Notes: generated by a model not told the origin, from the sequence alone. Numbered from the stretch's first letter, positions 1 through 64,000 are shown. The stretch is DNA of 64,000 nucleotides from an uncultured Clostridia bacterium (GCA_934463165.1 CAKSJG010000016.1:1-64000), one strand, 5' to 3'. Numbers and translations: made by a program.

Positions 1-579
1 TTGGGAATGTTTCGGATTAAACACAGAAGCAACACGGGCAGAGGCAAAATGAACGAGCTTTTCCGCTACGATCAGGTGGCAAGCTATGAGGAATACATAG
101 ATGAAACACCGGCAAGCGAGCCGGGAAAAAATCCTGAATTTAAGGAATGCGGATTAAAAATCAAGCTTTTGGGCGGAAATATGAGCAAGGTGAATACAGA
201 CAACAAAAAAGGTCTTCGTCCTCATCCGTATATCAAGCGGGAGCTTAAAATCTGTTTCAGCAAAAATAATCGTTCGGACGCACAGTATGCACATAATGCC
301 AAATGCAAGTTTGATTATATTTTCGGCGTTCACGATGATGAAAGAGGCTTGTTCGGATTTGGCAGAAGCAAGGCGGAAAAAAGAGAGGATGCGGCAGCGA
401 TTGGAATGGCGGCGGCATTCGGAACGGCTTTTAAGGCTGCAACAAAAGGTGAGGAAGCTATAACGGAGGCGGACAAAGAAAAACTGAAGGAAGGCATAAA
501 TGCCATGAATGACGCAGCGACCGGCGGCATGGCGGTTTACACAAGACGCGCGGACGATGCGGAAGCCAAAATAAAGTAA
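1..579 (+). CDS. Hypothetical protein, 5'-truncated at the window edge (ORF runs from position 1 to the stop at 577-579).
   Basis: Open frame from the window start. Ala/Lys-rich C-terminus. No recognisable motif. A RBS plus start for the next gene follows immediately. Confidence 0.35.
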   Translation: MGMFRIKHRSNTGRGKMNELFRYDQVASYEEYIDETPASEPGKNPEFKECGLKIKLLGGNMSKVNTDNKKGLRPHPYIKRELKICFSKNNRSDAQYAHNAKCKFDYIFGVHDDERGLFGFGRSKAEKREDAAAIGMAAAFGTAFKAATKGEEAITEADKEKLKEGINAMNDAATGGMAVYTRRADDAEAKIK

Positions 580-594
580 TTGGAGGTGCGAAAC

Positions 595-1779
595 GTGAAA
601 AAATTATCGTTATTGCTTGCAGCACTGCTGATTTTAAGCAGCACTGTTGTTTGTGCGGAAATGGAAACATTCAAATCGGCAGACGGTGTGTATGAATATA
701 CCGGCGATGGAGTAATTACCGCTTATTATGGTGATGAAATCGCTGACTTCCCGGCAGAAATAGACGGGACAAAAATTCATGAAATCGGCGTTATGGCATG
801 TCTTGACCTCAATCTTAAATTTATATCGATTGATGATGGAATCGAAACAATCAATACAAATGCTTTTGAGGGCTGCAATGCCGAATACGCATATATTCCG
901 GCAACCGTGAATTATGTTGGGGAACGCGCCTTTGCAAACTGTGCAAATCTTGAGGAATTTACAATATGCTCGGAAAACACAGTCTTTGACCGTGATGCCT
1001 TTACAGGTACGGGGTATATTAAGTTTGATATACCATGCACGGCGGACGAACATGCGATGTACGAAAAAATATACGATGCAAAGGGAAACGGATATTTTGA
1101 GTTTTCAACCATGCACACCGCCCTTGTTGAGAGTATGGAAGAAAAGGATATATACGGGGCAAACATGATTTACTGCAACGACTGCGGTTTTAAAGGAAGT
1201 AAGTATTTGGGCGCAACGCCGCTGCCGTTTGCCGATGTATCGGCAGATGCATGGTATTATTCTTATGTGCAGACATCTTATGAATTCGGCATTATAAGAG
1301 GAAAAAGTGAAACGGAATTTGATCCGGATGCCGGTCTGACCTGTGCGGAAGCGGCAAAAATTGCGGCGGTAATTCATGACAAGAACCGTTATGACCGTGA
1401 GGAGCAGGGATTTGTTCTTACCGGTGAAAATTGGTATGACGCTTATGTGAGCTATTGCTATGATAACGGAATAATTGAGGATTATGTCGTTTTCGACTGG
1501 GATAAAAACGCAACGCGTGCGCAGATGGCATATCTGTTTTCGCGGTGCGACGTCAGTCCGTATTTCATAAATGATGTTCCGATAACAGATATTCCCGACG
1601 TTTATGATACAACACCGTTTGCCTATGAAATTTTAGACCTTTACAATAAAGGAATTGCAGTGGGGAGCGATGAATATATGGCATTCTACCCAGATGCACA
1701 GGTTAAACGGAGCGAAGCTGCAGCACTGATTTCGAGAATTATTTGCTACGATATGAGGATTGAATTGCCGAAAGGGTGA
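595..1779 (+). CDS. Secreted cell-surface protein: leucine-rich-repeat (BspA-like) region plus C-terminal SLH-like domain.
   Basis: GTG start at 595 preceded by GGAGGTG (583-589). Signal peptide KKLSLLLAALLILSSTVVCA. Repeated 'I..IG..AF..C..L..' LRR-like units. C-terminal 'FADVSADAWYYSYV..GIIRGKSETEFDPDAGLTCAEAAKIAA' fits the S-layer-homology motif. Confidence 0.6.
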   Translation: MKKLSLLLAALLILSSTVVCAEMETFKSADGVYEYTGDGVITAYYGDEIADFPAEIDGTKIHEIGVMACLDLNLKFISIDDGIETINTNAFEGCNAEYAYIPATVNYVGERAFANCANLEEFTICSENTVFDRDAFTGTGYIKFDIPCTADEHAMYEKIYDAKGNGYFEFSTMHTALVESMEEKDIYGANMIYCNDCGFKGSKYLGATPLPFADVSADAWYYSYVQTSYEFGIIRGKSETEFDPDAGLTCAEAAKIAAVIHDKNRYDREEQGFVLTGENWYDAYVSYCYDNGIIEDYVVFDWDKNATRAQMAYLFSRCDVSPYFINDVPITDIPDVYDTTPFAYEILDLYNKGIAVGSDEYMAFYPDAQVKRSEAAALISRIICYDMRIELPKG

Positions 1780-1784
1780 TTAAG

Positions 1785-2324
1785 GTGAGGCTGATGAAAG
1801 TAATTGCGATATTTACGGTTATTGCCGGTCTTTTCGGATGCAGGACTCCCGGAGAAGAACCTTTTATGCTGGACGGACCGGGCATGGTGTATGTTGACAG
1901 TGAGCATCGTACAGAATACGCAAATACTCTTCCGTTCGATGAAATCGACGACTATCCCTATTGGGCGGTCGCATACCTCGGAGAGGGAGATGAGGGTGAA
2001 AAAGCAACAAAGGAGTATGCAGAAAAACTTTTTTCAGAACTTTCAGAGGAAAAACGCCAAGCAATAAGCCATTACGATTACGGCGGAGAAAAATGGTATC
2101 TTGTTATTCCGCGGTACGGAGATGAAAACGAGCTGATTCAAAACGGTGATAAGAAAAATTCGCAAAAAGTATATGACGGCACACCGTATATTATAAACTG
2201 CGGCGTCGATGTTGAAATTTATATCGTTATGCGCGGCGGACATAAAATCACGCTTGATACAGATGAAAACGGCAAGCTGATATGTACACCCGATATATGG
2301 GATATATCAGAGTTTAAAAAATAA
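1785..2324 (+). CDS. Small lipoprotein of unknown function; first gene of a tight five-gene operon.
   Basis: Lipobox 'AGLFGC' after a hydrophobic h-region. Candidate starts are GTG 1776, GTG 1785 and ATG 1794, with RBS AAAGGG at 1771-1776. Confidence 0.5.
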   Translation: MRLMKVIAIFTVIAGLFGCRTPGEEPFMLDGPGMVYVDSEHRTEYANTLPFDEIDDYPYWAVAYLGEGDEGEKATKEYAEKLFSELSEEKRQAISHYDYGGEKWYLVIPRYGDENELIQNGDKKNSQKVYDGTPYIINCGVDVEIYIVMRGGHKITLDTDENGKLICTPDIWDISEFKK

Positions 2325-2348
2325 AATAATTGAGAGGAGAACAGAATT

Positions 2349-3671
2349 ATGGGACTTTTAAAAGCAGGCGTAGGGGCGTTCGGCGGCGTTTTAGCTGATC
2401 AGTGGAGAGAATTTTTCTACTGCGAAAGCTTAGACGCAGACACACTTGTGGCAAAAGGCGAAAAAAGGGTTGGAAAAAGAAGCTCCAACAAAAAGGGAGA
2501 CGACAACATTATTTCAAACGGCTCAATCATTTCGGTAAATGAAGGGCAGAGCATGGTTATTGTGGAATCGGGCAAAATTGTTGAATTCTGCGCAGAAGCC
2601 GGAGAATTTGTCTACGATAATTCCACAGAACCGAGTATTTTCTGCGGCAGCTTAGGCGAAAGCATTAAGCGAAGCTTTCAGCAGGTAGGCAAGCGTTTTA
2701 CTTTCGGAGGCGAACCGGGAAAGGATCAGAGGGTTTATTACTTTAACACAAAGGAAATAACGGGAAATAAATTCGGGACTTCTTCACCTGTACCTTTCAG
2801 GGTAACAATAGATGAGTCTATGAATTATAAGCTGTCGGTGGATTTAAGGTGCAACGGCGTGTATTCCTATAAAATAGCAGACCCTGTTATGTTTTATACA
2901 AATGTAAGCGGTAATGTGGAATACGTATACAGCCGCTCGGAAATCGACGAAATGTTAAAGAGTGAACTGTTGGATGCTCTCAGACCCGCATTTGCACAAA
3001 TTTCGGCAATGAAAATAATGTATTCCGAAATACCGGCGCATACAAAGGAGGTTACAAAGGCTCTTTCCGAGGAGCTTAAAGTTGAGTGGAAGGAAAAACG
3101 CGGAATTGAGCTTTTTGCAGTAAGCATTAACGGCGTATCTATCCCTGAGGATCAGAGAAAGAAGATTACCGAGTGGGAGGAAAACGTTATGACAACCAAC
3201 CCGAATATTGCGGCGGCACGCATTGTCGGCGGGCAGACAGACGCTATGCGAACTGCTGCGGCAAACGAAGGCGGAATGGGTGCAATGGGCGGCTTTTTCG
3301 GAATGTCTATGGCGCAGAATGCAGGCGGCATGAATGCCGGCAATCTTTTTGCAATGGGGCAGCAACAGCAGCCTCAACAACAGTCACAGCAGCCGCAATC
3401 GGCAAGCTGGGCCTGTGAATGCGGTCAAATGGGCAATATCGGAAAATTCTGTATGAATTGCGGAAAGCCGCAACCCCAAACGGACGGCTGGACCTGTTCG
3501 TGCGGTACAACAAACAAGGGCAAATTCTGTCAAAATTGCGGAAGTCCGAAGCCTGCGGGTGCACCGCTTTATAAATGCGACAAATGCGGCTGGGAACCTC
3601 AGGATCCGCATAATCCGCCGAAATTCTGTCCGGAATGCGGCGACATATTTGATGATAATGATAAACAATAA
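2349..3671 (+). CDS. SPFH/band-7-like ('virion core protein'-like, COG4260-type) protein with Gln-rich linker and four C-terminal zinc-ribbon (CxxC...CxxC) repeats.
   Basis: RBS GAGGAG 10 nt upstream of ATG 2349. N-terminus MGLLKAGVGAFGGVLADQWREFF is typical of YdjI-like SPFH proteins. C-terminus carries CECG..CMNCG, CSCG..CQNCG, CDKCG, CPECG repeats. Q-rich tract QQQQPQQQSQQPQ. Confidence 0.6.
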   Translation: MGLLKAGVGAFGGVLADQWREFFYCESLDADTLVAKGEKRVGKRSSNKKGDDNIISNGSIISVNEGQSMVIVESGKIVEFCAEAGEFVYDNSTEPSIFCGSLGESIKRSFQQVGKRFTFGGEPGKDQRVYYFNTKEITGNKFGTSSPVPFRVTIDESMNYKLSVDLRCNGVYSYKIADPVMFYTNVSGNVEYVYSRSEIDEMLKSELLDALRPAFAQISAMKIMYSEIPAHTKEVTKALSEELKVEWKEKRGIELFAVSINGVSIPEDQRKKITEWEENVMTTNPNIAAARIVGGQTDAMRTAAANEGGMGAMGGFFGMSMAQNAGGMNAGNLFAMGQQQQPQQQSQQPQSASWACECGQMGNIGKFCMNCGKPQPQTDGWTCSCGTTNKGKFCQNCGSPKPAGAPLYKCDKCGWEPQDPHNPPKFCPECGDIFDDNDKQ

Positions 3672-3695
3672 AAGAATCAGGAGGAATTCGGTATT

Positions 3696-4868
3696 ATGAA
3701 AAAGCTATTAGCATTGATTTTGACAATCGGAATGATATTCACACTCGCAGCGTGCGGAGGAGACAAGAACGGAAGCGGCGGGCAGCAAGCCGGGGGTTCT
3801 GAAAAGATTGACTACGCAAATATGACAGAGGACGATCTGATCAAGAAATTCATCAAAGATGAAAAGAATATAACCTTGGACGAATTTATAAATCTTGCTT
3901 CCACATATTCATATACAACAATCAACGATAAGCTTGAGCTTGATGAAAATATAACAGATAAAGCAATCAAGAAGCTTAAGGATAACAAGGCGACGCTCCC
4001 TGCGGCAAAGGAATTTGTCGAGCCGCTTCTGAAAAGCGATTCACCGCAGGTAAGGGGCTATGCTTTTTCAAATATCGCCACGTTTTTTGGGGCAAGTGAT
4101 TCGCATAAAGCGGCGGCAAAGAAGATTCTGAAAACCGAAAAAGAGCCGTACGTTATTAAACGCGCGGTAAAAGCTCTTGGCAACGAAGGCGGCAGGGATG
4201 CGGAAATCGGCAAATTCCTGCTTGACGCGGCAAAGAATGAAAATGCAGTTGTAAGAAGGCAGGCGGCGGTTGCTCTCGGAAGCACATGGAACAAAACTCT
4301 TGACGGCGCAGTGGACGCAGAAATCAAGCTGATGAAGGATTCGGATAACGAAGTTCGGAAAGCGGCATATGAGTATGCCGGCATACTCGGTGATGACAGG
4401 GTGGTTGCGCCTATCTCGGAAATGCTGAAAAACGATGCTGACGCAGACCTTCATTCAAGCGGTGTAAGAGGACTTGTTTGGCTGTGGTACGATTATCCGT
4501 CGCACAAAAATACAAGCGAAGCGGCATACAGGGCTACAATAGACTATCTCAAAACTACACCGGGCAGCAACAAGGTTCCCGCATGGGCAGCTGTGACAAG
4601 CTTTACAAACAAATCTAATCAGAATTATGCATCATGGAGGGAAAGAGCAACGTATTTTAATACGGATGAACTTTATGAGGTTATGCTCGGGCTTGTTAAA
4701 AACGAAAACTTAAGCCACCTGGCACGCGGCTATGCCTGCAAGCCTGTTGCGGCTCACTGCTCAAAAGAGCAGTTTGAGGCGTTTGGCGAGGTTGTAAATG
4801 CTCTTACCGATAAGAATGCGAAATTTATACAGGGCGAGTATCAAAATCAGGCAAAAAAGCTTGAATAG
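3696..4868 (+). CDS. HEAT/armadillo-repeat lipoprotein.
   Basis: AGGAGG RBS. Lipobox LAACGG. Repeated '..VRR.AA.ALG../..EVRKAAYEYAGILGD' HEAT-like units. Confidence 0.6.
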   Translation: MKKLLALILTIGMIFTLAACGGDKNGSGGQQAGGSEKIDYANMTEDDLIKKFIKDEKNITLDEFINLASTYSYTTINDKLELDENITDKAIKKLKDNKATLPAAKEFVEPLLKSDSPQVRGYAFSNIATFFGASDSHKAAAKKILKTEKEPYVIKRAVKALGNEGGRDAEIGKFLLDAAKNENAVVRRQAAVALGSTWNKTLDGAVDAEIKLMKDSDNEVRKAAYEYAGILGDDRVVAPISEMLKNDADADLHSSGVRGLVWLWYDYPSHKNTSEAAYRATIDYLKTTPGSNKVPAWAAVTSFTNKSNQNYASWRERATYFNTDELYEVMLGLVKNENLSHLARGYACKPVAAHCSKEQFEAFGEVVNALTDKNAKFIQGEYQNQAKKLE

Positions 4869-4889
4869 CCACAGAACGGAGGAATGACT

Positions 4890-5732
4890 ATGAAAAAAAC
4901 AATCGGCGTTATACTGATCATAGGAGGATTGCTCTTTGCTTCGCTTGCCGTAAAAGCTCTTGTGACAGCGCCGCAGTCCTACGAGAAAATCAGAGCTGCG
5001 CAAACGATTGGTGACGGCAAAATTCTTCCCGAAAACGAAGGAAAGCTTGTGGTTGTTTCGGGAACTCTTAAACCGGCCGAACAGCTTCAGGATCCCATAA
5101 CGGGCGTTAAGCTCCCGGGGGTAACGGCAAAAAGAACGGTTTGGACTTATAAACAGGATACCGGCAGCGGTGATGAAAAAGTGTGGGACTGGCATCCGGA
5201 GAATAGAGACTACAGCGAAAAGGCAAATTTCGGAATAAATGCCGAGATACTTACAACAACAATGCTTGCCGCACCTACCCTGCTCGGTGAGTTTAAGGTA
5301 GAAGGCAAGCTGCTCAATCCGCTTATAAGAAACACAGAATTTACGCAATATGACGAAGAGAGCCTTAATGCGGGCTGGAAAGTACTTTCGGGTGGAAAAG
5401 AAAGCCGCAGCTGCGTTTCAAAAGAACATTATTTGCCCAAAAAAACAAAGGGCATGTACTCAACGACGGGATATGGATCTCAAAAAATATCCTACGGTAT
5501 TGTTTCGCCGGATGATCCGCTTGAATATACGATTGTCGGCGTACAAAAAGGCGATACCCTGATAAAGAGCGAAGATGTAGATTCGGTTACAACCGTTAAG
5601 GGAATTATGACGGCGGAAGAATTTGCCGAGGAGAACAAAAAAGGTGTGCGCGGCGGATCGATTTTCGGCCTAATAGCCGGTATACTGCTTGCGGTAATCG
5701 GTGTTGGCATGATGGCATTTCGGAGGCAGTAA
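4890..5732 (+). CDS. Membrane protein with N- and C-terminal transmembrane helices and a large extracytoplasmic middle domain.
   Basis: GGAGGA RBS. ATG 4884 sits too close to the RBS, so ATG 4890 is the likely start. Hydrophobic segments at both ends. 15-nt gap to the previous gene. Confidence 0.5.
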   Translation: MKKTIGVILIIGGLLFASLAVKALVTAPQSYEKIRAAQTIGDGKILPENEGKLVVVSGTLKPAEQLQDPITGVKLPGVTAKRTVWTYKQDTGSGDEKVWDWHPENRDYSEKANFGINAEILTTTMLAAPTLLGEFKVEGKLLNPLIRNTEFTQYDEESLNAGWKVLSGGKESRSCVSKEHYLPKKTKGMYSTTGYGSQKISYGIVSPDDPLEYTIVGVQKGDTLIKSEDVDSVTTVKGIMTAEEFAEENKKGVRGGSIFGLIAGILLAVIGVGMMAFRRQ

Positions 5733-5734
5733 AA

Positions 5735-6310
5735 ATGAAGATGAACAAAAAAATATTTTCGGGCGGCGGAACATACATTTCAAGAGTGGCAATTGCAAGG
5801 CTTACATTAAAGAAGCACATACAAATGATTATAGGCGGATTCTTCACGGCGGTTTTTCTGTTTGGAATTATTTCGGGGGTTACGGGGTATAACGAAAAAC
5901 TTCGTGATAACCTGATTACCAATATAGTCATGATTATTCCGTCCGCACTCCTCCTGTTAAACGGCATTAAAAATGGCGCAACGGCGGCGCGTGCATATCG
6001 ATATAACTCAATCTTCATGTGCGATACTGACGGCACGGTGACAATCAATGAGCTTTCAAAGCAGTCCGGAAAGCCGCCGTTCAAGGTGCTTTCCGAGCTT
6101 GAGAAGCTTTTCGAAAAAGGAGTATTCTGTGAATGTACTTTGCAAAAGCAGGGATCTCCGTGCGTTATTCTTTCGGGACGCGAGGGAAGCAAAACAGGCT
6201 TTGTCAATGTTGTGTGCGAAAAGTGCAACGGTACAACAAGAATCCGCGTCGGAAGCTCAGGCAAATGCGAGTATTGCGGTAACGCAATCTCAAGCCGAAA
6301 TACCGAATAA
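5735..6310 (+). CDS. Membrane protein (two TM helices) with C-terminal Cys4 zinc-ribbon.
   Basis: ATG 2 nt after the previous stop. Hydrophobic helices, then CEKCNG...CEYCG. Confidence 0.5.
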   Translation: MKMNKKIFSGGGTYISRVAIARLTLKKHIQMIIGGFFTAVFLFGIISGVTGYNEKLRDNLITNIVMIIPSALLLLNGIKNGATAARAYRYNSIFMCDTDGTVTINELSKQSGKPPFKVLSELEKLFEKGVFCECTLQKQGSPCVILSGREGSKTGFVNVVCEKCNGTTRIRVGSSGKCEYCGNAISSRNTE

Positions 6311-6646
6311 ATATAAAATCCAAAAGAAGGGAGATGTAAAGTCATACCGAAAAATATTAACGCAGACGAATAAATCAACAATTCGCATTATGCTGTTATT
6401 TAATCCGGCACATTCCGACAAATTTTGCGGAAGAATGTAAGTAACACATTAAAAGCAGGATATAAATATGGGAAATGAGCATAATGATTACGGAAATGGT
6501 TTTTACTACTGCACAAGCCCGGTCTTTTTACAAAATCTCCCGTGTTTTCGGATGCGGTATCGAAGATATACTTTAAAATCTCATGAAATAAAAAGTGTAA
6601 AATCAGGCATCGTACTTTTGTGCAATTTTAACGAAATTTTAAAAAA

Positions 6647-6679
6647 ACACCAATTATTCGAAAATTGGTGTTTTTTTTT
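6647..6679 (+). terminator. Rho-independent terminator (stem ACACCAATT/AATTGGTGT, T9 tail).
   Basis: Perfect 9-bp stem, 8-nt loop, followed by TTTTTTTTT. Preceded by an A-run, so possibly bidirectional. Confidence 0.6.
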
Positions 6680-6691
6680 GCTTAAAAACTA

Positions 6692-6763
6692 TTGCAAAAT
6701 CCCAAAAAATAGTATATAATCATATAAAAGTGGTGGAAAGTGGAACTAAGTGGTATAAAGTGG
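6692..6763 (+). promoter_or_regulatory. Candidate Pmra promoter plus MraZ operator: four AAGTGG direct repeats on an exact 10-bp period.
   Basis: -35 TTGCAA (6692-6697), 17-nt spacer, -10 TATAAT (6715-6720). AAGTGG at 6728-6733, 6738-6743, 6748-6753 and 6758-6763. The array lies 38 nt upstream of mraZ. MraZ is known to bind GTGG-type direct repeats with 10-nt phasing. Confidence 0.7.
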
Positions 6764-6800
6764 TAAATGTTTCATGAATTTTTGAAGAAAGGAGAGAAAA

Positions 6801-7235
6801 ATGATGTTCAGCGGAGAATACAGACATACCTTAGACGCCAAAGGCAGAATCATTATGCCTGCAAAATTTCGTGATGCACTCGGTGAAAAATTCGTTGTAA
6901 CAAAAGGTCTCGATAAGAACCTCCTTGTTTTCGGTGCCGAGGAATGGCAAAAATTCTATGAAAAGCTGAGCACTCTTCCTCTTGCAAACAAAAATTCGCG
7001 TGCTTTTTCTCGTCTGTTTTTGGCGGGCGCAACAGAATGCGAGACAGATAAGCAGGGCAGAATCCTTATTACGGCTCCGCTCAAGGCATATGCGTCTCTC
7101 ATTAAAGATGTTGTCATAATCGGTAACGGAAATAAAGTTGAGATCTGGAGCAGTGAAAACTGGGATGAATATATTTTCGGAATTGATACCGATGAAATTG
7201 CCGATAATCTTTGTGACCTCGGAATAATGATTTAA
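6801..7235 (+). CDS. mraZ: Transcriptional regulator MraZ.
   Basis: [24 protein letters not shown]..., i.e. duplicated MraZ fold motifs. First gene of the dcw cluster. AAAGGAGAG RBS. Confidence 0.9.
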
Positions 7236-7248
7236 GGGGGAAGCAAGG

Positions 7249-8181
7249 TTGGAATTCAGGCATGTATCGGTTTTGCTTAAAGAATCCGTTGACTCTCTTA
7301 AAATCCGCAGCGGAGGCATATATGCCGACGGAACACTCGGCGGCGGCGGTCACAGCCTTGAAATACTAAAAAGGCTTTCCGGCAGCGGAATGCTTATCGG
7401 AACAGACCGAGACGCAGATGCGATTTCTGCGGCAAAGGAGCGCCTTTCAGGCTATGATAACATAAAATACATACACAGTAATTTTTCGAATATCAAGGCG
7501 ATTCTGGAGCGTGAGGGCATAGATCATCTTGACGGTGCGGTTATAGACCTCGGCGTTTCGTCTTATCAGCTTGACTGTGCCGAAAGAGGCTTTTCGTATA
7601 TGGCGGATGCTCCGCTTGATATGAGAATGAACAAAGATGATGCCTTAAGCGCATACGATGTTGTAAATACATATGAAGAAAGTCGTCTGATAAAGATATT
7701 TTATGAATACGGCGAAGAAAAATTTGCTCCGAGGATTGCATCGTTTATAGTCCGAGAGAGAGAAGGAAAACCGATAGAAACCACGCTTGAGCTTTCGGAT
7801 ATAATAAAGCGCGCCGTTCCCGATAAATTTAAAAAGAACGGTTCGCATCCTGCAAAAAGGGTGTTTCAGGCGATAAGAATAGAGGTCAACGGCGAGCTTG
7901 CAGGCTTAAGAAAATCTCTTGAAGATTTTTTTGACGTTTTGTCACCCGGCGGCAGACTTGCGGTAATAACCTTTCATTCACTTGAAGACAGAATAGTAAA
8001 ACAGACCTTTGCTTCATTTGCAAAGGGGTGCACATGCCCGAAGGACTTCCCCGTGTGTATATGCGGCAATAAACCCAAAGGCACGATAATAACGCGCAAG
8101 CCGATTCTTCCGTCGGACGAAGAGATGTCGGTTAATAAAAGGTCCAAAAGCGCCAAACTCAGAGTGGCGGAAAAACTCTGA
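7249..8181 (+). CDS. rsmH: 16S rRNA (cytosine1402-N4)-methyltransferase RsmH (MraW).
   Basis: TTG start after AAGGGGG. SAM motif [10 protein letters not shown]. Conserved position after mraZ. Confidence 0.9.
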
Positions 8182-8195
8182 AAAATAATTACGAG

Positions 8196-8693
8196 GTGAA
8201 AACGTTGTCCGCAAAATATTATGATGGCACGTCAGCTTATAAAATAGAAGAATATTATAACTACACCGACAAATACGAAAAGAAAAACAAAAAAAGTATT
8301 CGTCCGCATCCAAAACGTGCATTAGGGCTCAACAAGAAAAAGCTTGCGGCGCTCATAATCTCTGTATTTGCAGTTGCAATAGGTTATCTGTATGCCAATG
8401 CGGTTTTGATAGAATCAGCAACGGAGGTCAGCGATTTAACCGATAAGCTGCAAAACGCAAAAGATACAAATACACAGCTTTCGTTTGACATCACATCGGG
8501 AGTTGATCTTTCAGATGTAAAGAAAAAGGCGGAAACGAAATTCGGAATGCAGCGTCCGGAAGATTATCAGAATGTTTATGTGGATGTCGTTCAGAACGAT
8601 TATGCCGAGATTTCGGGTAAAAAGAGTGAAACCGGCGGAATACTTGATAAAATGATAACGGCGCTCAGCTCGTTCCTTGCATATATTAAATGA
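8196..8693 (+). CDS. ftsL: Cell division protein FtsL-like (single TM helix plus coiled-coil).
   Basis: GTG start. Basic N-terminus, TM LAALIISVFAVAIGYLY, then coiled-coil. Position between rsmH and the PBP gene. Confidence 0.65.
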   Translation: MKTLSAKYYDGTSAYKIEEYYNYTDKYEKKNKKSIRPHPKRALGLNKKKLAALIISVFAVAIGYLYANAVLIESATEVSDLTDKLQNAKDTNTQLSFDITSGVDLSDVKKKAETKFGMQRPEDYQNVYVDVVQNDYAEISGKKSETGGILDKMITALSSFLAYIK

Positions 8694-8891
8694 CAGCATA
8701 ATAACATATATAAAGTGACTTTAATTTATTTCATCTGTTCTTTCCGGCAGCAATCCGCGGTATGACGTTTTACGGTGCCGTATATTTCGGCGCGGTATAT
8801 TAATGGGACAGATGATTTTTCCGTATAATGGAGATGTGTCTTTTTTCGTCAGTTTATGACAGATCCGAATGGTAAAAAGGAGTTATCATAT

Positions 8892-11177
8892 ATGATAAAA
8901 AGGGTAAATGTAAGTATTCAGAAAAGAATGCTTGTGCTTCTTATAGCCGCTGTTGTTCTTCTTGCCGCCATGCTTGTAAGAATAATGTGGATACAGACGA
9001 TTCACGGCAAGGAATACAGTAAAAATGCAGCTTTGCAGCAGACAAAGGATGTTGTTGTATCCTCAAAAAGAGGAACAATTTACGACAGAAACATGAACGA
9101 ACTTGCAAAAAGTGCGTCAGCCGATACCGTAACAATCAGTCCGCGTGAGATTAAAAAAGCAAAAAAGACCGAGGAGGTAACAAACGGTCTTGCCGATATT
9201 CTTAAAATGGATAAAAAGGATGTCGAAAAAATCGTATCACGCGATTCATCTTATGAAATAGTAAAAAGAAAAATAGACAAAAGCGTATCGGACGCTTTGC
9301 GCAAAAAAAATTACCCCGGTGTTACGCTTGTCGAAGACTACAAGAGATATTACCCCGGCGGCAGTCTTGCGGCGCATGTTATAGGTTTTGTCGGCACGGA
9401 TAACCAGGGTCTTTCGGGAATTGAAATGACATACGAAAACTATCTTAAAGGTTTGCCCGGAAGAATAGTAACGGCAAAAAATGCCGCAGGCACAAACATG
9501 CCTTATAAATACGAAAAATTTATAGACCCCGAAAACGGCGTTAACATTGTCCTCACCATAGACGAGGTTATTCAGAGAAAAGCAGAGGACTGTCTGAAAA
9601 AGACAGCCGAGGAATATGATGTTCAAAACGGCGCTGCGTGTATCATAATGGGCGCAAAAACGGGCGAAATTCTTGCAATGGCAACATACCCGACGTATGA
9701 CCTAAACAAGCCGTTTACCGTAGTCAGCGAGAAAGAACGGGAAAAGATAGACGAAGAAGAGGACGATAAGAAAAAGAATCAGATGACGTCCGACGTGCTC
9801 AATAAACAATGGCGAAACAAGGCCGTTGTTGACGCGTATGAGCCGGGTTCTACGTTTAAATCCATGGTTGCGGCAATGGCTCTTGAAGAAAATGTCGTAA
9901 GCCTTAACGAAGAATTTGTCTGCACGGGTTCTCTCCGCGTTGCGGACCGCGATATAAGCTGCGCAAACACCTCAGGTCACGGAAACGAAACATTTGTAAA
10001 AGGTGTTCACAATTCCTGCAACCCCATGTTTATGACGGTCGGCGCGAGGCTCGGAACTCAAAGATTTTATAAATATTACAAGGCGTTCGGATTCGGTGCG
10101 AAAACGGGATTTGACCTCCCGGGTGAAGCTCTCGGTTCGTTTTATGCAATGAAGAATTTTAACGAGGTTGAGCTTGCAACATCGTCGTTCGGTCAGGGCT
10201 TTACGGTTACTCCGCTTCAGCTTATAACCGCATACACGGCAATAACAAACGACGGAATGATGATCAGACCTCATCTGATAAAAGCGTTGTCCGATGATAA
10301 CGGCAATATAATCAAAAATTACGAGCCCGAAAAGATCAGGCAGGTTGTAAGCAAAGAAACTGCAAACACCGTCTGCAAAATACTTGAGGGCGTTGCTTCA
10401 GAGGGTACGAGTAAAAATGCATATATAGACGGTTACCGCGTTGCCGGCAAAACCGGTACGAGTGAAAAAATCCCGAGAGGAAACGGCAAATATGTTGCTT
10501 CTTTCGTGGGTTTTGCCCCGGCTGACGATCCCGAGGTTATATGCTTGCTTATGTTTGACGAACCGATGAAAGGCTCTCACATGGGCGGTCAGGTAGCGGC
10601 TCCGGTATTTAAAGAGATAATGTCCGATGTTTTGGTATATCTCCAGGTGCCGAGCACAAGTGCAGAAGATAACAGCGTTAAATATAACTATGTTCCCGAT
10701 GTAAAGGGCAAGGCTAAGTCAGAAGCGCAAAAGAGCCTTTCCGACAGCGGCTTTAAGGTTAAAATTATCGGCTCGGGTGAAAATGTCGTATCTCAGAGCC
10801 CCGTTGCGGGCACGGCTCTCGGCAGCAATGCTGTTGTGATTCTGTATACTGAGAATACATCCGATGATTATGTCACTGTTCCCGATCTTTACGGAGCGTA
10901 TGCATCGGATGCAAATGTACTTTTGGTAAATGCCGATCTGAACATGAAGCTCAGCTCTGCCGCCGCTGCGGCAAAGAACCTTGTCGGCAATCAGATTCCG
11001 GCGGCGGGTTCGCAGGTGCTGCGCGGAAGCATCGTAACGCTTGAATTTAACTACACGGGCAACCGTGCAACGGATATAAAGACAAAGGTTGAAAGCAAGA
11101 AAAAGACCGATGAAAGCGATGATGAGGATAAACCGTCGGATGAAAAAAACGATAAAAAGACAAAACAGGATGAATAG
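8892..11177 (+). CDS. Class B penicillin-binding protein (FtsI/SpoVD/PBP2B type) with two C-terminal PASTA domains and a charged K/D/E tail.
   Basis: AAAAGGAG RBS 9 nt before ATG 8892. TM anchor. Transpeptidase motifs STFK, SCN, KTGT. Two PASTA-like repeats. Confidence 0.85.
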   Translation: MIKRVNVSIQKRMLVLLIAAVVLLAAMLVRIMWIQTIHGKEYSKNAALQQTKDVVVSSKRGTIYDRNMNELAKSASADTVTISPREIKKAKKTEEVTNGLADILKMDKKDVEKIVSRDSSYEIVKRKIDKSVSDALRKKNYPGVTLVEDYKRYYPGGSLAAHVIGFVGTDNQGLSGIEMTYENYLKGLPGRIVTAKNAAGTNMPYKYEKFIDPENGVNIVLTIDEVIQRKAEDCLKKTAEEYDVQNGAACIIMGAKTGEILAMATYPTYDLNKPFTVVSEKEREKIDEEEDDKKKNQMTSDVLNKQWRNKAVVDAYEPGSTFKSMVAAMALEENVVSLNEEFVCTGSLRVADRDISCANTSGHGNETFVKGVHNSCNPMFMTVGARLGTQRFYKYYKAFGFGAKTGFDLPGEALGSFYAMKNFNEVELATSSFGQGFTVTPLQLITAYTAITNDGMMIRPHLIKALSDDNGNIIKNYEPEKIRQVVSKETANTVCKILEGVASEGTSKNAYIDGYRVAGKTGTSEKIPRGNGKYVASFVGFAPADDPEVICLLMFDEPMKGSHMGGQVAAPVFKEIMSDVLVYLQVPSTSAEDNSVKYNYVPDVKGKAKSEAQKSLSDSGFKVKIIGSGENVVSQSPVAGTALGSNAVVILYTENTSDDYVTVPDLYGAYASDANVLLVNADLNMKLSSAAAAAKNLVGNQIPAAGSQVLRGSIVTLEFNYTGNRATDIKTKVESKKKTDESDDEDKPSDEKNDKKTKQDE

Positions 11178-11205
11178 CCGATAATCAGAAAAGGGGATCT
11201 TTAAT

Positions 11206-12648
11206 TTGAAAATAGAAGAACTTATAAAAAAACTTAATCCGGTTGCCGTATACGGCGAGTCTTGCGCAGACGCGGATTTTGTTACAAACGATTCGAGAAA
11301 ATGCAAAGAAAACTCGGTTTTTGCCGCCGTAAGAGGCTTTGCGACAGACGGGCATAGGTTTATAGGCAAGGCTGTTGAAAACGGAGCCTGCGCGGTTATA
11401 TGCGAGGAGTATAACCCGAGCTTTGACGTTTGCCAGATAGTTGTCGAAAACAGTCGTTGTGCCGAGGCGATTGCGGCAAGCGAAATACTCGGGAATCCGT
11501 CAGAAAAATTTAAGCTTATCGGGGTCACCGGAACAAACGGCAAAACAACAATAACATATCTTGTAAAACACATTCTTGATTCATGCGGATATAAAACAGG
11601 TCTCATCGGCACAAATCAGAATATGATAGGCGACAAAATACTCGAAACCGGCAGAACAACTCCCGATTCCGTAGAGCTTCAGCAGCTTTTTGCAAAAATG
11701 GCGGACGCCGGTGTTGATTTTTGCATTATGGAAGTATCGTCGCATGCGCTTGCGCTTGACAGGGTTTACGGCTGTCACTATGCCGTAGGAGGGTTTACAA
11801 ACCTTACTCAGGATCATCTTGATTTTCACAAAACAATGGATAATTACGCCGCCGCAAAGGCAAAGCTTTTTGAAATATCCGACGCGGCTGTCATAAACAC
11901 CGACGATAAATACGGAAAGAAAATGGCAGAAAACTGCCCCTGCAAGGTCATTGGCTACGGCGTCGAAGCCGATGCCGAGCTTAAAGCGGAGAATATAGAA
12001 TACAGAGCCTCGGGCATTTCGTTTGACGTATCCGGCAAGAGATATCATCTTGCCATTCCGGGTGAATTTTCGGTATATAACGCTCTATGCGCCATAGGTA
12101 TTGCAAAATCTGTCGGCACAGATGATGAGAAAATACGCGAAGCGCTCTCCACGGCGCATGGTGTAAAGGGCAGGGCGGAGGTTGTCCGCACAGATACGGA
12201 TTACACCGTTATAATAGACTATGCCCACACCCCGGACGGAATTGAAAACATTTTAAATGCCGTCCGAGGATTTGCAAAAAAGAGAATAATAATTGTTTTC
12301 GGATGCGGAGGAGACCGCGACAACACAAAACGTCCGATAATGGGTAAAATTGCAGGCAAGCTTGCCGATTTCTGTGTTGTTACAAGTGATAACCCCCGAA
12401 CCGAAGACCCCATGAGAATTATAAAAATGGTTGAAGACGGAGTTAAAGAGAGCGGATGTGACTACGTTGTCATCGAAAACCGCCGTGAAGCAATAAAATA
12501 TGCCATGGAGCATGCACATGCCGATGATATTATAGTCCTTGCGGGAAAAGGTCACGAAACATATCAGATTTTAAACAGCGGAACGATACATTTTGACGAG
12601 CGTGAGGTTGTCCGCGATATTTTGAATAAAAGGGGAAATATAAATTGA
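11206..12648 (+). CDS. murE: UDP-N-acetylmuramoyl-L-alanyl-D-glutamate--2,6-diaminopimelate ligase MurE.
   Basis: TTG start after AAAGGGGA. P-loop GVTGTNGKTT. DNPR motif typical of mDAP-adding MurE. Confidence 0.9.
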   Translation: MKIEELIKKLNPVAVYGESCADADFVTNDSRKCKENSVFAAVRGFATDGHRFIGKAVENGACAVICEEYNPSFDVCQIVVENSRCAEAIAASEILGNPSEKFKLIGVTGTNGKTTITYLVKHILDSCGYKTGLIGTNQNMIGDKILETGRTTPDSVELQQLFAKMADAGVDFCIMEVSSHALALDRVYGCHYAVGGFTNLTQDHLDFHKTMDNYAAAKAKLFEISDAAVINTDDKYGKKMAENCPCKVIGYGVEADAELKAENIEYRASGISFDVSGKRYHLAIPGEFSVYNALCAIGIAKSVGTDDEKIREALSTAHGVKGRAEVVRTDTDYTVIIDYAHTPDGIENILNAVRGFAKKRIIIVFGCGGDRDNTKRPIMGKIAGKLADFCVVTSDNPRTEDPMRIIKMVEDGVKESGCDYVVIENRREAIKYAMEHAHADDIIVLAGKGHETYQILNSGTIHFDEREVVRDILNKRGNIN

Positions 12649-14006
12649 TATATCCTACAGAACCGATGACAGCGTCGGAAATTGCAAGGGCATGCAAAGG
12701 CAGACTGATAAGCGGCGATCCCGATTTTAAGTTTACTTCCGTAACGACGGACAGCCGCACGACGGATAGCGGAACTCTTTTCATCCCTCTTAAGGGCGAA
12801 AGGTTTGACGGTCACGATTTTATAAAAAATGTTGTGGATTCGGGTGCGGGCGGCTATATCTTTTCTTCCGGGAAATGCACCCCCGACGGAAAATGCGCTG
12901 CAATAGAAGTAAATGACACTTCGGATGCAATTTTAGATATTGCCGCATACTACAGAAGCCGATTCGGTAACCTTACGGTTATCGGTCTTACGGGCAGCGT
13001 CGGCAAAACCACAACAAAGGGAATGATAGCGTCCGTTTTATCCGAAAAATATAAAACGCACAGCACGGAGAAAAACTATAACAACAATATCGGCGTTCCG
13101 CTGACTCTTTTCGGTCTTAAATCCGACGATGAAGCGGCGGTTGTCGAAATGGGAATGAGCGGCTTCGGCGAAATAAAGGTTTTGTCGGAGTGTGCGCGCC
13201 CCGATATTGCGGTTATAACCAATATCGGCACCTGCCATATTGAATTTCTCGGCAGCCGTGAGGGAATACTGAAAGCGAAATGCGAAATTTTTGACGGGTT
13301 GAAAAAAGGCGGAAAAGTTGTTTTGAACGGTGACGATTCGTATCTTGCGGGTCTTGACGGCAAAACGGAGCTTGACATAACATATGTCGGCATAAAGTCG
13401 GATCTGTGCAGATATAAAGCGGAAAACATCCGTCTTTCGGAATCGGGCGCCGATTTTGAAGCGGACGGAAAAAAATATCATATAAATGTTGCCGGAGGAC
13501 ATAATATATATAACGCTCTTACGGCAATTGCCGTCGGATATATGATGAATATGACATATGAAGAGATAAGAGCGGGTCTTGAAAGCTACAAAAGCGAGGG
13601 AATACGCCAGAATATTATTTCGTACGGCGGCATAAAAATAATAAATGACTGTTACAACGCAAGCCCCGACGCAATGAAAGCCGAGGCTGACGTCCTTGAA
13701 TCGCTTGCTGCAAAAAGAAGAATTGCCGTTCTCGGCGATATGGCGGAGCTCGGCGAAATGGGAGCGGAGCTTCACGGGGATGTCGGCAGATATTTAAACA
13801 AAAAAAATATTGATACTTTGGTAACGGTCGGTTCTCTTGCAAGACACATTGCCGAAAACGCAAAGAATATACCGTCGCATTGCTTTGATGACTGTGACGG
13901 CGCTACAGCGTTTTTAAAATCATATCTTTCAGAGGGAGATGCGGTTTTGATCAAGGCTTCGAGATGCATGAAATTCGAGAGAATATCAAAAGCGCTTTGT
14001 GAATAA
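12645..14006 (+). CDS. murF: UDP-N-acetylmuramoyl-tripeptide--D-alanyl-D-alanine ligase MurF.
   Basis: TTG start overlapping the murE stop (12645-12648). P-loop GLTGSVGKTTTK. Confidence 0.9.
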   Translation: MIYPTEPMTASEIARACKGRLISGDPDFKFTSVTTDSRTTDSGTLFIPLKGERFDGHDFIKNVVDSGAGGYIFSSGKCTPDGKCAAIEVNDTSDAILDIAAYYRSRFGNLTVIGLTGSVGKTTTKGMIASVLSEKYKTHSTEKNYNNNIGVPLTLFGLKSDDEAAVVEMGMSGFGEIKVLSECARPDIAVITNIGTCHIEFLGSREGILKAKCEIFDGLKKGGKVVLNGDDSYLAGLDGKTELDITYVGIKSDLCRYKAENIRLSESGADFEADGKKYHINVAGGHNIYNALTAIAVGYMMNMTYEEIRAGLESYKSEGIRQNIISYGGIKIINDCYNASPDAMKAEADVLESLAAKRRIAVLGDMAELGEMGAELHGDVGRYLNKKNIDTLVTVGSLARHIAENAKNIPSHCFDDCDGATAFLKSYLSEGDAVLIKASRCMKFERISKALCE

Positions 14007-14095
14007 GCGTATAATAAGCATACTTTAACTTCACGGCATACGCAAAAATGTGCGGAGGTTTAAGAGGACAATAACAAAAAAACGAGGTAATAAAA

Positions 14096-15061
14096 TTGAA
14101 CACAAACATACTGATAATATCAATTGTAATTTCATTTGTTGCGGCAATGGTTTGCGCCCCTGTCCTGATACCGATTCTTCATAAGCTTAAGTTCGGTCAG
14201 GAAATACGCGAAATCGGGCCGAGCTGGCACAAAAAAAAGAGCGGAACCCCCACAATGGGCGGATTTATATTTATAATTCCGACGGTTATCTGTACACTTT
14301 TGTTTGTGAGAAACACTTTTGGAGTGTGTCTTATGCTTTTCTCCGTTTCCTTTGCTTTTGTCGGGTTTATCGATGATTACATAAAGGTTGTCAAAAAGAG
14401 AAACCTCGGCCTGACCGAGGTGCAGAAGTTTTTGCTTCAGCTTTTGTTTTCGGTTGTATTTATCGCTGTCTGTGACTACATACTTGACCTCACCGACACA
14501 AAGATATTCATTCCGTTTGCAAAGAAATATGCGGATATAGGCATTTTTTACATACCGCTAACGCTTTTTGTCCTCATAGGAACGACAAACAGCGTTAATC
14601 TTACCGACGGCGTAGACGGTCTTGCGGCAAGCGTTACGGTTGTTGTATGCGCTTTTCTGGCAATACTCTCATACAAATGGGGTTATTATGATGTCACGGT
14701 GTTCAACGGGGCGGTGCTTGCGGCTCTTCTCGGATTTTTGGTTTTCAATCATCATCCCGCAAAAATATTTATGGGAGATACCGGCTCGCTGTTTCTCGGA
14801 GGAGTAGTTTGCTCCTCTGCGCTTATGATGAAAAATCCGCTCATACTCATAATCTGCGGCGGTGTGTATGTTATAGAAACCCTGTCTGTTATAATACAGG
14901 TTACATACTTTAAAAAGACTCATAAAAGAATATTTAAAATGACGCCGATACATCACCATTTTGAAATGTCGGGATGGAGTGAGGCAAAGATAGTCACTGC
15001 AGCAAGCTGCATGACGGCGGTTTTATGTCTGATATCATATTTTGCATGCGTGCAGCTGTGA
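14096..15061 (+). CDS. mraY: Phospho-N-acetylmuramoyl-pentapeptide transferase MraY.
   Basis: TTG start. Polytopic membrane protein. MraY motifs NxxNLTDGxDGL and HHHFE. Confidence 0.9.
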   Translation: MNTNILIISIVISFVAAMVCAPVLIPILHKLKFGQEIREIGPSWHKKKSGTPTMGGFIFIIPTVICTLLFVRNTFGVCLMLFSVSFAFVGFIDDYIKVVKKRNLGLTEVQKFLLQLLFSVVFIAVCDYILDLTDTKIFIPFAKKYADIGIFYIPLTLFVLIGTTNSVNLTDGVDGLAASVTVVVCAFLAILSYKWGYYDVTVFNGAVLAALLGFLVFNHHPAKIFMGDTGSLFLGGVVCSSALMMKNPLILIICGGVYVIETLSVIIQVTYFKKTHKRIFKMTPIHHHFEMSGWSEAKIVTAASCMTAVLCLISYFACVQL

Positions 15062-15103
15062 ATACCGACACCTGATGCGGTATAATCGAAGGAGGAAAGC
15101 AAT

Positions 15104-16216
15104 TTGCCCGGTAAACAGAAAATCCGTACACCTGAAAAGAAAAATAAAATAGACTATGTATTTCTCATTGCCGTTATGTCGCTTTTGTGTTACGGGCTGA
15201 TAATGGTTTTCAGTGCAAGCAGCGCAAATGCTCATTACAGATACAACGACGCATATTATTTCATCAAGAGACAGGCAATATGGGCGGTTGTCGGAGTTGC
15301 CATAATGTTTGTAGCGTCAAGAATACCGTATGACTTTTTATATAAAAATGCCGTAAAAATTCTTGCGGTGAGCGTTGTTCTCCTTATAGCTGTGCCTTTT
15401 GTCGGTGTTTCGGCAAACGGAGCAAAGCGCTGGCTCGGCTTCGGCGCGGTGACGTTTCAGCCGTCCGAGGTTGCAAAGTTTGCGATCATCGTGTTTCTTG
15501 CGCGCAGCTTAAGCGTCAACAAAGACGCCCTCCGTGATTTTACAAAAGGCTTTTTGCCATATGTTGCAATAATCGGAATCGTTGCTTTTCTTGTTGTTAT
15601 AGAGCCGCATCTCAGCGGCGCCATAGTCATTGCGCTCACGGGCTTCATAGTTTTGTGGGCGGCGGGGGCAAAGGTTTCTCACTTTGTTGCCGTGGGTCTT
15701 CCGGCTCTTTGCGCGGCCGTCGCGCTGATGCTTAGTGCAGACTACAGACTCGAACGTGTAACGACGTTTCTTGATCCGTTTAAAAATACGAGTGATGAGG
15801 GCTGGCAGGTTGTGCAGTCTCTGTATGCCATAGGCTCGGGCGGCTTTTTCGGCCTCGGTCTCGGTCAGAGCAGGCAGAAATTTCTCTACCTCCCCGAACC
15901 GCAGAATGACTTTATATTTTCGGTTATATGCGAAGAACTCGGCTTTATAGGCGCTGCGCTTGTCATAGCCCTGTTTACGCTTCTCATATGGCGCGGAGTA
16001 CGCATAGCAATAAATGCGCCGAATAAGTTTGCGTCTCTTCTGGTTATAGGTATAATGGGTCTTATAGCCATTCAGGTAATAATAAATATTGCCGTTGTAA
16101 CCTCATCCGTTCCGGCAACGGGTATGCCTCTTCCGTTTTTCAGCTACGGCGGCTCGTCGCTGGTATTTATCCTCGGAGAGATGGGAGTTGTGCTGTCGAT
16201 ATCTCGCGAAACATAA
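15104..16216 (+). CDS. ftsW: Peptidoglycan glycosyltransferase FtsW/SpoVE (SEDS family).
   Basis: TTG start after GAAGGAGG. SEDS membrane protein with PEPQNDFIFS motif. Confidence 0.85.
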   Translation: MPGKQKIRTPEKKNKIDYVFLIAVMSLLCYGLIMVFSASSANAHYRYNDAYYFIKRQAIWAVVGVAIMFVASRIPYDFLYKNAVKILAVSVVLLIAVPFVGVSANGAKRWLGFGAVTFQPSEVAKFAIIVFLARSLSVNKDALRDFTKGFLPYVAIIGIVAFLVVIEPHLSGAIVIALTGFIVLWAAGAKVSHFVAVGLPALCAAVALMLSADYRLERVTTFLDPFKNTSDEGWQVVQSLYAIGSGGFFGLGLGQSRQKFLYLPEPQNDFIFSVICEELGFIGAALVIALFTLLIWRGVRIAINAPNKFASLLVIGIMGLIAIQVIINIAVVTSSVPATGMPLPFFSYGGSSLVFILGEMGVVLSISRET

Positions 16217-16247
16217 CGGCATTTAATGACTTTGGGAGTGAATAAAT

Positions 16248-17354
16248 TTGAAAATCATATTTTCCGGCGGAGGAACCGCCGGTCACATAAACCCTGCGCT
16301 TGCAATTGCAGATTATATTTCATCTGCCGAAAAAAAAACGGAGATACTTTTTATCGGCACAAAAGCCGGTCTTGAAAGCTCTCTTGTGCCGAAAGCGGGC
16401 TACAATATCGAATATGTCCGCGTTGAGGGTCTCGGAGCAAAACCAAACCTTAAGAATTTAAAGTCTTTTTTTCATATGATGACGGCAAAGAAAAAATGCA
16501 AGAAAATCATCTCGGATTTCGGCGCGGACGCTGTCGTCGGCACGGGCGGCTATGTATGCGCTCCCGCGGTTATGGCGGCAAATTCGCTTTCCGTTCCGAC
16601 TCTCATACACGAGCAGAACGTTTTTCCCGGCAGTGCGGTTAAGCTTCTTTCAAAAAATTCAACCGTTACGGCAATAAGCTTTGAGGAAAGCCGCAAATAT
16701 CTCACGTCTGCAAAAAAAATCCTTTTTACGGGTAACCCGATCAGACCCGAGATTCTGTCGTGCAGCAGAGATGACTCGCGCCGAAAGCTTGATCTTAAAA
16801 ACGAAAAATTCATTGTGATATTCGGCGGAAGCCTCGGAGCGGAAAAAATCAACTCCGTTGCACTGGATTATCTTAAGTCTCTGCAGGGAAAGGGAGGATA
16901 TAAAATTCTTTTCGCAACGGGAAAGAGGAACTATGATTCGGTTTCTGCCGAAGCCGAAAAGCTCGGAATAACAAAGAATAAAAGCATACAGATAGTGCCT
17001 TACATATATAACATGGACGAAGTCATGAGCGCTGCGGATCTTGCAGTATGCCGCTCGGGTGCGATAACCGTCTCGGAGCTTTGTGCTCTCGGTAAGCCCG
17101 CGATACTCATTCCGTCGCCGAACGTCACGCACAATCACCAGGAATACAACGCGCGTGCACTTTCAGATAACGGGGCGGCAATAACCATTCTCGAAAAAGA
17201 CTTCAATGTTTCGGCATTGGATGCCGCCGTGCGTTCAATACTGAAAGACGAAGAATCCATACGCACAATGTCTGCTGCGTCATCAAAAATAAAATCCGTT
17301 GACGCGCTTGAAATTATATATAAAGAACTTAAGAAAATTACCGCCGCGCGGTAA
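16248..17354 (+). CDS. murG: UDP-N-acetylglucosamine--N-acetylmuramyl-(pentapeptide) pyrophosphoryl-undecaprenol GlcNAc transferase MurG.
   Basis: TTG start. N-terminus MKIIFSGGGTAGHINPALA, the MurG G-loop. Confidence 0.9.
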   Translation: MKIIFSGGGTAGHINPALAIADYISSAEKKTEILFIGTKAGLESSLVPKAGYNIEYVRVEGLGAKPNLKNLKSFFHMMTAKKKCKKIISDFGADAVVGTGGYVCAPAVMAANSLSVPTLIHEQNVFPGSAVKLLSKNSTVTAISFEESRKYLTSAKKILFTGNPIRPEILSCSRDDSRRKLDLKNEKFIVIFGGSLGAEKINSVALDYLKSLQGKGGYKILFATGKRNYDSVSAEAEKLGITKNKSIQIVPYIYNMDEVMSAADLAVCRSGAITVSELCALGKPAILIPSPNVTHNHQEYNARALSDNGAAITILEKDFNVSALDAAVRSILKDEESIRTMSAASSKIKSVDALEIIYKELKKITAAR

Positions 17355-17412
17355 CATATAAGCACTCTTTCGCATAATCTGAAATATATTCAGGTACACG
17401 GAGGTGCTTAAA

Positions 17413-18663
17413 ATGAGCCGCTACAAAATCGAAGGCGGTCACAGACTGAACGGAAGCATACACATACACGGTGCAAAAAATGCGGCGCTGCCGATCCTTG
17501 CGGCAACCGTAATCAACGCGGGCAAAAGTGTAATACATAACTGTCCGATTCTTTCGGACGTAAAAAACACCATAGAAATACTTGAATATTTGGGCTGCAA
17601 AGCAGAAATATTCGGCAATGATGTTTATATAGATTCGTCGGATGCCGAATATGTGCGCATTCCGCTTGAGATTATGAATAAAACACGCATATCCACGCTT
17701 TTTGCCGGAGCTCTTTCGGCAAGATTCAAAACCTCATTCATTGCAGGCAGCGGAGGCTGCCATATCGGCTCAAGACCGATTGATATTCATCTTGACGCAT
17801 TCAGAAAAATGGGAATGAATGTTCGCTGCGGTGATGACGGAGTGTATTTCGGCAGTAATGTTTTGCATTCGTGCCGCATAAATCTGCCGTTCCCGTCCGT
17901 CGGTGCAACGGAGAATATAATGCTTGCTGCATCGCGCTTTACGGGTACCGTGCTTATAACAAACGCTGCGCGCGAGCCCGAAATCGTGAATCTTGCCGAG
18001 TATCTCTCGAGCATCGGCGTAAGCATCACCGGTGCGGGAAGCGACACCGTCCTGATACGCGGAACCGGCCGCCCGAAAGACGGCAGCGTCCGCATCATTG
18101 CCGACAGAATAGTTGCGGCAACATATGCATGCTGCACGGCGGCATGCGGAGGCGAGGTTTATACGGATTGTCCGCCGAATATGCTTTCTCCCGTAATTTC
18201 GGTATTGCGCCGTATGGGCGCAAGCGTATTATGCCGTAGCGACGGATTTTATATAAAATCCGATTGCAGATGTAAAAATATTCCGTATATATGCACCGGC
18301 CCTTATCCGAATTTTCCGACGGACTGTCAGCCCCTTATTATTGCACTGATGTCTGTATCGGACGGAACGGGAGCCGTGAGAGAAAAAATATTTGAAAACC
18401 GTTTCGGCCTTTGCGAAAGGCTCAGCGCCATGGGAGCTGACATTGCCGTAAACGGCAGAACAGCCGTTATACGCGGTGTGAAAAAGCTTAAGGCATCCGA
18501 AATCGACGCATGCGATCTCAGGTGCGGAGCAGCTCTTACGGTTGCGGCGCTTGCAGCTGACGGCACAAGCATAATCGGCAATGCTCAGCTTATTGAGCGC
18601 GGTTATGAAGATATATGTGCCGACCTGAAATGCCTCGGGGCAAAAACAGAGAGGATTGACTGA
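17413..18663 (+). CDS. murA: UDP-N-acetylglucosamine 1-carboxyvinyltransferase MurA.
   Basis: ACGGAGGTG RBS, ATG 17413. N-terminus MSRYKIEGGHRLNGSI. Catalytic Cys loop GGCHIGSRPID. Confidence 0.9.
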   Translation: MSRYKIEGGHRLNGSIHIHGAKNAALPILAATVINAGKSVIHNCPILSDVKNTIEILEYLGCKAEIFGNDVYIDSSDAEYVRIPLEIMNKTRISTLFAGALSARFKTSFIAGSGGCHIGSRPIDIHLDAFRKMGMNVRCGDDGVYFGSNVLHSCRINLPFPSVGATENIMLAASRFTGTVLITNAAREPEIVNLAEYLSSIGVSITGAGSDTVLIRGTGRPKDGSVRIIADRIVAATYACCTAACGGEVYTDCPPNMLSPVISVLRRMGASVLCRSDGFYIKSDCRCKNIPYICTGPYPNFPTDCQPLIIALMSVSDGTGAVREKIFENRFGLCERLSAMGADIAVNGRTAVIRGVKKLKASEIDACDLRCGAALTVAALAADGTSIIGNAQLIERGYEDICADLKCLGAKTERID

Positions 18664-18665
18664 CT

Positions 18666-19550
18666 TTGAAAAAAATATCGGACAGTAATTATAATACAGA
18701 TTCGGACCGCGGCTCGGTAAATGACAAAGCTTATTCCGATGTTCCGCTCATCGATGCGGCCGATAAAAGAAAAAGCGGAGCGCCCTATACCGAAAGAAAA
18801 AAAACACGGTATAAAATATCATCTTCAAGGATGAAAGCGGCGGGAATACTTTTTCTTGCCGCCGCTGCGATTCTTCTTATATGCATGTCGCCGATTTTTA
18901 AAATAAAAACGGTTAATGTCAGCGGTAACAGCACAATAAAGACGGAAGAAATAGTCAAGGCTTCGGGCATAAAAAAGGGAGTAAACATTTTTTCGGCAGA
19001 TATGGATTCCGCCAAAAAAAATGTTATGAAAGTCGGCAGAATCAATTCCGTAAGCATAAGCAGATCGCTTCCGGGTAAGGTGACGATCTATGTTGACGAA
19101 CAGACGGAATCCGCATACATAAAAGAAAAAAACGCATATGTCGGCATCGGAACGGATTGCAGAGTTCTGAACACAAACACAAAGGCATCGGAGAACGTCC
19201 CCGTGATAAACGGAGTAACGGCGTCAAATTCAAAAAACGGCGAATTTGTAAAGCTGACCGATAAAGATGCCAAAACAAAGACGGAAATTATCATACGTAT
19301 GCTCACCGAGCTTAAGGCTCAGGACATCCTTACCGATATAAAAACGATAAACATAAAGGATCTGAATGACATAAATCTCACACTCACAACGGATACCCTT
19401 GTAAACCTCGGTTCCGACGGCGAATCGAACGGAGATAAGCTTGAATACAAAATAGCGTATCTCAAAGCAATTCTTGCAAAAATCCCCGCCCAGCAGGGCG
19501 GTGTGATCGAGCTTTCCGATACCGAAAACGTAACAAGCAGAATGTCATAA
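18666..19550 (+). CDS. ftsQ: Cell division protein FtsQ/DivIB (POTRA domain).
   Basis: TTG start 2 nt after the murA stop. TM AAGILFLAAAAILLI, then POTRA-like 'IKTVNVSGNSTI..EEI'. Confidence 0.7.
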   Translation: MKKISDSNYNTDSDRGSVNDKAYSDVPLIDAADKRKSGAPYTERKKTRYKISSSRMKAAGILFLAAAAILLICMSPIFKIKTVNVSGNSTIKTEEIVKASGIKKGVNIFSADMDSAKKNVMKVGRINSVSISRSLPGKVTIYVDEQTESAYIKEKNAYVGIGTDCRVLNTNTKASENVPVINGVTASNSKNGEFVKLTDKDAKTKTEIIIRMLTELKAQDILTDIKTINIKDLNDINLTLTTDTLVNLGSDGESNGDKLEYKIAYLKAILAKIPAQQGGVIELSDTENVTSRMS

Positions 19551-19695
19551 TTCGCTCGGAAATCAAAACCGTAAGAAGTCTAAAATTAAAATTGTTTAAA
19601 TTGTACAAAAATATAAAAAACGTTAAAAAACTATAGCATTCTTGCGGATGTTATGGTATAATAAATTATTAATATGGGATAGAGGAGGAAAAGTC

Positions 19696-20757
19696 GTGTT
19701 GGAATTTGATAACGAAAGAGAAATTATAGGAGCTAATATGAAGGTTGTCGGAGTCGGCGGCGGCGGAAACAACGCTATTGACCGCATGATTGAAGACGGT
19801 CTTGCCGGAGTTGGATTTATAGCCGTTAATACCGACAGACAGGTTTTGTTCGGTGAAAACGGAACACAGGCAAATGAAAAAATACAGATTGGAGAAAAGC
19901 TTACAAAGGGTCTCGGAGCGGGCGCTAATCCCGAAGTAGGTCAGAAAGCCGCTGAAGAGAGCCGCGATGAAATTAAGCAGGCTCTTCATGATGCCAATAT
20001 GGTATTCGTTACGGCAGGTATGGGCGGCGGAACCGGTACCGGTGCTGCGCCGATTGTCGCATCTACCGCAAAGGAGATGGGCATCCTTACCGTCGGTGTT
20101 GTTACAAAGCCGTTTGTTTTTGAAGGCAAACAGAGAATGGAACGCGCCGAAAAAGGCATTGAAGTCCTTAAGGACTGTGTAGACGCTCTTGTAGTTATCC
20201 CTAACAATAAACTCCTTGATATATGTGACAGAAAAACTTCTATGAAAGACGCTTTCAAAATGGCTGACCAGATTCTCAGCCAGGGTGTAAAAGGTATATC
20301 CGACCTTATCACAAGTCCGGGTTACATCAACCTTGACTTTGCCGATATTTCATCCGTTATGAGAAATACCGGTGTGGCTCACATGGGTATCGGACGTGCA
20401 TCCGGTGACAACCGTGCCGAAGAAGCTGTTAAAGACGCTATTTACAGTCCGCTTCTTGAAACGACAATCGACGGCGCAAAGAAAGTTGTGCTCAACGTTG
20501 CCGGCAGCAGCGATCTCGGACTCATGGAAATAGAACAGGCTTCCGAGCTTGTACATCAGCTTGTTGATCCCGATGCAAATATCATATTCGGTACATCCAT
20601 TGACGAATCTCTCGGTGACGAAATTGTTATCACCGTTGTTGCAACGGGTTTTGAAAGTGCTTCCGACAAGAAAAAAGAAGCCGATGATACTTTGGTTTCG
20701 GGCGATTCATTTGACGTCGGTGATTTTGAAATTCCTGATTTCTTAAACAGAAAGTAA
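19696..20757 (+). CDS. ftsZ: Cell division GTPase FtsZ.
   Basis: GTG 19696 after AGAGGAGG gives MLEFDNE.... The ORF-track start at 19642 lacks a RBS. Tubulin motif GGGTGTG. Acidic C-terminal peptide [11 protein letters not shown]. Confidence 0.95.
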
Positions 20758-20764
20758 TTTAAAT

Positions 20765-20798
20765 ATGCTGTATATATAGTTGTATATACAGCATATTT
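20765..20798 (+). terminator. Hairpin after ftsZ (ATATGCTGTATATA/TATATACAGCATAT).
   Basis: 14-bp perfect inverted repeat 8 nt after the ftsZ stop, followed by a short T-rich tract. Confidence 0.5.
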
Positions 20799-20850
20799 AT
20801 CTTTAAAACGATCATGGGAAAAGCAAATTAAATTAATCGGGGTAAAAATT

Positions 20851-21306
20851 ATGAAATGTCCGTATTGTGAATATCTAGAAAGTAAGGTCATAGATTCTCG
20901 TCAGATAGATGACGGTGCGTCTATCAGAAGGCGCAGAGAGTGTTTAAAATGTGAAAAAAGATTTACCACCTATGAACAGGTAGAATCCGTGCCGCTTATT
21001 GTAATAAAAAAAGACGGCAAGCGCCAGTCATATGACAGGCAGAAGCTTTTGAACGGAATACTTCGCGCATGTGAAAAAACCAATGTTACATATGCTCAGA
21101 TAGAGAGTTTGGTAAATGAAGTCGAAAGTGCGCTCAGCTCTATGTATGACCGTGAAATACCGTCAACCGAAATCGGCGAGCTTGTCATGGATAAGCTTAA
21201 AAAGCTGAATGATATAGCTTACGTGAGGTTTGCCTCGGTTTACCGCGAATTCAGAGATGTCAATTCATTTATGGAAGAGCTCAGTTCTCTTATTCATAAA
21301 AAGTAA
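20851..21306 (+). CDS. nrdR: Transcriptional repressor NrdR (zinc-ribbon/ATP-cone).
   Basis: MKCPYCEY...CLKCEKRF zinc ribbon, followed by an ATP-cone. Confidence 0.9.
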   Translation: MKCPYCEYLESKVIDSRQIDDGASIRRRRECLKCEKRFTTYEQVESVPLIVIKKDGKRQSYDRQKLLNGILRACEKTNVTYAQIESLVNEVESALSSMYDREIPSTEIGELVMDKLKKLNDIAYVRFASVYREFRDVNSFMEELSSLIHKK

Positions 21307-21311
21307 TTTAG

Positions 21312-21342
21312 GCGAGGCAAAGTTATTTTGCTTCGCTTTTTT
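21312..21342 (+). terminator. Rho-independent terminator after nrdR.
   Basis: Stem GCGAGGCAA/TTGCTTCGC (one G·U pair), then TTTTTT. Confidence 0.6.
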
Positions 21343-21359
21343 GAAAGGATTTTGCATTT

Positions 21360-22373
21360 TTGGGAATGAATTTTTTAAAAAAGATTAAAATAGGTAATGT
21401 GGAAATAAGCAATAATATTTTTCTTGCTCCGATGGCGGGAATAACCGATCTTGCTTTCAGAACAATCTGCAAAAAATACGGTGCCGGTCTTGTTTTTTCG
21501 GAGATGGTGAGCGCAAAAGCAATGCACTACGGTGATAAAAAAACCGGGAAGATATATGAAACGTCGGCTTTTGAACAGCCCATGGCGGTTCAGATTTTCG
21601 GTCATGAGCCGGATATTATGGCAGAGGCGGCAAAAAAGCTTGAATCGGAAGGTGTTCCCGTAATAGACATCAATTTCGGCTGCCCGGCGCCTAAGGTTAC
21701 AAGCGGAGGAGACGGCAGCGCCGTCTTAAAAGATACGGCGCTTTTTTCAAAAATTATCGGTGAGGTCAAAAGGAATGTCTCCGTTCCGGTTATGTGTAAG
21801 GTCAGATGCGGCTATGATGATTTTATCGATATGACAAATCTTTCGCATATTGCGCGCGAAAGCGGAGCCGATGCAATCACGGTTCACGGCAGGACGCGCG
21901 CCATGTTTTACGGAGGCACCGCCGATTGGGATAAGATAAAAGAGGTAAAATCCGCCGTATCAATTCCCGTCATAGGAAACGGAGATATAACATCTCCCGA
22001 AGATGCTGAAAAAAACTTTGCATACAGCGGGTGCGACGCAATTATGATAGGGCGCGGCGCAAGAGGAAATCCGTTTATCTTTTCGCAGATTAAAGAATAT
22101 TTTGAAACAGGGTCGTATACGCGTATATCGGACGAAAAAAGACTTGAGGTAATGAAAGAACACATATTTCTTTTGTGTGAGATTAAAGGCGAATATGTGG
22201 GTGTCAGAGAAGCGCGCAAGCACATTGCATGGTACACCAAGGGCATGCACGCAAGCACAAATCTGCGCACGGCGGTGTGCAGGTGCGAAAGCTTAAAAGA
22301 GCTTATTTCCGTTATTGATGAATATAAAAATTTTATATCCGAAGGAGAGGATTGCAATGAAAAAATCAACTAA
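21360..22373 (+). CDS. dus: tRNA-dihydrouridine synthase (DusB-like).
   Basis: FMN-binding TIM-barrel motifs: LAPMAGITD, catalytic Cys in INFGCPAPKV. TTG 21360 or ATG 21366 start. Confidence 0.85.
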   Translation: MGMNFLKKIKIGNVEISNNIFLAPMAGITDLAFRTICKKYGAGLVFSEMVSAKAMHYGDKKTGKIYETSAFEQPMAVQIFGHEPDIMAEAAKKLESEGVPVIDINFGCPAPKVTSGGDGSAVLKDTALFSKIIGEVKRNVSVPVMCKVRCGYDDFIDMTNLSHIARESGADAITVHGRTRAMFYGGTADWDKIKEVKSAVSIPVIGNGDITSPEDAEKNFAYSGCDAIMIGRGARGNPFIFSQIKEYFETGSYTRISDEKRLEVMKEHIFLLCEIKGEYVGVREARKHIAWYTKGMHASTNLRTAVCRCESLKELISVIDEYKNFISEGEDCNEKIN

Positions 22374-22725
22374 AATTATGGCGGTTTGTTTTTCTGCCGC
22401 GGCGCTTGCGGCGGCTGCCGGAATAATGTATATGAATGCAAAAGCCGGCGAAAAAAGATACGCATGCATATTTGACGACGGAAAGCTCGTTCAGAAAATC
22501 GATCTTTCCAATGTTTCCAATCCGTATAAAATAGAGCTTGCCGACAATGTTATTCTTGTCGAAAAAGGGCAGATATCAATGATAGATGCAGACTGCCCGG
22601 ATAAGCTTTGCATAAAGCAGGGTGCAATATCCGACAGTGCGCGCCCGATCGTATGCCTGCCGAATAAAATTGTCATCAAGCTTACGGATGACAAAGACGA
22701 TGTCGATATCGATAATTTTGACTGA
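22357..22725 (+). CDS. NusG domain II-like (DUF1312-type) small membrane-anchored protein.
   Basis: GAAGGAGAGG RBS 6 nt before ATG 22357. N-terminal TM. Usually paired with a Gx transporter. Confidence 0.5.
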   Translation: MKKSTKIMAVCFSAAALAAAAGIMYMNAKAGEKRYACIFDDGKLVQKIDLSNVSNPYKIELADNVILVEKGQISMIDADCPDKLCIKQGAISDSARPIVCLPNKIVIKLTDDKDDVDIDNFD

Positions 22726-22746
22726 TAAAATCGATCGGAGACGAAA

Positions 22747-23262
22747 ATGAAAATTCGTACTTTAACAGCGGACGCGCTTCTTGCGGCGCTTTCTATGTGT
22801 GTGTATGCAATAGAGAGCGCCGTTCCGCCTCTTGTTGCCGTTCCGGGTGTGAAGCTCGGTCTTGCAAATGCCGTAACTCTTACGGCAATTTACATAGTCG
22901 GCAAAAAAAATGCCCTGTGTGTTTTGGCGGTCAGGCTTTTGCTCACGGCGCTTATATTCGGCAATATGATGTCGTTTGTGTTCAGCGCGTGCGCAGGGAT
23001 TGCATGCTATACGGTGATGGTTTTGTGCACCCGATTTATTGATGAAAACGATATGTGGGCAACAAGTATATTCGGCGCAATCGCACATAACGGCGTGCAG
23101 GTTGCAATTGCTGCGCTGACCGTCGGCACAAGCTCGCTTATGTATTATTTTTTTGTTTTGATGCTGTCAGCCGTTATATGCGGTCTGTTTACGGGCATAT
23201 GCGCAAAATACAGCGTTAAGCTGTTTTATCGCTCCGGATTTGCGAAAAGATATAAAGCGTAA
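22747..23262 (+). CDS. Gx transporter / heptaprenyl-diphosphate-synthase component I-like membrane protein.
   Basis: Small polytopic membrane protein. Conserved partner of the NusG_II protein. Confidence 0.5.
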   Translation: MKIRTLTADALLAALSMCVYAIESAVPPLVAVPGVKLGLANAVTLTAIYIVGKKNALCVLAVRLLLTALIFGNMMSFVFSACAGIACYTVMVLCTRFIDENDMWATSIFGAIAHNGVQVAIAALTVGTSSLMYYFFVLMLSAVICGLFTGICAKYSVKLFYRSGFAKRYKA

Positions 23263-23377
23263 GCGCGCTTATGCATCTAACCTTGAATATTATTTCAAAA
23301 GAGAGTTATAATAGATACTGTCAGTCATCGCTTTCCGCGGAGCATGGTGATTTTATCATATATTTCTATTTAAAAAA

Positions 23378-23420
23378 GAACAGCGGCCGTTCGGCTGCTG
23401 CTCTTTTTTAAATGAGAACC
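23378..23420. terminator. Bidirectional rho-independent terminator between convergent operons.
   Basis: AAAAAAGAA-CAGCGGCCG-TTCG-GCTGCTG-CTCTTTTTT. GC hairpin with an A-run upstream and a T-run downstream. Confidence 0.6.
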
Positions 23421-23481
23421 CGGTTTAATTTGATACATATTTCAATGTAAAAACATTTTTCCGAGCACGAAATCACATATA

Positions 23482-23766
23482 TTAATTCATAAGCTCAAAT
23501 GCCCCGGCATTTTTGCTGAGCTGTGCGTTGAATTCCGCTGCAAAGCTGTCCTGTGCTTCGCTGTTTTTAAGTGCTATTGCGTATTTGCGCGGAATAAGCA
23601 CTTCCTTTCCTCTCGGAACAATCATTCCGACGCCGTTTACTGCGACGAAAATGTCGTCCTTGTATTTGTCATTGTCTTTAAAAAGCTTCACCGGCACAAG
23701 CTCGTTGTAATATTCATGATCGCTCTTTATGTGTGCCGTTTCTCGGTTTTCGGTTTTTGCTGCCAT
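23482..23766 (-). CDS. Small 94-aa protein co-transcribed downstream of the capsid gene (function unknown).
   Basis: RBS-like AAAGAAAGG upstream. 28-nt gap after the capsid stop. No recognisable motif. Confidence 0.4.
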   Translation of the reverse strand: MAAKTENRETAHIKSDHEYYNELVPVKLFKDNDKYKDDIFVAVNGVGMIVPRGKEVLIPRKYAIALKNSEAQDSFAAEFNAQLSKNAGAFELMN

Positions 23767-23794
23767 TAATGTATACCGCCTTTCTTTGATGTTA

Positions 23795-25054
23795 TTAGTT
23801 TGCGCCGCCCTGGAATGTGGATGCGCTTTCGATTCTTATCATGTAGTTTTCAACAAGTCTTTCCGCAGTTTTTGTGCCTTTCCAGCCTGCTGTAGCTCTT
23901 TGATTGAGCGGATCCGCTGTTCCGCCCGAGCCGAGCTGCTTAACAATGTGTTGGAGTCCTCCTCCGGTTACCTCCGTAACACCGTATGCGTTGGCGCCGA
24001 GCACAAGAGTGGAATATATGTCTCTGCCGTCCGCTCCGGAATCTCCGGGGTAAATAGCGCTGTTTGCAGTCGGTGTAGTTGTCGGCGCTTTGGAAAGATA
24101 AATATAATTGCTTGCCGCATTAAAGCCGCAGATTTCGGCAACCTCATATACGCTGCCCGTTTTGATTTGAATGCTTCTTCCGATAAGCGAGTTATCATCG
24201 GCGCTTATGGTTTCGTTAACGGTTACCTGATATTTGCTTGCTTCGCCCTTGCCCTCCGTGACTGTTCCGGCAGCCGAGAGCGCGTTGTATGCCGAAACGG
24301 TAAGGTTTCTTGAACCCTTAGTAAGGTCGGGAGCGTGGAATATTTTGGCTTCCGTGCTTTCAACGAATCTTATTCCGGCAAGCTTTCCTATTTCACCCTC
24401 AAAAAGCTCCGTTGCCGCGCTGTATTTGTGCACGTCGATCCATTCGTCATCACGCATGAGGTCGTATGCAACGTCCGGATGAATTATTGCCACGTAGCTC
24501 CCGTTTATTTTGGGGGCATTCTGCGTTTTAAGGAATCTTGCCGCTCTGAATATATCGTCAACAGTGATTTTGCATTCCGATGTGAGTGCGCTTCTGTCTT
24601 CCTTGCCGCCCGCATACATAACGCTTGTACCGCCGTTTAAAATCTCTCTTGTAACGGTGTCAAGAGTTGATCCTGCCTGTGAGCCGAGAAGCTTTGTGGT
24701 TTCGAGCAATGTGTTGTCAATAGCCGTAAGCATGAGCACATCCGACATTGTAACATAATAACCGTACTGTTCAACGGTTGCGGTTACATTTGTTACGGAG
24801 AGTGATCCGCCGTCGGGTGTTACGCCCTCGGAGAGGGGAGTCGTCGCCTTTGAAAACGGAATAAATTTACGGAATTCAATTGACTTACCTCCGTTTACGG
24901 GGATCGGGTGCTTCTGACCGAACTGATCGTGAACGAGGTTTGGCTTTGCGTTATCGATAAGATAATCGCTGTAATAGGTTTTCATTTCGGCAGATAAAGT
25001 ATTTGTGCCGGTTGTGTTTGTATTCATGTCAAAAAGTTTAAGATTAATTTTCAT
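23795..25054 (-). CDS. Phage major capsid protein, HK97 fold, N4-gp56-like family.
   Basis: AAAGGAG RBS 7 nt before the ATG. N-terminal signature 'LSAEMKTYYSDYLIDNAKPNLVHDQFGQKHPIPVNGGKSIEFRKF...TVEQYGYYVTMSDV'. Roughly 90-aa extra segment in the middle of the protein. Confidence 0.75.
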   Translation of the reverse strand: MKINLKLFDMNTNTTGTNTLSAEMKTYYSDYLIDNAKPNLVHDQFGQKHPIPVNGGKSIEFRKFIPFSKATTPLSEGVTPDGGSLSVTNVTATVEQYGYYVTMSDVLMLTAIDNTLLETTKLLGSQAGSTLDTVTREILNGGTSVMYAGGKEDRSALTSECKITVDDIFRAARFLKTQNAPKINGSYVAIIHPDVAYDLMRDDEWIDVHKYSAATELFEGEIGKLAGIRFVESTEAKIFHAPDLTKGSRNLTVSAYNALSAAGTVTEGKGEASKYQVTVNETISADDNSLIGRSIQIKTGSVYEVAEICGFNAASNYIYLSKAPTTTPTANSAIYPGDSGADGRDIYSTLVLGANAYGVTEVTGGGLQHIVKQLGSGGTADPLNQRATAGWKGTKTAERLVENYMIRIESASTFQGGAN

Positions 25055-25072
25055 TATTGGTCTCCTTTCAAA

Positions 25073-25951
25073 TTAAAAGCTGATTTGTTCTCCGCGTGCA
25101 ACTCTGCGCGCTATTTCAGCTCTTTCCGAGGGAGTAAGCTTGGATACATCTTTTGTAAAAAGAGCCGTGCTTTTTCCGGATATACCGTTTTCGGCAGGTC
25201 TTGAATTTCTGGCTCTTATGGCATCCGTGGTCTGCTTTCTTGCGTCATCTGCCGCCTTATTTACCAAGCTGTCCACTATTTCATCGTGGTGAACGGTCAG
25301 ATAAGCGTCTCTCAGTGATATTCCCGCTTGCAAAAGTCTTAGGAATTCGGGGTTTCCCGCTTCCGTCTCCATGTCAAAATCGGGGTATTTTTCGCTTATC
25401 TGTGCCGATTCCTCCAGCCATGAACGCAGGGTGTTTTCCATTTTGATATCGCTTTGCTGCTGCATCATCTGTCTCTTTATGCTTTCGTTTTCAAATTCAA
25501 GCCTTTTGAGATGTTTAAGAGTATCCGTGTCAATCCCTCTTTTCTCGGCTTCTTCTTTTATGAAGCCGTCGTCGTTTGTTATTGCGTCTTTAAGTCCGCC
25601 GATGTCATCACCCGTTATGCCGTATTTCATTTTGAGCATCTCAATGATTTTTTCGTTTTGAATATTTTTTTCTTTGAGTGCGGAGCTCTCTTTAAACCTT
25701 CGTTTCAAATTATTCTGTATTCTCCGATCAAATTCTTCTTTGTACTTACCCTTGATAAGCTCTTCAAACTCGGCGTTTTTGTCGGTAATGACTTCCGCTG
25801 CCTTCATTTCTTCGGCAGCGCCGTTTTCTTCGTCGGCTGTCCGGTTTTGCGGTTGAGCGTCCGCCGCATCGGGGGATGCCTGTGCATTCGGTGCACCGTC
25901 CGGTGCGCCGGCATCTCCGTCAAATAAATTCAGCTCCATTTTGTATTTCAT
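25073..25951 (-). CDS. Phage scaffolding protein (DUF4355-like, coiled-coil).
   Basis: Start MKYKMELNLFDGD is the phage scaffold 'LNLQFF'-type N-terminus. Acidic low-complexity region. Long K/E coiled-coil. 18-nt gap to the capsid gene. Confidence 0.6.
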   Translation of the reverse strand: MKYKMELNLFDGDAGAPDGAPNAQASPDAADAQPQNRTADEENGAAEEMKAAEVITDKNAEFEELIKGKYKEEFDRRIQNNLKRRFKESSALKEKNIQNEKIIEMLKMKYGITGDDIGGLKDAITNDDGFIKEEAEKRGIDTDTLKHLKRLEFENESIKRQMMQQQSDIKMENTLRSWLEESAQISEKYPDFDMETEAGNPEFLRLLQAGISLRDAYLTVHHDEIVDSLVNKAADDARKQTTDAIRARNSRPAENGISGKSTALFTKDVSKLTPSERAEIARRVARGEQISF

Positions 25952-26073
25952 GTTTTCCTTCCTTTCGTCTTTCCGAAGTGTCCGGTTATCTCCGGTCTTT
26001 CCCGGGAGTCCGCAAGCCGATGTCATCCTTGGGCATTGTGTAGGTTTTTTGCTTCATCAAGCTTACGGATACT

Positions 26074-26108
26074 ATTATACATTACTTTCAAAAATTTTTT
26101 TTGCTCCG
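26074..26108 (-). promoter_or_regulatory. Candidate promoter of the scaffold-capsid operon (extended -10 TGTATAAT on the minus strand).
   Basis: Plus-strand ATTATACA at 26072-26079 reads as TGnTATAAT on the minus strand. A-tract upstream. About 115-nt leader to the ATG. Confidence 0.3.
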
Positions 26109-26190
26109 TACGAAAAAAATAAAACGCCCGAAAATACGGATGCCATGCGGCTTTTAAAGATTTTTGCGTAAAAAAATATGCAAAATGGGC

Positions 26191-26225
26191 AAAAAAATAT
26201 CACGTATGTTTTACCATACGTGATA
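26191..26225 (-). terminator. Terminator for the minus-strand lipoprotein gene: perfect 11-bp palindrome TATCACGTATG/CATACGTGATA plus U7.
   Basis: Arms 26198-26208 and 26215-26225, 6-nt loop. On the minus strand it is followed by TTTTTTT (plus-strand A7 at 26191-26197). Confidence 0.5.
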
Positions 26226-26274
26226 GTATAATTAGGCATATCGTGTTCAAATCCCGTATGCCTGCAATATTAAA

Positions 26275-26775
26275 TCAATTCCCCGATCCGGCCTGTGCCT
26301 GCTGAACTTCGAGAATAACCTGTATCTGATCCAAAATCTTTTTTTCTTCTTCGCTTCCGCTTCCCTTAACCTTGGCATACTCTGTCATAAGATTTTGCAG
26401 ATTCTCGCTTGTCAGCTCAACTTCGGTGCCGTCCTCGGTCTTTGCCGCCTTGTTGCCTTTTGAATCGGTGTATACCTCGGCATTACCGTATTTTGTCTGT
26501 TCGTTTTGAGCTGCATTTCCCGATTGATTGCTGCCCGATGCCGCTGTTTCGTTTTGATTTGCCGATGCGTTGTCCGACTTTTTCGTGTTGTCGGACTGAC
26601 CGTCACTGTTTTTATTTTTGTCGTTTTTTTCGTTCGTCTTTTTCTCGGAAGATGAAGAATTTTTATTATTTTTTGCATCATCCGATTTTCCGCATCCGGC
26701 AAGCATGGACGCTCCCGAAATAAGCGCAAGTGCGGTAAGCAGTGCCGCTGTTTTTTTAAAATTAATACCTTTCAT
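26275..26775 (-). CDS. Low-complexity (N/S/K/D/Q-rich) lipoprotein.
   Basis: GGAGGTGGAT RBS. True start ATG 26775 (MKGINFKK...), not the ORF-track start. Lipobox LAGCGK. Confidence 0.6.
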   Translation of the reverse strand: MKGINFKKTAALLTALALISGASMLAGCGKSDDAKNNKNSSSSEKKTNEKNDKNKNSDGQSDNTKKSDNASANQNETAASGSNQSGNAAQNEQTKYGNAEVYTDSKGNKAAKTEDGTEVELTSENLQNLMTEYAKVKGSGSEEEKKILDQIQVILEVQQAQAGSGN

Positions 26776-26791
26776 TAAATCCACCTCCGAA

Positions 26792-27352
26792 TTATTCTGT
26801 TGGGTTGCCGTCTGCGTCAAAAAGCGGCAGCTTTTCAAGGAAGATAATGTCGTCGCGCTTTGCCGCGTCACCCTCGGCGAGAATTGCCATTTTACCCACG
26901 ATGCTTCCGCCCGCCTTTTCAACAAGCTGCTCCAGAGAAGCAAGTGATTCTCCCGTGCTTATTACATCATCAACAATTAGCACCCTTTTTCCTTTTATTG
27001 CATCAATTTCTGCCTGACCGATGCAAAGTGACTGAATATTTGCCGTTGTTATTGAATCAACGGTTGTTTCTATAATGTTTTTCATGTAGATTTTTGCTTT
27101 TTTGCGTGCAATGACATAGTTGTCATCGTTATGCTGACGCGCCATTTCATATATAAGCGGAATGCTCTTGCACTCTGCCGTAACAAGTATGTCATACTCG
27201 GGCGCGCGCTTCAAAAGCTCTTCGGCAGATTTTTTTGTTATTTCAACATCACCGAAAATAATAAAAGCCGCTATGTAAAGCTCGTCATTAACCGGGAAAA
27301 GCGGAAGCTCACGTTTGAGACCTGCAATTTCCATTGTATAATGCTTATCCAT
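26792..27352 (-). CDS. Type I phosphoribosyltransferase family protein (adenine-PRTase-like).
   Basis: PRPP-binding motif VLIVDDVISTGESL. Candidate promoter on the minus strand at 27396-27424 (TTGAAT-17-TAAAAT). Confidence 0.7.
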   Translation of the reverse strand: MDKHYTMEIAGLKRELPLFPVNDELYIAAFIIFGDVEITKKSAEELLKRAPEYDILVTAECKSIPLIYEMARQHNDDNYVIARKKAKIYMKNIIETTVDSITTANIQSLCIGQAEIDAIKGKRVLIVDDVISTGESLASLEQLVEKAGGSIVGKMAILAEGDAAKRDDIIFLEKLPLFDADGNPTE

Positions 27353-27495
27353 CTAAAATTCCCTCATTTCTGATTATTGCAAAATTACAGTATATATTTT
27401 ACACCCTTTTCGACAAATATTCAAGAGTTTTTTTCATATTTATAAACAAAATCATATAAATATCGGGCAAAAATATCCGTTTTGTGCGTTAGGGG

Positions 27496-27574
27496 TCATG
27501 GTATATTTTTTATTTTTTGATTGAAAGCGAGTTTCAGCGCTTAAGCTTTCAAAAAAATAAAAAATATACCATGA
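27496..27574. repeat. Long AT-rich hairpin: 23-bp perfect inverted repeat extended to a roughly 31-bp stem, 16-nt loop.
   Basis: TCATGGTATATTTTTTATTTTTT (27496-27518) and its exact reverse complement (27552-27574). Inner TTGAAAGC/GCTTTCAA pair with a 2-nt bulge. Confidence 0.8.
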
Positions 27575-27595
27575 TCACAATGTTGATAATCAGCG

Positions 27596-27916
27596 TTCGG
27601 ATATCGACGTAATGCCTTAAGCTCACGGGAACTGAACACGATATGCCCTTTGTTTGAAAAATTAAAGTCTTTTCAATTTGTCGTCCTTGAAAGGCGTCAG
27701 CCTGTCTGCGTCCTCCGCATTGAAAATACAAATAATTTTTCTAAACAAAGGGTCAAAGAGTCAAAAAAGAAAAAATTTTGTATCAGACAAAGAAAATTCG
27801 AAAATAATACTGACGTATATTTGATGAATTTTCTGCAGTATTATGCAAAATTTTCCTTTTTAGACCACATCGGGTTCAATTCCCGTGAGCTTAAGCTGCT
27901 GTGTTAATATCCGAAC
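27596..27916. repeat. Imperfect inverted repeats of about 45 bp flanking a 236-bp AT-rich core that contains a nested inverted repeat.
   Basis: 27615-27637 matches the reverse complement of 27874-27896 at 21 of 23 positions. 27596-27605 matches 27907-27916 at 10 of 10. Inner repeat CCCTTTGTTTGAAAAATT (27654-27671) versus AATTTTTCTAAACAAAGGG (27742-27760). Confidence 0.7.
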
Positions 27917-28062
27917 TTTGGTAAACATATAATCTGTTGGCATACCCTAACGCCTCGCCCGAAAAGCGCTTGCAGACGAGCGGATGGATAATATCCGCCC
28001 CTACGCGCATGGGGAAGAAAAAATTTCTTGCATAATATTAAATTATTGTGTTTATATTGCGC

Positions 28063-28222
28063 AAGCGGAACGGTGTGGTCACCGTTCCCTACGTAGCTAT
28101 TACAAGTTTGCAATATATTATTAAACAGAATCATATTACAGCTTTTCGTTTAAATCAATTTGTTAATTGAAAATATACCTGTCAATTTATTCGTAGGGAA
28201 CGGTGCCCACACCGTTCCGCTG
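28063..28222. mobile_element. MITE/Correia-like element, copy A (~160 bp; roughly 30-bp TIRs that each fold as a GGAACGGTG...CACCGTTCC hairpin).
   Basis: Left end GCGGAACGGTGTGGTCACCGTTCCCTACGTAG. Right end CGTAGGGAACGGTGCCCACACCGTTCCGC. Internal AT-rich sequence is shared with copy B. Confidence 0.65.
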
Positions 28223-28273
28223 CATAAAACATATAAAATAATATGATTAAACGCAAGAACGAGTGTTCGAATA

Positions 28274-28774
28274 TCAACGCACCTGCTTAAGATTTACAAA
28301 CTCAAATTCATTTCCGTGTTCTTTAATTATCTCCAAAAGATCATAAACATTAATCCAGACCGTTGCCGTATTGTCATTCGGATGTATTCCCATAAGGCAG
28401 GGTTCATTTTTAAATTCCTCGTCAATAAAAAAGAATACGGCTCTTTTTTCGTCATTTAAAAGTCCGAACGGTGTTACCGACCCCGGTGTAAGCTTCAAAA
28501 ACGTCTTTAGATCCTCAGCAGATGCAAAGCTTAGGCGACGTGTGTTGTGTTTCGTTCTGAAATCGTTTAAGTCTACTCTTTTGCTTCCCTTTACGGTTAT
28601 CAGATAGTAGTTTCTTTTTTTATCGTCGCGGACAAAAAGATTTTTTGCGTCGCATTCAGGATACGGAAACACAATGTCGCATGCGTCATCCATGCTGAAA
28701 AGGGCGGGGTGCTCCGTCACCTCAAAATGTATTTTATGATTTTTTAAAAAATCATATATTTCCTGTTTATTCAT
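28274..28774 (-). CDS. YbaK/ProX-type aminoacyl-tRNA deacylase-domain protein.
   Basis: GGAGG RBS. 166-aa protein in the YbaK/prolyl-tRNA-editing size range, with the internal motif 'TPGSVTPFG'. Fold assignment by eye only. Confidence 0.6.
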   Translation of the reverse strand: MNKQEIYDFLKNHKIHFEVTEHPALFSMDDACDIVFPYPECDAKNLFVRDDKKRNYYLITVKGSKRVDLNDFRTKHNTRRLSFASAEDLKTFLKLTPGSVTPFGLLNDEKRAVFFFIDEEFKNEPCLMGIHPNDNTATVWINVYDLLEIIKEHGNEFEFVNLKQVR

Positions 28775-28840
28775 AAAAACCTCCGTAAAGAAACCCGCGC
28801 AGCCAAGATTTTAAGCTTAGCTGCGCGGGTTTAAAATTTA

Positions 28841-28914
28841 TGGACCTTCAGGGACTCGAACCCCGGACCGACCGGTTATGAGCCGGTTGCTCTAACCAAC
28901 TGAGCTAAAGGTCC
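28841..28914 (-). tRNA. tRNA with anticodon CAT; acceptor-stem C4:G69/C5:G68 suggests tRNA-Ile2 (lysidine) rather than elongator or initiator Met.
   Basis: Minus-strand sequence folds as GGACCTT-TA-GCTC-AGTTGGTTA-GAGC-A-ACCGG-CTCATAA-CCGGT-CGGTC-CGGGG-TTCGAGT-CCCTG-AAGGTCC-A. That is a 7-bp acceptor stem, a T-loop TTCGAGT, and no encoded CCA. Confidence 0.85.
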
Positions 28915-29158
28915 GCATGTTTGCCGTCTTTTAAACAGTACTTTGCTATTATATCATACTTTAAAAATAAAATCAAGTACTTTTTCTAAATTTTTTTATG
29001 TTAATATATTTGCAACAAAATTAAACCGTTTTTTTGCCTTATTGTCATATAAAAGATATATTTTATGCCGAAAAATTTATACCCGGGCGCGGATTTTGCA
29101 TAACATGCCGACCTGTCCGGGTATAAAGGTTTTGATATATCCGATGATAGCGGCGCAA

Positions 29159-30424
29159 TCAGCAAAGACCGCCGTTTTCTTTAATAAGCTTTTGAATTTC
29201 CGCAATGTCGGCGTCTTTCATCGAAACACCGTTTTTCCATGCAACGGCAGCGCCGTATCCCGCCGCCTCGCCGAGACAGCATACTATGGGCATTATCCTG
29301 ATCGATGCCTGTGCTTCGTGCGTTGCGCTTATGCATCTTCCGGTAACAAGCAGATTTTTGTATTTTTTAACAACCATGCATCTATAGGGGATTGTGTAAT
29401 ATTCGCCGTCTTTAAAATAGTAATGACTTGTGCCCGTGCCCTCGGGGTTGTGGATGTCAATGTCATAATTTCCGAGAGCAATCGAATCTTTAAAACGCCT
29501 GCATTCCGTAAGATCTTCCCCGGTAAGCGTATATTTTCCTTCAAACATGCGGCTCTCACGAACACCGATCTGCGCCGCAGTGTATATAATTTCCGCATTT
29601 TTAAATGCTTCAAAATTTTCTTTCAAAAAGCTCATTAGCTCAAATGCCTGTTCGCGCGCTTCGATTTCCGCACGGGTAACGTCAAAAACATCCGTGGGAT
29701 TTTTGCGCACTATTCTTGTTGAGTTAAAATGCAGCATACCTGCATGCACGGTGTTAAAGATCAGCACATCCTCGCGGATGTTCTTAATGCGCCCCTCCTC
29801 GCGGTATTTTTTATACAGCGGATTGATGAGCGGTCTTTCCTCTCTGTATTTTTCAAGGTCAACATTTCCCACTCGGAAGCACAGCGTCATTGGCTGACAA
29901 AGACTGTCTCCCTCTCTGCCGAGGCGGTACGGGCACCCCGAAACATACGCCAAAATTCCGTCGCCCGATGCGTCGATGAAGCGCTCCGCTTCTATCGTTA
30001 TGCTGCCGGAAACACAGGCAAATTTAAGCGCGGTAATTTTGTCGCCGCATGTAACCGCGTCATATAAGCTGCATTGAAACAGCAAGTCAACTCCCTCTTT
30101 AATCAGCATTTTGTTAAGTATAAGCTTCAGATACTCATCGTCAAAAACTCTTGTTTCGGCTGCTGTTTTTTTATCTTTAAATGCGCCGCACTTTGCAAGC
30201 TCATCCGTAATCTCCTTAAAAAATCCCGCGCTCAGGTCAACCGTTTTTCCGTCAATATTTGTGCGGTAGGGCATAAACGGGTTAACAAGACAGTTGTTGG
30301 CCGCTCCGCCCGGTGCGTTTGATTTTTCCGCAAGAAGTACGCTCATTCCGCATCTTGCTGCCGCAATCGCCGCCGCACAGCCCGAAAAGCCTCCGCCGAT
30401 AACTATAAGATCATATTTTTTCAT
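29159..30424 (-). CDS. FAD-dependent oxidoreductase.
   Basis: N-terminal Rossmann motif DLIVIGGGFSGCAAA. AAAGGAG RBS. Confidence 0.75.
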   Translation of the reverse strand: MKKYDLIVIGGGFSGCAAAIAAARCGMSVLLAEKSNAPGGAANNCLVNPFMPYRTNIDGKTVDLSAGFFKEITDELAKCGAFKDKKTAAETRVFDDEYLKLILNKMLIKEGVDLLFQCSLYDAVTCGDKITALKFACVSGSITIEAERFIDASGDGILAYVSGCPYRLGREGDSLCQPMTLCFRVGNVDLEKYREERPLINPLYKKYREEGRIKNIREDVLIFNTVHAGMLHFNSTRIVRKNPTDVFDVTRAEIEAREQAFELMSFLKENFEAFKNAEIIYTAAQIGVRESRMFEGKYTLTGEDLTECRRFKDSIALGNYDIDIHNPEGTGTSHYYFKDGEYYTIPYRCMVVKKYKNLLVTGRCISATHEAQASIRIMPIVCCLGEAAGYGAAVAWKNGVSMKDADIAEIQKLIKENGGLC

Positions 30425-30547
30425 TTTTCTGCGCTCCTTTTTGTTTATAATGCTATAGTTAATTGTAAAATTACAAAATGTCTTATTTAAAGCACATTCC
30501 GCGATATCTTTTTATTTACATTTTCTCCCGTAAACAGATGAAAATGT

Positions 30548-30716
30548 TTATTTTTCATCGGAACGGTGTGGGCACCGTTCCCTACGTAGTCATTATTAAA
30601 TATTCGTAATTTAATAATTGGAATCATATTGGTGAATTTTGTTTAAACAAATACAATTAATAGGAACTGTACCTATCAATTTATTTGTAGGGAACGCTGA
30701 CCACAGCGTTCCGCAA
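30548..30716. mobile_element. MITE/Correia-like element, copy B (same family as 28063-28222, same orientation).
   Basis: Left end CGGAACGGTGTGGGCACCGTTCCCTACGTAG. Right end TGTAGGGAACGCTGACCACAGCGTTCCGC. Shared internal blocks GAATCATATT, TTGTTTAAA, TACCTNTCAATTTATT. Confidence 0.65.
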
Positions 30717-30879
30717 AAATTTATCCGCATTTTTTCATTTTTATTTTACAATCACCTAGTTTATAATGCTATTATAAAATTTTATGTGACAAAATGCTAC
30801 CACAAACTAAATAAATTCTTGCACAAACGAAACTTTTGTGTTAAAATTTAAATACAAATATATAATTTGAGGTGCAAAA

Positions 30880-31746
30880 ATGGATCTTAATACACTGCTT
30901 GAATATTTAAGCCGCAGCTGCGATATGCTTTTGAATCTTCACGATGTGTCCGGAATACTGTCGGATCGTGTGTTCGGCGTTGATCAGAAATTCAAAATGC
31001 ATGCGCTCGGATTTTGCGACGCGGCAAAAACCACACCTATGGGCTATGACAGGTGCGTACGCTGCAAAAAGACGGTTTGCCGAATTGCAATAAGGCGAAA
31101 AAAGGGATTTTTCGGCATGTGTCCTTACGGAATAAACGAGCTTGTTTATCCTGTATCAACCGGCGGCAAAATAACGTGTATTCTCTTTATCGGCAATACA
31201 ACCGATAACATGGAAGAAACCTGCCGGCGCGCGAGAATAATGTGTCAAAAAACGGGTGTAGATTATGCCGAACTTTCAAAACACTTCTCCTCCGTCCGCA
31301 AAACCGACAAAAAGCTCATGACGGAGACGGCACAGATAGTGGCGGATCATATAAAATATAAATTTCTTACCGAAAAACGCAATATAGTTTTCAGCCGCGG
31401 AGACGGAATAGTATCTCAGCTTTGCCGCCACGCGGAGCTTAACTACAGCCGGAGTCTTACGCTTAAGGCGCTTTCGGATATGTATTTTATAAATGAAAAA
31501 TATGCCGGCAGGCTTTTTACTTCGCAGATGGGCTGCACATTTCATGAATATCTTACGGACAGGCGCCTTGAAGCCGCAGAAGCGCACCTTAAAAACAGTG
31601 ATCTTAACATAACCGAAATTGCAATAGCATGCGGATTTAATACGATATCATATTTTAACCGTGCATTTTATAAGAGAAATAATATGAGTCCGTCGGAGTA
31701 CAGAAAGGTTTTTAAAACGAAAAGCATGCCCCGAATTTATGGATAA
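30880..31746 (+). CDS. AraC/XylS-family transcriptional regulator.
   Basis: C-terminal double HTH with 'ITEIAIACGFNTISYFNRAFYKRNNMSPSEYRK'. Confidence 0.8.
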   Translation: MDLNTLLEYLSRSCDMLLNLHDVSGILSDRVFGVDQKFKMHALGFCDAAKTTPMGYDRCVRCKKTVCRIAIRRKKGFFGMCPYGINELVYPVSTGGKITCILFIGNTTDNMEETCRRARIMCQKTGVDYAELSKHFSSVRKTDKKLMTETAQIVADHIKYKFLTEKRNIVFSRGDGIVSQLCRHAELNYSRSLTLKALSDMYFINEKYAGRLFTSQMGCTFHEYLTDRRLEAAEAHLKNSDLNITEIAIACGFNTISYFNRAFYKRNNMSPSEYRKVFKTKSMPRIYG

Positions 31747-31911
31747 ACTGCCGTTTATGATGCGACAAAATAAGAAAAACGCGTATAATTGAGTGTTTTG
31801 TATTGACGGTAGACGGTTTTTACAGTATAATTTTAATTGATGTCATGAAGCTTTTATGAATGATATCAAAAACGGATATAATACCATTGTGTCCATATCG
31901 GGAGAATATAC

Positions 31912-34074
31912 ATGAATTTTATCAGGAATATGAATATCAAGGTAAGATTTACAATTTCATATATAATAATTATTTTCACACTTATTTTCGGCAGCAGCAC
32001 ACTGCTTGTCAATATGTATAACAATATTTTGAAAGTTACAAATGAGCTTAACGAGCAAAATCATCGGTTTATAACAAACAACATAATAAATAAACTTGTT
32101 GAAAATCACAGCTTTATTCTGTCGTTTAACGATATAGAAAACATATCGCAGATCACGTCAACCGACAATTTGTATACCCTTTCGGAGCTCGGCGCGGCAA
32201 ATCAGCTCAGAAAGCTTTTTTTGAAGCCGCAGTTTTCAAAGAATAATGCAAGATTTTACGTATATATCAAGCAGACTGACTGCATTATTTCGGGTGCAGG
32301 TACCTTTAAGTCAAAACAGTTTTTTGATTATCTGAATCTGGATTACAACATAGACTACCGCGACTGGCTTGACGCAATGTGCAGTGTGGATAAAATTAAC
32401 GAATACCGCAATATCGGCAAGGACGGCAAATATATTATTTTCTCATCATATCTCAACAAAATGGTTAAGCTTCCGGGTGATGTGTATTTTTCGGGGCTTA
32501 TGAAGAGCAGCGACATGTTCGGCTATGATGAAAAAAACGATTGGTTTTTAAACAGCGCAAGCTATATATTTAACTTTAACGGCAATGTTGTTTTGAAATT
32601 TAACGAAAAATCCGACAAACTGCCCGAGATAAATACCATTGACAGGGCGCTTTCTATGTCTGATAAGTATTTTATTCTCAATTCGACGGTAACGTCAAAT
32701 GACACCGAGTGGCGCGTTGTTACGCTTGAGGACAAGGACCTTGCCTTAAAGAGCGTGAACAAAGTCCGCAATACAACGATAATTTTCTTTACCGCCGTGC
32801 TTGCTATATCCATACTTTTGGCAAAGTTTTTTGCAAGAACAAACTACAGACCGATTCAGCACCTGAGCAGTATGTTTACCGACGGCAATGCGAGGGATGA
32901 ATTTGAAAACATAAGACGCGGAATTGCAGCGCTGACGGATGAAAACACCGAGAACAAACTGAAAATCCGAATGATGAACGACGAAGTGAAAAACATGTTC
33001 ATCCTGAGAATTTTAAACGGCAATTTCAGCAGCGATTTTCTGAAAAGCGCCGCGGAATATTCCATAACCTTTCCGTTTGAGCATTTCTTTGTTATTCTGA
33101 TCTCTGATTATGAAGACGGCATTGCAGACAGACTGAAGCTTGACTCGGGAGGTGACGGCTGCAGGTTTTTTGCGGTTAAGCAGGGTGAGGACGCGGCAGT
33201 CATAGTAAACACCGATTTAGACTATGACGCTCTGAGCGCCATACTTCAAAAAGGTATTTGCTCAGGCGGAGGAAAGTATGTATATGTATCCGTCCGTCAT
33301 GACACCGTTGACGAAATACCGATCTGTTATGTTGAAGCAATGGAGTGCAAGGCGCAGTACGAGGGCTTTAAAAAGCAGCAGCACATTTATCAGTATGCGC
33401 CTGCAAGGTATCTCAGCGACATATACACCCTTTTAAACGAACAAATGATATGCAACTGTCTCAGAACAGGTAACTTTGCAAATATTAAAAAAATGCTCGA
33501 TAACATATTCGTAGAGCTTCGCAAGCTTCACGGAGTGGAAAGGAGTCTGCTTTTTACGGATCTTATCTGCATGGCTTCAAAGACGGTTTATGTTATTGAT
33601 TTGTCGGATCACCCCGACCTTGAAGCGCGTTTTTCGTTTTCGCATCTCAAACTCTTTGAAAACAGCATAGACACTCTTGAGACGGAGCTTAACGATCTGT
33701 ATATGCTGACGTGTAAGATTTCCGCAAAATATTTTGCGGAAAAGCAAAACGAGCTTCAGGTCAGACGTATCACGGCATGCATTTGGGAAAATTATTCCGA
33801 CCCCAATATGTCGCTTTCTTCCGTGAGTGAAGAACTCGGCATGTCGTCAAGACGGCTCACGACCATATTTAAAGATTCCAAAGGCATGACTATCCCCGAA
33901 TATATAAGCGATTTCAGAATAGAAAAGGCAATTGCCCTGTTCGGCGAAGACATGAGCATTTCCGATATTTCGGATTCCGTAGGCTTTGGAAACGTCAGAA
34001 CATTTGAGAGACTGTTTAAGGCAAAATACGGGATAACCCCCGCAAGATATCGCGCGCAGAATAAATTCAGATAA
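31912..34074 (+). CDS. Membrane-anchored one-component regulator: two TM helices bracketing an extracytoplasmic sensor domain, with a C-terminal AraC-type HTH.
   Basis: TM helices near residues 15-35 and 285-305. C-terminal 'ISDISDSVGFGNVRTFERLFKAKYGITPARYRAQ'. No kinase or receiver motifs. Confidence 0.7.
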   Translation: MNFIRNMNIKVRFTISYIIIIFTLIFGSSTLLVNMYNNILKVTNELNEQNHRFITNNIINKLVENHSFILSFNDIENISQITSTDNLYTLSELGAANQLRKLFLKPQFSKNNARFYVYIKQTDCIISGAGTFKSKQFFDYLNLDYNIDYRDWLDAMCSVDKINEYRNIGKDGKYIIFSSYLNKMVKLPGDVYFSGLMKSSDMFGYDEKNDWFLNSASYIFNFNGNVVLKFNEKSDKLPEINTIDRALSMSDKYFILNSTVTSNDTEWRVVTLEDKDLALKSVNKVRNTTIIFFTAVLAISILLAKFFARTNYRPIQHLSSMFTDGNARDEFENIRRGIAALTDENTENKLKIRMMNDEVKNMFILRILNGNFSSDFLKSAAEYSITFPFEHFFVILISDYEDGIADRLKLDSGGDGCRFFAVKQGEDAAVIVNTDLDYDALSAILQKGICSGGGKYVYVSVRHDTVDEIPICYVEAMECKAQYEGFKKQQHIYQYAPARYLSDIYTLLNEQMICNCLRTGNFANIKKMLDNIFVELRKLHGVERSLLFTDLICMASKTVYVIDLSDHPDLEARFSFSHLKLFENSIDTLETELNDLYMLTCKISAKYFAEKQNELQVRRITACIWENYSDPNMSLSSVSEELGMSSRRLTTIFKDSKGMTIPEYISDFRIEKAIALFGEDMSISDISDSVGFGNVRTFERLFKAKYGITPARYRAQNKFR

Positions 34075-34093
34075 CTTCCTTTTTTATAAACAT

Positions 34094-34148
34094 ACACTCA
34101 GGCAAAAAACACCGGCTCGAAAAAGCGCGGTGTTTTTTGCCTGAGTGT
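34094..34148. terminator. Bidirectional terminator: 21-bp perfect inverted repeat ACACTCAGGCAAAAAACACCG / CGGTGTTTTTTGCCTGAGTGT.
   Basis: Lies between convergent stops at 34074 and 34195. The inner CACCG/CGGTG stem is flanked by A6/T6 on both strands. Confidence 0.65.
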
Positions 34149-34194
34149 CTGAAACTTAATAAAAAATGCATAAACGCTTGAATATACCGAAAAA

Positions 34195-35865
34195 TTATAT
34201 ATTGTCATATGCGGTTTGTATTTTACTGTTTATTTCGCTTCTCAGGCTTAATATTTGATCGGCATGGATTTTGCAATTAAATGAGATGTCCGGTATGTGT
34301 TTTGATATTACGGAAAGCACAAAGTTTCTGCCGTAAAGCGATTCCAAAAGTTCGCATGCTCTTATATCCTGCATTTCATCCCTTATTGTCATAAGTCTTA
34401 CGGACGGTTCAACATTTTTTCCGTCGGGATATACCAGATATGATGTTCCGCTTACAAAATCTCCGTTCATATCACTTGATATTTTAGGGTTAACCATAGA
34501 GCGCGCCAGGCAGTTGTGATGAGCATTAAATCCCCAGTTCAAAAAGCCCTTTATTCCGAAATAATAAAGCTGAAATCCGAGTATTCTTCCGCGTTCCTGC
34601 GGCATACCGATCAGTCGGTTTGACATGTACTCATTACATTCGTATCCCGTGTAATAAAGCCATAAACGCTCGGTTTTCCCCAAAAAGTCTTTTATGCTCC
34701 GTGTGTTGACAATCGGATTATCTGTCAGACCGTTTTCAAAAAACGCATAATTGGAAAGAGAATCCCCGGTTAAATAACCCTTCAGTTCATTGCGCAAAAA
34801 TTTTGAGGCGAATTCATAGCTTTTCAAATTTTTTTCTTCCGGTTCATCCGAAATATGAAAAAAGAACCGTTTTTCATATCCGTTTGTTTTCATGAACTTT
34901 TTCAGTTCGGTAATATATGAATGAAGAAAGTAACGATATTCATCGCTCTGCGCATCGGTATGCCATCCGAACATCTTTTTTTCTTTTCCGTTTTCCGTCA
35001 CTATTATTTTCGGAGCGCATTTTGCTCCCCATTGCGTATAAAAATGACTGTGTTCAAAATATTCTGTTCCGCAGCTCAGAGCAGTATCAATAAATTTTTT
35101 CATCAATGAAAAATCAAAGCTGTATTTTCCGTTCTCTTTTCTGACAGAAACAAGCTGTACGGTTTTTCTTTCCTCGCCGACAGGAGTGTCAAGCGGAGGA
35201 GTAAATGCGGGAGTCAAAATCATGTTTTGACCGTTTTTGGCTGCCATGCGTATATATTTTTTTAAACAGGAAAAAAATGAATCCGAAAACGGTTTTGTTC
35301 TTGAAAAGTATGATATACAGTCGTAATGAACCCAGTTTGTCAGGACGGTATTTTGTTTGGGCAATGAGATATCGCAAACCTGTATTTTTATATTTTTTTC
35401 GGCAGCGGTCAGGTTGTTTTCCGTGTTGATAATTTTGATTCCGATTTGATATTCTCCGGGTTTTATATCCGTATTTTCATTTATGTTGATCCAAATACTT
35501 TTCCAATATCCCGCTGTAACCGAAAAACAATTTCCGCTTTTGCGGCAAAGACAATCGGGATATAACCCCGGATTTTTTCTCAGAAACCAGTCATCCGCAG
35601 TGCTGTAGCCTACTCTGAAAGCAGGTACGTTTTCAACAAAATAAATATCTATACTGTTATTTATTTCCGACATAATTTCAACTTTGAATTCCGAAGTATC
35701 ATTCCAGCCGTTGCCTTCTCCATCTTCAAATACTGCTCTGAATGCCGTCTGAAATGAAAATGCCTCGTTTTTAAATATTCGTGCACTTTGTATACTGTCG
35801 CTATATAATTTGCCGTCATAAAAAACGGTGTCGAGTGAATTTACAAGATATGATTCATATTTCAT
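34195..35865 (-). CDS. Putative glycoside-hydrolase-like protein (DUF4091/GH123-like guess).
   Basis: AAGGGGA RBS. Size (556 aa) and Trp/aromatic-rich composition fit a cytoplasmic carbohydrate-active protein. No catalytic motif was identified and the family assignment is not verified. Confidence 0.4.
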   Translation of the reverse strand: MKYESYLVNSLDTVFYDGKLYSDSIQSARIFKNEAFSFQTAFRAVFEDGEGNGWNDTSEFKVEIMSEINNSIDIYFVENVPAFRVGYSTADDWFLRKNPGLYPDCLCRKSGNCFSVTAGYWKSIWININENTDIKPGEYQIGIKIINTENNLTAAEKNIKIQVCDISLPKQNTVLTNWVHYDCISYFSRTKPFSDSFFSCLKKYIRMAAKNGQNMILTPAFTPPLDTPVGEERKTVQLVSVRKENGKYSFDFSLMKKFIDTALSCGTEYFEHSHFYTQWGAKCAPKIIVTENGKEKKMFGWHTDAQSDEYRYFLHSYITELKKFMKTNGYEKRFFFHISDEPEEKNLKSYEFASKFLRNELKGYLTGDSLSNYAFFENGLTDNPIVNTRSIKDFLGKTERLWLYYTGYECNEYMSNRLIGMPQERGRILGFQLYYFGIKGFLNWGFNAHHNCLARSMVNPKISSDMNGDFVSGTSYLVYPDGKNVEPSVRLMTIRDEMQDIRACELLESLYGRNFVLSVISKHIPDISFNCKIHADQILSLRSEINSKIQTAYDNI

Positions 35866-35888
35866 TTTGATTTCCCCTTCGTTTAAAT

Positions 35889-36695
35889 TTAAAGATTAAA
35901 TATTTTTTTTAGTTCGGTTAACGTATTTTTATCGGGCACATCAAAAGCCGGGGGCGTTATACTAAGCTCGGTATATTTGTGCTCGCCTGTTTTGTGATAC
36001 GGAAGCAGCTCAATTTTACTCGGCATATAATCTTTAAGGAAATCACGTATTTTTTTCGCCTCGGTTACACTGTCGTTTATCCCGGGAATAACGGGTATTC
36101 TTATCTGTATATTTGCTCCGCATTTAAAAAGTTTTTTTAAATTATTTATAATGAGACCGTTTTCCGATCCTGTATATTTTAGGTGTTTTTCAGGTTCAAT
36201 GAGTTTAATATCATACAAAAACAAATCCGTATAAGGTAAAATTCTTTCAAAGCTTTTCCACGGTACATTTCCGGCGGTATCAACAGCGGTATGAATATTT
36301 CCGCTTTTGCATTTTATCAGCAATTCTTCCAGAAAATCAATCTGCAGCATACATTCTCCGCCTGAAAAAGTTACTCCGCCCGATGAATTTTCATAATAAT
36401 CCCGGTCTTTTAATATTTCGCGAAATATTTCATCCGTATTGAAGGCTTTGCCGCATACGGATTTTGCGTTGTTTAAGCAGATAAAATTTTTGTCATATGC
36501 GCTTATATTTTTGCATCTTCCGCAGCCGGTGCACCTGCTTCTGTTGTATAATACCTGCGGTTCCGGTTTCTGACTTTCGGGATTATGACACCAAATACAT
36601 TTTAAATTGCAGCCTTTAAAAAACACAGTCGTTCTGATTCCCGGTCCGTCAGCAAACGACCCTCTTTGTATATCAAATATTATTGCCGTATTCAT
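35889..36695 (-). CDS. Glycyl-radical enzyme activating protein (radical SAM).
   Basis: CNLKCIWCHNPE, the Cx3Cx2C radical-SAM motif. Extra Cys cluster CTGCGRC...C. Its start overlaps the GRE stop as ATGA. Confidence 0.85.
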   Translation of the reverse strand: MNTAIIFDIQRGSFADGPGIRTTVFFKGCNLKCIWCHNPESQKPEPQVLYNRSRCTGCGRCKNISAYDKNFICLNNAKSVCGKAFNTDEIFREILKDRDYYENSSGGVTFSGGECMLQIDFLEELLIKCKSGNIHTAVDTAGNVPWKSFERILPYTDLFLYDIKLIEPEKHLKYTGSENGLIINNLKKLFKCGANIQIRIPVIPGINDSVTEAKKIRDFLKDYMPSKIELLPYHKTGEHKYTELSITPPAFDVPDKNTLTELKKIFNL

Positions 36696-38830
36696 CAGAG
36701 ATTCCTCCCTGTTTCATGGTTTGTTCTTTGAATTATCTCATCCTGTATTCCGTCGCTCAAATTTATAAAATAATCTGAAAAACCCGACACGCGAACTCGC
36801 AGCGATTTGTAGTTTTCGGGTGTTTTTTTTGCATTTAACAAATCATCGCCGGAAACATATGTCAGTTGAAAATGTGTTCCGCCCATTTTGAAATATGTTT
36901 CAAACATATACACCAGTTTTTCAAATGTATCGTCATCTTCAATCAAATGCTTTTCCAGCATAATATTTGTTACGCTCGGCCCTGTAAGAATATTATACGG
37001 ATCACACTTTGCCACGGAATTTAAAAGCGCTGTAAGGCCTTTTCTGTCCTTGCCGAGAGACTGTCCTATGCCGAAGTTTATCAGATCGCCGTCAAACCTG
37101 CCGTCCGGTGTGGCTTTTGTTTTATCTCCGAAAAATTTGTTGTGAGCGTTATATCCGATGAGATTGCCGAACAGAAGCTTTTTGTTAAGATAATTGCAGC
37201 CGTTGTTCCATTTGTCAAGACTTTTGAAGAATCTGTGAGCAATAAAATTTGAACACGGGTCATCATTGCCGAAAAACATTCCCTTTTCGAGTATTAATTT
37301 TCTCAGGCTTTCATATCCGTTCCAATTGTTTTTAAGCGCGTCAATTAAATCTGCCATGGTTGTTATTTTTTCGTCATACACAAACTGCTTTGTGACCGAC
37401 AATGAATCAATTACATTCGATATTCCGATCAACAGACCCACAGCTATATATTTTTTTATTCCGCCCTGTGTTATGCTCTTTGCATTTTCAATGCATCCTT
37501 CAACAAGAATGTTACTCAATACGTTGCAGTCGCGGCTTCTTATTTTCTGAAATCCGCTTCCTATGCCGTCAGCCTCGTTTAGATCTTTGTACATTTCTTC
37601 CTCAAATATTTCGTAAAATTCTTCAAATGTTTTTGCCCGTATTATACTTTTGCTTCTTTCAAAAAATGTGTTCTGAACGCACCTTACAATGTTCATCGGG
37701 TCAAAGCCGAATACAATTCCTCCGGGCATGGCAATTTCATTGCAGCCTATCATGGTGTAGTTTACGGCCTCGTTATGCGTCAGCCCCGTATATTTCATAA
37801 GTCCGTTAATTCTCGGTTCATCATTTACAAAGGCAATACGTTTATTGGGGTCACGGCGTTCGCGGTCTGCCATATAGCGTAAAACTTCGTGCGGAGTTTT
37901 TTCGGTCCATCGCAATGTTATTTGAGGAATCCACACGGGAAGCTCCGTCAGAGAATCGACAATGAGTTTTGAAAGCTCATTGAAACCGTCATTCCCGTTT
38001 TCAAGATAACCTCCGACGCAGAAGTGAGATTCTCCTCCGCGACAAAAATTATTTGATGTTTTCGGCGTTCTTGCCTGCAGCATTAAAAACAGCTCCTGCA
38101 GGTATTGTGCTGCCGTATCTTCCGAAAGTATTCCGCTTTCCGTATCATTTTTATAAAACGGATATAAATATCTGTCGATCAGACCGATGCTGTCCGGAAG
38201 AATACTGAAGCAAATATATAAAGACAAAACCGCTTCGTAGAAGCTTTCGGCGCGTTTTTCCGGCACGGTTTTTAATGACATCGCCAATTTTTTCAGGCGC
38301 TGCTCCGTATCTTTATCGGAAGCCTTTTCAGAGAGTTTAAGCGCTTTTTCCGAACATTTGTTTGCCCAAAAAATTATTGTGTCGCAAACATCGTTTTGAG
38401 TTTCCAAAAATTCAATTGCCGCCTTATCTTCCGAATGTTTTTTCATTGATTTTTGTATTGCGCTTTTTATCCCTTTTATTCCGTTGTTTATTATTTTTCC
38501 GAAATCTCCGGCCGAGTGCTGCCACTCAAATGTAAGCAGATTATCAACGGGCTTGTTATAGAAATTTTCCAAAGCCGTCCCGAAATTTTTGTGACCGATT
38601 CTGCTGAAAACATCGCCCTCAACGCTTCCGTCAAAGTTTATGACACCCGTAAAACATGATTCATCGGTGATCAGAGGCTCCTGATTTTTTATGTATTCGC
38701 ACAGCCGTTTACAAGACATCTTTAACGGAGATAAAAACAGATCACATTTATCATAATTTGTTTTAATCGGCTTAACATACATTTCGCCCGATAATGTCTT
38801 TTGGGTTAATTTTTTTATTCTTTCATTCAT
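36695..38830 (-). CDS. Glycyl radical enzyme of the PFL-like superfamily, eliminase/dehydratase type; substrate unknown.
   Basis: GGAGGA RBS 8 nt before ATG 38830. C-terminal glycyl-radical motif RVRVSGFSDYF. Thiyl Cys loop MIGCNEIAMPG (Cys-x-Glu). Only 711 aa. Confidence 0.8.
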   Translation of the reverse strand: MNERIKKLTQKTLSGEMYVKPIKTNYDKCDLFLSPLKMSCKRLCEYIKNQEPLITDESCFTGVINFDGSVEGDVFSRIGHKNFGTALENFYNKPVDNLLTFEWQHSAGDFGKIINNGIKGIKSAIQKSMKKHSEDKAAIEFLETQNDVCDTIIFWANKCSEKALKLSEKASDKDTEQRLKKLAMSLKTVPEKRAESFYEAVLSLYICFSILPDSIGLIDRYLYPFYKNDTESGILSEDTAAQYLQELFLMLQARTPKTSNNFCRGGESHFCVGGYLENGNDGFNELSKLIVDSLTELPVWIPQITLRWTEKTPHEVLRYMADRERRDPNKRIAFVNDEPRINGLMKYTGLTHNEAVNYTMIGCNEIAMPGGIVFGFDPMNIVRCVQNTFFERSKSIIRAKTFEEFYEIFEEEMYKDLNEADGIGSGFQKIRSRDCNVLSNILVEGCIENAKSITQGGIKKYIAVGLLIGISNVIDSLSVTKQFVYDEKITTMADLIDALKNNWNGYESLRKLILEKGMFFGNDDPCSNFIAHRFFKSLDKWNNGCNYLNKKLLFGNLIGYNAHNKFFGDKTKATPDGRFDGDLINFGIGQSLGKDRKGLTALLNSVAKCDPYNILTGPSVTNIMLEKHLIEDDDTFEKLVYMFETYFKMGGTHFQLTYVSGDDLLNAKKTPENYKSLRVRVSGFSDYFINLSDGIQDEIIQRTNHETGRNL

Positions 38831-38978
38831 AAAAGATTCCTCCGATCTGAAATTGTACGGCATATATACCATGAGCTAATTATACACCTGTTCAAAACAA
38901 TGTAAATGATTATAACAGACATATTTGTCTGAAACGGACAAAACATCTTGAAAAAATAATTATATAATGTTATAATGA

Positions 38979-39170
38979 AATAAAAATGCTTTGTTTGTAA
39001 GCGGATACGTCGGTTACATAGCAAAAATTCTTCTTATAAACACGGCCGGCAAAATTTCTGATATTGCTGTTCGGTGCGGATTTTCGGATGTGTATTCTTT
39101 CAGCCACTGTTTTAAGAGAATATACGGAATTTCGCCGGGAGAATACAGAGAAAGCAACAGTTATGTTTAA
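38979..39170 (+). pseudogene. AraC-family regulator remnant: C-terminal HTH fragment only, about 63 codons with no start codon.
   Basis: Translates to ...LLINTAGKISDIAVRCGFSDVYSFSHCFKRIYGISPGEYRESNSYV*. An in-frame stop lies immediately upstream. Confidence 0.55.
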
Positions 39171-39339
39171 TGCGGCATAATTCTTTCCGAATGTTTCGGC
39201 GGCGAAATGTAAATCAACAAATATATAATGTATAAAAGTCATGCATCGTTATGCGGTGTGTGACTTTTGTACTTATACGAAAATCATAACGCGTGAATAT
39301 CTGTCCGGCGGGCATGAGCCGGTATGCTTGCAATGCCGA

Positions 39340-39414
39340 TTGACAAGCGTTTCCGATTTTGTACAATAAATGCAGAATTTGTCTCTTGAGGGAGTCTGCC
39401 GCGTCTGATATAAT
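39340..39414 (+). promoter_or_regulatory. Tandem sigma-A-like promoters for the sugar ABC transporter operon.
   Basis: P1: TTGACA (39340-39345), 16-nt spacer, TGTACAAT. P2: TTGAGG (39386-39391), 17-nt spacer, TATAAT (39409-39414). RBS AGGAGGA at 39434. Confidence 0.4.
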
Positions 39415-39439
39415 ATTTATATAAAATCACAACAGGAGG

Positions 39440-40345
39440 ATGGTTCGATTGAACAACAGAGAATTTTCAAAAATTCCGGTATCGAGAAAAATATTTTTGA
39501 CATTCGATTACGTTTTTTTAAGTGTGCTTGCGCTCATAATGCTTTATCCCATATGGTATGTTATATGCGCGGCATTCAGCTCCAACAATGCATTCATGGC
39601 AAATGACAAGATACTCATTTTCCCGCTTGAATTTACGACGGACGCTTTTAAGATGATGTTTAAAAATCCGATGATTGCCCGCGGCTTTTTAAACGGAGTT
39701 TTTCTTGTGGCGGTAACAACCTTCGGAGCAGTCATTATGACGGCGATGTGCGCATATGTGCTTTCAAGAAAAGGCGTTTTGTGGAATAAGGCATTCAGTA
39801 AGTTTGTTATATTTACGATGTATTTTAACGGCGGCCTTATCCCTACATACCTTGTTATAGTAAATTTTCTTCATCTTAATGACAGCTGGCTTGCACTCAT
39901 ACTCCCGGCTCTTATGTCGGTATATAATATGATAATAATGAGAACGTCGTTCTCCGCAATACCGCAGTCTCTTGAAGAAGCCGCAAGAATAGACGGTGCA
40001 AGTCATTGGGTGATACTTTTCAAAATAGTCCTCCCGCTTTCAAAGGCTATCATAGCCGTTATGTGCCTGTATTACGCGGTCGGCAATTGGAACTCATGGT
40101 TTCCGGCTTCGATATATCTTAAAACAAGAAGCAAATATCCGATACAGCTCATTCTGCGTGAAATTCTTATTGCAAACGACACATCATCCATGACGGGCGA
40201 TGTCGCAATGGCAGATCAGGTAAACGTGGGCGAGATTATAAAATATGCGGTAATAGTAACCGTAACGCTTCCGATACTTGCGGTATATCCGTTCCTGCAA
40301 AAGTATTTTGTCGGCGGTGTTATGATAGGCGCGGTTAAAGGCTGA
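39440..40345 (+). CDS. Carbohydrate ABC transporter permease (CUT1, LplC/MalG-like).
   Basis: EAA loop 'EEAARIDGASHWVILFKIVLP'. Six TM helices. TTG 39449 is the possible true start. Confidence 0.8.
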   Translation: MVRLNNREFSKIPVSRKIFLTFDYVFLSVLALIMLYPIWYVICAAFSSNNAFMANDKILIFPLEFTTDAFKMMFKNPMIARGFLNGVFLVAVTTFGAVIMTAMCAYVLSRKGVLWNKAFSKFVIFTMYFNGGLIPTYLVIVNFLHLNDSWLALILPALMSVYNMIIMRTSFSAIPQSLEEAARIDGASHWVILFKIVLPLSKAIIAVMCLYYAVGNWNSWFPASIYLKTRSKYPIQLILREILIANDTSSMTGDVAMADQVNVGEIIKYAVIVTVTLPILAVYPFLQKYFVGGVMIGAVKG

Positions 40346-40368
40346 TGGGAGGCAGGTGATAATACATA

Positions 40369-41295
40369 ATGACAAATAAAGAAAAATTAAGCGTATCAAG
40401 AATCAAAGGCGATTTCAAGATGAACCGTTCAATATACGGTATGATGCTTGTGGTTGCCGTGTGGCTTTTCATTTTTTCGTATCTGCCGATGTACGGTATC
40501 ATAATTTCGTTTATGGATTACCGCCCGGCACTCGGAATTATGGGCAGCAAATGGGTCGGTCTCAAACACTTTGAGACATTTCTGACTTCACCGTCGTTTT
40601 TCAGAATACTCAAAAACACGGTGAAAATAAATCTTTATGCCCTTGTATTTAATTTTCCGGCTCCGATAATACTTGCAATCCTTTTAAATGAGCTTAAAAG
40701 CCGCAAGTTTGTCCGAGTTGTGCAAAACTTTACATATCTGCCGCATTTTATATCCCTCGTTGTCGTATGCGCAATGATAAAGGAATTCACTATGGACAGA
40801 GGCGTTATAGGGCTTGTGACAAAGTTTTTCGGAGGAGAGGCAAAAACACTTTTAAACTATAAAGAGTATTTCATCCCCGTGTATGTAATTTCGGGTATAT
40901 GGGAGCAGGTCGGCTGGGGAAGCGTAATTTACTTTGCGGCTCTCACGGGTATTGACGCTCAGCTCTATGAAGCGGCCGAGATAGACGGCGCCGGATATTG
41001 GAAAAAGCTCGTCCACGTAACTCTGCCGGGAATAAAATCCACAATAATAATAATGCTTATCTTAAGACTCGGTTCAATCCTTAACGTATCGTTTGAAAAA
41101 ATACTTCTTTTATATAACGACGCAACGATGGAGGTCGCGGATGTTATATCAACATACGTTTACAGGCGCGGCCTTGTAAAGATGGATATGAGTTATTCAA
41201 GCGCCATAGGACTTTTCAGCTCGGTTATTAACATTTTGTTCCTGACGGGTGCAAACTTTATAAACAAAAAAGCAAATGAAGAATCACTTTGGTAA
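40369..41295 (+). CDS. Carbohydrate ABC transporter permease (LplB/MalF-like).
   Basis: Basic N-terminal cytoplasmic extension. EAA-like 'YEAAEIDGAGYWKKLVHVTLP'. Confidence 0.8.
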   Translation: MTNKEKLSVSRIKGDFKMNRSIYGMMLVVAVWLFIFSYLPMYGIIISFMDYRPALGIMGSKWVGLKHFETFLTSPSFFRILKNTVKINLYALVFNFPAPIILAILLNELKSRKFVRVVQNFTYLPHFISLVVVCAMIKEFTMDRGVIGLVTKFFGGEAKTLLNYKEYFIPVYVISGIWEQVGWGSVIYFAALTGIDAQLYEAAEIDGAGYWKKLVHVTLPGIKSTIIIMLILRLGSILNVSFEKILLLYNDATMEVADVISTYVYRRGLVKMDMSYSSAIGLFSSVINILFLTGANFINKKANEESLW

Positions 41296-41338
41296 AATAA
41301 ATAATATAAAAGGTATATAAAAAGGAGAGATTTTAAAA

Positions 41339-42874
41339 ATGAAAATGAAAAAATTGCTTTGTATTGCGGCGGCTCTTTCGATAGGTCTTTCGGGCTGCGG
41401 CACAAAAACGGAGGAAACATCAAGCCTTGATTTCAAAAGCTACCCGGTAAATGACGATACCGTCCTTACATACTGGATGCCGCTGAACACAAATATATCG
41501 AGTCTTTACGATAACTTCGGCGATACGCTTTTTGCAAAAGAGCTTGAAAAAGAAACAGGAATAAAGGTAAAATACATTCACCCTGCGGCAGGTCAGGAAA
41601 ACGAAGCCCTTTCGCTTCTTATAGCGTCCGGCGAGCTTCCCGATATTATCGAGTATCCGTGGTACGGATACAGCGGCGGCGGTCACAGGGCGGTTAAAGA
41701 CGGGGTTATAGAGTCGATAGACGGCGTTATAAAGGAAAATTCTCCGAACTATATGAAATACCTTGATGAACATAAGGATGTTGTCAAAGAAATTTCATCC
41801 GATGACGGCAGCATTTTCGGCTATGAGCTCATAAGAGGCAGTCTTTCTCTCGGAATAAACGGAACCGCAATTGTCAGAAGCGACTGGATGAAGGAGCTCG
41901 GCTTGGAACAGCCCAAAACAACCGATGATATAGAAAATATCCTCACGCAGTTTAAAGAAAAAAAGGGATGTAGTGCTCCGCTTACAGGCGGACTTGGATC
42001 AGCCGTTGTATTGGTGGGTGGAAATCTTGAAATGAGAATGTATGACGGAAAGGTTGATTACGGTCCGCTCAGAGATAATTTCAAAACCGCTCTCCAGACT
42101 CTTAACAGATGGTATAAAAAAGGTCTTTTGGATAATAATTTTATTTCATCCGACAGCAAGACCGTCGATTCAAACATGTTAAACGGTTATTCCGGTGTTG
42201 CATACGGCGGCATCGGCGGTCTCCTCGGAAAATGGCTTGATGCTAAAATCGGTGATGCCGATTACGGCTGGCTCAACATCCCCGGCGATGAATACGCACC
42301 GAACGTTAACCTGACGCTTTCAAACGCCGCCGCAATTACGACATCGTGCAAAAACAAAGCGCTTGCCGCACGTCTGCTTGATTACGGCTACAGCGAAAAG
42401 GGCAGCATGCTCTATAACTTCGGCACAGAGGGCAAAAGCTATACCATGAAAGACGGCGAGCCGATTTATACCGATGAAATCCTTAAAAACCCCGACGGCC
42501 TCACGGTTTCGCAGAGCATGGCAATAAACTTCCGCGCAAGCACAACGGGTCCGTTTGTTCAGCAGGAGGGTTACTTAAAACAGTTTTACGGCAAACCTCA
42601 GCAGCAGGAAGCATGGAAAAACGAATCCGCAAAGGCGGAGGAATACAGAAAGAGATTTGTTCCGAATATAACATACACCGATGAAGAAAATGATGAACAG
42701 GCCGATATCATGACAGAGGTTTCAGCGTATGTTAAAGAATATGCAACAAAGTTTATAACAGGCAGCGAAAGCTTTGATAACTGGGATAAATTTATTGCAG
42801 GTATGAAAGAGTATAAAATAGACAGAGCGATTGAAATTAATCAGGCAGCTGTTGACAGATACAACAAGAAATAA
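41339..42874 (+). CDS. Extracellular solute-binding lipoprotein (LplA-like, about 500 aa; oligo-/polysaccharide-binding).
   Basis: AAAGGAGAG RBS. Lipobox LSGCGT. Size and position typical of LplA-type SBPs. No ATPase gene in the operon. Confidence 0.8.
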   Translation: MKMKKLLCIAAALSIGLSGCGTKTEETSSLDFKSYPVNDDTVLTYWMPLNTNISSLYDNFGDTLFAKELEKETGIKVKYIHPAAGQENEALSLLIASGELPDIIEYPWYGYSGGGHRAVKDGVIESIDGVIKENSPNYMKYLDEHKDVVKEISSDDGSIFGYELIRGSLSLGINGTAIVRSDWMKELGLEQPKTTDDIENILTQFKEKKGCSAPLTGGLGSAVVLVGGNLEMRMYDGKVDYGPLRDNFKTALQTLNRWYKKGLLDNNFISSDSKTVDSNMLNGYSGVAYGGIGGLLGKWLDAKIGDADYGWLNIPGDEYAPNVNLTLSNAAAITTSCKNKALAARLLDYGYSEKGSMLYNFGTEGKSYTMKDGEPIYTDEILKNPDGLTVSQSMAINFRASTTGPFVQQEGYLKQFYGKPQQQEAWKNESAKAEEYRKRFVPNITYTDEENDEQADIMTEVSAYVKEYATKFITGSESFDNWDKFIAGMKEYKIDRAIEINQAAVDRYNKK

Positions 42875-42937
42875 TAAGCTTTTCGGCAAACGGATTTAAC
42901 CTCCGTTTGCCGAAACTATCAAAACAAGGAGGACATA

Positions 42938-45900
42938 ATGAGAAGAATTTCAGCTAAAGTATTTTCGATTTTTATGTCGGCATTATTGGCATTTAACATT
43001 GCGCCGTCGGTCAGCTTTGCCGAATCGGGCTCTTCACTTCCGTTTAAGCCCGATTTTTCTTCCGAAATCGGAAAAGCGCCCTCGGAAATGGATTATATAG
43101 TTGAAGACGGAAGCATAACCGTTGAAAGCTACTACGGCAGAAATGTCATTTACGTGAAAAACAATTCCGACGGCAAGCCTGCACAGCTTTCAAAGCAGTT
43201 TGACCCCGTCTCCGATACGGGCATAGCCGTTCAATTTTCATATATGCAGCGCTATGCAAAGCAGGATGACGCAACCGTTTTTGCACTCACAAGCGGAAGC
43301 AAAGAAATAATAAATCTTAAAACAAAAAACGGTGACATAGTAAGCGTCGGTAAAGACGGCACAACCGGTGTTATCGTAGAAAAATATTCCGCAAATAAGT
43401 GGTATGATTTTTCTTTTGACATAGACCTTAAGGAAAAAACGTTCGCAGTCAGCGTAAATTCGGGCAAAACATTTAAAAATCTTTCGTTTTATACCGATTC
43501 CGCATCTGCCGACGGAATAAAATTCATGACTCGGTATTCACCCGGATTTGCAATTGCCGATATTGCTGTTGCAACCGATGAAAAATCAGACGTTATGGAA
43601 ATATCCGGCTCCGATACCATGAACGTGCGCAAAAGCAGCGATTCGGTATATGAATATGAAGCGGTTTTGTATGATAACTTCGGCAATAAGGTGAAAAATG
43701 CCGAATATTCATGGTCTACGTATCCCCAAACGATAAACGGTATCGGCAAAAGCACCGACGGCGGTAAAATTACTTTCACTGTCGGCAGCACATCAGATTA
43801 CCGCGGTGTTGTGACTTTGTCGGTCACGGCAAACGGAATTACGGCCGTGAAATATATAACCGTCGTTAATCAGCAGATTGCCGAAATGAGTTTTGAGGGG
43901 GCATATAAAATTGCTTACGGAGTGGAAGACGGCAACAGCTTTGCGCTGGATATTAATATGTACAGCAAAGACAGCGAGCTGCTCGATGATGAAGACGTTG
44001 AATGGAAAATCACATGCAATACGGACGGAGTTACGTTTACAAAAGAACCGTCAAGGCTTATTATCACCGTTTCAAAAGAGCTTCCGAATATGGATGTGAT
44101 AAATATAAAGGCTGTGCTTAAAAGCAACAAGAGCATAATAGCCGAGAGAAATATATATACATATCCGAGCAATCTGTATAACATCGATAAGTCAAGATTT
44201 GATACCATGCTTGAGTCGGTTGATTATCTGACAAACACACTTGCGAAGAATCCGTGTAATGACGCACCGCTTTTTTCATCGTATATCAACCTGAAAGCAG
44301 GAAGACCGTATCTTGTTCCGTCATGGTTTGACGGTTATAAATATGTTACGAATCTTGCCAACGATTCCGTAATGTATAAGGTTTTTGACGCGCTTACAGC
44401 CGTTACCGGAGATGAAAAATACACTGAAATGACCGATGCCACATATAATTGGTATCTTAAAAACGAAATAGACGAAAAAAGTCACCTCGGCTTCTGGGGC
44501 GGACACTGTATGGTGTATCTTGACACTTTGAAAGAGCAAAAAGCGCGCCGCGGTCCGAATGATCCGAATGCCACATATCAATATCATGAGCTTAAGGACC
44601 ACGCATTCTATTGGAATCCGTTTTTCAGACTTAATCAAAAAAAAGCAACCGAAATGGTGCGCGGAGTATGGAACGCGCATGTTATGGACTGGAGTAACCT
44701 GATGTTTAACAGACACGGCGTTTACGGGCAGACTCATTCCGATAACGGCAACTGGGCGAAAGCGTATGAATTTAATCCTCCCACGGAATTTGTCAGACTG
44801 ACCGAAGGCGTTGGCTTCAGGTCGAGTGCAAACGATTTTGCGAGCGCCGCAGCGGAATTATATGCAGAAACGGGCGATGAAAATGCAAAAAGATGGGCAT
44901 ACAATATTCTTGCGTCGTTTTACTCTTTGAGAAACCCCGAAACCCACATAGCCGTAACGCAGTTTACAACGGCTCATAGGGCTAAGGGCGCTCAGGATCC
45001 CGATGTTATCTACCCCGGATGGTGGAAAGAAGAAAGAAATGACGGCCCTGCAACACTTACAACCATGGGAGACAGATTTTTTAATCAGTTTGCGGATGAT
45101 TTGGTAGCTCAGGGCTTTTATACCGAAGAGGATAAAAAGACCGATAAAATGACAGAGGGAAACATGGCAAGTTTTCAGGCAAATTCGATTTTAAAGGATT
45201 TTTATGTTGCGGAAAGGCTCGGCGATGATACCGAAGAGGGAAAAATGCTGAAAAAATATGCAACACAGCATACAGCGGGATATCTCAGATATTTCTGGAT
45301 TGAAAACACAAACACATTTAAGTATGGTATGATAGACGGTACAGATCTTTATGACTTTTATCCGAACCGTAACGGATATTACGGAACCGGATATTACGGA
45401 GCTCACCGCCGTTATTCCAACGGTCACCTTAAAAATACGGATGTTAACAGATTTTATCTGGCATGCAAATGCTACAGATACGCCGTTACCGATCCCGAGC
45501 TTGCGGATGATGCAAAAATCCTGAAAAAATTTATTGATTATTATGCAAACAGCGTATACCGTATAGGAAGCATCGGCAATGAAACAATAGGCGATGATGG
45601 CACAAAGCTTGAAAAATCGGCAACATACAGTCATCCGCTGCTTATACTTTGCCTGATTGATCTTTACAAGGCAAGCGGAAATAAGGAATTTCTTTCCCTT
45701 GCAAGAAACATTGCGACAAATTTCTATAATGAATACTATATAAACGGCGTATATTTTTCTCCGAGTCTGTATATAGCAAATAAACCCACGGTAGAGCCCG
45801 GAGGAAACTATATTTATCTGTTCGGCGGGACAAACGCCCTCGGTTATCATGCGCTTATTGCGCTTGAAGCTACCCTTTGCGGAATTGAAGATAAAATACC

Positions 45901-46270
45901 GCAGTATGAAATTTTTGAAGGATATTATGAGGAATATTTCCGTGATGAATACGATAATGCTACAACCATGACCGACAGAGACTGGATCAGTTCACGTTAT
46001 TTACCCGATGTTAATATTGAAAAGGTATACTGTGAAGACGAAATTCACTTAAAGGTCGGCGAAGAACGCACGCTTGAATTCGGCTATTATCCCGAAGATT
46101 ATACGGAAGATGAGAATATTGCATGTGTCAATAAATATAAAAACACCGTTCACTATAACGAAAAGAACTCATCCGTTATCGGAAAATCCAAAGGCGAGGC
46201 GGAGCTGATATTTTATGCCGGCTCAAACAGGGTCGAACACAGAGTCAGGGTTATTGTTGAGGAGGAATAG
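42938..46270 (+). CDS. Large secreted protein: Ig-like (Big_2-type) domains flanking a central alpha-helical catalytic-like domain (putative polysaccharide lyase or hydrolase).
   Basis: AAGGAGG RBS. Signal peptide. C-terminal Big_2-like 'VYCEDEIHLKVGEERTLEF...'. Roughly 600-aa W/Y-rich central region. Confidence 0.55.
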   Translation: MRRISAKVFSIFMSALLAFNIAPSVSFAESGSSLPFKPDFSSEIGKAPSEMDYIVEDGSITVESYYGRNVIYVKNNSDGKPAQLSKQFDPVSDTGIAVQFSYMQRYAKQDDATVFALTSGSKEIINLKTKNGDIVSVGKDGTTGVIVEKYSANKWYDFSFDIDLKEKTFAVSVNSGKTFKNLSFYTDSASADGIKFMTRYSPGFAIADIAVATDEKSDVMEISGSDTMNVRKSSDSVYEYEAVLYDNFGNKVKNAEYSWSTYPQTINGIGKSTDGGKITFTVGSTSDYRGVVTLSVTANGITAVKYITVVNQQIAEMSFEGAYKIAYGVEDGNSFALDINMYSKDSELLDDEDVEWKITCNTDGVTFTKEPSRLIITVSKELPNMDVINIKAVLKSNKSIIAERNIYTYPSNLYNIDKSRFDTMLESVDYLTNTLAKNPCNDAPLFSSYINLKAGRPYLVPSWFDGYKYVTNLANDSVMYKVFDALTAVTGDEKYTEMTDATYNWYLKNEIDEKSHLGFWGGHCMVYLDTLKEQKARRGPNDPNATYQYHELKDHAFYWNPFFRLNQKKATEMVRGVWNAHVMDWSNLMFNRHGVYGQTHSDNGNWAKAYEFNPPTEFVRLTEGVGFRSSANDFASAAAELYAETGDENAKRWAYNILASFYSLRNPETHIAVTQFTTAHRAKGAQDPDVIYPGWWKEERNDGPATLTTMGDRFFNQFADDLVAQGFYTEEDKKTDKMTEGNMASFQANSILKDFYVAERLGDDTEEGKMLKKYATQHTAGYLRYFWIENTNTFKYGMIDGTDLYDFYPNRNGYYGTGYYGAHRRYSNGHLKNTDVNRFYLACKCYRYAVTDPELADDAKILKKFIDYYANSVYRIGSIGNETIGDDGTKLEKSATYSHPLLILCLIDLYKASGNKEFLSLARNIATNFYNEYYINGVYFSPSLYIANKPTVEPGGNYIYLFGGTNALGYHALIALEATLCGIEDKIPQYEIFEGYYEEYFRDEYDNATTMTDRDWISSRYLPDVNIEKVYCEDEIHLKVGEERTLEFGYYPEDYTEDENIACVNKYKNTVHYNEKNSSVIGKSKGEAELIFYAGSNRVEHRVRVIVEEE

Positions 46271-46273
46271 ATT

Positions 46274-48898
46274 TTGAAAAAAATAATAGCAATCACAATC
46301 TGCCTTTGCATGATATTTTCCGTGAATATTTCGTTTGCGGAATCGGGCGGCAATGCTGAATATGACGGCGCTTTTGGGCTGCTTTCCGGTCTCGGAATCG
46401 TAACCGGGTATCCGGACGGAAGCTTTCACGGCGAGTATAATATCACAAGGGCGGAGTTCGCGGCTCTTATCTGCCGCTTAAACGGCGCGGAAGAAGCGGC
46501 AAAAAATTACGGAGGTCAAAACCGATTCAGCGATATCTCGGCGGATGACTGGTATGTCGGTTATGCCAACTATGCCGCAGGCGCCGGCTTCATGGTAGGC
46601 TACGGCGAAAATATCTTCGGCGGCTCCGATAACGTGACGTATAACCAGGCAATAAAGACGGTTGTCTGCCTGCTCGGTTACGGCAGCGCCGCAGAGCAGA
46701 GCGGCGGATATCCGAACGGTTATCTCACTCTTGCAAAGAATTTAAAGATACTTAAAAATGTTAAAACAGGAGATAACGAGGCATTAAGAGGAGACGTTGC
46801 GATTCTCATTGCAAACAGCCTTTCGGCTTATATTGCCGATGTTTCGTACGGTGATGAAAACAAGGTTGAAATCGGCACAAAAACTCTTGTCTCCGAGCTC
46901 GGCTACGATGTTTTCACAGGCGTTGCGGAAGCCGTTCCGGGCATAAGCTCTGATTCGGGCACGGATATATCCGCCGATGAAATAATGATCGGCGGCAAGG
47001 TATATAAAAATCTCATGGGAGACGCGTCTCATCTTTTCGGGCTCACGGTTGAATTTTATGTGGATTCCGACAGCTCAAAGTCAAGACCGCATATGGTATA
47101 TGCCTACGCAACAGACGGAGGCGGAATAACAATCGATGCCGATGATATCATATCTATAGCCTCGGGCAAGATAGAATACACCGAAAACGACAGAGACAAA
47201 ACCGCCGATATTTCAAACGCGAGAGTAATATATAACGGCAGACCGCTTATGACATCGGACATCGAGGGCAAAGACCTCACCCCGAAAAACGGCAGCGTTA
47301 CTCTTATCGACAGCGACAAAAGCGGCGGATATGAAATGGTTGTCATTTGGGAATATACCGATATCACGTTTAAAAGCATGTCGGATGACTGCATATACGG
47401 CAAATATCAAAGAAGCGTCAAGCTTCCCGAAAACAGCACGGAGACGAGCACGCTTATATACTGTAACAAAAATCTGATATCACGCGATGAATTAAAAACG
47501 GGAGATGTGCTGAGCGTTTATCCGAGCAAAGACGGCATGGCGCTCAGAATCATAGTTTCGCGCAGCAGCGCGGAGGGCAGATTTTCCGCATCGGATGACG
47601 ATTATTACTATCTTGACGGCAAGGATAAATATGAACTTTCGGACGCATACAAAGAGCTTGTCGAATCATCCGAAAAAAGAATAGACGCACCTGTTTTGGG
47701 TGACAATGTCCGCTTTTATCTTAACGCATACGGCAAAATTGCCGATTCCGAAATTCTTTCGGAGGACGGCGGCGGAGAGAAATACGGCTTTCTTGTTGCA
47801 ATAAGCGAGCCGAGCGGCATAAGCAGTGAGACGAGCTTTAAGATTTTAAATACCGACAATGAATACATAACCGTTAAAATTAAGGACGGCAAAAAAATAA
47901 AATTCGGCCGCAGTGAGTCGGGTTCATACAGCGTGACGAGGCTTTCGTCGGATGAAGTATATAACGCTTTGGACGGCGACGGAAAATTTTCTTCACTGCT
48001 TGTAAAGTATGACTGCAAAGACGACGCTTTAACGGAGCTTTATCTTTCAGACACTCTCGGTGAGATAAGCGTTTGGGATAAAAACAATACCACGTCCGAG
48101 AGAGGAACATATTCCGGAAAGCTGTTTATTGATAAGTATATTATCGATGATGAAACCTATGCTTTTTATGCTCCGACGAATGCAACCGAAGATGACTACA
48201 GGTCGGGCAATGCAATGAAGCTGATGACAAACGGAAGTACCTACAGAACAAGGATATACGACGTTAAAAACGGCCATGTCGGCTGTGTGGTAATAGCTCC
48301 GTCTCTTGCCGCATCAACGGGAAATAAATATGCAATAAGCCGCGCCAACGATCCGCTTATGCTTGTTACCGGCTTCGGAAGCATGAATGCATCCGACGGC
48401 AACGAATATAAATACATTCGCGGCTATGTAAACGGCGAGGAAAAGGATGTTTTGGTCCGCGATAATCTTGAAAATAACTCCGATGACTTTGCCGAGCTTA
48501 AAAACGGAATGGTCATTCAGTATAAGATGAACAGCGACGAAAAGAAGTATGCAAGCTTTGCCGATAATCCCGACTATATGATAATGTATAAAAAGGTTGC
48601 GGATCTTTCCGGTAATGTTTCGGATTCGATCCTCTGGAACGGCGAGGGTGTTGAAATGACAAATGCCGTTATGAGAACTCTCATCGGCACAATATCATAC
48701 ATTGACAGCGATAATGTGATAATCGATGTCGGCGGTGAGCAATATCCGATAGTGCTCACGGACTATGCAACCGTTCTGGAATACGACTCCGGCAAGAAAC
48801 AGACCGAAAAATCATCATCCGATGAGCTTGCCGAGGGCAAAAGGGTGTTTGTCCGTCAGCGTTATAACAACACACGCGAAATAATTGTTTTGAAATAG
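46274..48898 (+). CDS. SLH-domain cell-surface protein.
   Basis: TTG start after GAGGAGGA. Signal peptide. N-terminal SLH repeats (FSDISADDWYVGYANYAAGAGFMVGYGENIFGG...). Confidence 0.6.
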   Translation: MKKIIAITICLCMIFSVNISFAESGGNAEYDGAFGLLSGLGIVTGYPDGSFHGEYNITRAEFAALICRLNGAEEAAKNYGGQNRFSDISADDWYVGYANYAAGAGFMVGYGENIFGGSDNVTYNQAIKTVVCLLGYGSAAEQSGGYPNGYLTLAKNLKILKNVKTGDNEALRGDVAILIANSLSAYIADVSYGDENKVEIGTKTLVSELGYDVFTGVAEAVPGISSDSGTDISADEIMIGGKVYKNLMGDASHLFGLTVEFYVDSDSSKSRPHMVYAYATDGGGITIDADDIISIASGKIEYTENDRDKTADISNARVIYNGRPLMTSDIEGKDLTPKNGSVTLIDSDKSGGYEMVVIWEYTDITFKSMSDDCIYGKYQRSVKLPENSTETSTLIYCNKNLISRDELKTGDVLSVYPSKDGMALRIIVSRSSAEGRFSASDDDYYYLDGKDKYELSDAYKELVESSEKRIDAPVLGDNVRFYLNAYGKIADSEILSEDGGGEKYGFLVAISEPSGISSETSFKILNTDNEYITVKIKDGKKIKFGRSESGSYSVTRLSSDEVYNALDGDGKFSSLLVKYDCKDDALTELYLSDTLGEISVWDKNNTTSERGTYSGKLFIDKYIIDDETYAFYAPTNATEDDYRSGNAMKLMTNGSTYRTRIYDVKNGHVGCVVIAPSLAASTGNKYAISRANDPLMLVTGFGSMNASDGNEYKYIRGYVNGEEKDVLVRDNLENNSDDFAELKNGMVIQYKMNSDEKKYASFADNPDYMIMYKKVADLSGNVSDSILWNGEGVEMTNAVMRTLIGTISYIDSDNVIIDVGGEQYPIVLTDYATVLEYDSGKKQTEKSSSDELAEGKRVFVRQRYNNTREIIVLK

Positions 48899-48910
48899 GA
48901 GGGCGGAAAA

Positions 48911-51900
48911 ATGTTTAACAAAAAGCTTTATGCAAAATTGATTTCAATGTGTCTCTGTTTGTCCATGGCTCCGTTTTCCGTTTTATGCCATGCGCAGGAT
49001 AACGGCGGCTCCGATGCGCAAGGCGCATACGAACAGCAAGCCGCATTTGAATCATCGGCGGAAATATCCGATACGGAAGAATTTATAAATAACGAGAAAC
49101 AGGATTCCGATAATGAGATAATAACCCTTGCCGCAAGCGCGGTAGGCAATGCGGATATTAAAAACGAGGTGTATAAAAGCCTTGATTTTTCGGATGCGTC
49201 GGATGTCACCTTGAACGGCGGTGCGTCAATCGGCAAGGTTGCGGAAGAAAATCACAGAGCTGTGCTTGAGCTCCCCGAGGGCTCGGGCGCGTCACTGCTT
49301 TCGGATTTTGCCTCCGTCTCCGTATGGGACGGCGAGACGGCCGAAACCGATTGGTATGATGACGATAAATCTGAGTTTACGCTCACAAGAGCTTCGCAGC
49401 TTGCAGGCCTTGCGGTTTTGGTAAACAGGGGTATCACATTTAAAGGAAAAACCGTGCGTCTCGGCGCAGATATGGATTTTGACGGTAAGGAATGGACGCC
49501 GATCGGCTACGGACATATGACAAACTGGAAGCCGGATTCTGCAAATGTAAGCTTTTGCGGAGCGTTTGACGGCGGCTGGCATACGATAAAAAATGTGTAT
49601 ATCTCAAAAGAAAATTCCGCGTCGCTCGGTTTCTTCGGCTCAACGAGCAACGCAAGCATAAAAAATCTGATATTTAAGGATTTTAAAGCAGCCGTAAGGT
49701 TTACAACCAACAAGCAAAAACGTTCTCAGATTATAGGCGGCCTCACGGGTATTGCCGAGAGAACCGCAATTGAGAACTGCGCAATAATTGACTTTGAGCA
49801 TATCAACGTATCGTCAAAGGCAAATAATTTTTTGGGCTACGGTGAGGGCTCCGCGGGCGGTTTTTCAGGCTTTATGTACGGCGGAACGCTTAAAAATTCA
49901 TACGTAATCAACGCCCGTTTTGAATGTTCAAACGATGCATACAAAGCTCCGCTTTACGGCAGAGTTTCAAACACAACGACGACAAACTGCTACATAGGCG
50001 GAGAAATTCATCTCATAGACGGCAGGGGCGAAAACGATCAGCTTCCCTACGGTATGAGCGGAAATGACGGCTGTAAGTATAACGGAGTATATTCCACAAC
50101 GAAGCTTACAGAGGGTAAAAATTTAGAGGGGACGATTTATACAATAGTTGATGAAGATACCCTTAAAAATTCTCTTGTCGGAAACGGCCTGAAAGCACCT
50201 TTTGTAAATGATACCGAGGGAATAAACGGCGGATATCCTCACACGGATTTTTACAGATCTCTCGGCAAAAAGAACATATATGCCGAATTTCTGCCCGAAG
50301 AGGGAAGCGAATTCAGGCTCATTGCAAAAGATAAAAACGGCGCCGAATCAGCTTTCGTAACAATCGGTTCGGCAGAGGTGAATCCCGGCGAATGGAACAC
50401 GCTTTCTCTCCGTCTTGATTTCGGCACAAAGAGCATAAATTACAGCATAAACGGCGGCTCTTGGCATACGGCGGAAATCACGGGCGGCGAATATTCATCG
50501 CTCAAAATAGAATCCGCACGCGGAAAAACTCTTTTTGACAATATGACACTCGGCAACGATTATTATGATGAGCTCATATATGCCAAAAATGAAACCGACG
50601 CATATCTGGAATCGGCAAACCCCGAAAAATTTGAGGGCTTTGAGCTTCCGACAGAGATAAACGGCAGATCCGTAACATGGAAAAGCTCCGATACGGAAGC
50701 CGTATCCGATGACGGTATGACGGTTACAAAGCAGAGCTGGCCGCAGGATGTAACCCTCACCGCCGAGATAATCCTCAATTCATACGATATTATCCGAAAT
50801 GCGTCCGTCAGCATTGAATACAGCGTTGTCGTTCCGCCGGTTGATGGTCTTTCCGACAAAGAGAAAGCGGAGGCGATAGTAAATAAATATCTGACGGATA
50901 AAAAACTTTCGGACGAAAAACATGACTATATAACAAAAGACCTGAAAGCTCTTCCGACAAAGGTCGGTGACTGTACAATCGAATGGGCTTCGACAAATGA
51001 GGATTATGTATCAAATGACGGAAAGGTAACTCTTCCGTATGAAGATAACGAAAATCTCACAATGATTGCAACCGTAAAATGCGGCGGGGAGATCGCGGTA
51101 AAGGAATTTTCGCTCACGGTAATCAGCGTTGATAACCTCCTTGACGCGGCAAAAAGCGCGCTTGATTATAAGGATCTCACAAATGAGACAAACACGCAGA
51201 TAAAAAGCGACCTTATTCTTCCGAAGAACGGCCTTTACGGCACAAAGATTGAGTGGGCTTCGTCAAATATGTCTCTGATTGATTCCGACGGATTTGTAAC
51301 AAGATCCGACAGCAACGAGACCGTAACCGTAACGGCAATATTTACTCTTTTGGGCCGCAGCACCGAAAAGGACTTTTATTTTAACGTTATGCTTTCGGAC
51401 GCTGTAATGCTTGATGCAGACGTCAACGCATTTGTGTTTAACAAAACCGAGGCGGCCGAGAGCTTCACTCTTCCGGTTCTGTGTCCGCTTTATAAAACGG
51501 TAATAAAATGGTCGAGCGACAGCAGCGTGATTAATATAATCGGCGCCGACGCAACCGTAACACGCCCGTCATATAACGGCTCCGATGCAATTGTAACACT
51601 GACGGCAAGGTTTGTTCAGGGAACTGAAGAGACATCACGGACGTATTTGGTCCGCGTTCCGAGGATGAAAACAGACGAAGAGCTTGTTGATGACTGCCTT
51701 GCTTTTATCACCTGGAACGAGATAAACATCTGCCCGGATACCGATGTCCGCGAAAACTTCTCACTTCCGCTTGTATATGACGAGGGAGTTCGGTGCACAT
51801 GGGCATCGAGTGATGAATCAACCGTTACAAACGAAGGCATCGTAATCAGACCCGGCGTCGGAGAGGAAAACAAAACCTGCTCCCTTACGGTTACCGCGGT

Positions 51901-54097
51901 TAAAAACTCGGTTTCCAAAACAAAGAAGTTTGATTTCACGGTTTCCGCATTTGACGAACCCGATCAGGTTCTTGAAAAAGCGTCCGCAGAGCTTAATTTC
52001 GGAGTGCTGAGCAGTGAACCTATCAACCTTGTCACCAAAAATCTTAATCTGATGAAAGAATGGCGCTACGGCACAACCGTTGAGTGGACATCCTCAAACG
52101 AGAGCGTCATATCACCCGACGGAACGGTAACCCTCCCCGCATTCGGCAGCGGAGAGAGCGAGGTGACCCTGACCGCAAAAATCATATACGGCACAGCTGG
52201 CATAACAAAGAAATTCTCCGTCGGCGTTGCCGAGGAGGGCGGCAAGGTTTCGGCTCTTTACCGCGACTTTGAAGCGGATGAATACGGGGCTGTTAAGGGC
52301 AGTGAATTTGAATATTATGAACCGTATCAATACTTCACGGTAGTCGATAATCCGAATCCGTCGGAGAAAAACAACAGCACAAAGGTTGCAATGTATAAGC
52401 GCGAGGGCGGCGATAACGGTGCAAGCCGATATGAGCTTTTCCTGTATCCTACGGAAGAGAGAGGTTCATTTGACCTGAGCTTTGACCTTTATGTTGAATC
52501 CATGCCGCAATACGGCATGCTTTTCAGAACATATTCCAATCAGGCATTTGCCGATTCAATTATGCCGAACGGTTCTGTTTTATTGAGAGATTTAAACTGG
52601 AGTACAAGCACAAAAAACAATATGATAACGCCCGGAAAATGGTATAACATAAAAATCAGCTATGATACCATAAAGGAAGTTCAGAATTTATATGTTGACG
52701 GTGTGTCTGTTTTTGGTGAAAAGCAGTTCATCAGTCTTGCCGATTCAACCGGCAGGGCATACAAATTAGCTTTCAGGTTTGACGGCAGCGATCTTGAAAA
52801 AGACCATGTTGTATATTTGGATAATATTTCGATTGAGAGAACGGTTAACTATTCCGAATTTTTAACCGCGGCATATGAACAGTTTGAACGCAAGTTTATT
52901 GCTTCGCAAAACATAAGCGCCGTAAGCGGCGATCTCATCATACCGAATGTTTCGGTATTTGAAACAGATATAACATGCAAAAGCTCAAATCCCGATATCG
53001 TATCTGACGACGGAAAGGTAACTCTTCCCGATAAGGATACGGAGGTAACATTTACGGTTACGTTCTCCAACCGCTGGGGCGGCAAAAAGACGAGAGTCTT
53101 TAACCTACTTGTCAAAAAAGACGGCTCGGCCGAACCCATAGATCCCGACACGGAGGACGCAAAGAGCGTAATTGCAGATATGGCATATGCCGAAAAATAT
53201 CTTAAAGAAAATAACATCATAAACGGCATAACAGCTGATGTTAAGCTCCCGTATGAGGGCGAAAACGGCTCAAAAATCACGTGGACATCGTCAGATACGG
53301 ATGTTATATCAAATACGGGAAGCGTAACAAGACAAAAAAACGATACCGACGTTAAGCTTACGGGAATAATCTCCAAAGGCTCGATTTCCGAAAGACTCGT
53401 CATTACGCTCACCGTAAAAGCAAAGGCAAGAGTTAACGAAGAAAAAGGCTCGGGCGGCGGCAAATCATCCGGCATCTCCGGTATCGGCGGAGGATCTCTT
53501 CCCGAAAATAACGTAAAAACGGATGAAAATAAAAATACCGATCCCGAAGAAAAGCCTTTGTATAACGATATTTCCGAAAGCCACTGGGCATATAACGCCG
53601 TGCGTAACCTCACGAAAAAAAAGATCATAAGCGGCGATGATAACGGCAATTTCCTCCCCGAAAATGAAATCAAAAGAGTGGAATTTACAAAGCTTATCGT
53701 AGCTCTTGCAGGCTTTGATACATCGGCTTCAAATGATGCTTTCACAGATGTTGATCCGCAATCCTGGTATGCTCCGTTTGTTAACACGGCATTTAAAGAG
53801 GGGATCATAAAAGGCATGGCAGACGGCAGCTTCGGAGTTGGCATGCCGATCACAAGAGAAGATATGTGCGTAATCATATATAATCTTCTGAAGAAAAACG
53901 GCGATATTGCTGAAGCGACGGGAGTAAAGTTTGCCGATGAAGACGATATTTCGGATTATGCAAAAGAGGCGATATCCGCGCTCGGCGGTATCGGCGCAGT
54001 AAAGGGAAAAGATAACAACATGTTTGCACCTAAGGCTCATGCAACCAGGGCAGAAGCTGCACAGATTATATATAATATTGTGCATTTAAACGGTTAA
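48911..54097 (+). CDS. Giant (1728 aa) surface protein: N-terminal beta-helix/GLUG-like module, about nine tandem Ig-like repeats, three C-terminal SLH domains.
   Basis: AGGAGGG RBS. Signal peptide. Repeats of the type 'W.SS....VS.DG.VT.P......VTLTA.I'. C-terminal SLH motifs (YNDISESHWAYNAVRNL..., FTDVDPQSWYAPFVN...). Confidence 0.65.
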   Translation: MFNKKLYAKLISMCLCLSMAPFSVLCHAQDNGGSDAQGAYEQQAAFESSAEISDTEEFINNEKQDSDNEIITLAASAVGNADIKNEVYKSLDFSDASDVTLNGGASIGKVAEENHRAVLELPEGSGASLLSDFASVSVWDGETAETDWYDDDKSEFTLTRASQLAGLAVLVNRGITFKGKTVRLGADMDFDGKEWTPIGYGHMTNWKPDSANVSFCGAFDGGWHTIKNVYISKENSASLGFFGSTSNASIKNLIFKDFKAAVRFTTNKQKRSQIIGGLTGIAERTAIENCAIIDFEHINVSSKANNFLGYGEGSAGGFSGFMYGGTLKNSYVINARFECSNDAYKAPLYGRVSNTTTTNCYIGGEIHLIDGRGENDQLPYGMSGNDGCKYNGVYSTTKLTEGKNLEGTIYTIVDEDTLKNSLVGNGLKAPFVNDTEGINGGYPHTDFYRSLGKKNIYAEFLPEEGSEFRLIAKDKNGAESAFVTIGSAEVNPGEWNTLSLRLDFGTKSINYSINGGSWHTAEITGGEYSSLKIESARGKTLFDNMTLGNDYYDELIYAKNETDAYLESANPEKFEGFELPTEINGRSVTWKSSDTEAVSDDGMTVTKQSWPQDVTLTAEIILNSYDIIRNASVSIEYSVVVPPVDGLSDKEKAEAIVNKYLTDKKLSDEKHDYITKDLKALPTKVGDCTIEWASTNEDYVSNDGKVTLPYEDNENLTMIATVKCGGEIAVKEFSLTVISVDNLLDAAKSALDYKDLTNETNTQIKSDLILPKNGLYGTKIEWASSNMSLIDSDGFVTRSDSNETVTVTAIFTLLGRSTEKDFYFNVMLSDAVMLDADVNAFVFNKTEAAESFTLPVLCPLYKTVIKWSSDSSVINIIGADATVTRPSYNGSDAIVTLTARFVQGTEETSRTYLVRVPRMKTDEELVDDCLAFITWNEINICPDTDVRENFSLPLVYDEGVRCTWASSDESTVTNEGIVIRPGVGEENKTCSLTVTAVKNSVSKTKKFDFTVSAFDEPDQVLEKASAELNFGVLSSEPINLVTKNLNLMKEWRYGTTVEWTSSNESVISPDGTVTLPAFGSGESEVTLTAKIIYGTAGITKKFSVGVAEEGGKVSALYRDFEADEYGAVKGSEFEYYEPYQYFTVVDNPNPSEKNNSTKVAMYKREGGDNGASRYELFLYPTEERGSFDLSFDLYVESMPQYGMLFRTYSNQAFADSIMPNGSVLLRDLNWSTSTKNNMITPGKWYNIKISYDTIKEVQNLYVDGVSVFGEKQFISLADSTGRAYKLAFRFDGSDLEKDHVVYLDNISIERTVNYSEFLTAAYEQFERKFIASQNISAVSGDLIIPNVSVFETDITCKSSNPDIVSDDGKVTLPDKDTEVTFTVTFSNRWGGKKTRVFNLLVKKDGSAEPIDPDTEDAKSVIADMAYAEKYLKENNIINGITADVKLPYEGENGSKITWTSSDTDVISNTGSVTRQKNDTDVKLTGIISKGSISERLVITLTVKAKARVNEEKGSGGGKSSGISGIGGGSLPENNVKTDENKNTDPEEKPLYNDISESHWAYNAVRNLTKKKIISGDDNGNFLPENEIKRVEFTKLIVALAGFDTSASNDAFTDVDPQSWYAPFVNTAFKEGIIKGMADGSFGVGMPITREDMCVIIYNLLKKNGDIAEATGVKFADEDDISDYAKEAISALGGIGAVKGKDNNMFAPKAHATRAEAAQIIYNIVHLNG

Positions 54098-54166
54098 TAT
54101 GACGCGCGCGTCTTAAAAACCGACGCGCCCCGTTTATATTAAAATATAAATCACGGAGGTAATTTT

Positions 54167-56860
54167 ATGAGGAAAGTTAGTATTTTATTGGTTCTTGCAA
54201 TGCTTTCGGCCATGCTTTGCGTTTCTCCGCTGTCTGTTTTTGCAGAAGACGCCGGTGCGTGGGACGGCAGCATTGCGGAAGGCTTTGCCGGCGGCAGCGG
54301 CACGGAGGCAGATCCGTATCTGATATCAGATGGCTCGCAGCTTGCGTATCTGGCAAAGACGGTAAATGATGGGGAATCCTATTTCGGCACAAGTTCACAA
54401 ACGAGGAAATATTTTAAGCTTACATCGGATATTGACCTCGGCAATCTTGAGTGGACTCCGATAGGCAAAGGTCTGGCATACGGCACATACGATAACCCCG
54501 TAAATCCGTTCAGTGGTATTTTCGACGGCGACGGTCATGTTATCTCAAACGTAAAGATAACGCAGCTCGGCAGTCATTCGCTCGGCCTTTTCGGTGGCGT
54601 TAAAAATGCAAATATAAAAAATGTCGGTATAGACGGCATGACCGTAGAAATATCAAACGTAACGGACAGCTCAAAGCGTATCAACGATATCGGCGGAATT
54701 GTCGGTTTTCTTCACGGCACCGTATCGGGCTGCTTCGTAAAAAACATCAGCATTAAAAACATCAATTACGGCTGCTCGGAGGGGTATGTCGGAGGTATAG
54801 CGGGTTCTGTTAATTCATGGTCAAGTATTTATGACAGCTATGTTGACGGTATGAAATGGAGCGGATCGTATAATTCAATGATGGGCGGCATCACGGCAGT
54901 TTGCAGATCCGATAACAACAATATAGCCCGTACATACACAAAAAATATAAGCATAGACCGCCCCGCAAAATCTTACAATGATAACTATGCAAACAGATAT
55001 TTTAACATGTTTTGTTACACCCCTGATAAAGTAACCGCAGCAAAATGTTATTATACGGATTTTGCCTTTGCATCCGAAAAAAACGGCGGAGAATATAAAA
55101 CACCGGGTGAATTTGCCGCAGGCGGCGCAGCTTTGCTCGGCAGCGCTTTTTCGGCAGATGAAAACGGCGGCGCTCCGGTTCTTGGTTGGCAGGCAAAAAA
55201 AGAAGTCTGGGACGGCAGCATTGCGGAAGGCTTTGCCGGCGGCACAGGCGCAGCTGACGATCCGTATCTGATATCAGACGGCTCGCAGCTTGCATATCTT
55301 GCACAAAGAGTAAACGGCGGTGAAAACTTCGGCGATGAAAACGGGGCGAACGTGAATTACTTTAAGCTTACGGCGGACATTGATTTGGGCAATGCTGCGT
55401 GGACACCTATAGGAAGCGTATGGCTTAATCTTGACAATGACGGTTATGCTCAGGGCAACGGTTATACGGACGGTACCGAAAAACCGTTTGGCGGCATTTT
55501 TGACGGAGACGGTCACGTTATTAAAAATCTTAAATTTACCGGAAAAGATTTCTCCGGTAATCAGTTAAAAGGAACTGCCGGCCTTTTCGGATATATAAAG
55601 AGCAGTTGGGAAGGCGGCTACAAATCAACCGGAGGTGTTATTAAAAATCTCGGTGTGGAGAATGTAAAGTTTGAATATACAAATTCAAAGATCAATTATC
55701 ATACAGATAGTGTGGGTGGAATTGTCGGAGCATCTTACTGCGGAAGAATAAGCGGTTGCTTTGTAAAGAATGTATCAAAAACTTTAATGAGTGGTAATAC
55801 CGGCGCATATTTCGGCGGAATTCTGGGAATTGCATTAAGAAGCACAAGCTGGATTGATAATTCCTATGTAAACGGCTACAGCACCGACAACAAATGGTCT
55901 GTAGGAAGCGGCGGTATGATAGGCGGAATAGGTGTCGGCAGGGAAGCGTACGTGTCCGGATGCTATGTCAGCAATATAAGTTTTAACGGTGCAAGTGCTG
56001 TTTGGGGCTATGATACATGCGTTTCCACATGGGCCAACTCTGCAAAGGGAGCATTTAATGCTTCAAACAGCTATTATTCTGATTGCACACCGTCAGGCAC
56101 TGCAGATAATGTAAAAGCCTTTGTAAAAGCCGAAAGTGCGGATCTCAAGGCAATGACAAACGTAACCCTCGGCGGTATGGTTTGCGATACAAAAAATGTT
56201 AACGGCGGATACCCGTGCTTTGCCTGGGAGCTTGCAAAAGCGCCCGCAGAGGCCGATGCCGATGCAATCAACAAAGCATATGCGGATGAATATGCAGACG
56301 GTATTATCCTTGCGTATATCACAAAAAAAGGCGACGGAACCGTAAAATCAGACCTTATCTTTGCCCCGGCGGAAACTTATAATGTAACATATACATTTGA
56401 CAACACCTCTGTTCTGGCAGATGTAAGCAAAGATTCCAACGGTCTTTACACATCAAAGCTTACCCGTCCATCGGGTGAAGGCACAACAGACGTTAAAATC
56501 ACTGCGTCCGTAACGGTAGGCACGCAGACATCTTCAAAAGAATTTACCATTGCTGTTGAAAACAGAGCCGACGCATACGAAATAAACAGGGTTTTCTGGC
56601 TTGATGAGAACAACAGTATTTCGGATGTCTTAACTGCGGACAGCATAAAAGCAGTTGTTGAGTCGGATTCCGCGTCGGATAAGCAGGATGCATCTGTTTA
56701 CCTTGCACTGTACAATGCCGACGGCAGCCTTGAAAAGGTTTTAAGCGACGATTATGCCGATGACATAACATTCGACATTGAAAATGCAGGTACCGCTCGG
56801 ACATTTAAGGCATTCATCTGGACAAAAGCAGATATCAAACCGCTTGCCAAAGCATATTGA
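54167..56860 (+). CDS. Secreted protein with two tandem beta-helix (GLUG-motif/IgA-protease-like) modules.
   Basis: Signal peptide. Duplicated 'WDGSIAEGFAGG.G...DPYLISDGSQLAYLA..VN.G......YFKLT.DIDLGN..WTPIG' module. The second copy begins near residue 345. Confidence 0.6.
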   Translation: MRKVSILLVLAMLSAMLCVSPLSVFAEDAGAWDGSIAEGFAGGSGTEADPYLISDGSQLAYLAKTVNDGESYFGTSSQTRKYFKLTSDIDLGNLEWTPIGKGLAYGTYDNPVNPFSGIFDGDGHVISNVKITQLGSHSLGLFGGVKNANIKNVGIDGMTVEISNVTDSSKRINDIGGIVGFLHGTVSGCFVKNISIKNINYGCSEGYVGGIAGSVNSWSSIYDSYVDGMKWSGSYNSMMGGITAVCRSDNNNIARTYTKNISIDRPAKSYNDNYANRYFNMFCYTPDKVTAAKCYYTDFAFASEKNGGEYKTPGEFAAGGAALLGSAFSADENGGAPVLGWQAKKEVWDGSIAEGFAGGTGAADDPYLISDGSQLAYLAQRVNGGENFGDENGANVNYFKLTADIDLGNAAWTPIGSVWLNLDNDGYAQGNGYTDGTEKPFGGIFDGDGHVIKNLKFTGKDFSGNQLKGTAGLFGYIKSSWEGGYKSTGGVIKNLGVENVKFEYTNSKINYHTDSVGGIVGASYCGRISGCFVKNVSKTLMSGNTGAYFGGILGIALRSTSWIDNSYVNGYSTDNKWSVGSGGMIGGIGVGREAYVSGCYVSNISFNGASAVWGYDTCVSTWANSAKGAFNASNSYYSDCTPSGTADNVKAFVKAESADLKAMTNVTLGGMVCDTKNVNGGYPCFAWELAKAPAEADADAINKAYADEYADGIILAYITKKGDGTVKSDLIFAPAETYNVTYTFDNTSVLADVSKDSNGLYTSKLTRPSGEGTTDVKITASVTVGTQTSSKEFTIAVENRADAYEINRVFWLDENNSISDVLTADSIKAVVESDSASDKQDASVYLALYNADGSLEKVLSDDYADDITFDIENAGTARTFKAFIWTKADIKPLAKAY

Positions 56861-56889
56861 TTAAATATTCTGACATTATAGTTTAAAGC

Positions 56890-56938
56890 GGTAAAAACAA
56901 AACGGACTGTAAATTCAATATGTTTTTACAGTCCGTTT
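56890..56938 (+). terminator. Rho-independent terminator: 15-bp perfect stem AAAACGGACTGTAAA/TTTACAGTCCGTTTT plus a T-run.
   Basis: 29 nt downstream of the stop at 56860. Overlaps the annotated 5' end of the next ORF-track ORF. Confidence 0.7.
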
Positions 56939-56967
56939 TTATAGTTGATACAAGGGAGGTAATTAAA

Positions 56968-58014
56968 ATTTTAAAGGATAATACAATCATTGATTCCGCA
57001 ATGGCTTCAATTGAAAACGCAATGAAAAAAACGGATTATGACGTAGACAACATGAATATATGGGAGTGGTGGTCGGGCGTATGCCTGTACGGCGTGATCA
57101 TCGCTCATGAAAAAACGGGAGACGCCAAATATACGCAGCTTCTGAAAAAATGGACGGATAAAAACATAAACGACAGGCAAAACGGTTCGGTTAACAGGGT
57201 TATACCGTGCTGCGTGCCGGATTATCTCGATTTTCTCGGCAACACAAACAAATATGACGGCGTAATTGAGGAATATGTAAATTGGTGTCTTAAAGACTCC
57301 GTACGCACGTCAAACGGCGGTTTTGCACATGTCTGGGGCCCGTCATCCGCAACAGGTCTGGAATGCGGCCCTGCCGAAGCTGCCCATCAGCTGTGGGCAG
57401 ACAGCCTGATGATGGCATGCCTTTTTATGATGAGGCGCGGCAAACGCGCATGCCCTCCGTTATTTGACGAAGCGGTAAGGCAGATAAAAATACATATTGA
57501 TGTGCTGTATAACCCTAAAGACAGACTGTGTTATCACGCATACGACTGCAAAACCGAAAAGAACCTCGGCAGATATTGGGCAAGAGGAAACGGCTGGATT
57601 GTTGCCGTTTTGGCGGAGTATCTCCGCATTGCCGATAAATCCGATGCCGATTATGAGTATTTAAAGAACGTTTTTTGCAAGATAATGGAGCGCGCTCTTG
57701 CCTTAAAGAATACCGACGGAATGCTCCGCACGGTTATTGACTGCGAAAATGCCTACACGGAAGAAAGCGGAACGCTGCTTTTCGGTTATGCCGCTCTCAT
57801 CGGCTTCAAACTCAAAATTCTCGGCGCCGAATTTTATGAATGGGCAAAGGACATCAGAGCCGGTATAGAAATGAACGAAAACGGCACCGTAAAATATATT
57901 TCCGGCGGGACAGGCCCCGACAGTCTTGAAAAATATCTCAGCGTTCCGTTCGGCGACGCGGTTTACGGAGCCGGTATCGTTATTATGTTTGTAACAGAGT
58001 ATATGAATTTATGA
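56968..58014 (+). CDS. GH88/GH105-like unsaturated glycuronyl/rhamnogalacturonyl hydrolase (YteR/UGL-like (alpha/alpha)6 barrel).
   Basis: GGGAGG RBS at 56954-56959. In-frame ATT 56968 or ATG 57001 as start; the ORF-track start at 56920 lies inside the terminator hairpin. W/Y-rich (alpha/alpha)6-barrel-like composition with 'WEWWSGVCLYG' and 'ARGNGWIVAVLAEY'. Confidence 0.6.
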   Translation: MLKDNTIIDSAMASIENAMKKTDYDVDNMNIWEWWSGVCLYGVIIAHEKTGDAKYTQLLKKWTDKNINDRQNGSVNRVIPCCVPDYLDFLGNTNKYDGVIEEYVNWCLKDSVRTSNGGFAHVWGPSSATGLECGPAEAAHQLWADSLMMACLFMMRRGKRACPPLFDEAVRQIKIHIDVLYNPKDRLCYHAYDCKTEKNLGRYWARGNGWIVAVLAEYLRIADKSDADYEYLKNVFCKIMERALALKNTDGMLRTVIDCENAYTEESGTLLFGYAALIGFKLKILGAEFYEWAKDIRAGIEMNENGTVKYISGGTGPDSLEKYLSVPFGDAVYGAGIVIMFVTEYMNL

Positions 58015-58032
58015 AAAACCGAGGGTGAAACA

Positions 58033-60003
58033 ATGAATATAAACGAGATGAAAAACTGCGGCAAATTGTTTGATTTTAATGTGATTACAAATACCGGCGA
58101 CGGAAGATGTGCCGAAAACAAGATTAAACTTTATGAAGAAACATACGGCAATGTCACCGCCGTGTTTGCAAGCGGAATGAGTGAAAATTCAGGTGATTAC
58201 GGCGAAGACGGTTCTTTTGATCCGGATAACGGAATTGTCATTAAAATGAACGCAAAAATGCCTTATGAAAGCTATGTTTCGATATATAAATACGGCGAAT
58301 TCTGGAATGAACCGAATTTCGGAAGCGACTTTGCCGAGGTTCCCGATGAAACACAGCTTCTTATTGTAAAAATGAGCGACAAAAGATACACGGTTTTGCT
58401 GCCTGTCTGCGGAGATGATTTCAAATGTGTTTTTGTCGGCGGAGATAAAAGCAATGAACTGCGGGCAAGGGTCTTTTGCTGGAAAAAGGGCGTTTATTCG
58501 TGCAACGATCTTGCCTTTGTCTGCGCTGAGGGAGAAAACCCGTTTAAATTGGTTAAGGAATGTGTAAGCTCGGCTCTGGAGGCTATGCAAAGCCCCGTAA
58601 ACACCGTAGAAAACAGAAGATACCCCGAAGTCTTTGAATATCTCGGCTGGTGCAGCTGGGACGCTATGGCGATACGCGTGTCGGAAGACGGAATTATGGA
58701 AAAGTGCAGCGAACTGAAAGAAAAATCCGTACCGATAAAATGGGCCATAATAGACGACATGTGGGCTTATATTAAAGATTTTGACGGTCGGGAATATTCG
58801 GGAAACGGCGAAATGTTTGATCTGATGCACCGCAGTGCGCTGTATGATTATAAAGCCGATCCGAAAAAATTTCCGAACGGACTTCGCGGATGTATTTCAA
58901 AAATGAAAAAATACGGACTTAAAGTCGGAGTATGGTACCCCGCAACCGGATATTGGAGGGGAATAGCCAAATACGGGCCTGCATACGAAAAACTGAAAGA
59001 CTGTCTGACAGAGCTTCCCAACGGTTATATTGTTCCCGATTGGAAAAAGAGCAATTCATACATGCACTATTCCACGGTTTTTGAATATTTAAAGAAATGC
59101 GGAGTTGACTTTATAAAGGTAGACAATCAGTCAATGACAAGAAGGTATTATTACGGACTTGAAACCGTCGGCAAGGTTGCTGGCGGATACCACGGCGGAC
59201 TTGAGGCGGCTGTCGGCGAGTTTTTTGACGGCTGCATGATAAACTGTATGGGAGCATCGAGCGAGGATATGTGGCACAGAACCTTAAGCCCCGTAACGAG
59301 AGTATCGGATGACTTCAAACCCGAAAACCGAGCTTGGTTTTTCAGGCATGTCATGCAGTGCGCGTATACCTCAATACTGCAGGGACAGTTTTATTACTGC
59401 GATTTTGACATGTGGTGGACGGATGACGGTCAGAATGAGAAAAACAGCCTGATCCGCGCCGTAAGCGGCGGTCCGGTATATGTAAGCGACAAAATCGGCA
59501 GGACGCGTGCGGATATCCTGAAACCTCTTGCATTCAGCGACGGTAAAATTCTCAGGTGCGATAACGTTTGCATGCCGACCGAGGACTGCCTCACCGTAAA
59601 TTCGCTAAACAGCGGCAAGGCATTGAAGCTGCAAAATACAGCAAACGGATGCGGAATAATGGCAGTGCTTAACGTGGACGAAAATGACGGCGCGGTTGAG
59701 GCGGAAATAAGCGGCAAAGCGGTTAACGGCTTCAATTCGGAAGATTATCTTGCCTATGAGTATTTTTCAAGAGAGGCAAAGGCGCTTAAGGGAAATGAGT
59801 CGTTTAAAATACGTTTGGAAAATAACAATGATTACAGGCTTTATATTTTTATCCCGATTAAAGACGGATACGCGCCGATAGGCAGAATCGATAAATTTAT
59901 AACTCCGAAATCGATAGAATATGTCTGCGGCAAAAATATGAAGCTTGTCGAAGACGGTCCTTATGCTTATTATGAGGGCGGAAAGCTGAGCATTGTTGAA
60001 TAG
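58033..60003 (+). CDS. GH36-clan glycosidase of the raffinose-synthase/Sip1-like subfamily (putative alpha-galactosidase).
   Basis: Motifs LGWCSWDAM, KVDNQ and CDFDMWWTDD correspond to the GWCTWDAF / KVD / PDWDMF signatures of that family. Confidence 0.6.
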   Translation: MNINEMKNCGKLFDFNVITNTGDGRCAENKIKLYEETYGNVTAVFASGMSENSGDYGEDGSFDPDNGIVIKMNAKMPYESYVSIYKYGEFWNEPNFGSDFAEVPDETQLLIVKMSDKRYTVLLPVCGDDFKCVFVGGDKSNELRARVFCWKKGVYSCNDLAFVCAEGENPFKLVKECVSSALEAMQSPVNTVENRRYPEVFEYLGWCSWDAMAIRVSEDGIMEKCSELKEKSVPIKWAIIDDMWAYIKDFDGREYSGNGEMFDLMHRSALYDYKADPKKFPNGLRGCISKMKKYGLKVGVWYPATGYWRGIAKYGPAYEKLKDCLTELPNGYIVPDWKKSNSYMHYSTVFEYLKKCGVDFIKVDNQSMTRRYYYGLETVGKVAGGYHGGLEAAVGEFFDGCMINCMGASSEDMWHRTLSPVTRVSDDFKPENRAWFFRHVMQCAYTSILQGQFYYCDFDMWWTDDGQNEKNSLIRAVSGGPVYVSDKIGRTRADILKPLAFSDGKILRCDNVCMPTEDCLTVNSLNSGKALKLQNTANGCGIMAVLNVDENDGAVEAEISGKAVNGFNSEDYLAYEYFSREAKALKGNESFKIRLENNNDYRLYIFIPIKDGYAPIGRIDKFITPKSIEYVCGKNMKLVEDGPYAYYEGGKLSIVE

Positions 60004-60027
60004 AAAGTTTGGAAAGGAATTTTTTTA

Positions 60028-61746
60028 ATGCTATATTGTAATGTTATTCATAAAATAGGTAATGTGAGTTCCGAGGGATTTACATTGGAATCTTTAAAAT
60101 TTCAGCAGGATGCGGCGCATAATCTCGGAATAAAAACAACACTTCTCATAAGCTACGGCGCTCTTTTTGACGAACGCTACACCAAATATTTTTCGGAGCA
60201 GTCTGAAAATTTCGGTGATGAAATAGGCATCAATATGCAGTTTTTAAGCGGAGAAAAATATTTGAACTTAAGCAAAACAAGAGAGCCGCAGCTGCATTTG
60301 CTCCCTTTCGGAGAGCAGAAAAAAATCGTTGAAGAACACTTTGAAAGGTTTAAAGCCGTATTCGGCTTTTATCCGAAATCCGCAGCCTTTTATTATTTGT
60401 CGTCACCGATTTTGGTATGGATGAAAGAAAAATATCCCGATTTTAAAACTGCTATCATGAATTGCTTTGAGGAAGGCATACATATGTATGACGGTAACCG
60501 CCACGGCTGGAATCTGTTTTGCGAGGGCAGCCCGTGGGGAGCATATTATCCGTCAAGAAAAAACAGCATGTGCCCGGCTTATGATAAAGACGATGCCATA
60601 GGGATTGTGGCTTTGCCGCATTTGAACAGAGACATGCTTATGGCGCATATAGGGCGCGACGACTGCTTCTCAAGTCATTCCGCAAATGTACAGCGCGGCA
60701 TGGTTAACGACGGAAAAAAATGTAAATACCTGTATGACTTTTTCAGCGAATGGGAAAAACAGAGCAATTACAACAAGGCTGTATATTATAATACGCTTGT
60801 CAGCTCGTCATGGCTTGAAGAGGGCAAGAATTTTGAAGAGACCGCCGAGGATTCGAGAGATTTATATATTCAGACGCTGAAAATTTATAAAGACAGCGAA
60901 GAGGGCGGACGCACCAAAATCTGCACGATGTCGGAATATGCCGATATACATAATAAGCTGTGCGGCTATGATACCGCAGACGTTAACCTTTGGAACGATT
61001 TGCTCATGGGCAGCAAGCGGCAGATGTTTTGGCTCTCAAGAAGTGATTACAGGCTTACCGTTGACCCGAATCTCGGCGGAGCAATTGTTGATTTAAGGCC
61101 GTATGCCGGCAGGGTTGAGGTTGTCCCCGGGCCGAACGGCGGCGCAATGTGGACGGGAAGCTATCCGTATGCCCTGCACTATTGGCACAGAGACTCATAT
61201 CATACCTGTTTTATAAACGGCGAAAATCTTTTTGAACACAGGACCACTGCCTCGGCGGAGGTAAAAGAAAACGGCGATACATATCTGACTCTGGAGCCCA
61301 CAGAGCTTGAATCAGACGGTTTTTCATTTGAAGTGCAGAGCAGGTTTGTCATAAAGAAAGACGGCAGAATATCAATCATAAGAAAAATAATTTCACCGTC
61401 GGACGCCGATAAGGAATACAGCATTAAAGAACAGTTCCGCGGCACAAAAGGAACAGGGGTATTGCCCGAAGATTATAAGGGCACAAGGCTGTATACGGAT
61501 AACGGAGGGGATGAGCTCAGCCTTACGGCAAATTATGAAGACAGAGCGATAACGTCCGATAAAGCGAGTCTTGTCGGATGCACGGTTTCCGGGCTCAACA
61601 CATCGTTTGAGCTTAGCTCCGATGATAAAAATACTGTATTTACGGCGGAGGAAGGCTATATGTTCTACCCATATTACACACTGACATGCGAGCATAAAGC
61701 TGTCAAAGCAGGGGAGGAGGTTGTGACATGGCTGACTGTAAAGTAA
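60028..61746 (+). CDS. Hypothetical cytoplasmic protein of the carbohydrate locus (unassigned, possibly a carbohydrate-active fold).
   Basis: AAAGGA RBS. 572 aa. No signal peptide and no recognised motif. Confidence 0.45.
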   Translation: MLYCNVIHKIGNVSSEGFTLESLKFQQDAAHNLGIKTTLLISYGALFDERYTKYFSEQSENFGDEIGINMQFLSGEKYLNLSKTREPQLHLLPFGEQKKIVEEHFERFKAVFGFYPKSAAFYYLSSPILVWMKEKYPDFKTAIMNCFEEGIHMYDGNRHGWNLFCEGSPWGAYYPSRKNSMCPAYDKDDAIGIVALPHLNRDMLMAHIGRDDCFSSHSANVQRGMVNDGKKCKYLYDFFSEWEKQSNYNKAVYYNTLVSSSWLEEGKNFEETAEDSRDLYIQTLKIYKDSEEGGRTKICTMSEYADIHNKLCGYDTADVNLWNDLLMGSKRQMFWLSRSDYRLTVDPNLGGAIVDLRPYAGRVEVVPGPNGGAMWTGSYPYALHYWHRDSYHTCFINGENLFEHRTTASAEVKENGDTYLTLEPTELESDGFSFEVQSRFVIKKDGRISIIRKIISPSDADKEYSIKEQFRGTKGTGVLPEDYKGTRLYTDNGGDELSLTANYEDRAITSDKASLVGCTVSGLNTSFELSSDDKNTVFTAEEGYMFYPYYTLTCEHKAVKAGEEVVTWLTVK

Positions 61747-61916
61747 TCCGATGCCCGGAATGCATGCGCCGTGATATCGACGCAGAGCTTTTTTATGATA
61801 AGAAAGATAACGAATATTATTGCGGACTGTGCTGCTACCATGCGGATGAAGAAACGGCGTTTAATGACCTGAAAAAATTTAAAACGGAAAAATATAAGTC
61901 GTATAAATATATGTAA
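61728..61916 (+). CDS. Small Cys-rich (zinc-ribbon-like) protein, translationally coupled to the upstream gene.
   Basis: ATG overlaps the last 19 nt of the previous ORF. CPEC...C..C.H motif. Confidence 0.35.
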   Translation: MADCKVIRCPECMRRDIDAELFYDKKDNEYYCGLCCYHADEETAFNDLKKFKTEKYKSYKYM

Positions 61917-61955
61917 CTTACCGATAGAATCGTCAATGCTTTGGAGGTGCGTCAA

Positions 61956-62852
61956 ATGAACGGCAAAATCAGTTTGGGAGTTGATATAGGCGGAACGTTT
62001 GCAAAATTCGGTATTGCAAACCCGCTCGGCAACGTAATATACCGCGAAAGTATTCCCACGAACGGCAAGCCGTGCGATGAGCTTATTTCGGAGATAGGAA
62101 AAAAGTGCAGCGAAATAGCGGGCTGGTATGATATTTCCTGCGTCGGCTTCGGCGTCCCGGGCAGCGTTACGGGCGATATTGTGTATACCGATAATCTTCC
62201 GTTAAAAAATATAAACTTTAAAGAAAGAATACAAAAATACATTTCTCTTCCGGTGTATGTCAAAAACGATGCGGACTGTGCTGCTCTCGGCGAGGTAAAA
62301 TGCGGAAATATCGGAGCCCGTAACCTTATAATGATAACAATCGGAACGGGTATAGGCGGAGGAATAATAACAAACGGAAAAATATACTCCGGCAGAGGTG
62401 CGGCAGGTGAGATAGGGCATCTTTCAACAGACAGAAACGGCCCCCTTTGTTCATGCGGACAGCGCGGCTGCTGGGAGCATTATGCGTCGGCGCGCGCTCT
62501 TGCAAAAAGGGCAGCGGCGGCATGCGCCGCTGATGAAAACGGCATATTAAACGACATGTATAAGGCTTCGGGCGGTGTCATGAACGGAAAAATATTTTTT
62601 GACGCGCTTGAGTCGGGATGCGAGCTTGCACATAGCGTTTTTGAAAAATATATGGACGATGTCGAGGTCGGTGTTCGCTCACTCATTAATATTTTTGACC
62701 CCGATGCCGTAATATTTTCGGGAGGTATAATGAACCGCGGTGATGTGTTTATTAAAAACCTTCGCGGCAGAATCAAAACGGATGTAAAGCTCGGCATATC
62801 TACGCTCGGGAGCGATGCCGGAATTATCGGCGCCGCGCTTTTGGAAGATTAA
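61956..62852 (+). CDS. ROK-family sugar kinase (glucokinase-like).
   Basis: GGAGGTG RBS. GVDIGGTFAKFG ATP motif. ROK zinc motif CSCGQRGCWEHY. Confidence 0.8.
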   Translation: MNGKISLGVDIGGTFAKFGIANPLGNVIYRESIPTNGKPCDELISEIGKKCSEIAGWYDISCVGFGVPGSVTGDIVYTDNLPLKNINFKERIQKYISLPVYVKNDADCAALGEVKCGNIGARNLIMITIGTGIGGGIITNGKIYSGRGAAGEIGHLSTDRNGPLCSCGQRGCWEHYASARALAKRAAAACAADENGILNDMYKASGGVMNGKIFFDALESGCELAHSVFEKYMDDVEVGVRSLINIFDPDAVIFSGGIMNRGDVFIKNLRGRIKTDVKLGISTLGSDAGIIGAALLED

Positions 62853-62980
62853 TATCTGAACACATGAAAAAAATTACCCGGCAGTTGATGTGACCCCAAA
62901 AAGTTACAGGTATATTTTGTAATTTTTCTGAGTATAATAGCTTTATCATACAAGCTATTATCGTAAAAAGGGGAGTTATT

Positions 62981-63214
62981 ATGCCGGAAAAAAAGAACGG
63001 GATGATGTATATCATACGCGAAGTGTTCAGAATGAAAAAGCCGTGCTGCGGCGATATTGTCTATCAGTCGGACAAAGTCATATCGGATTATATAGTCCGC
63101 CGCAGAAACGAGATAATAAACAAATATAACAGAAAAAAACACCCTGTTTTAAAATTTTTTGCATTTTGTCTTTTTGTCGGAGCGGCATATGCGGCATACA
63201 GATTGTTTTGGTAA
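62981..63214 (+). CDS. Small protein with C-terminal TM helix (hypothetical).
   Basis: AAAAGGGGAG RBS 8 nt upstream. 77 aa. Hydrophobic tail. Confidence 0.3.
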   Translation: MPEKKNGMMYIIREVFRMKKPCCGDIVYQSDKVISDYIVRRRNEIINKYNRKKHPVLKFFAFCLFVGAAYAAYRLFW

Positions 63215-63317
63215 AATATTTGACAATTGCCGCATGTTGTGATATGATTTGAAGTAATGTAAGCGCTTTGCGCCCGGATTTCAACAGTCGGATAAATGAA
63301 AAAAGAGGAAACGTATA

Positions 63318-64000
63318 TGATTACAAAAGCAAATGCAAAAATAAATCTTTCGCTCGATATCGTATCGAAACGTGCTGACGGATATCACGATGTGTGCATG
63401 ATAATGCAGGAGGTTGACTTTGGTGACGAAATTGAGCTTGATATCGGTGCAAAAGGAAACATCACCGTTTCATTCGATACGGATTTGACCTTAAATCCGA
63501 TGGATAATCTTGCATATAAAGCGGCAAAGATATTTTATGAAAAATCGGGCATTTGCGGCGGATGCGGCATAAAAATAAAAAAACGCATCCCTGCGTGCGC
63601 AGGTCTCGGCGGCGGCAGCAGCGACGCCGCGGCAGTGCTTAAAATGCTCAATTCTTACTATGATAATTATTTTTCGTCGGATGAGCTTTTGAAAATCGGG
63701 CTCAGCCTCGGCGCCGATGTTCCGTTTTGCATAATCGGCGGCACGGCTCTTGCGGAGGGGATAGGCGAGATACTCACTCCGATTTTAAATATGAAAGAAA
63801 AATGGGTTGCGATTTTAAAACCCGACGCGGATATATCGACGGCGCTTGCGTATTCAAAGGCGGACAGCGTGCCTTTTTCTCACCCCGATGTTAAATCCGC
63901 TGCCGCGGAAATAGCGGACGGGAGATTGGAGAGCGCATATCCGCTTTTCGGCAATGTGTTTGAAGCTGTTGCCGCGTCGGATTTTCCCGAGGTTAAACAA
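63318..64000 (+). CDS. ispE: 4-(cytidine 5'-diphospho)-2-C-methyl-D-erythritol kinase IspE, 3'-truncated by the window end.
   Basis: AAAAGAGGAAAC RBS. MITKANAKINLSLDIVSKRADGYHDVCMIMQ. GHMP-kinase motif PACAGLGGGSSDAAA. No stop before position 64000. Confidence 0.85.

Follow-up and report, generated by a model that had tools for sequence, protein, structure and literature searches.

The described system that appears closest to the locus reported here is FpGTA of Faecalibacterium prausnitzii, whose particles measure 40 nm and contain host DNA in lengths of 8.4-8.9 kb (Borodovich et al., Nat Commun 2026; PMC12946183). Its parts include a major capsid protein (MCP) of the N4-gp56 family, a portal, TerL and a nozzle, and a second operon lies at a distance of 125 kb. 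The study also observed GTA-like packaging in Oscillospiraceae and Christensenellaceae, without identifying loci there (PMC12946183). Like FpGTA, the genes described below form a podophage-derived element of gut Clostridia, occupy more than one place on the chromosome and come without integrase or replication genes. The FpGTA MCP (RCH50849.1) is annotated to the same family as ours, a comparison by family name and not by sequence, and the FpGTA gene set, TerL-portal-Prp-(scaffold)-MCP-...-nozzle-TolA-like, matches that of our group B phage-type loci. Unlike FpGTA, whose genes for TerS, TerL, portal, scaffold and MCP share a 10.5-kb operon, the lineage studied here keeps a shell trio separate from a locus with an S24 repressor, TerS and TerL; no portal, nozzle, fibre or lysis gene was found for it.

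Classical GTAs (the viriforms RcGTA, CcGTA and BaGTA) likewise consist of vertically inherited phage structural genes under purifying selection, located at several loci and under host-type regulation, with an SOS/LexA link known for RcGTA. However, their ancestry is unrelated, as they are siphovirus-like elements of Alphaproteobacteria with an HK97-type gp5 and a protease, and for them a complete head-tail gene set and the packaging of random DNA have been demonstrated. Capsid-forming PICIs and other phage satellites are also host-resident and repressor-controlled, with their own MCP, scaffold and terminase subunits, and obtain the virion parts that they lack from a helper. Unlike the trio and terminase genes described here, which are fixed, syntenic and split between loci, satellites have an integrase, att sites, a replication module, mobility and a patchy distribution, and cf-PICIs also carry portal and connectors. 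Encapsulins share with the trio a small host operon with no other virion genes, and their shell protein has the HK97 fold that is probable for the MCP of the trio, but they belong to a different sequence family, have neither scaffold nor terminase partner, and take up cargo with targeting peptides, none of which is evident at the trio.

The window, that is, the whole 64-kb stretch of DNA from an uncultured Clostridia bacterium that was analysed, holds three intact minus-strand ORFs in the region 23482-26110 (Table 1). An earlier note on this DNA had described them as a self-contained unit with its own candidate promoter and flanking terminators, encoding a DUF4355-like scaffold, an N4-gp56-like capsid protein with an extra internal segment, and a small protein. 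The promoter, the terminators and the capsid assignment were all recovered, the hairpin upstream delimiting the capsid transcription unit on its 5' side. The intactness of the genes stood as well; the strong ribosome-binding sites claimed for them were found for the scaffold and MCP genes, but that of the small gene is only moderate.

Table 1. Positions of the capsid unit, its regulatory elements and neighbouring features in the window.
Feature	Position	Strand	Remarks
Bidirectional terminator	23378..23400	.	separates the small gene from the convergent Hpre/Gx-transporter gene
Small head-cassette protein, 94 aa	23482..23766	-	phrog_15239, E=1.5e-21
MCP, 419 aa	23795..25054	-	N4-gp56 family, probably HK97-type
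MCP insertion domain, residues ~245-345	24020..24322	-	beta-rich; missing in shorter relatives
Scaffold-position protein, 292 aa	25073..25951	-	phrog_13908, E=1.4e-75
Structured 5' leader RNA	25952..26072	-	stems P1, P2, P3; fold z=-2.4
Scaffold-gene SD	25957..25963	-	abutted by P3
Leader P3	25964..25977	-	4-bp hairpin, GAAAGA loop
Leader P2	25992..26005	-	4-bp hairpin, GAAAGA loop
Leader P1	26055..26068 paired with 26010..26022	-	long-range stem, ACACAATGCC inside its loop
Box ACACAATGCC (10 nt)	26032..26041	-	in the P1 loop; candidate common operator/recognition site
-10 box TATAAT	26074..26079	-	context aaTGTATAATag; conserved in orthologues
Terminator-like hairpin	26198..26225	-	ends the upstream lipoprotein gene; 11-bp stem, then T-run
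Lipoprotein gene	26275..26775	-	signal peptide, lipobox LAGC; directly upstream, own terminator
MITE-like repeats	~27940-28264 and 30558-30714		
tRNA-Met	28841-28914		

The MCP matched the N4-gp56 MCP family TIGR04387 (E=1e-91, more exactly 1.3e-91) with 307 bits against a curated cutoff of 60, matched phrog_1357 (E=1e-89), and scored above cutoff for Pfam Phage_capsid_4 and Phage_capsid_3. A PDB profile search returned the capsid proteins 9d82, 9d7z and 9e99 (E~3e-7). Foldseek with the AF2 model placed the capsids of N4, Moo19, B2, CUS-3 and P22 at the top with probability ~1 and a TM of just 0.21; the model has a mean pLDDT of 56 and a low-confidence core, its input alignment being too shallow in diversity. 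The extra segment was confirmed: the nearest relatives (80-87% identity) have 322-328 aa and lack residues ~245-345. This insertion domain is the sole confidently modelled part (pLDDT ~90), and local Foldseek gave weak matches over ~100 columns (ranks 35 and 49) to beta-sandwich domains of phage tail proteins.

The ORF at the scaffold position spans 25073-26026 (317 aa); because of the strong SD AAGGAAGG and the starts of orthologues, the start was set to 25951, which gives 292 aa. The N-terminal part of the protein is acidic and of low complexity, and the conserved basic C-terminus ends in ...RAEIARRVARGEQISF. The DUF4355 identity (PF14265) had to be abandoned, since 0/13 family members, the window protein and 12 relatives, matched it at E<=1; none of the 13 matched any other Pfam family. 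As profile searches of Pfam and PDB gave no match for the protein, its role was deduced from gene position. In true phages its gene lies between Prp and MCP, and this position, together with the conserved basic C-terminal helix, is what suggests the label 'scaffold'. The 94-aa protein has a core motif KLFKDNxKYKDDVFVAVNG...PRG.EV.IPRKYA; it had no match in Pfam or in a PDB profile search, and its single-sequence AF2 model (pLDDT 52) was unusable. Its gene always follows the MCP gene, in phages and host loci alike, and the protein is probably capsid-associated.

As the earlier note had claimed, the 64-kb window contains no further phage gene, as judged by tblastn with all TerL, TerS, portal, nozzle and fibre relatives from 80 related loci, and Pfam assigned host functions to its unannotated ORFs. 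Relatives of the S24 repressor and of the Zn-ribbon protein described below likewise gave no tblastn match in the window, which holds no integrase, replication module or att-type direct repeat, and the base composition shows no anomaly. The tRNA and the MITE-like repeats were present as reported, but as signs of a prophage remnant they failed: the MITE-like element is a dispersed repeat, with a further copy elsewhere in the species, at a locus unrelated to this one, and is therefore uninformative about the module. The lipoprotein gene is possibly associated with the capsid module. A member of the same family lies directly upstream of the scaffold gene in two related loci (L041, L042) and within 8 kb in another (L050); the lipoprotein evolves fast (omega 0.25-0.30), has no protein-family match and is missing at this position in the sister-species locus L091. 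Among the related loci compared, no conserved cargo-like enzyme gene was found next to the trio. Also, sigK adjoins the trio in L091, and spoIIGA/sigE lie near group A loci; promoter evidence for a sporulation link of the trio was not found.

The trio corresponds to the standard head cassette, scaffold-MCP-small, found in a large family of gut Clostridia podophages that are ~40 kb in size and have the gene order TerS-TerL-(nozzle)-portal-Prp-scaffold-MCP-small. Phages carrying the cassette also have SSB, DnaB, methylase, DGR and holin genes. In these phages the cassette is already autonomous, having a -10 box and a structured leader of its own, and in extant members the MCP is 84-86% and the small protein 76-81% identical to that of the window. 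Small 'Bacteriophage sp.' faecal contigs (MT83xxxx), considered as satellites, turned out to be fragments of ordinary phages.

At the host site, the trio is conserved. In the sister-species locus L091 it occupies the same place, beside Hpre-NusG_II-dus-nrdR-ftsZ. Between window and L091, amino acid identity and omega are 0.92 and 0.032 for the MCP, 0.90 and 0.025 for the small protein, and 0.80 and 0.13 for the scaffold, and identities in the flanks are 0.78 (Dus), 0.72 (MurA), 0.91 (FtsW) and 0.92 (NrdR). The constraint on the MCP (omega ~0.03) is on a par with that on the neighbouring cell-division-region genes FtsW and NrdR. Three other syntenic species sets agree. MCP identity is 0.93 against 0.94 for HisS in the L047/L050 pair, and 0.93-0.95 against 0.95 for Gpr in L071/L075/L080; five species with a common downstream clpC flank have MCPs at 0.83-0.93 and ClpC at ~0.80. 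Across the sets, syntenic orthologues have omega 0.03-0.16 and dS 1-1.7 with very low dN, and their divergence follows that of the flanking housekeeping genes. Within the species-level cluster, the MCP is full length in 18/18 variants and the scaffold is truncated in 1/19, one strain having a 25-bp frameshifting deletion. Several species have varied host contexts in which nothing but the trio is conserved over +/-10 kb. As the earlier note had proposed, the trio is, judged by these patterns, a set of selectively maintained, domesticated capsid genes and not part of a decaying prophage.

The regulatory region is shared with phages. No -35 was recognisable upstream of the TATAAT box, which suggests that the promoter is activator-dependent or extended -10-like. 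The (T)GTATAAT box upstream of the scaffold gene is also kept in host loci of groups A, C and D, and in the true phages L070, L102 and L104. The GAAAGA-hairpin unit of the leader occurs in 26+ loci, true phages included. When units were defined irrespective of pairing, 34/49 had 4/4 pairs, with five distinct stem sequences, and in a hairpin set pre-filtered for pairing there were compensatory changes at all 4 stem pairs. RNAalifold on full leaders recovered P2 and P3 and not P1, because MAFFT misaligns the variable P1; single-sequence folds were used instead, and in these the P1 sequence varies while complementarity is kept in L045, L071, L075, L062, L042, L047 and L063. The leader has no match in Rfam and is a candidate new cis-regulatory RNA, common to the phages and their domesticated descendants. 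The box ACACAATGCC has just one exact copy in the window; it is kept in the leaders of the L091, L047 and L062 trios, and L071/L075/L080 have it with 1 mismatch.

The view of the unit as a self-contained orphan did not survive, because terminase genes, whose presence in an extended assembly the earlier note had itself named as a refuting observation, were found elsewhere in the genome. In the window species and in a second MAG, which has a trio-only locus, an S24 repressor and TerS-TerL stand at a separate locus. Such stand-alone modules have the order [Zn-ribbon(-)][HTH-S24][TerS][TerL] among housekeeping genes, with TerL relatives at 82-86% identity, a small Zn-ribbon protein and a LexA/CI-like HTH-S24 repressor. 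The window species TerL (MDY3302879.1) comes from the same accession block as its trio (MDY3304735-37) and is identical to the TerL of L093 at 477/478 positions; the TerL and trio cluster members have the same longest contig, 107,529 bp. In the second case, the terminase locus L099 (JAFQBA010000139) and the trio-only locus L050 (JAFQBA010000023) belong to one MAG. Both links are thus ones of MAG membership, by accession block and by binning. The two loci are also connected by the ACACAATGCC box: each of the stand-alone TerS-TerL modules (L093, L094, L096-L100) has an exact copy of it upstream of its S24 repressor gene. The GAAAGA-hairpin leader is absent upstream of TerS. In 13 group A species and in L041/L042, TerS-TerL lie directly beside the trio, with a TerL omega of 0.042 in L041/L042.

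The NJ tree of MCPs is rough, with phage and host copies interleaved, and too flat to separate them, so the identity matrices of TerL and scaffold were used. Host-resident TerLs are 73-94% identical among themselves and 57-65% to phage TerLs; for scaffolds the values are 41-75% and 30-44%. On these identities, host-resident TerL and scaffold form a clade distinct from present-day phages, which points to one old domestication. The TerS of stand-alone modules (D-type, 129-151 aa) is without the N-terminal HTH-like segment of phage (176-179 aa) and group A (168 aa) TerS, and its homology to the phage type is not established. In RcGTA and FpGTA, TerS has no evident DNA-binding domain.

Portal, nozzle, tail-fibre and lysis genes were not found in host context within the +/-10 kb read around each match; the absence holds for these intervals and is not a proof. 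All relatives looked up among the best 120 matches to the L070 portal protein lie in phages. Among metagenome portal loci (n=80, from a 13-portal alignment query), TerL and MCP adjoin the portal wherever there is enough sequence. The exceptions are L158 and L188, where TerS-TerL lie upstream and lysis-like genes, an integrase and a repressor downstream, replacing scaffold and MCP.

Since intact head genes are fixed here and packaging genes stand elsewhere in the genome, the lineage most likely builds its own virus-like particles. We hypothesize, with confidence and doubt in about equal balance, that the trio is the head-shell operon of a multi-locus, domesticated, vertically inherited, podophage-derived GTA-like particle system of the FpGTA type, its genes scattered over the chromosome. 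Induction would probably proceed by SOS-type cleavage of the S24 repressor, and the ACACAATGCC box common to both loci would couple their expression. Scaffold and MCP would assemble into procapsids, their N-termini, with L27/Prp-like motifs, could be trimmed by a host Prp, the 94-aa protein would join the shell, and TerS-TerL would package host DNA into the shells. Scaffold translation may be set by the GAAAGA hairpins that lie over the SD. The scaffolding protein gp8 of P22 is under autogenous control; the leader could act similarly, as here too a regulatory element, a hairpin pair overlapping the SD, lies on the scaffold gene's own message, but there is no sequence relation and the mechanism is suggested by position and conservation. 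Among the options that the earlier note had offered, GTA-like fits best, in view of the FpGTA MCP family. The nanocompartment is not supported: the MCP matches phage-capsid Pfam families only, with no encapsulin match, scaffold and terminase are kept, and no conserved cargo gene adjoins the trio. A phage satellite (PICI/cf-PICI) was rejected on the fixed, syntenic position and on a window with no integrase, att site or replication module.

A terminase without a portal cannot package, and the failure to find a portal or tail gene in host context would also be expected if the host kept only the shell and TerS-TerL, a portal-less regulon under the ACACAATGCC box and the S24 repressor, and used the portal, nozzle and tail of podophages that infect it and belong to the same family. 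We consider such helper dependence unlikely, though not negligible. Infections would then lead either to packaging and spread of host DNA (infection-triggered transduction) or to abortion, where the system would sabotage the assembly and packaging of the phage and act as a satellite-like defence fixed in the chromosome. Phage MCP and small protein are still 76-86% identical to the host copies, whereas TerL and scaffold have diverged, so the head proteins are potentially interchangeable with phage parts and may still fit phage portals. Also, the phage-type promoter of the trio, with no -35, and its leader could be switched on by a phage late factor, and both the CI/LexA-like repressor of the terminase module and a D-type TerS without the N-terminal HTH of phage TerS are consistent with this arrangement. 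However, defence and piracy elements are usually mobile with quick turnover, and here the genes are fixed and syntenic at omega 0.03-0.05, in a window with none of the mobility functions. PADLOC-DB 2.0 gave no match for the trio, TerS, TerL, the Zn-ribbon protein or the lipoprotein, and only a weak generic HTH for the repressor. Divergence at dS>1 would moreover need a helper lineage persisting throughout. If true, such a portal-less system would sit between GTA and phage satellite, and neither class covers it today.

Many phages have an MCP and a scaffold that self-assemble without a portal. The trio might therefore form DNA-free shells, empty compartments or decoys with an encapsulin-like cellular role, independently of the terminase, and its conservation on its own in varied host contexts of several species would fit. 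We regard this as improbable, more so than helper dependence, because the MCP belongs to a bona fide phage family with no encapsulin-family match, no conserved cargo-like enzyme gene accompanies the trio, purifying selection conserves TerL in the same genomes, a cis-box is common to TerL and the trio, and the scaffold is retained, a protein that normally exits the shell and so makes room for DNA. A functionless prophage remnant, or a cassette that recombination has recently brought back from phages and that is conserved in appearance only, could account for the frameshift in one strain's scaffold gene, the nearby tRNA and MITE-like repeat and the interleaved MCP tree, but it is already largely refuted and deserves scarcely any credence against syntenic orthologues that diverge in step with their flanks, host-specific scaffold and TerL clades, 18/18 intact MCP and 18/19 intact scaffold variants, a leader structure kept through compensatory changes, and a MITE that is a dispersed repeat.

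For the GTA-like reading that we favour, the whereabouts of the portal would tell a true multi-locus GTA from a helper-dependent system of a new class. Such genes can split into small modules, namely a shell trio, a terminase pair, or a shell plus nozzle, which would escape prophage and GTA finders; the host-clade TerL and scaffold, the GAAAGA-hairpin leader and the ACACAATGCC box are markers by which they can be found. GTA-like packaging of host DNA has recently been found to be common in gut Clostridia, and the responsible genes are known for Faecalibacterium only. The present locus and ~150 related species-level genomes suggest that the same podophage lineage has been domesticated well beyond Faecalibacterium.

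The MCP encoded by the middle gene of the trio belongs to the N4-gp56 family, as the earlier note had proposed: it scored 307 bits against TIGR04387 (cutoff 60) and matched both Pfam Phage_capsid_4/3 and phrog_1357. A profile built from this protein matched solved capsid proteins, and the capsids of N4, Moo19, B2, CUS-3 and P22 ranked first for its AF2 model, a poor one (pLDDT 56) in which an internal segment of about 100 residues is the sole confidently folded portion. This segment, also pointed out before, is indeed extra, the nearest relatives being only 322-328 aa long. The ORF in the scaffold position, 5' of the MCP gene, corresponds to phrog_13908 (E=1e-75), and the 94-aa ORF 3' of it to phrog_15239 (E=1e-21), both phrogs of unknown function. 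The scaffold start was set at 25951 by its Shine-Dalgarno sequence (SD) and by orthologues, giving a protein of 292 aa; its former label of DUF4355-like had to be dropped, as neither this protein nor 12 relatives matched any Pfam family. The N-termini of the MCP (MKINLKLFD, region of residues 1-10) and of the scaffold (MELNLFDGD/MKYKMELNLFDGD, residues 1-12) presumably resemble the L27/Prp cleavage motif of phage 80alpha head proteins. Related phages encode their own prohead protease (Prp) next to the scaffold gene; host-resident loci do not.

The trio is bordered on one side by the dcw cluster through ftsZ, then nrdR, dus, NusG_II and a Gx transporter, and on the other by a lipoprotein, a PRTase, a YbaK-like protein and tRNA-Met, and base composition is unremarkable. 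Relatives of TerL, TerS, portal, nozzle and fibre were absent from the 64 kb by tblastn with all relatives from 80 related loci, and Pfam attributed the remaining unannotated ORFs to host functions, so that the claim of no other phage genes in the window holds. In L091, the closest other species (MCP 92% identical), the trio stands at the same site, adjoining Hpre-NusG_II-Dus-NrdR-FtsZ. Between the two species, amino-acid identity and omega (dN/dS) were 0.92 and 0.032 for the MCP, 0.90 and 0.025 for the small protein, and 0.80 and 0.13 for the scaffold; identities in the flanks were 0.78 (Dus), 0.72 (MurA), 0.91 (FtsW) and 0.92 (NrdR). dS was 1-2.8 throughout and, being near saturation in many pairs, makes the omegas rough, the low dN being unaffected. 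For three further species sets with common host flanks, conservation of the MCP equalled or exceeded that of ClpC and was close to that of HisS or Gpr. Within the species-level cluster, the MCP was full length in all 18 variants and the scaffold intact in 18 of 19. Apart from a 25-bp deletion (window 25428-25452), the strain L001, from one metagenome (ENA ERZ28614266, scaffold_3705), does not differ from the window over 8 kb. The deletion shifts the frame and splits the scaffold into 201 + 99 aa; it represents a rare loss-of-function allele, unless it is an error of assembly. Low omega, synteny and intact alleles thus rule out a decaying remnant, in agreement with the first view of this unit.

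Two 23-nt inverted repeats (91% complementary, 26235-26257 and 27625-27647) flank the PRTase-lipoprotein pair and stand just 5' of the capsid promoter. The trio of L091 has sigK, DHHW and MBOAT genes on its upstream side, and the repeats could be traces of an inversion or insertion by which the two upstream contexts came to differ. The gene directly upstream in L091 is pro-sigmaK-like (7824-8612), and in group A (L005-L017) spoIIGA-sigE precedes the trio at a distance of a few genes. Sporulation sigma genes so near the trio bring to mind the skin element of sigK; evidence that they are functionally linked to the trio was not found.

Relatives were recovered in 155 genomes by a scan that took one genome for each species, and clustering of the ORFs over the 80 loci returned separated four contexts, A to D (table), the ORFs being our own longest-ORF calls and the neighbourhoods extending +/-10 kb around each match. 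The context D MCP is 80-87% identical to that of the window, without the insert, and two genomes of this context (L041, L042) carry TerS-TerL-lipoprotein directly upstream. The six-gene module of group C lies between conserved host flanking genes, with a GGTGGGGGGAA box 5' of its -10, and contains neither TerL nor portal. Genomes and contigs of ~40-kb phages of gut Clostridia repeatedly show the gene order TerS-TerL-(nozzle)-portal-Prp-scaffold-MCP-small and also carry SSB, DnaB, methylase, DGR and lysis genes. There, the scaffold gene already possesses a (T)GTATAAT box and a hairpin leader of its own, so that the trio can persist as a self-contained unit.

Host-resident TerL sequences are 73-94% identical to one another and 57-65% to phage TerL; the corresponding values for scaffolds are 41-75% and 30-44%. 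The MCP and small protein show 64-92% identity among phages and the window, D and A host groups irrespective of context, and phage and host copies are thus interleaved in a rough MCP tree. We read the window/D/A clade as one putative ancient domestication, after which genome rearrangement would have split the modules. Group C is probably an independent domestication, and would be an event separate from that of the window, D and A.

TerL proteins 82-86% identical to that of L041 were found in a four-gene module among housekeeping genes. Two links, both drawn from MAG binning and accession block, connect such modules with the trio. The terminase locus L099 (JAFQBA010000139) and the trio-only locus L050 (JAFQBA010000023) belong to the same MAG; and TerL MDY3302879.1, identical at 477 of 478 positions to the TerL of L093, the terminase locus of the window species, falls in the same accession block as the trio proteins of that species, MDY3304735-37 (SOW78_10790-10800). 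Also, the longest contig is the same for the TerL and trio cluster members, at exactly 107,529 bp, and the MITE-like repeat of the window, a genome-wide repeat that is no mark of the capsid module, adjoins the terminase locus in L093 (12767-13092). This evidence places the terminase locus beyond the limits of the 64-kb window, at a distance from it of probably no more than about 100 kb. The description of the trio as a self-contained orphan therefore fails, TerS-TerL lying at a separate locus in the window species and in the L050 MAG.

The trio unit has terminator-like hairpins on both flanks. In the leader of its scaffold gene, P1 is a long stem that encloses the ACACAATGCC box and varies in sequence among species with its complementarity kept, and P2 and P3 are hairpins of 4 bp each, whose invariant GAAAGA loops have GAC(A/T)C just 5', P3 abutting the scaffold SD. 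Pairing is complete (4/4 pairs) in 34 of 49 hairpin units chosen without regard to pairing, with five different stem sequences. Compensatory changes affect 4/4 stem positions, in a set pre-filtered for pairing, whose "100% paired" is circular. The GAAAGA-hairpin leader is common to phages (L070, L102, L104) and host-resident copies and matched no family in Rfam. It is a candidate new cis-regulatory RNA, which may act by P22-like autoregulation. In all stand-alone terminase modules examined (three species), the ACACAATGCC box recurs exactly 5' of the gene for the S24 repressor, and a given 10-mer would occur by chance in a ~300-nt region with a probability of about 6e-4; this suggests that the trio and terminase loci may form one regulon, the box being a possible shared operator.

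Coordinates and gene content of the capsid unit, its leader and the related modules
Feature	Location	Strand	Remarks
Trio, 3 co-oriented ORFs	23482-26026	minus	
MCP, N4-gp56 family, 419 aa	23795-25054	minus	middle ORF
5' UTR of scaffold gene	25952-26072	minus	three structural elements P1, P2, P3
10-mer box ACACAATGCC	26032-26041	minus	P1 loop; single occurrence in window
Conserved TATAAT (-10)	26074-26079	minus	
MITE-like dispersed repeat, ~330 bp	27940-28264; 30558-30714		2 copies; palindromic core CGGAACGGTGTGGGCACCGTTCC
Leader in related loci	window; L005-L017; L022-L060 (group C); L041-L091		one or two GAAAGA hairpins each
Terminase module			Zn-ribbon protein (minus strand), HTH-S24 repressor, TerS, TerL
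Divergent pair of terminase module	L093 7732-9024; L096 8109-9394; L098 8137-9405		Zn-ribbon protein + HTH-Peptidase_S24 repressor
ACACAATGCC in terminase modules	L093 8216-8225; L096 8607-8616; L098 8618-8627; L099 1632-1641		intergenic, upstream of S24 repressor gene
Context A			scaffold-MCP-small-TerS-TerL within conserved host genes; 13 species
Context B			complete phage-type modules
Context C			scaffold-MCP-small-x-x-nozzle, Acutalibacteraceae, host genes both sides
Context D			trio alone, between hisS/aspS or gpr and clpC
Group C six-gene module	L022, L026, L029, L030, L034-L036, L049, L052, L058, L060; about 9200-15000 in each		scaffold, MCP, small, 363-aa protein, phrog_12105 protein, nozzle-like phrog_511 protein

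As TerL is conserved, packaging should be available, and with it a portal. Portal, nozzle, fibre and lysis genes of this clade were not found in host context (+/-10 kb around each match), each relative of the nearest phage portal that was looked up being in a phage. At 80 metagenome portal loci, TerL and MCP adjoin wherever there is enough sequence, except in L158 (1060-8711) and L188. These represent a rumen-metagenome element in which lysis-like genes, an integrase and a repressor come after TerS-TerL-portal-Prp and which lacks scaffold and MCP, a content that mirrors the window trio. The portal would be either encoded elsewhere, in a form too divergent for the searches, or lent by infecting phages. 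Since it was not found in host context, we give a multi-locus GTA-like system about an even chance. A helper-dependent system, with the portal supplied by infecting phages, appears unlikely, and a DNA-free shell improbable. A prophage remnant is very improbable, given omegas of 0.025-0.13 in the trio. An encapsulin was rejected, as the MCP matches phage-capsid Pfam families, a scaffold gene is present and no conserved cargo gene stands beside the trio; the defining features tested for a phage satellite and for a known defence system were not found either.

For the multi-locus GTA-like reading, the closest comparison is FpGTA, the gene transfer agent of Faecalibacterium prausnitzii, which makes 40-nm particles containing 8.4-8.9 kb of host DNA (Borodovich et al., PMC12946183). 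Its operon encodes TerS, TerL, portal, Prp, an "N4-gp56 family" MCP, nozzle and a TolA-like protein, and a second operon lies 125 kb away; GTA-like packaging was also reported in Oscillospiraceae and Christensenellaceae, with loci not identified (PMC12946183). The FpGTA gene set is that of our phage-type group B loci, whereas at the window locus the genes are split further and no portal was found.

In the terminase module, the Zn-ribbon protein (114-127 aa) contains two CxxC...C..C zinc-ribbon repeats, and ACAC/GTGT repeats abound in the intergenic region of the divergent pair. This Zn-ribbon/S24 pair resembles a lysogeny-type switch that has been retained; such a switch would predict SOS induction.

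Follow-up and report, generated by a model that had tools for sequence, protein, structure and literature searches.

We found that the window, a 64-kb stretch of DNA from an uncultured Clostridia bacterium, encodes a predicted three-gene operon on its minus strand (38830–34195), consisting of a glycyl radical enzyme (GRE), its activase and a DUF4091/GH123-like glycosidase. The best explanation for the whole, which we hold to be probable but far from certain, is that this operon is a fusion of two modules that are independent elsewhere, and that the substrate of the GRE cannot be deduced from its placement in a sugar locus. Judged from the compared sequences, the adjacency of the GRE to sugar genes is a one-off, lineage-specific rearrangement and not evidence on the substrate. 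The GRE and its activase belong to an uncharacterised monophyletic clade, with GREs of about 700 aa. Relatives of this GRE occur in uncultured gut Clostridia, with at least 346 genomes at species level carrying one, and the clade is known from uncultured Clostridia of human, ruminant and bird guts. The family is widespread in gut Clostridia but unstudied. The GRE is a worthwhile target for enzyme discovery; its link to sugars is weak.

An intact GRE and activase

The GRE gene (36695..38830, minus strand) lies in an ORF spanning 36695–38872. The supported start is the ATG at 38830, which has a GGAGG ribosome-binding site 9 nt upstream and yields a protein of 711 aa, the same length as the database cluster representative P0001. 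The protein contains a PFL-like domain (PF02901, 3e-78) and a Gly_radical domain (PF01228, 3e-20; ORF residues 602–703). Its RVSGF motif starts at residue 680 and is invariant in the clade, so that the Gly_radical domain and the clade invariance mark Gly683 (codon at 36782..36784, minus strand) as the predicted glycyl-radical site. The alignment points to Cys363-Asn364-Glu365 (37736..37744, minus strand) as a CXE loop with the putative thiyl-radical Cys and general-base Glu. The corresponding GCNE (residues 362–365) is invariant in groups A and B of the clade. An AlphaFold2 model (pLDDT 89.9, pTM 0.90) has the ten-stranded GRE barrel, with Foldseek TM-scores of 0.78–0.83 against 1,2-propanediol dehydratase (PD), glycerol dehydratase (GD), HypD, CutC and IseG.

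The cognate radical-SAM activase is encoded alongside (35889..36695, minus strand; 268 aa), and scores 304 bits with the glycyl-radical-activase family TIGR02494 (NCBIfam cut-off 174). Its CX3CX2C motif is C29-x3-C33-x2-C36, which 54 of the 55 family activases share. The ferredoxin-like insert is shortened, with just five conserved Cys (55, 58, 61, 73 and 81), and every Cys conserved across the 55 family activases is present. The window is predicted to encode an intact, oxygen-sensitive radical enzyme, in which a glycyl radical would be formed. Of the 223 residues that do not vary in group A, the GRE has kept 221, as is typical of other members, and three more contigs, each from a different sample than the window, show the same operon arrangement; on both grounds, the GRE is still under constraint.

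A sequence-only reading of the window had described a 711-aa GRE with RVSG[FY] and GCNE motifs and an activase, and the Pfam domains, TIGR02494, RVSG683F and G-C363-N-E365 bear this out. It had also called the GRE about 100 aa shorter than characterised ones. The enzyme is indeed shorter, but not uniformly: the difference ranges from 48 to 135 aa (PFL, 759 aa; PflD, 765; GD, 787; CutC, ~846). GREs of ~700–760 aa are common in sequence databases.

Placement among GRE families

The loop G362-C363-N364-E365 aligns with Cys433/Glu435 of GD and Cys434/Glu436 of HypD, and contains one catalytic Cys where PFL has a Cys-Cys pair. The window enzyme is therefore predicted to be a Cys-X-Glu (eliminase/isomerase-type) GRE, and the eliminase class proposed from the sequence alone holds. 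None of the NCBIfam equivalogs was reached, every score being far below its cut-off: 265.5 bits against 678.2 for TIGR01774 (the PFL2-3 subfamily, the membership test for GD/PD), 262.9 against 1100 for NF043068 (HypD), 237.3 against 1050 for TIGR04394 (CutC), and 282 against 1000 for NF048011 (the test for sulfonate C–S lyases and DHPS dehydratase: IslA, IseG, HpsG and HpfG). In Foldseek alignments, identity is 20–24% to GRE eliminases and 19–24% to the set of GD, PD, HypD, CutC, IslA, YbiW and PflD. A neighbour-joining (NJ) tree separates the GRE from the GD branch and groups it with other ~700-aa "GCNE" enzymes in a clade of their own. All 20 members of this clade have GCNE and lengths of 678–732 aa, and no characterised reference is among them. 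The phylogenetic placement suggested earlier as a check thus puts the GRE outside every characterised clade by bit scores, NCBIfam, Foldseek and the NJ tree.

The clade signature, WQH...DSxGxxD...ESHF...GCNE...GY...RV(S/T)GF, does not vary among 43 group A sequences and is almost invariant among 39 from group B. In the window GRE, it comprises W103-Q-H105, D213-S214, E267-S-H-F270, G362-C363-N-E365, D377, G559-Y560 and R-V-S-G683-F (711-aa numbering). We mapped residues by pairwise HMMER alignments at 24–29% identity, from which we infer pocket membership. In these, His105 aligns with GD His164, D377 with GD Asp447, Glu267 with GD Tyr339, and D213 with HypD Asp278; Gly559 aligns with GD Tyr640, to which Tyr560 is one position off. 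Of the sulfonate-binding Arg189, Gln193 and Arg678 of IslA, the two Arg have no equivalent in the pairwise alignment: Arg678 lies in an insertion missing from the GRE, and the Arg189 position is Leu by extrapolation past the aligned region.

A predicted operon with a GH123-like gene

The three genes are tightly packed. The activase start codon overlaps the GRE stop by 4 nt (ATGA), and the third gene begins 23 nt past the activase with its own ribosome-binding site. Upstream of the GRE, a consensus scan found a sigma-70-like promoter candidate (TTTACA-16-TATAAT, 11 of 12 positions, a pattern match only; 38879..38906, minus strand). At the other end, a perfect 19-bp inverted repeat flanked by T-runs (34096..34146; ViennaRNA fold −42.4 kcal/mol) sits between the convergent GH123-like and AraC genes, and is probably a bidirectional terminator closing the operon. 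GC3 of the three genes is 0.35–0.42, below that of both flanks (0.43–0.51). The tight packing, the common promoter-like site and terminator, and the lower GC3 make co-transcription likely, and the window lineage may have gained a new functional coupling of the GRE with the GH123-like gene.

The third gene (34195..35865, minus strand; 556 aa) encodes a predicted DUF4091/GH123-like beta-N-acetylgalactosaminidase (GH123_cat PF13320, 3e-80), so the co-oriented glycoside-hydrolase-like gene noted earlier is a real glycosidase gene. This family and its catalytic motif of consecutive Asp and Glu (DE) have been described (PMC11087588). The protein matches the monosaccharide-releasing beta-N-acetylgalactosaminidase of PDB 8K2L over its full length (E=5e-100); its DE motif, D340-E341 in FFHISDEP, aligns with FFHVSDEP of 8K2L. 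No signal-peptide-like N-terminus is present in this protein. It is predicted to be a cytoplasmic exo-beta-N-acetylgalactosaminidase of the Group 4 type.

Every neighbour listed in the sequence-only reading was found: a PocR-AraC regulator (30880–31746), a 720-aa AraC predicted to span the membrane twice (31912–34074), an ABC importer (two permeases plus a solute-binding protein of 511 aa; 39440–42874), a GH88-family gene (56920–58014), a GH36-clan gene (58033–60003), a ROK kinase (61941–62852) and two SLH proteins (874 and 1728 aa). The importer adjoins the GRE operon and is divergent from it, and a PL2-like lyase is also in the neighbourhood.

A conserved module and its proposed fusion in the window

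We compared gene order in 84 related loci, with flanks of up to 10 kb and many contigs truncated. Their conserved module unites the GRE and the activase with a classical SDR and a divergent AraC. Group A orthologues (62–76% identity) come from 39 further loci after removal of redundancy, of which 38 are from species-representative genomes and one is from a metagenome contig; up to three genes away from the GRE, AraC is present in 33 of these loci, the SDR in 29 and the activase in 25. All putative active-site positions checked in these orthologues are identical to those of the window GRE, and the settings of the module differ from locus to locus. In ten group A loci, the gene directly past the activase is different in every one. 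A census of 128 other neighbouring proteins gave 178 Pfam families, each occurring at most four times. Among group A neighbours, a glucuronate isomerase lies next to the module in two loci (checked in one, L009, where it is just past the activase), the 128 proteins include two KDPG-type aldolases, and a GH4 occurs in one locus.

The sequence-only reading had drawn a carbohydrate substrate from the surroundings and proposed co-occurrence of the GRE with GH88 and the hydrolase-like gene as a check. By tblastn of the 84 loci with flanks of up to 10 kb, GH123-like, GH88, PL2-like and GH36-like genes, as well as the solute-binding protein and first permease of the importer, were found in none. That reading had also named frequent occurrence outside carbohydrate loci as an argument against itself, and this is what the varied settings of the 39 group A loci represent. 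Conversely, none of six loci with homologues of the GH123-like gene (59–65% identity) has it next to a GRE; there it has its own AraC, and its neighbours are a NagA-like deacetylase or further glycoside hydrolases.

The window also retains a trace of the rearrangement. A tblastn search with the AraC genes of related loci revealed a relic of the GRE-type divergent AraC, a 59-aa ORF (38991..39170, plus strand), with 86 matches at 38991–39167 (78 in the 39000–39499 bin and 8 from 38991). These show 59–73% identity to residues ~208–267 of the ~270 of AraC. Only the last 50–60 codons, with the second helix-turn-helix, are kept, and the N-terminal three-quarters are gone. The relic scores 72–77 bits against GRE-cognate AraCs, 30–33 against GH123-cognate AraCs and 35–39 against the two AraCs of the window itself. 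The SDR proteins of related loci have no match anywhere in the 64-kb window, and no SDR lies between the relic and the GRE. The relic indicates that the arrangement in the window is secondary, and together with the absence of an SDR it suggests a lineage-specific fusion of two modules. Since the SDR is absent from 10 of the 39 group A loci, its loss in the window may be separate from the AraC deletion.

Predicted reaction and alternative explanations

The GRE is most likely a 1,2-eliminase for a small polar hydroxylated substrate, and probably a dehydratase. By analogy with family chemistry, the activase would reductively cleave S-adenosylmethionine and take a hydrogen from Gly683, and the glycyl radical would give a thiyl radical on Cys363. 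This would remove a hydrogen from the carbinol carbon of the substrate, whose hydroxyl would be deprotonated by Glu365. The vicinal leaving group, most probably a second hydroxyl, would then be lost after protonation by His105, the counterpart of GD His164, and the alpha-carbonyl radical would regain a hydrogen from Cys363 to yield an aldehyde or ketone. In orthologous modules, the role of the SDR would be either to reduce this carbonyl product or to supply the alcohol substrate. A substrate that is small, polar and either polyhydroxylated or an amino alcohol is suggested by the polar residues conserved in the enzyme (Q104, H105, S106, D213, S214, E267, S268, H269, N364, D377, Y560 and H563).

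Instead, the GRE might act on a carbohydrate product of the locus, namely GalNAc released by the beta-GalNAcase, a deoxy- or anhydro-sugar, or a GH88-derived 4-deoxy-hexulose-uronate, with the operon as a functional unit of a polysaccharide-utilisation locus. The tight operon with its common low GC3, its position beside and divergent from the importer, with the PL2-like lyase, GH88, GH36-like and ROK kinase genes around it, the very polar putative pocket, the precedent of the sugar-acting YbiW and PflD, and the glucuronate isomerases, KDPG-type aldolases and GH4 near group A modules are all consistent with this. Nevertheless, we regard it as unlikely: the GH123-like, GH88, PL2-like and GH36-like genes and the solute-binding protein and first permease of the importer are missing from all 84 related loci with flanks of up to 10 kb, orthologues with identical checked positions occur with an SDR in unrelated settings, the GH123-like homologues of six loci are never paired with a GRE, the AraC relic marks a secondary fusion, and the GRE is no nearer to YbiW and PflD (160 and 178 bits) than to other eliminases (~200 bits). 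Less probable still, at the other extreme, is that the GRE and activase are a stranded, decaying remnant and that only the beta-GalNAcase matters in the operon. An AraC cut to 59 codons and an absent SDR would fit such decay, but both ORFs are intact, the group A-invariant residues and the activase Cys are kept, the GRE start is preceded by a ribosome-binding site and a strong promoter-like site, and contigs of several independent samples have the identical arrangement; we give this very little credence.

It is also improbable, if marginally less so than decay, that the GRE has a known function on a shortened scaffold, as a divergent member of the B12-independent dehydratases of glycerol or 1,2-propanediol, whose aldehyde product the SDR would reduce. 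PD (5i2g) and GD (1r8w) are the best Foldseek matches, GD His164, Asp447 and possibly Tyr640 are kept as H105, D377 and Y560, a PocR-type AraC is nearby, and a compact module lacking a transporter would fit a freely diffusing substrate. Against this, identity is 24%, the scores cannot be told apart from those for HypD, CutC, IslA and HplG, and the PFL2-3 subfamily model gives 265 bits where 678 are required. Glu267 of the clade-specific ESHF stands in place of GD Tyr339, the His281/Ser282 loop of GD aligns to a gap (pairwise HMMER), microcompartment shell genes are absent, Fe-ADH accounts for just 2 of the 128 neighbours, and the tree clade excludes GD. In one locus (L036), a true GD-like paralogue stands beside the group A enzyme, suggesting different roles of the two. 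The fusion of two independent modules remains our preferred explanation.

Comparison with known systems

GD (1R8W) and PD (5I2G) have the GRE barrel fold in common with the window GRE (TM-score 0.82–0.83), as well as the Cys-X-Glu loop, the RVxG glycine loop, an adjacent radical-SAM activase and, by prediction, the 1,2-elimination of a hydroxyl to give a carbonyl. The window GRE is ~76 aa shorter than GD (~59 of them N-terminal) and ~135 aa shorter than PD, its loop is GCNE rather than GCVE, ESHF replaces the segment with Tyr339 (GD) or Phe344 (PD), and its gene context includes neither a microcompartment nor Fe-ADH. Among PDB sequences, HpyG (8ID1) and HypD (6VXC) score best, at 203 and 200 bits; both share the CXE loop and show 22–23% Foldseek identity, but Ser334 and Phe340 of the HypD pocket have no counterpart. 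For CutC, Foldseek identity is 20–21%.

YbiW and PflD (8ID7 and 8ID0) are GRE isomerases of the CXE type for carbohydrate derivatives, and no other precedent exists for a substrate of the type proposed earlier. They act on 1,5-anhydrohexitol-6-phosphates (1,5-anhydroglucitol-6-phosphate and 1,5-anhydromannitol-6-phosphate) in 'anhydroglycolysis' (PMC13450708), so that the statement that no characterised GRE has such specificity is outdated for anhydro-sugars. They score 159.6 and 177.9 bits against the window GRE, below the eliminases, with 19–21% Foldseek identity. Their substrates are phosphorylated and the reactions are coupled to downstream aldolases (PMC13450708), whereas an aldolase is not a conserved neighbour in the window family.

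The third gene shares full length, the DE motif and GH123_cat with Group 4 DUF4091/GH123-like enzymes of the NgaP2 and NgaLy type (PDB 8K2L and 8K2N), and is only a distant relative of the founding GH123 enzymes (5L7R, E=4e-6). In other GH123-like loci, the gene lies behind its own AraC; only in the window does it stand behind a GRE and an activase.

The GRE operon

The 711-aa glycyl radical enzyme (GRE) of the window is encoded by an ORF at 36695-38872 (minus strand) that matches the Pfam PFL-like domain (3e-78) and glycine-radical domain (3e-20). The preferred start is the ATG at 38830, which follows a GGAGG ribosome-binding site by 9 nt and gives 711 aa, the same length as the database cluster representative P0001. 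A consensus scan finds, as a pattern match only, a promoter-like TTTACA-16-TATAAT site ahead of the gene at 38906-38879. The motifs predict Gly683 (RVSGF) as the radical glycine and place GCNE at residues 362-365. The start codon of the radical-SAM activase gene (35889-36695, minus strand) overlaps the GRE stop codon, and its product passes the NCBIfam activase cut-off (304 bits vs 174). The third gene (34195-35865, minus strand), 23 nt downstream of the activase gene and with its own ribosome-binding site, encodes a 556-aa glycosidase with a GH123_cat/DUF4091 domain (3e-80). A predicted terminator with a perfect 19-bp inverted repeat (34096-34146, -42 kcal/mol) ends the operon. The glycosidase neighbour proposed by the sequence-only reading is borne out by the GH123-like gene in the same operon. 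The three genes are almost certainly co-transcribed. Scanning 33500-39800 against Rfam (E<=0.1) revealed no riboswitch or other RNA element.

A GRE clade with no characterised member

The GRE is complete, and its AlphaFold2 model (pLDDT 89.9, pTM 0.90) has TM-scores of 0.77-0.83, at 19-24% identity, against PD, GD, IseG, HplG, HypD, CutC, HpyG, PflD and YbiW, with no clear favourite. Against the solved GREs, bit scores level out without a standout (HpyG 203, HypD 200, IslA 198, HpsG 197, GD 196, CutC 187-191, PD 186, PflD 178 and YbiW 160). All NCBIfam equivalog models miss their cut-offs by three- to four-fold or more, as does the broad PFL2-3 subfamily model (265 vs 678). We built a neighbour-joining tree, without bootstrap, from 120 representatives of 50%-identity clusters, members from related loci and five references taken from PDB alignments (GD, HypD, HpyG, IslA and HpsG). 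The window GRE falls in a clade of 20 sequences of 678-732 aa, all of which have GCNE (20/20) and none of which is a characterised reference. The GCNE loop and this clade agree with the earlier proposal of a novel eliminase-type clade. Most of the shortening of the GRE is N-terminal, its position 105 being aligned with position 164 of GD. The short length is not unusual by itself, as many database representatives are GREs of 700-760 aa. Literature searches on GREs linked to DUF4091 or to SDR plus AraC, or newly characterised since 2024, turned up nothing on this clade.

The window activase retains all conserved cysteines. Most activases of the clade are short (262-298 aa; the window activase and 55 family activases from the related loci L001-L084), and their ferredoxin-like insert has five conserved cysteines (C55-x2-C58-x2-C61, C73 and C81). 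Eliminase activases usually have eight cysteines in this insert, and the presence of five suggests one auxiliary [4Fe-4S] cluster rather than two.

The conserved AraC, SDR, GRE and activase module

Relatives were sought in one genome per species using a seven-sequence alignment, and were found in at least 346 loci (species-level genomes) of uncultured gut Clostridia. The best 80 of the 346 all belong to uncultured gut Clostridia whose hosts are human (Hadza and Nepali cohorts supply many), ruminant or avian. We refer to sequences with at least 62% identity to the window GRE as group A and to those with 49-62% identity as group B. ORF clustering of 84 related loci reveals as conserved neighbours a divergent AraC gene (~260-290 aa, 74/84), the activase gene (50/84) and a classical SDR gene (~246 aa, 49/84). 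Counting genes no further than three from the GRE, 33 of the 39 non-redundant group A loci have AraC, 29 the SDR and 25 the activase. The other neighbours are variable (128 proteins and 178 Pfam families, none found more than four times), and the gene beyond the activase differs in each of ten group A loci, with glucuronate isomerase, Fe-hydrogenase, MatE transporter, GH4, SH3 protein and tRNA synthetase genes as examples. In tblastn searches with the window proteins, the GH123-like, GH88, PL2-like and GH36-like genes are found in none of the 84 related loci, covered with up to 10 kb of flank, and neither the solute-binding protein nor the first ABC permease has a match there. A carbohydrate-derived substrate had been proposed from the genes surrounding the GRE, and comparative genomics does not support it. 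The partner SDR has only generic FabG-like or classical SDR matches in NCBIfam and PDB, all below cut-off, and these give no clue to a substrate. The cognate AraC resembles known regulators in the helix-turn-helix region only, its ligand domain being uninformative.

Group B GREs have other partners, namely a Sapep/PepV-type M20 dipeptidase, a phosphotriesterase-family hydrolase, a beta-lactamase-fold hydrolase or a PGA_cap protein. These partners occur instead of or besides the SDR in L056, L057, L060-L064, L069, L076 and L081, and hint that the substrates are conjugated or derived from peptides. In L060 (2763-12124), L078 (1654-12121), L057, L026, L028, L063 and L071, two or three GRE genes stand in tandem, usually each with a separate AraC and often with a separate activase. 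Such arrays combine group A or B enzymes with unrelated GREs (23-28% identity, GC[YVW]E loops) and give the impression that substrate-specific radical-enzyme cassettes have radiated in gut Clostridia. In L036, an 892-aa GRE (5713-8391) at a Kimura distance of just 0.51 from the glycerol dehydratase of Clostridium butyricum in the neighbour-joining tree is encoded a few kb from a group A enzyme, suggesting different substrates for the two. Three group A loci (L030 12144-13172, L031 5786-6799 and L046 12130-13167) have a gene for a conserved protein of ~340 aa with no Pfam match inserted between the GRE and activase genes.

Putative active-site residues

In pairwise alignments, Cys363 and Glu365 correspond to the catalytic pair of characterised GREs, Asp377 to GD Asp447 and Asp213 to HypD Asp278. 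His105 pairs with GD His164, which has been proposed to act as general acid on the hydroxyl that leaves (PMC13450708). A clade-specific E267-S-H-F270 motif replaces the segment that provides GD Tyr339, HypD Phe340 or IslA Trp374. In the 43 group A sequences, W103, Q104, H105, S106, D213, S214, H269, F270, C271, G362-E365, D377, G559, Y560 and H563 are invariant, and E267 and S268 nearly so. Group B departs from group A at a few signature positions (106, 217, 366, 369 and 377), as expected of paralogues with another specificity. Judged from sequence, the conserved residues would support dehydratase-type eliminase chemistry on a polar substrate, although they do not identify the substrate itself.

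A sulfonate lyase was also considered, as HpsG has the top NCBIfam score and an 'HW/HF' motif is common to both. We rejected this assignment because the sulfonate-binding arginines have no counterpart: in the pairwise alignment, IslA Arg678 falls in an insertion missing from the window GRE, and, extrapolating past the aligned part, the Arg189 position would hold a Leu and not an arginine.

Rearrangement of the module in the window

A 59-codon ORF between the GRE start and an ABC permease gene (38991-39170, plus strand) is an AraC relic that keeps the second helix-turn-helix alone. The AraC genes of the related loci give 86 tblastn hits to it, with up to 73% identity and covering only residues ~208-267 of ~270. 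The relic scores 72-77 bits against GRE-cognate AraCs, compared with 30-33 bits against GH123-cognate AraCs and 35-39 bits against the window's own AraCs; an origin from either of the latter two was therefore rejected. It is divergent from the GRE gene, in the same orientation as in the conserved module, and the gap to the GRE is only ~160 bp. The N-terminal ~200 codons, the promoter region and any SDR gene once lying between the relic and the GRE are missing, and no SDR homologue exists within the 64-kb window. The relic is the mark of a deletion or fusion event. The AraC gene normally ahead of the GH123-like gene has also been lost. Together, the relic, the missing SDR and the GH123-like gene without its AraC indicate that two formerly independent AraC-controlled modules were fused into the window operon. 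The same gene arrangement recurs in three more contigs of this species, taken from other samples. Hadza and Nepal cohorts are among those that carry the species. The GRE is not decaying, as 221 of the 223 positions that are fixed across the other group A members are retained in it, a proportion usual for the group. GC3 is 0.35-0.42 for the three operon genes and the relic (34195-39170) and 0.43-0.51 in both flanks. The lower GC3 shared by the operon genes suggests that they may have arrived or evolved together, and that of the segment is compatible with acquisition from a lower-GC donor.

The glycosidase and the polysaccharide locus

The GH123-like protein matches PDB 8K2L, a monosaccharide-releasing beta-N-acetylgalactosaminidase (beta-GalNAcase), over its full length (5e-100) and keeps the catalytic DE motif (D340-E341). 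It also matches 8K2N (8e-66), and the founding GH123 enzyme CpNga123 at just 4e-6. These matches are consistent with Group 4 of the DUF4091 enzymes (Sumida et al. 2024, PMC11087588). No signal peptide is present, so the enzyme is expected to work on oligosaccharides after their import. Homologues with 59-65% identity are found at six loci in two recurrent settings, and none of the six has a GRE. In four, AraC precedes GH123, and a 282-aa protein accompanies the divergent NagA-like deacetylase; in the other two, the order is GH28, GH123, GH3, GH65. The 282-aa protein has no Pfam match, always pairs with the NagA-like amidohydrolase divergently from AraC and the GH123-like gene (L089, L090, L092 and L096), and is a candidate for a missing step of GalNAc catabolism.

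The list of neighbouring genes in the sequence-only reading is correct (a PocR-AraC, a two-TM membrane AraC, two ABC permeases with a solute-binding protein, two SLH proteins, GH88-family and GH36-clan enzymes and a ROK kinase), and a PL2-like lyase gene also lies near the operon. The region 42938-61746 (plus strand) is a Gram-positive polysaccharide locus, encoding the 1110-aa PL2-like lyase, an SLH protein of 874 aa, a protein of 1728 aa in which eight aBig_2 domains are combined with three SLH repeats, and two large proteins with no Pfam match (54167-56860, 897 aa; 60028-61746, 572 aa). As target glycan, a polymer of GalNAc and uronic acid would fit the pairing of GH88 and beta-GalNAcase. 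Plausibly, the GH123-like enzyme strips beta-GalNAc exposed once GH88 trims the lyase products, which would tie its gene to the polysaccharide locus and not to the GRE.

On the other side of the operon, a PF12831 FAD-dependent oxidoreductase gene (29159-30424, minus strand) lies ~4 kb away. Three further loci (L070 7781-9013; L026 6463-8262 and 20861-21928; L038 20038-21204) have relatives (27-36% identity, tblastn) next to the GRE module or close to it, and one separate L026 copy has the PF12831 domain in common; this recurrence is weak. Between a cell-division and cell-wall cluster (~8.8-20.8 kb; PBP, Mur ligases, FtsW, FtsZ) and the GRE region lie a phage-capsid-like gene (23795-25054, minus strand; PF25209, PF13252) and an adjoining 317-aa ORF with no Pfam match (25073-26026, minus strand), which may represent an encapsulin-like element or the remains of a prophage.

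Possible functions and implications

We favour, with moderate confidence, the reading that the window GRE is an uncharacterised 1,2-eliminase, probably a dehydratase. It would derive from a self-contained AraC, SDR, GRE and activase module that was truncated in this species and fused to the beta-GalNAcase gene at the edge of the polysaccharide locus. The impression of a sugar-active radical enzyme within a polysaccharide-utilisation locus probably arises from chance gene order. A carbohydrate-derived substrate is unlikely, as the balance of evidence is not in its favour; we retain some weight for it because the operon genes share both a transcript, almost certainly, and a low GC3, because hexuronate or glycoside genes adjoin the module in a few group A loci, and because GREs acting on sugar derivatives already exist (YbiW and PflD). 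We give still less credence to the idea that the ~700-aa GCNE clade performs a radical C-O or C-N cleavage new to GREs on a non-phosphorylated polar metabolite (hexosamine, alditol or amino-alcohol), and that the window GRE was recruited, in this one species, behind the promoter shared with the beta-GalNAcase to process the GalNAc set free or its aglycone. If true, no earlier GRE would have had a free (amino)sugar as its direct substrate in the glycan foraging of gut Clostridia.

Under the favoured reading of a truncated and fused eliminase module, the carbohydrate surroundings in the window would misdirect substrate screening, and the SDR-linked orthologues and the AraC sensor would be better guides. 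The GRE is a good target for enzyme discovery. Its clade is compact and self-contained (regulator, SDR, GRE and activase), with a distinct active-site signature and a shortened activase. Many of the examined loci are from non-industrialised human cohorts and livestock. Identifying the substrate would extend anaerobic gut metabolism by a new reaction or, at the minimum, by a new specificity. Whole GRE clades still have no assigned function, according to a 2026 review. Among known systems, GREs of gut microbes touch the host through the production of trimethylamine, p-cresol, skatole and sulfide and through the use of hydroxyproline.
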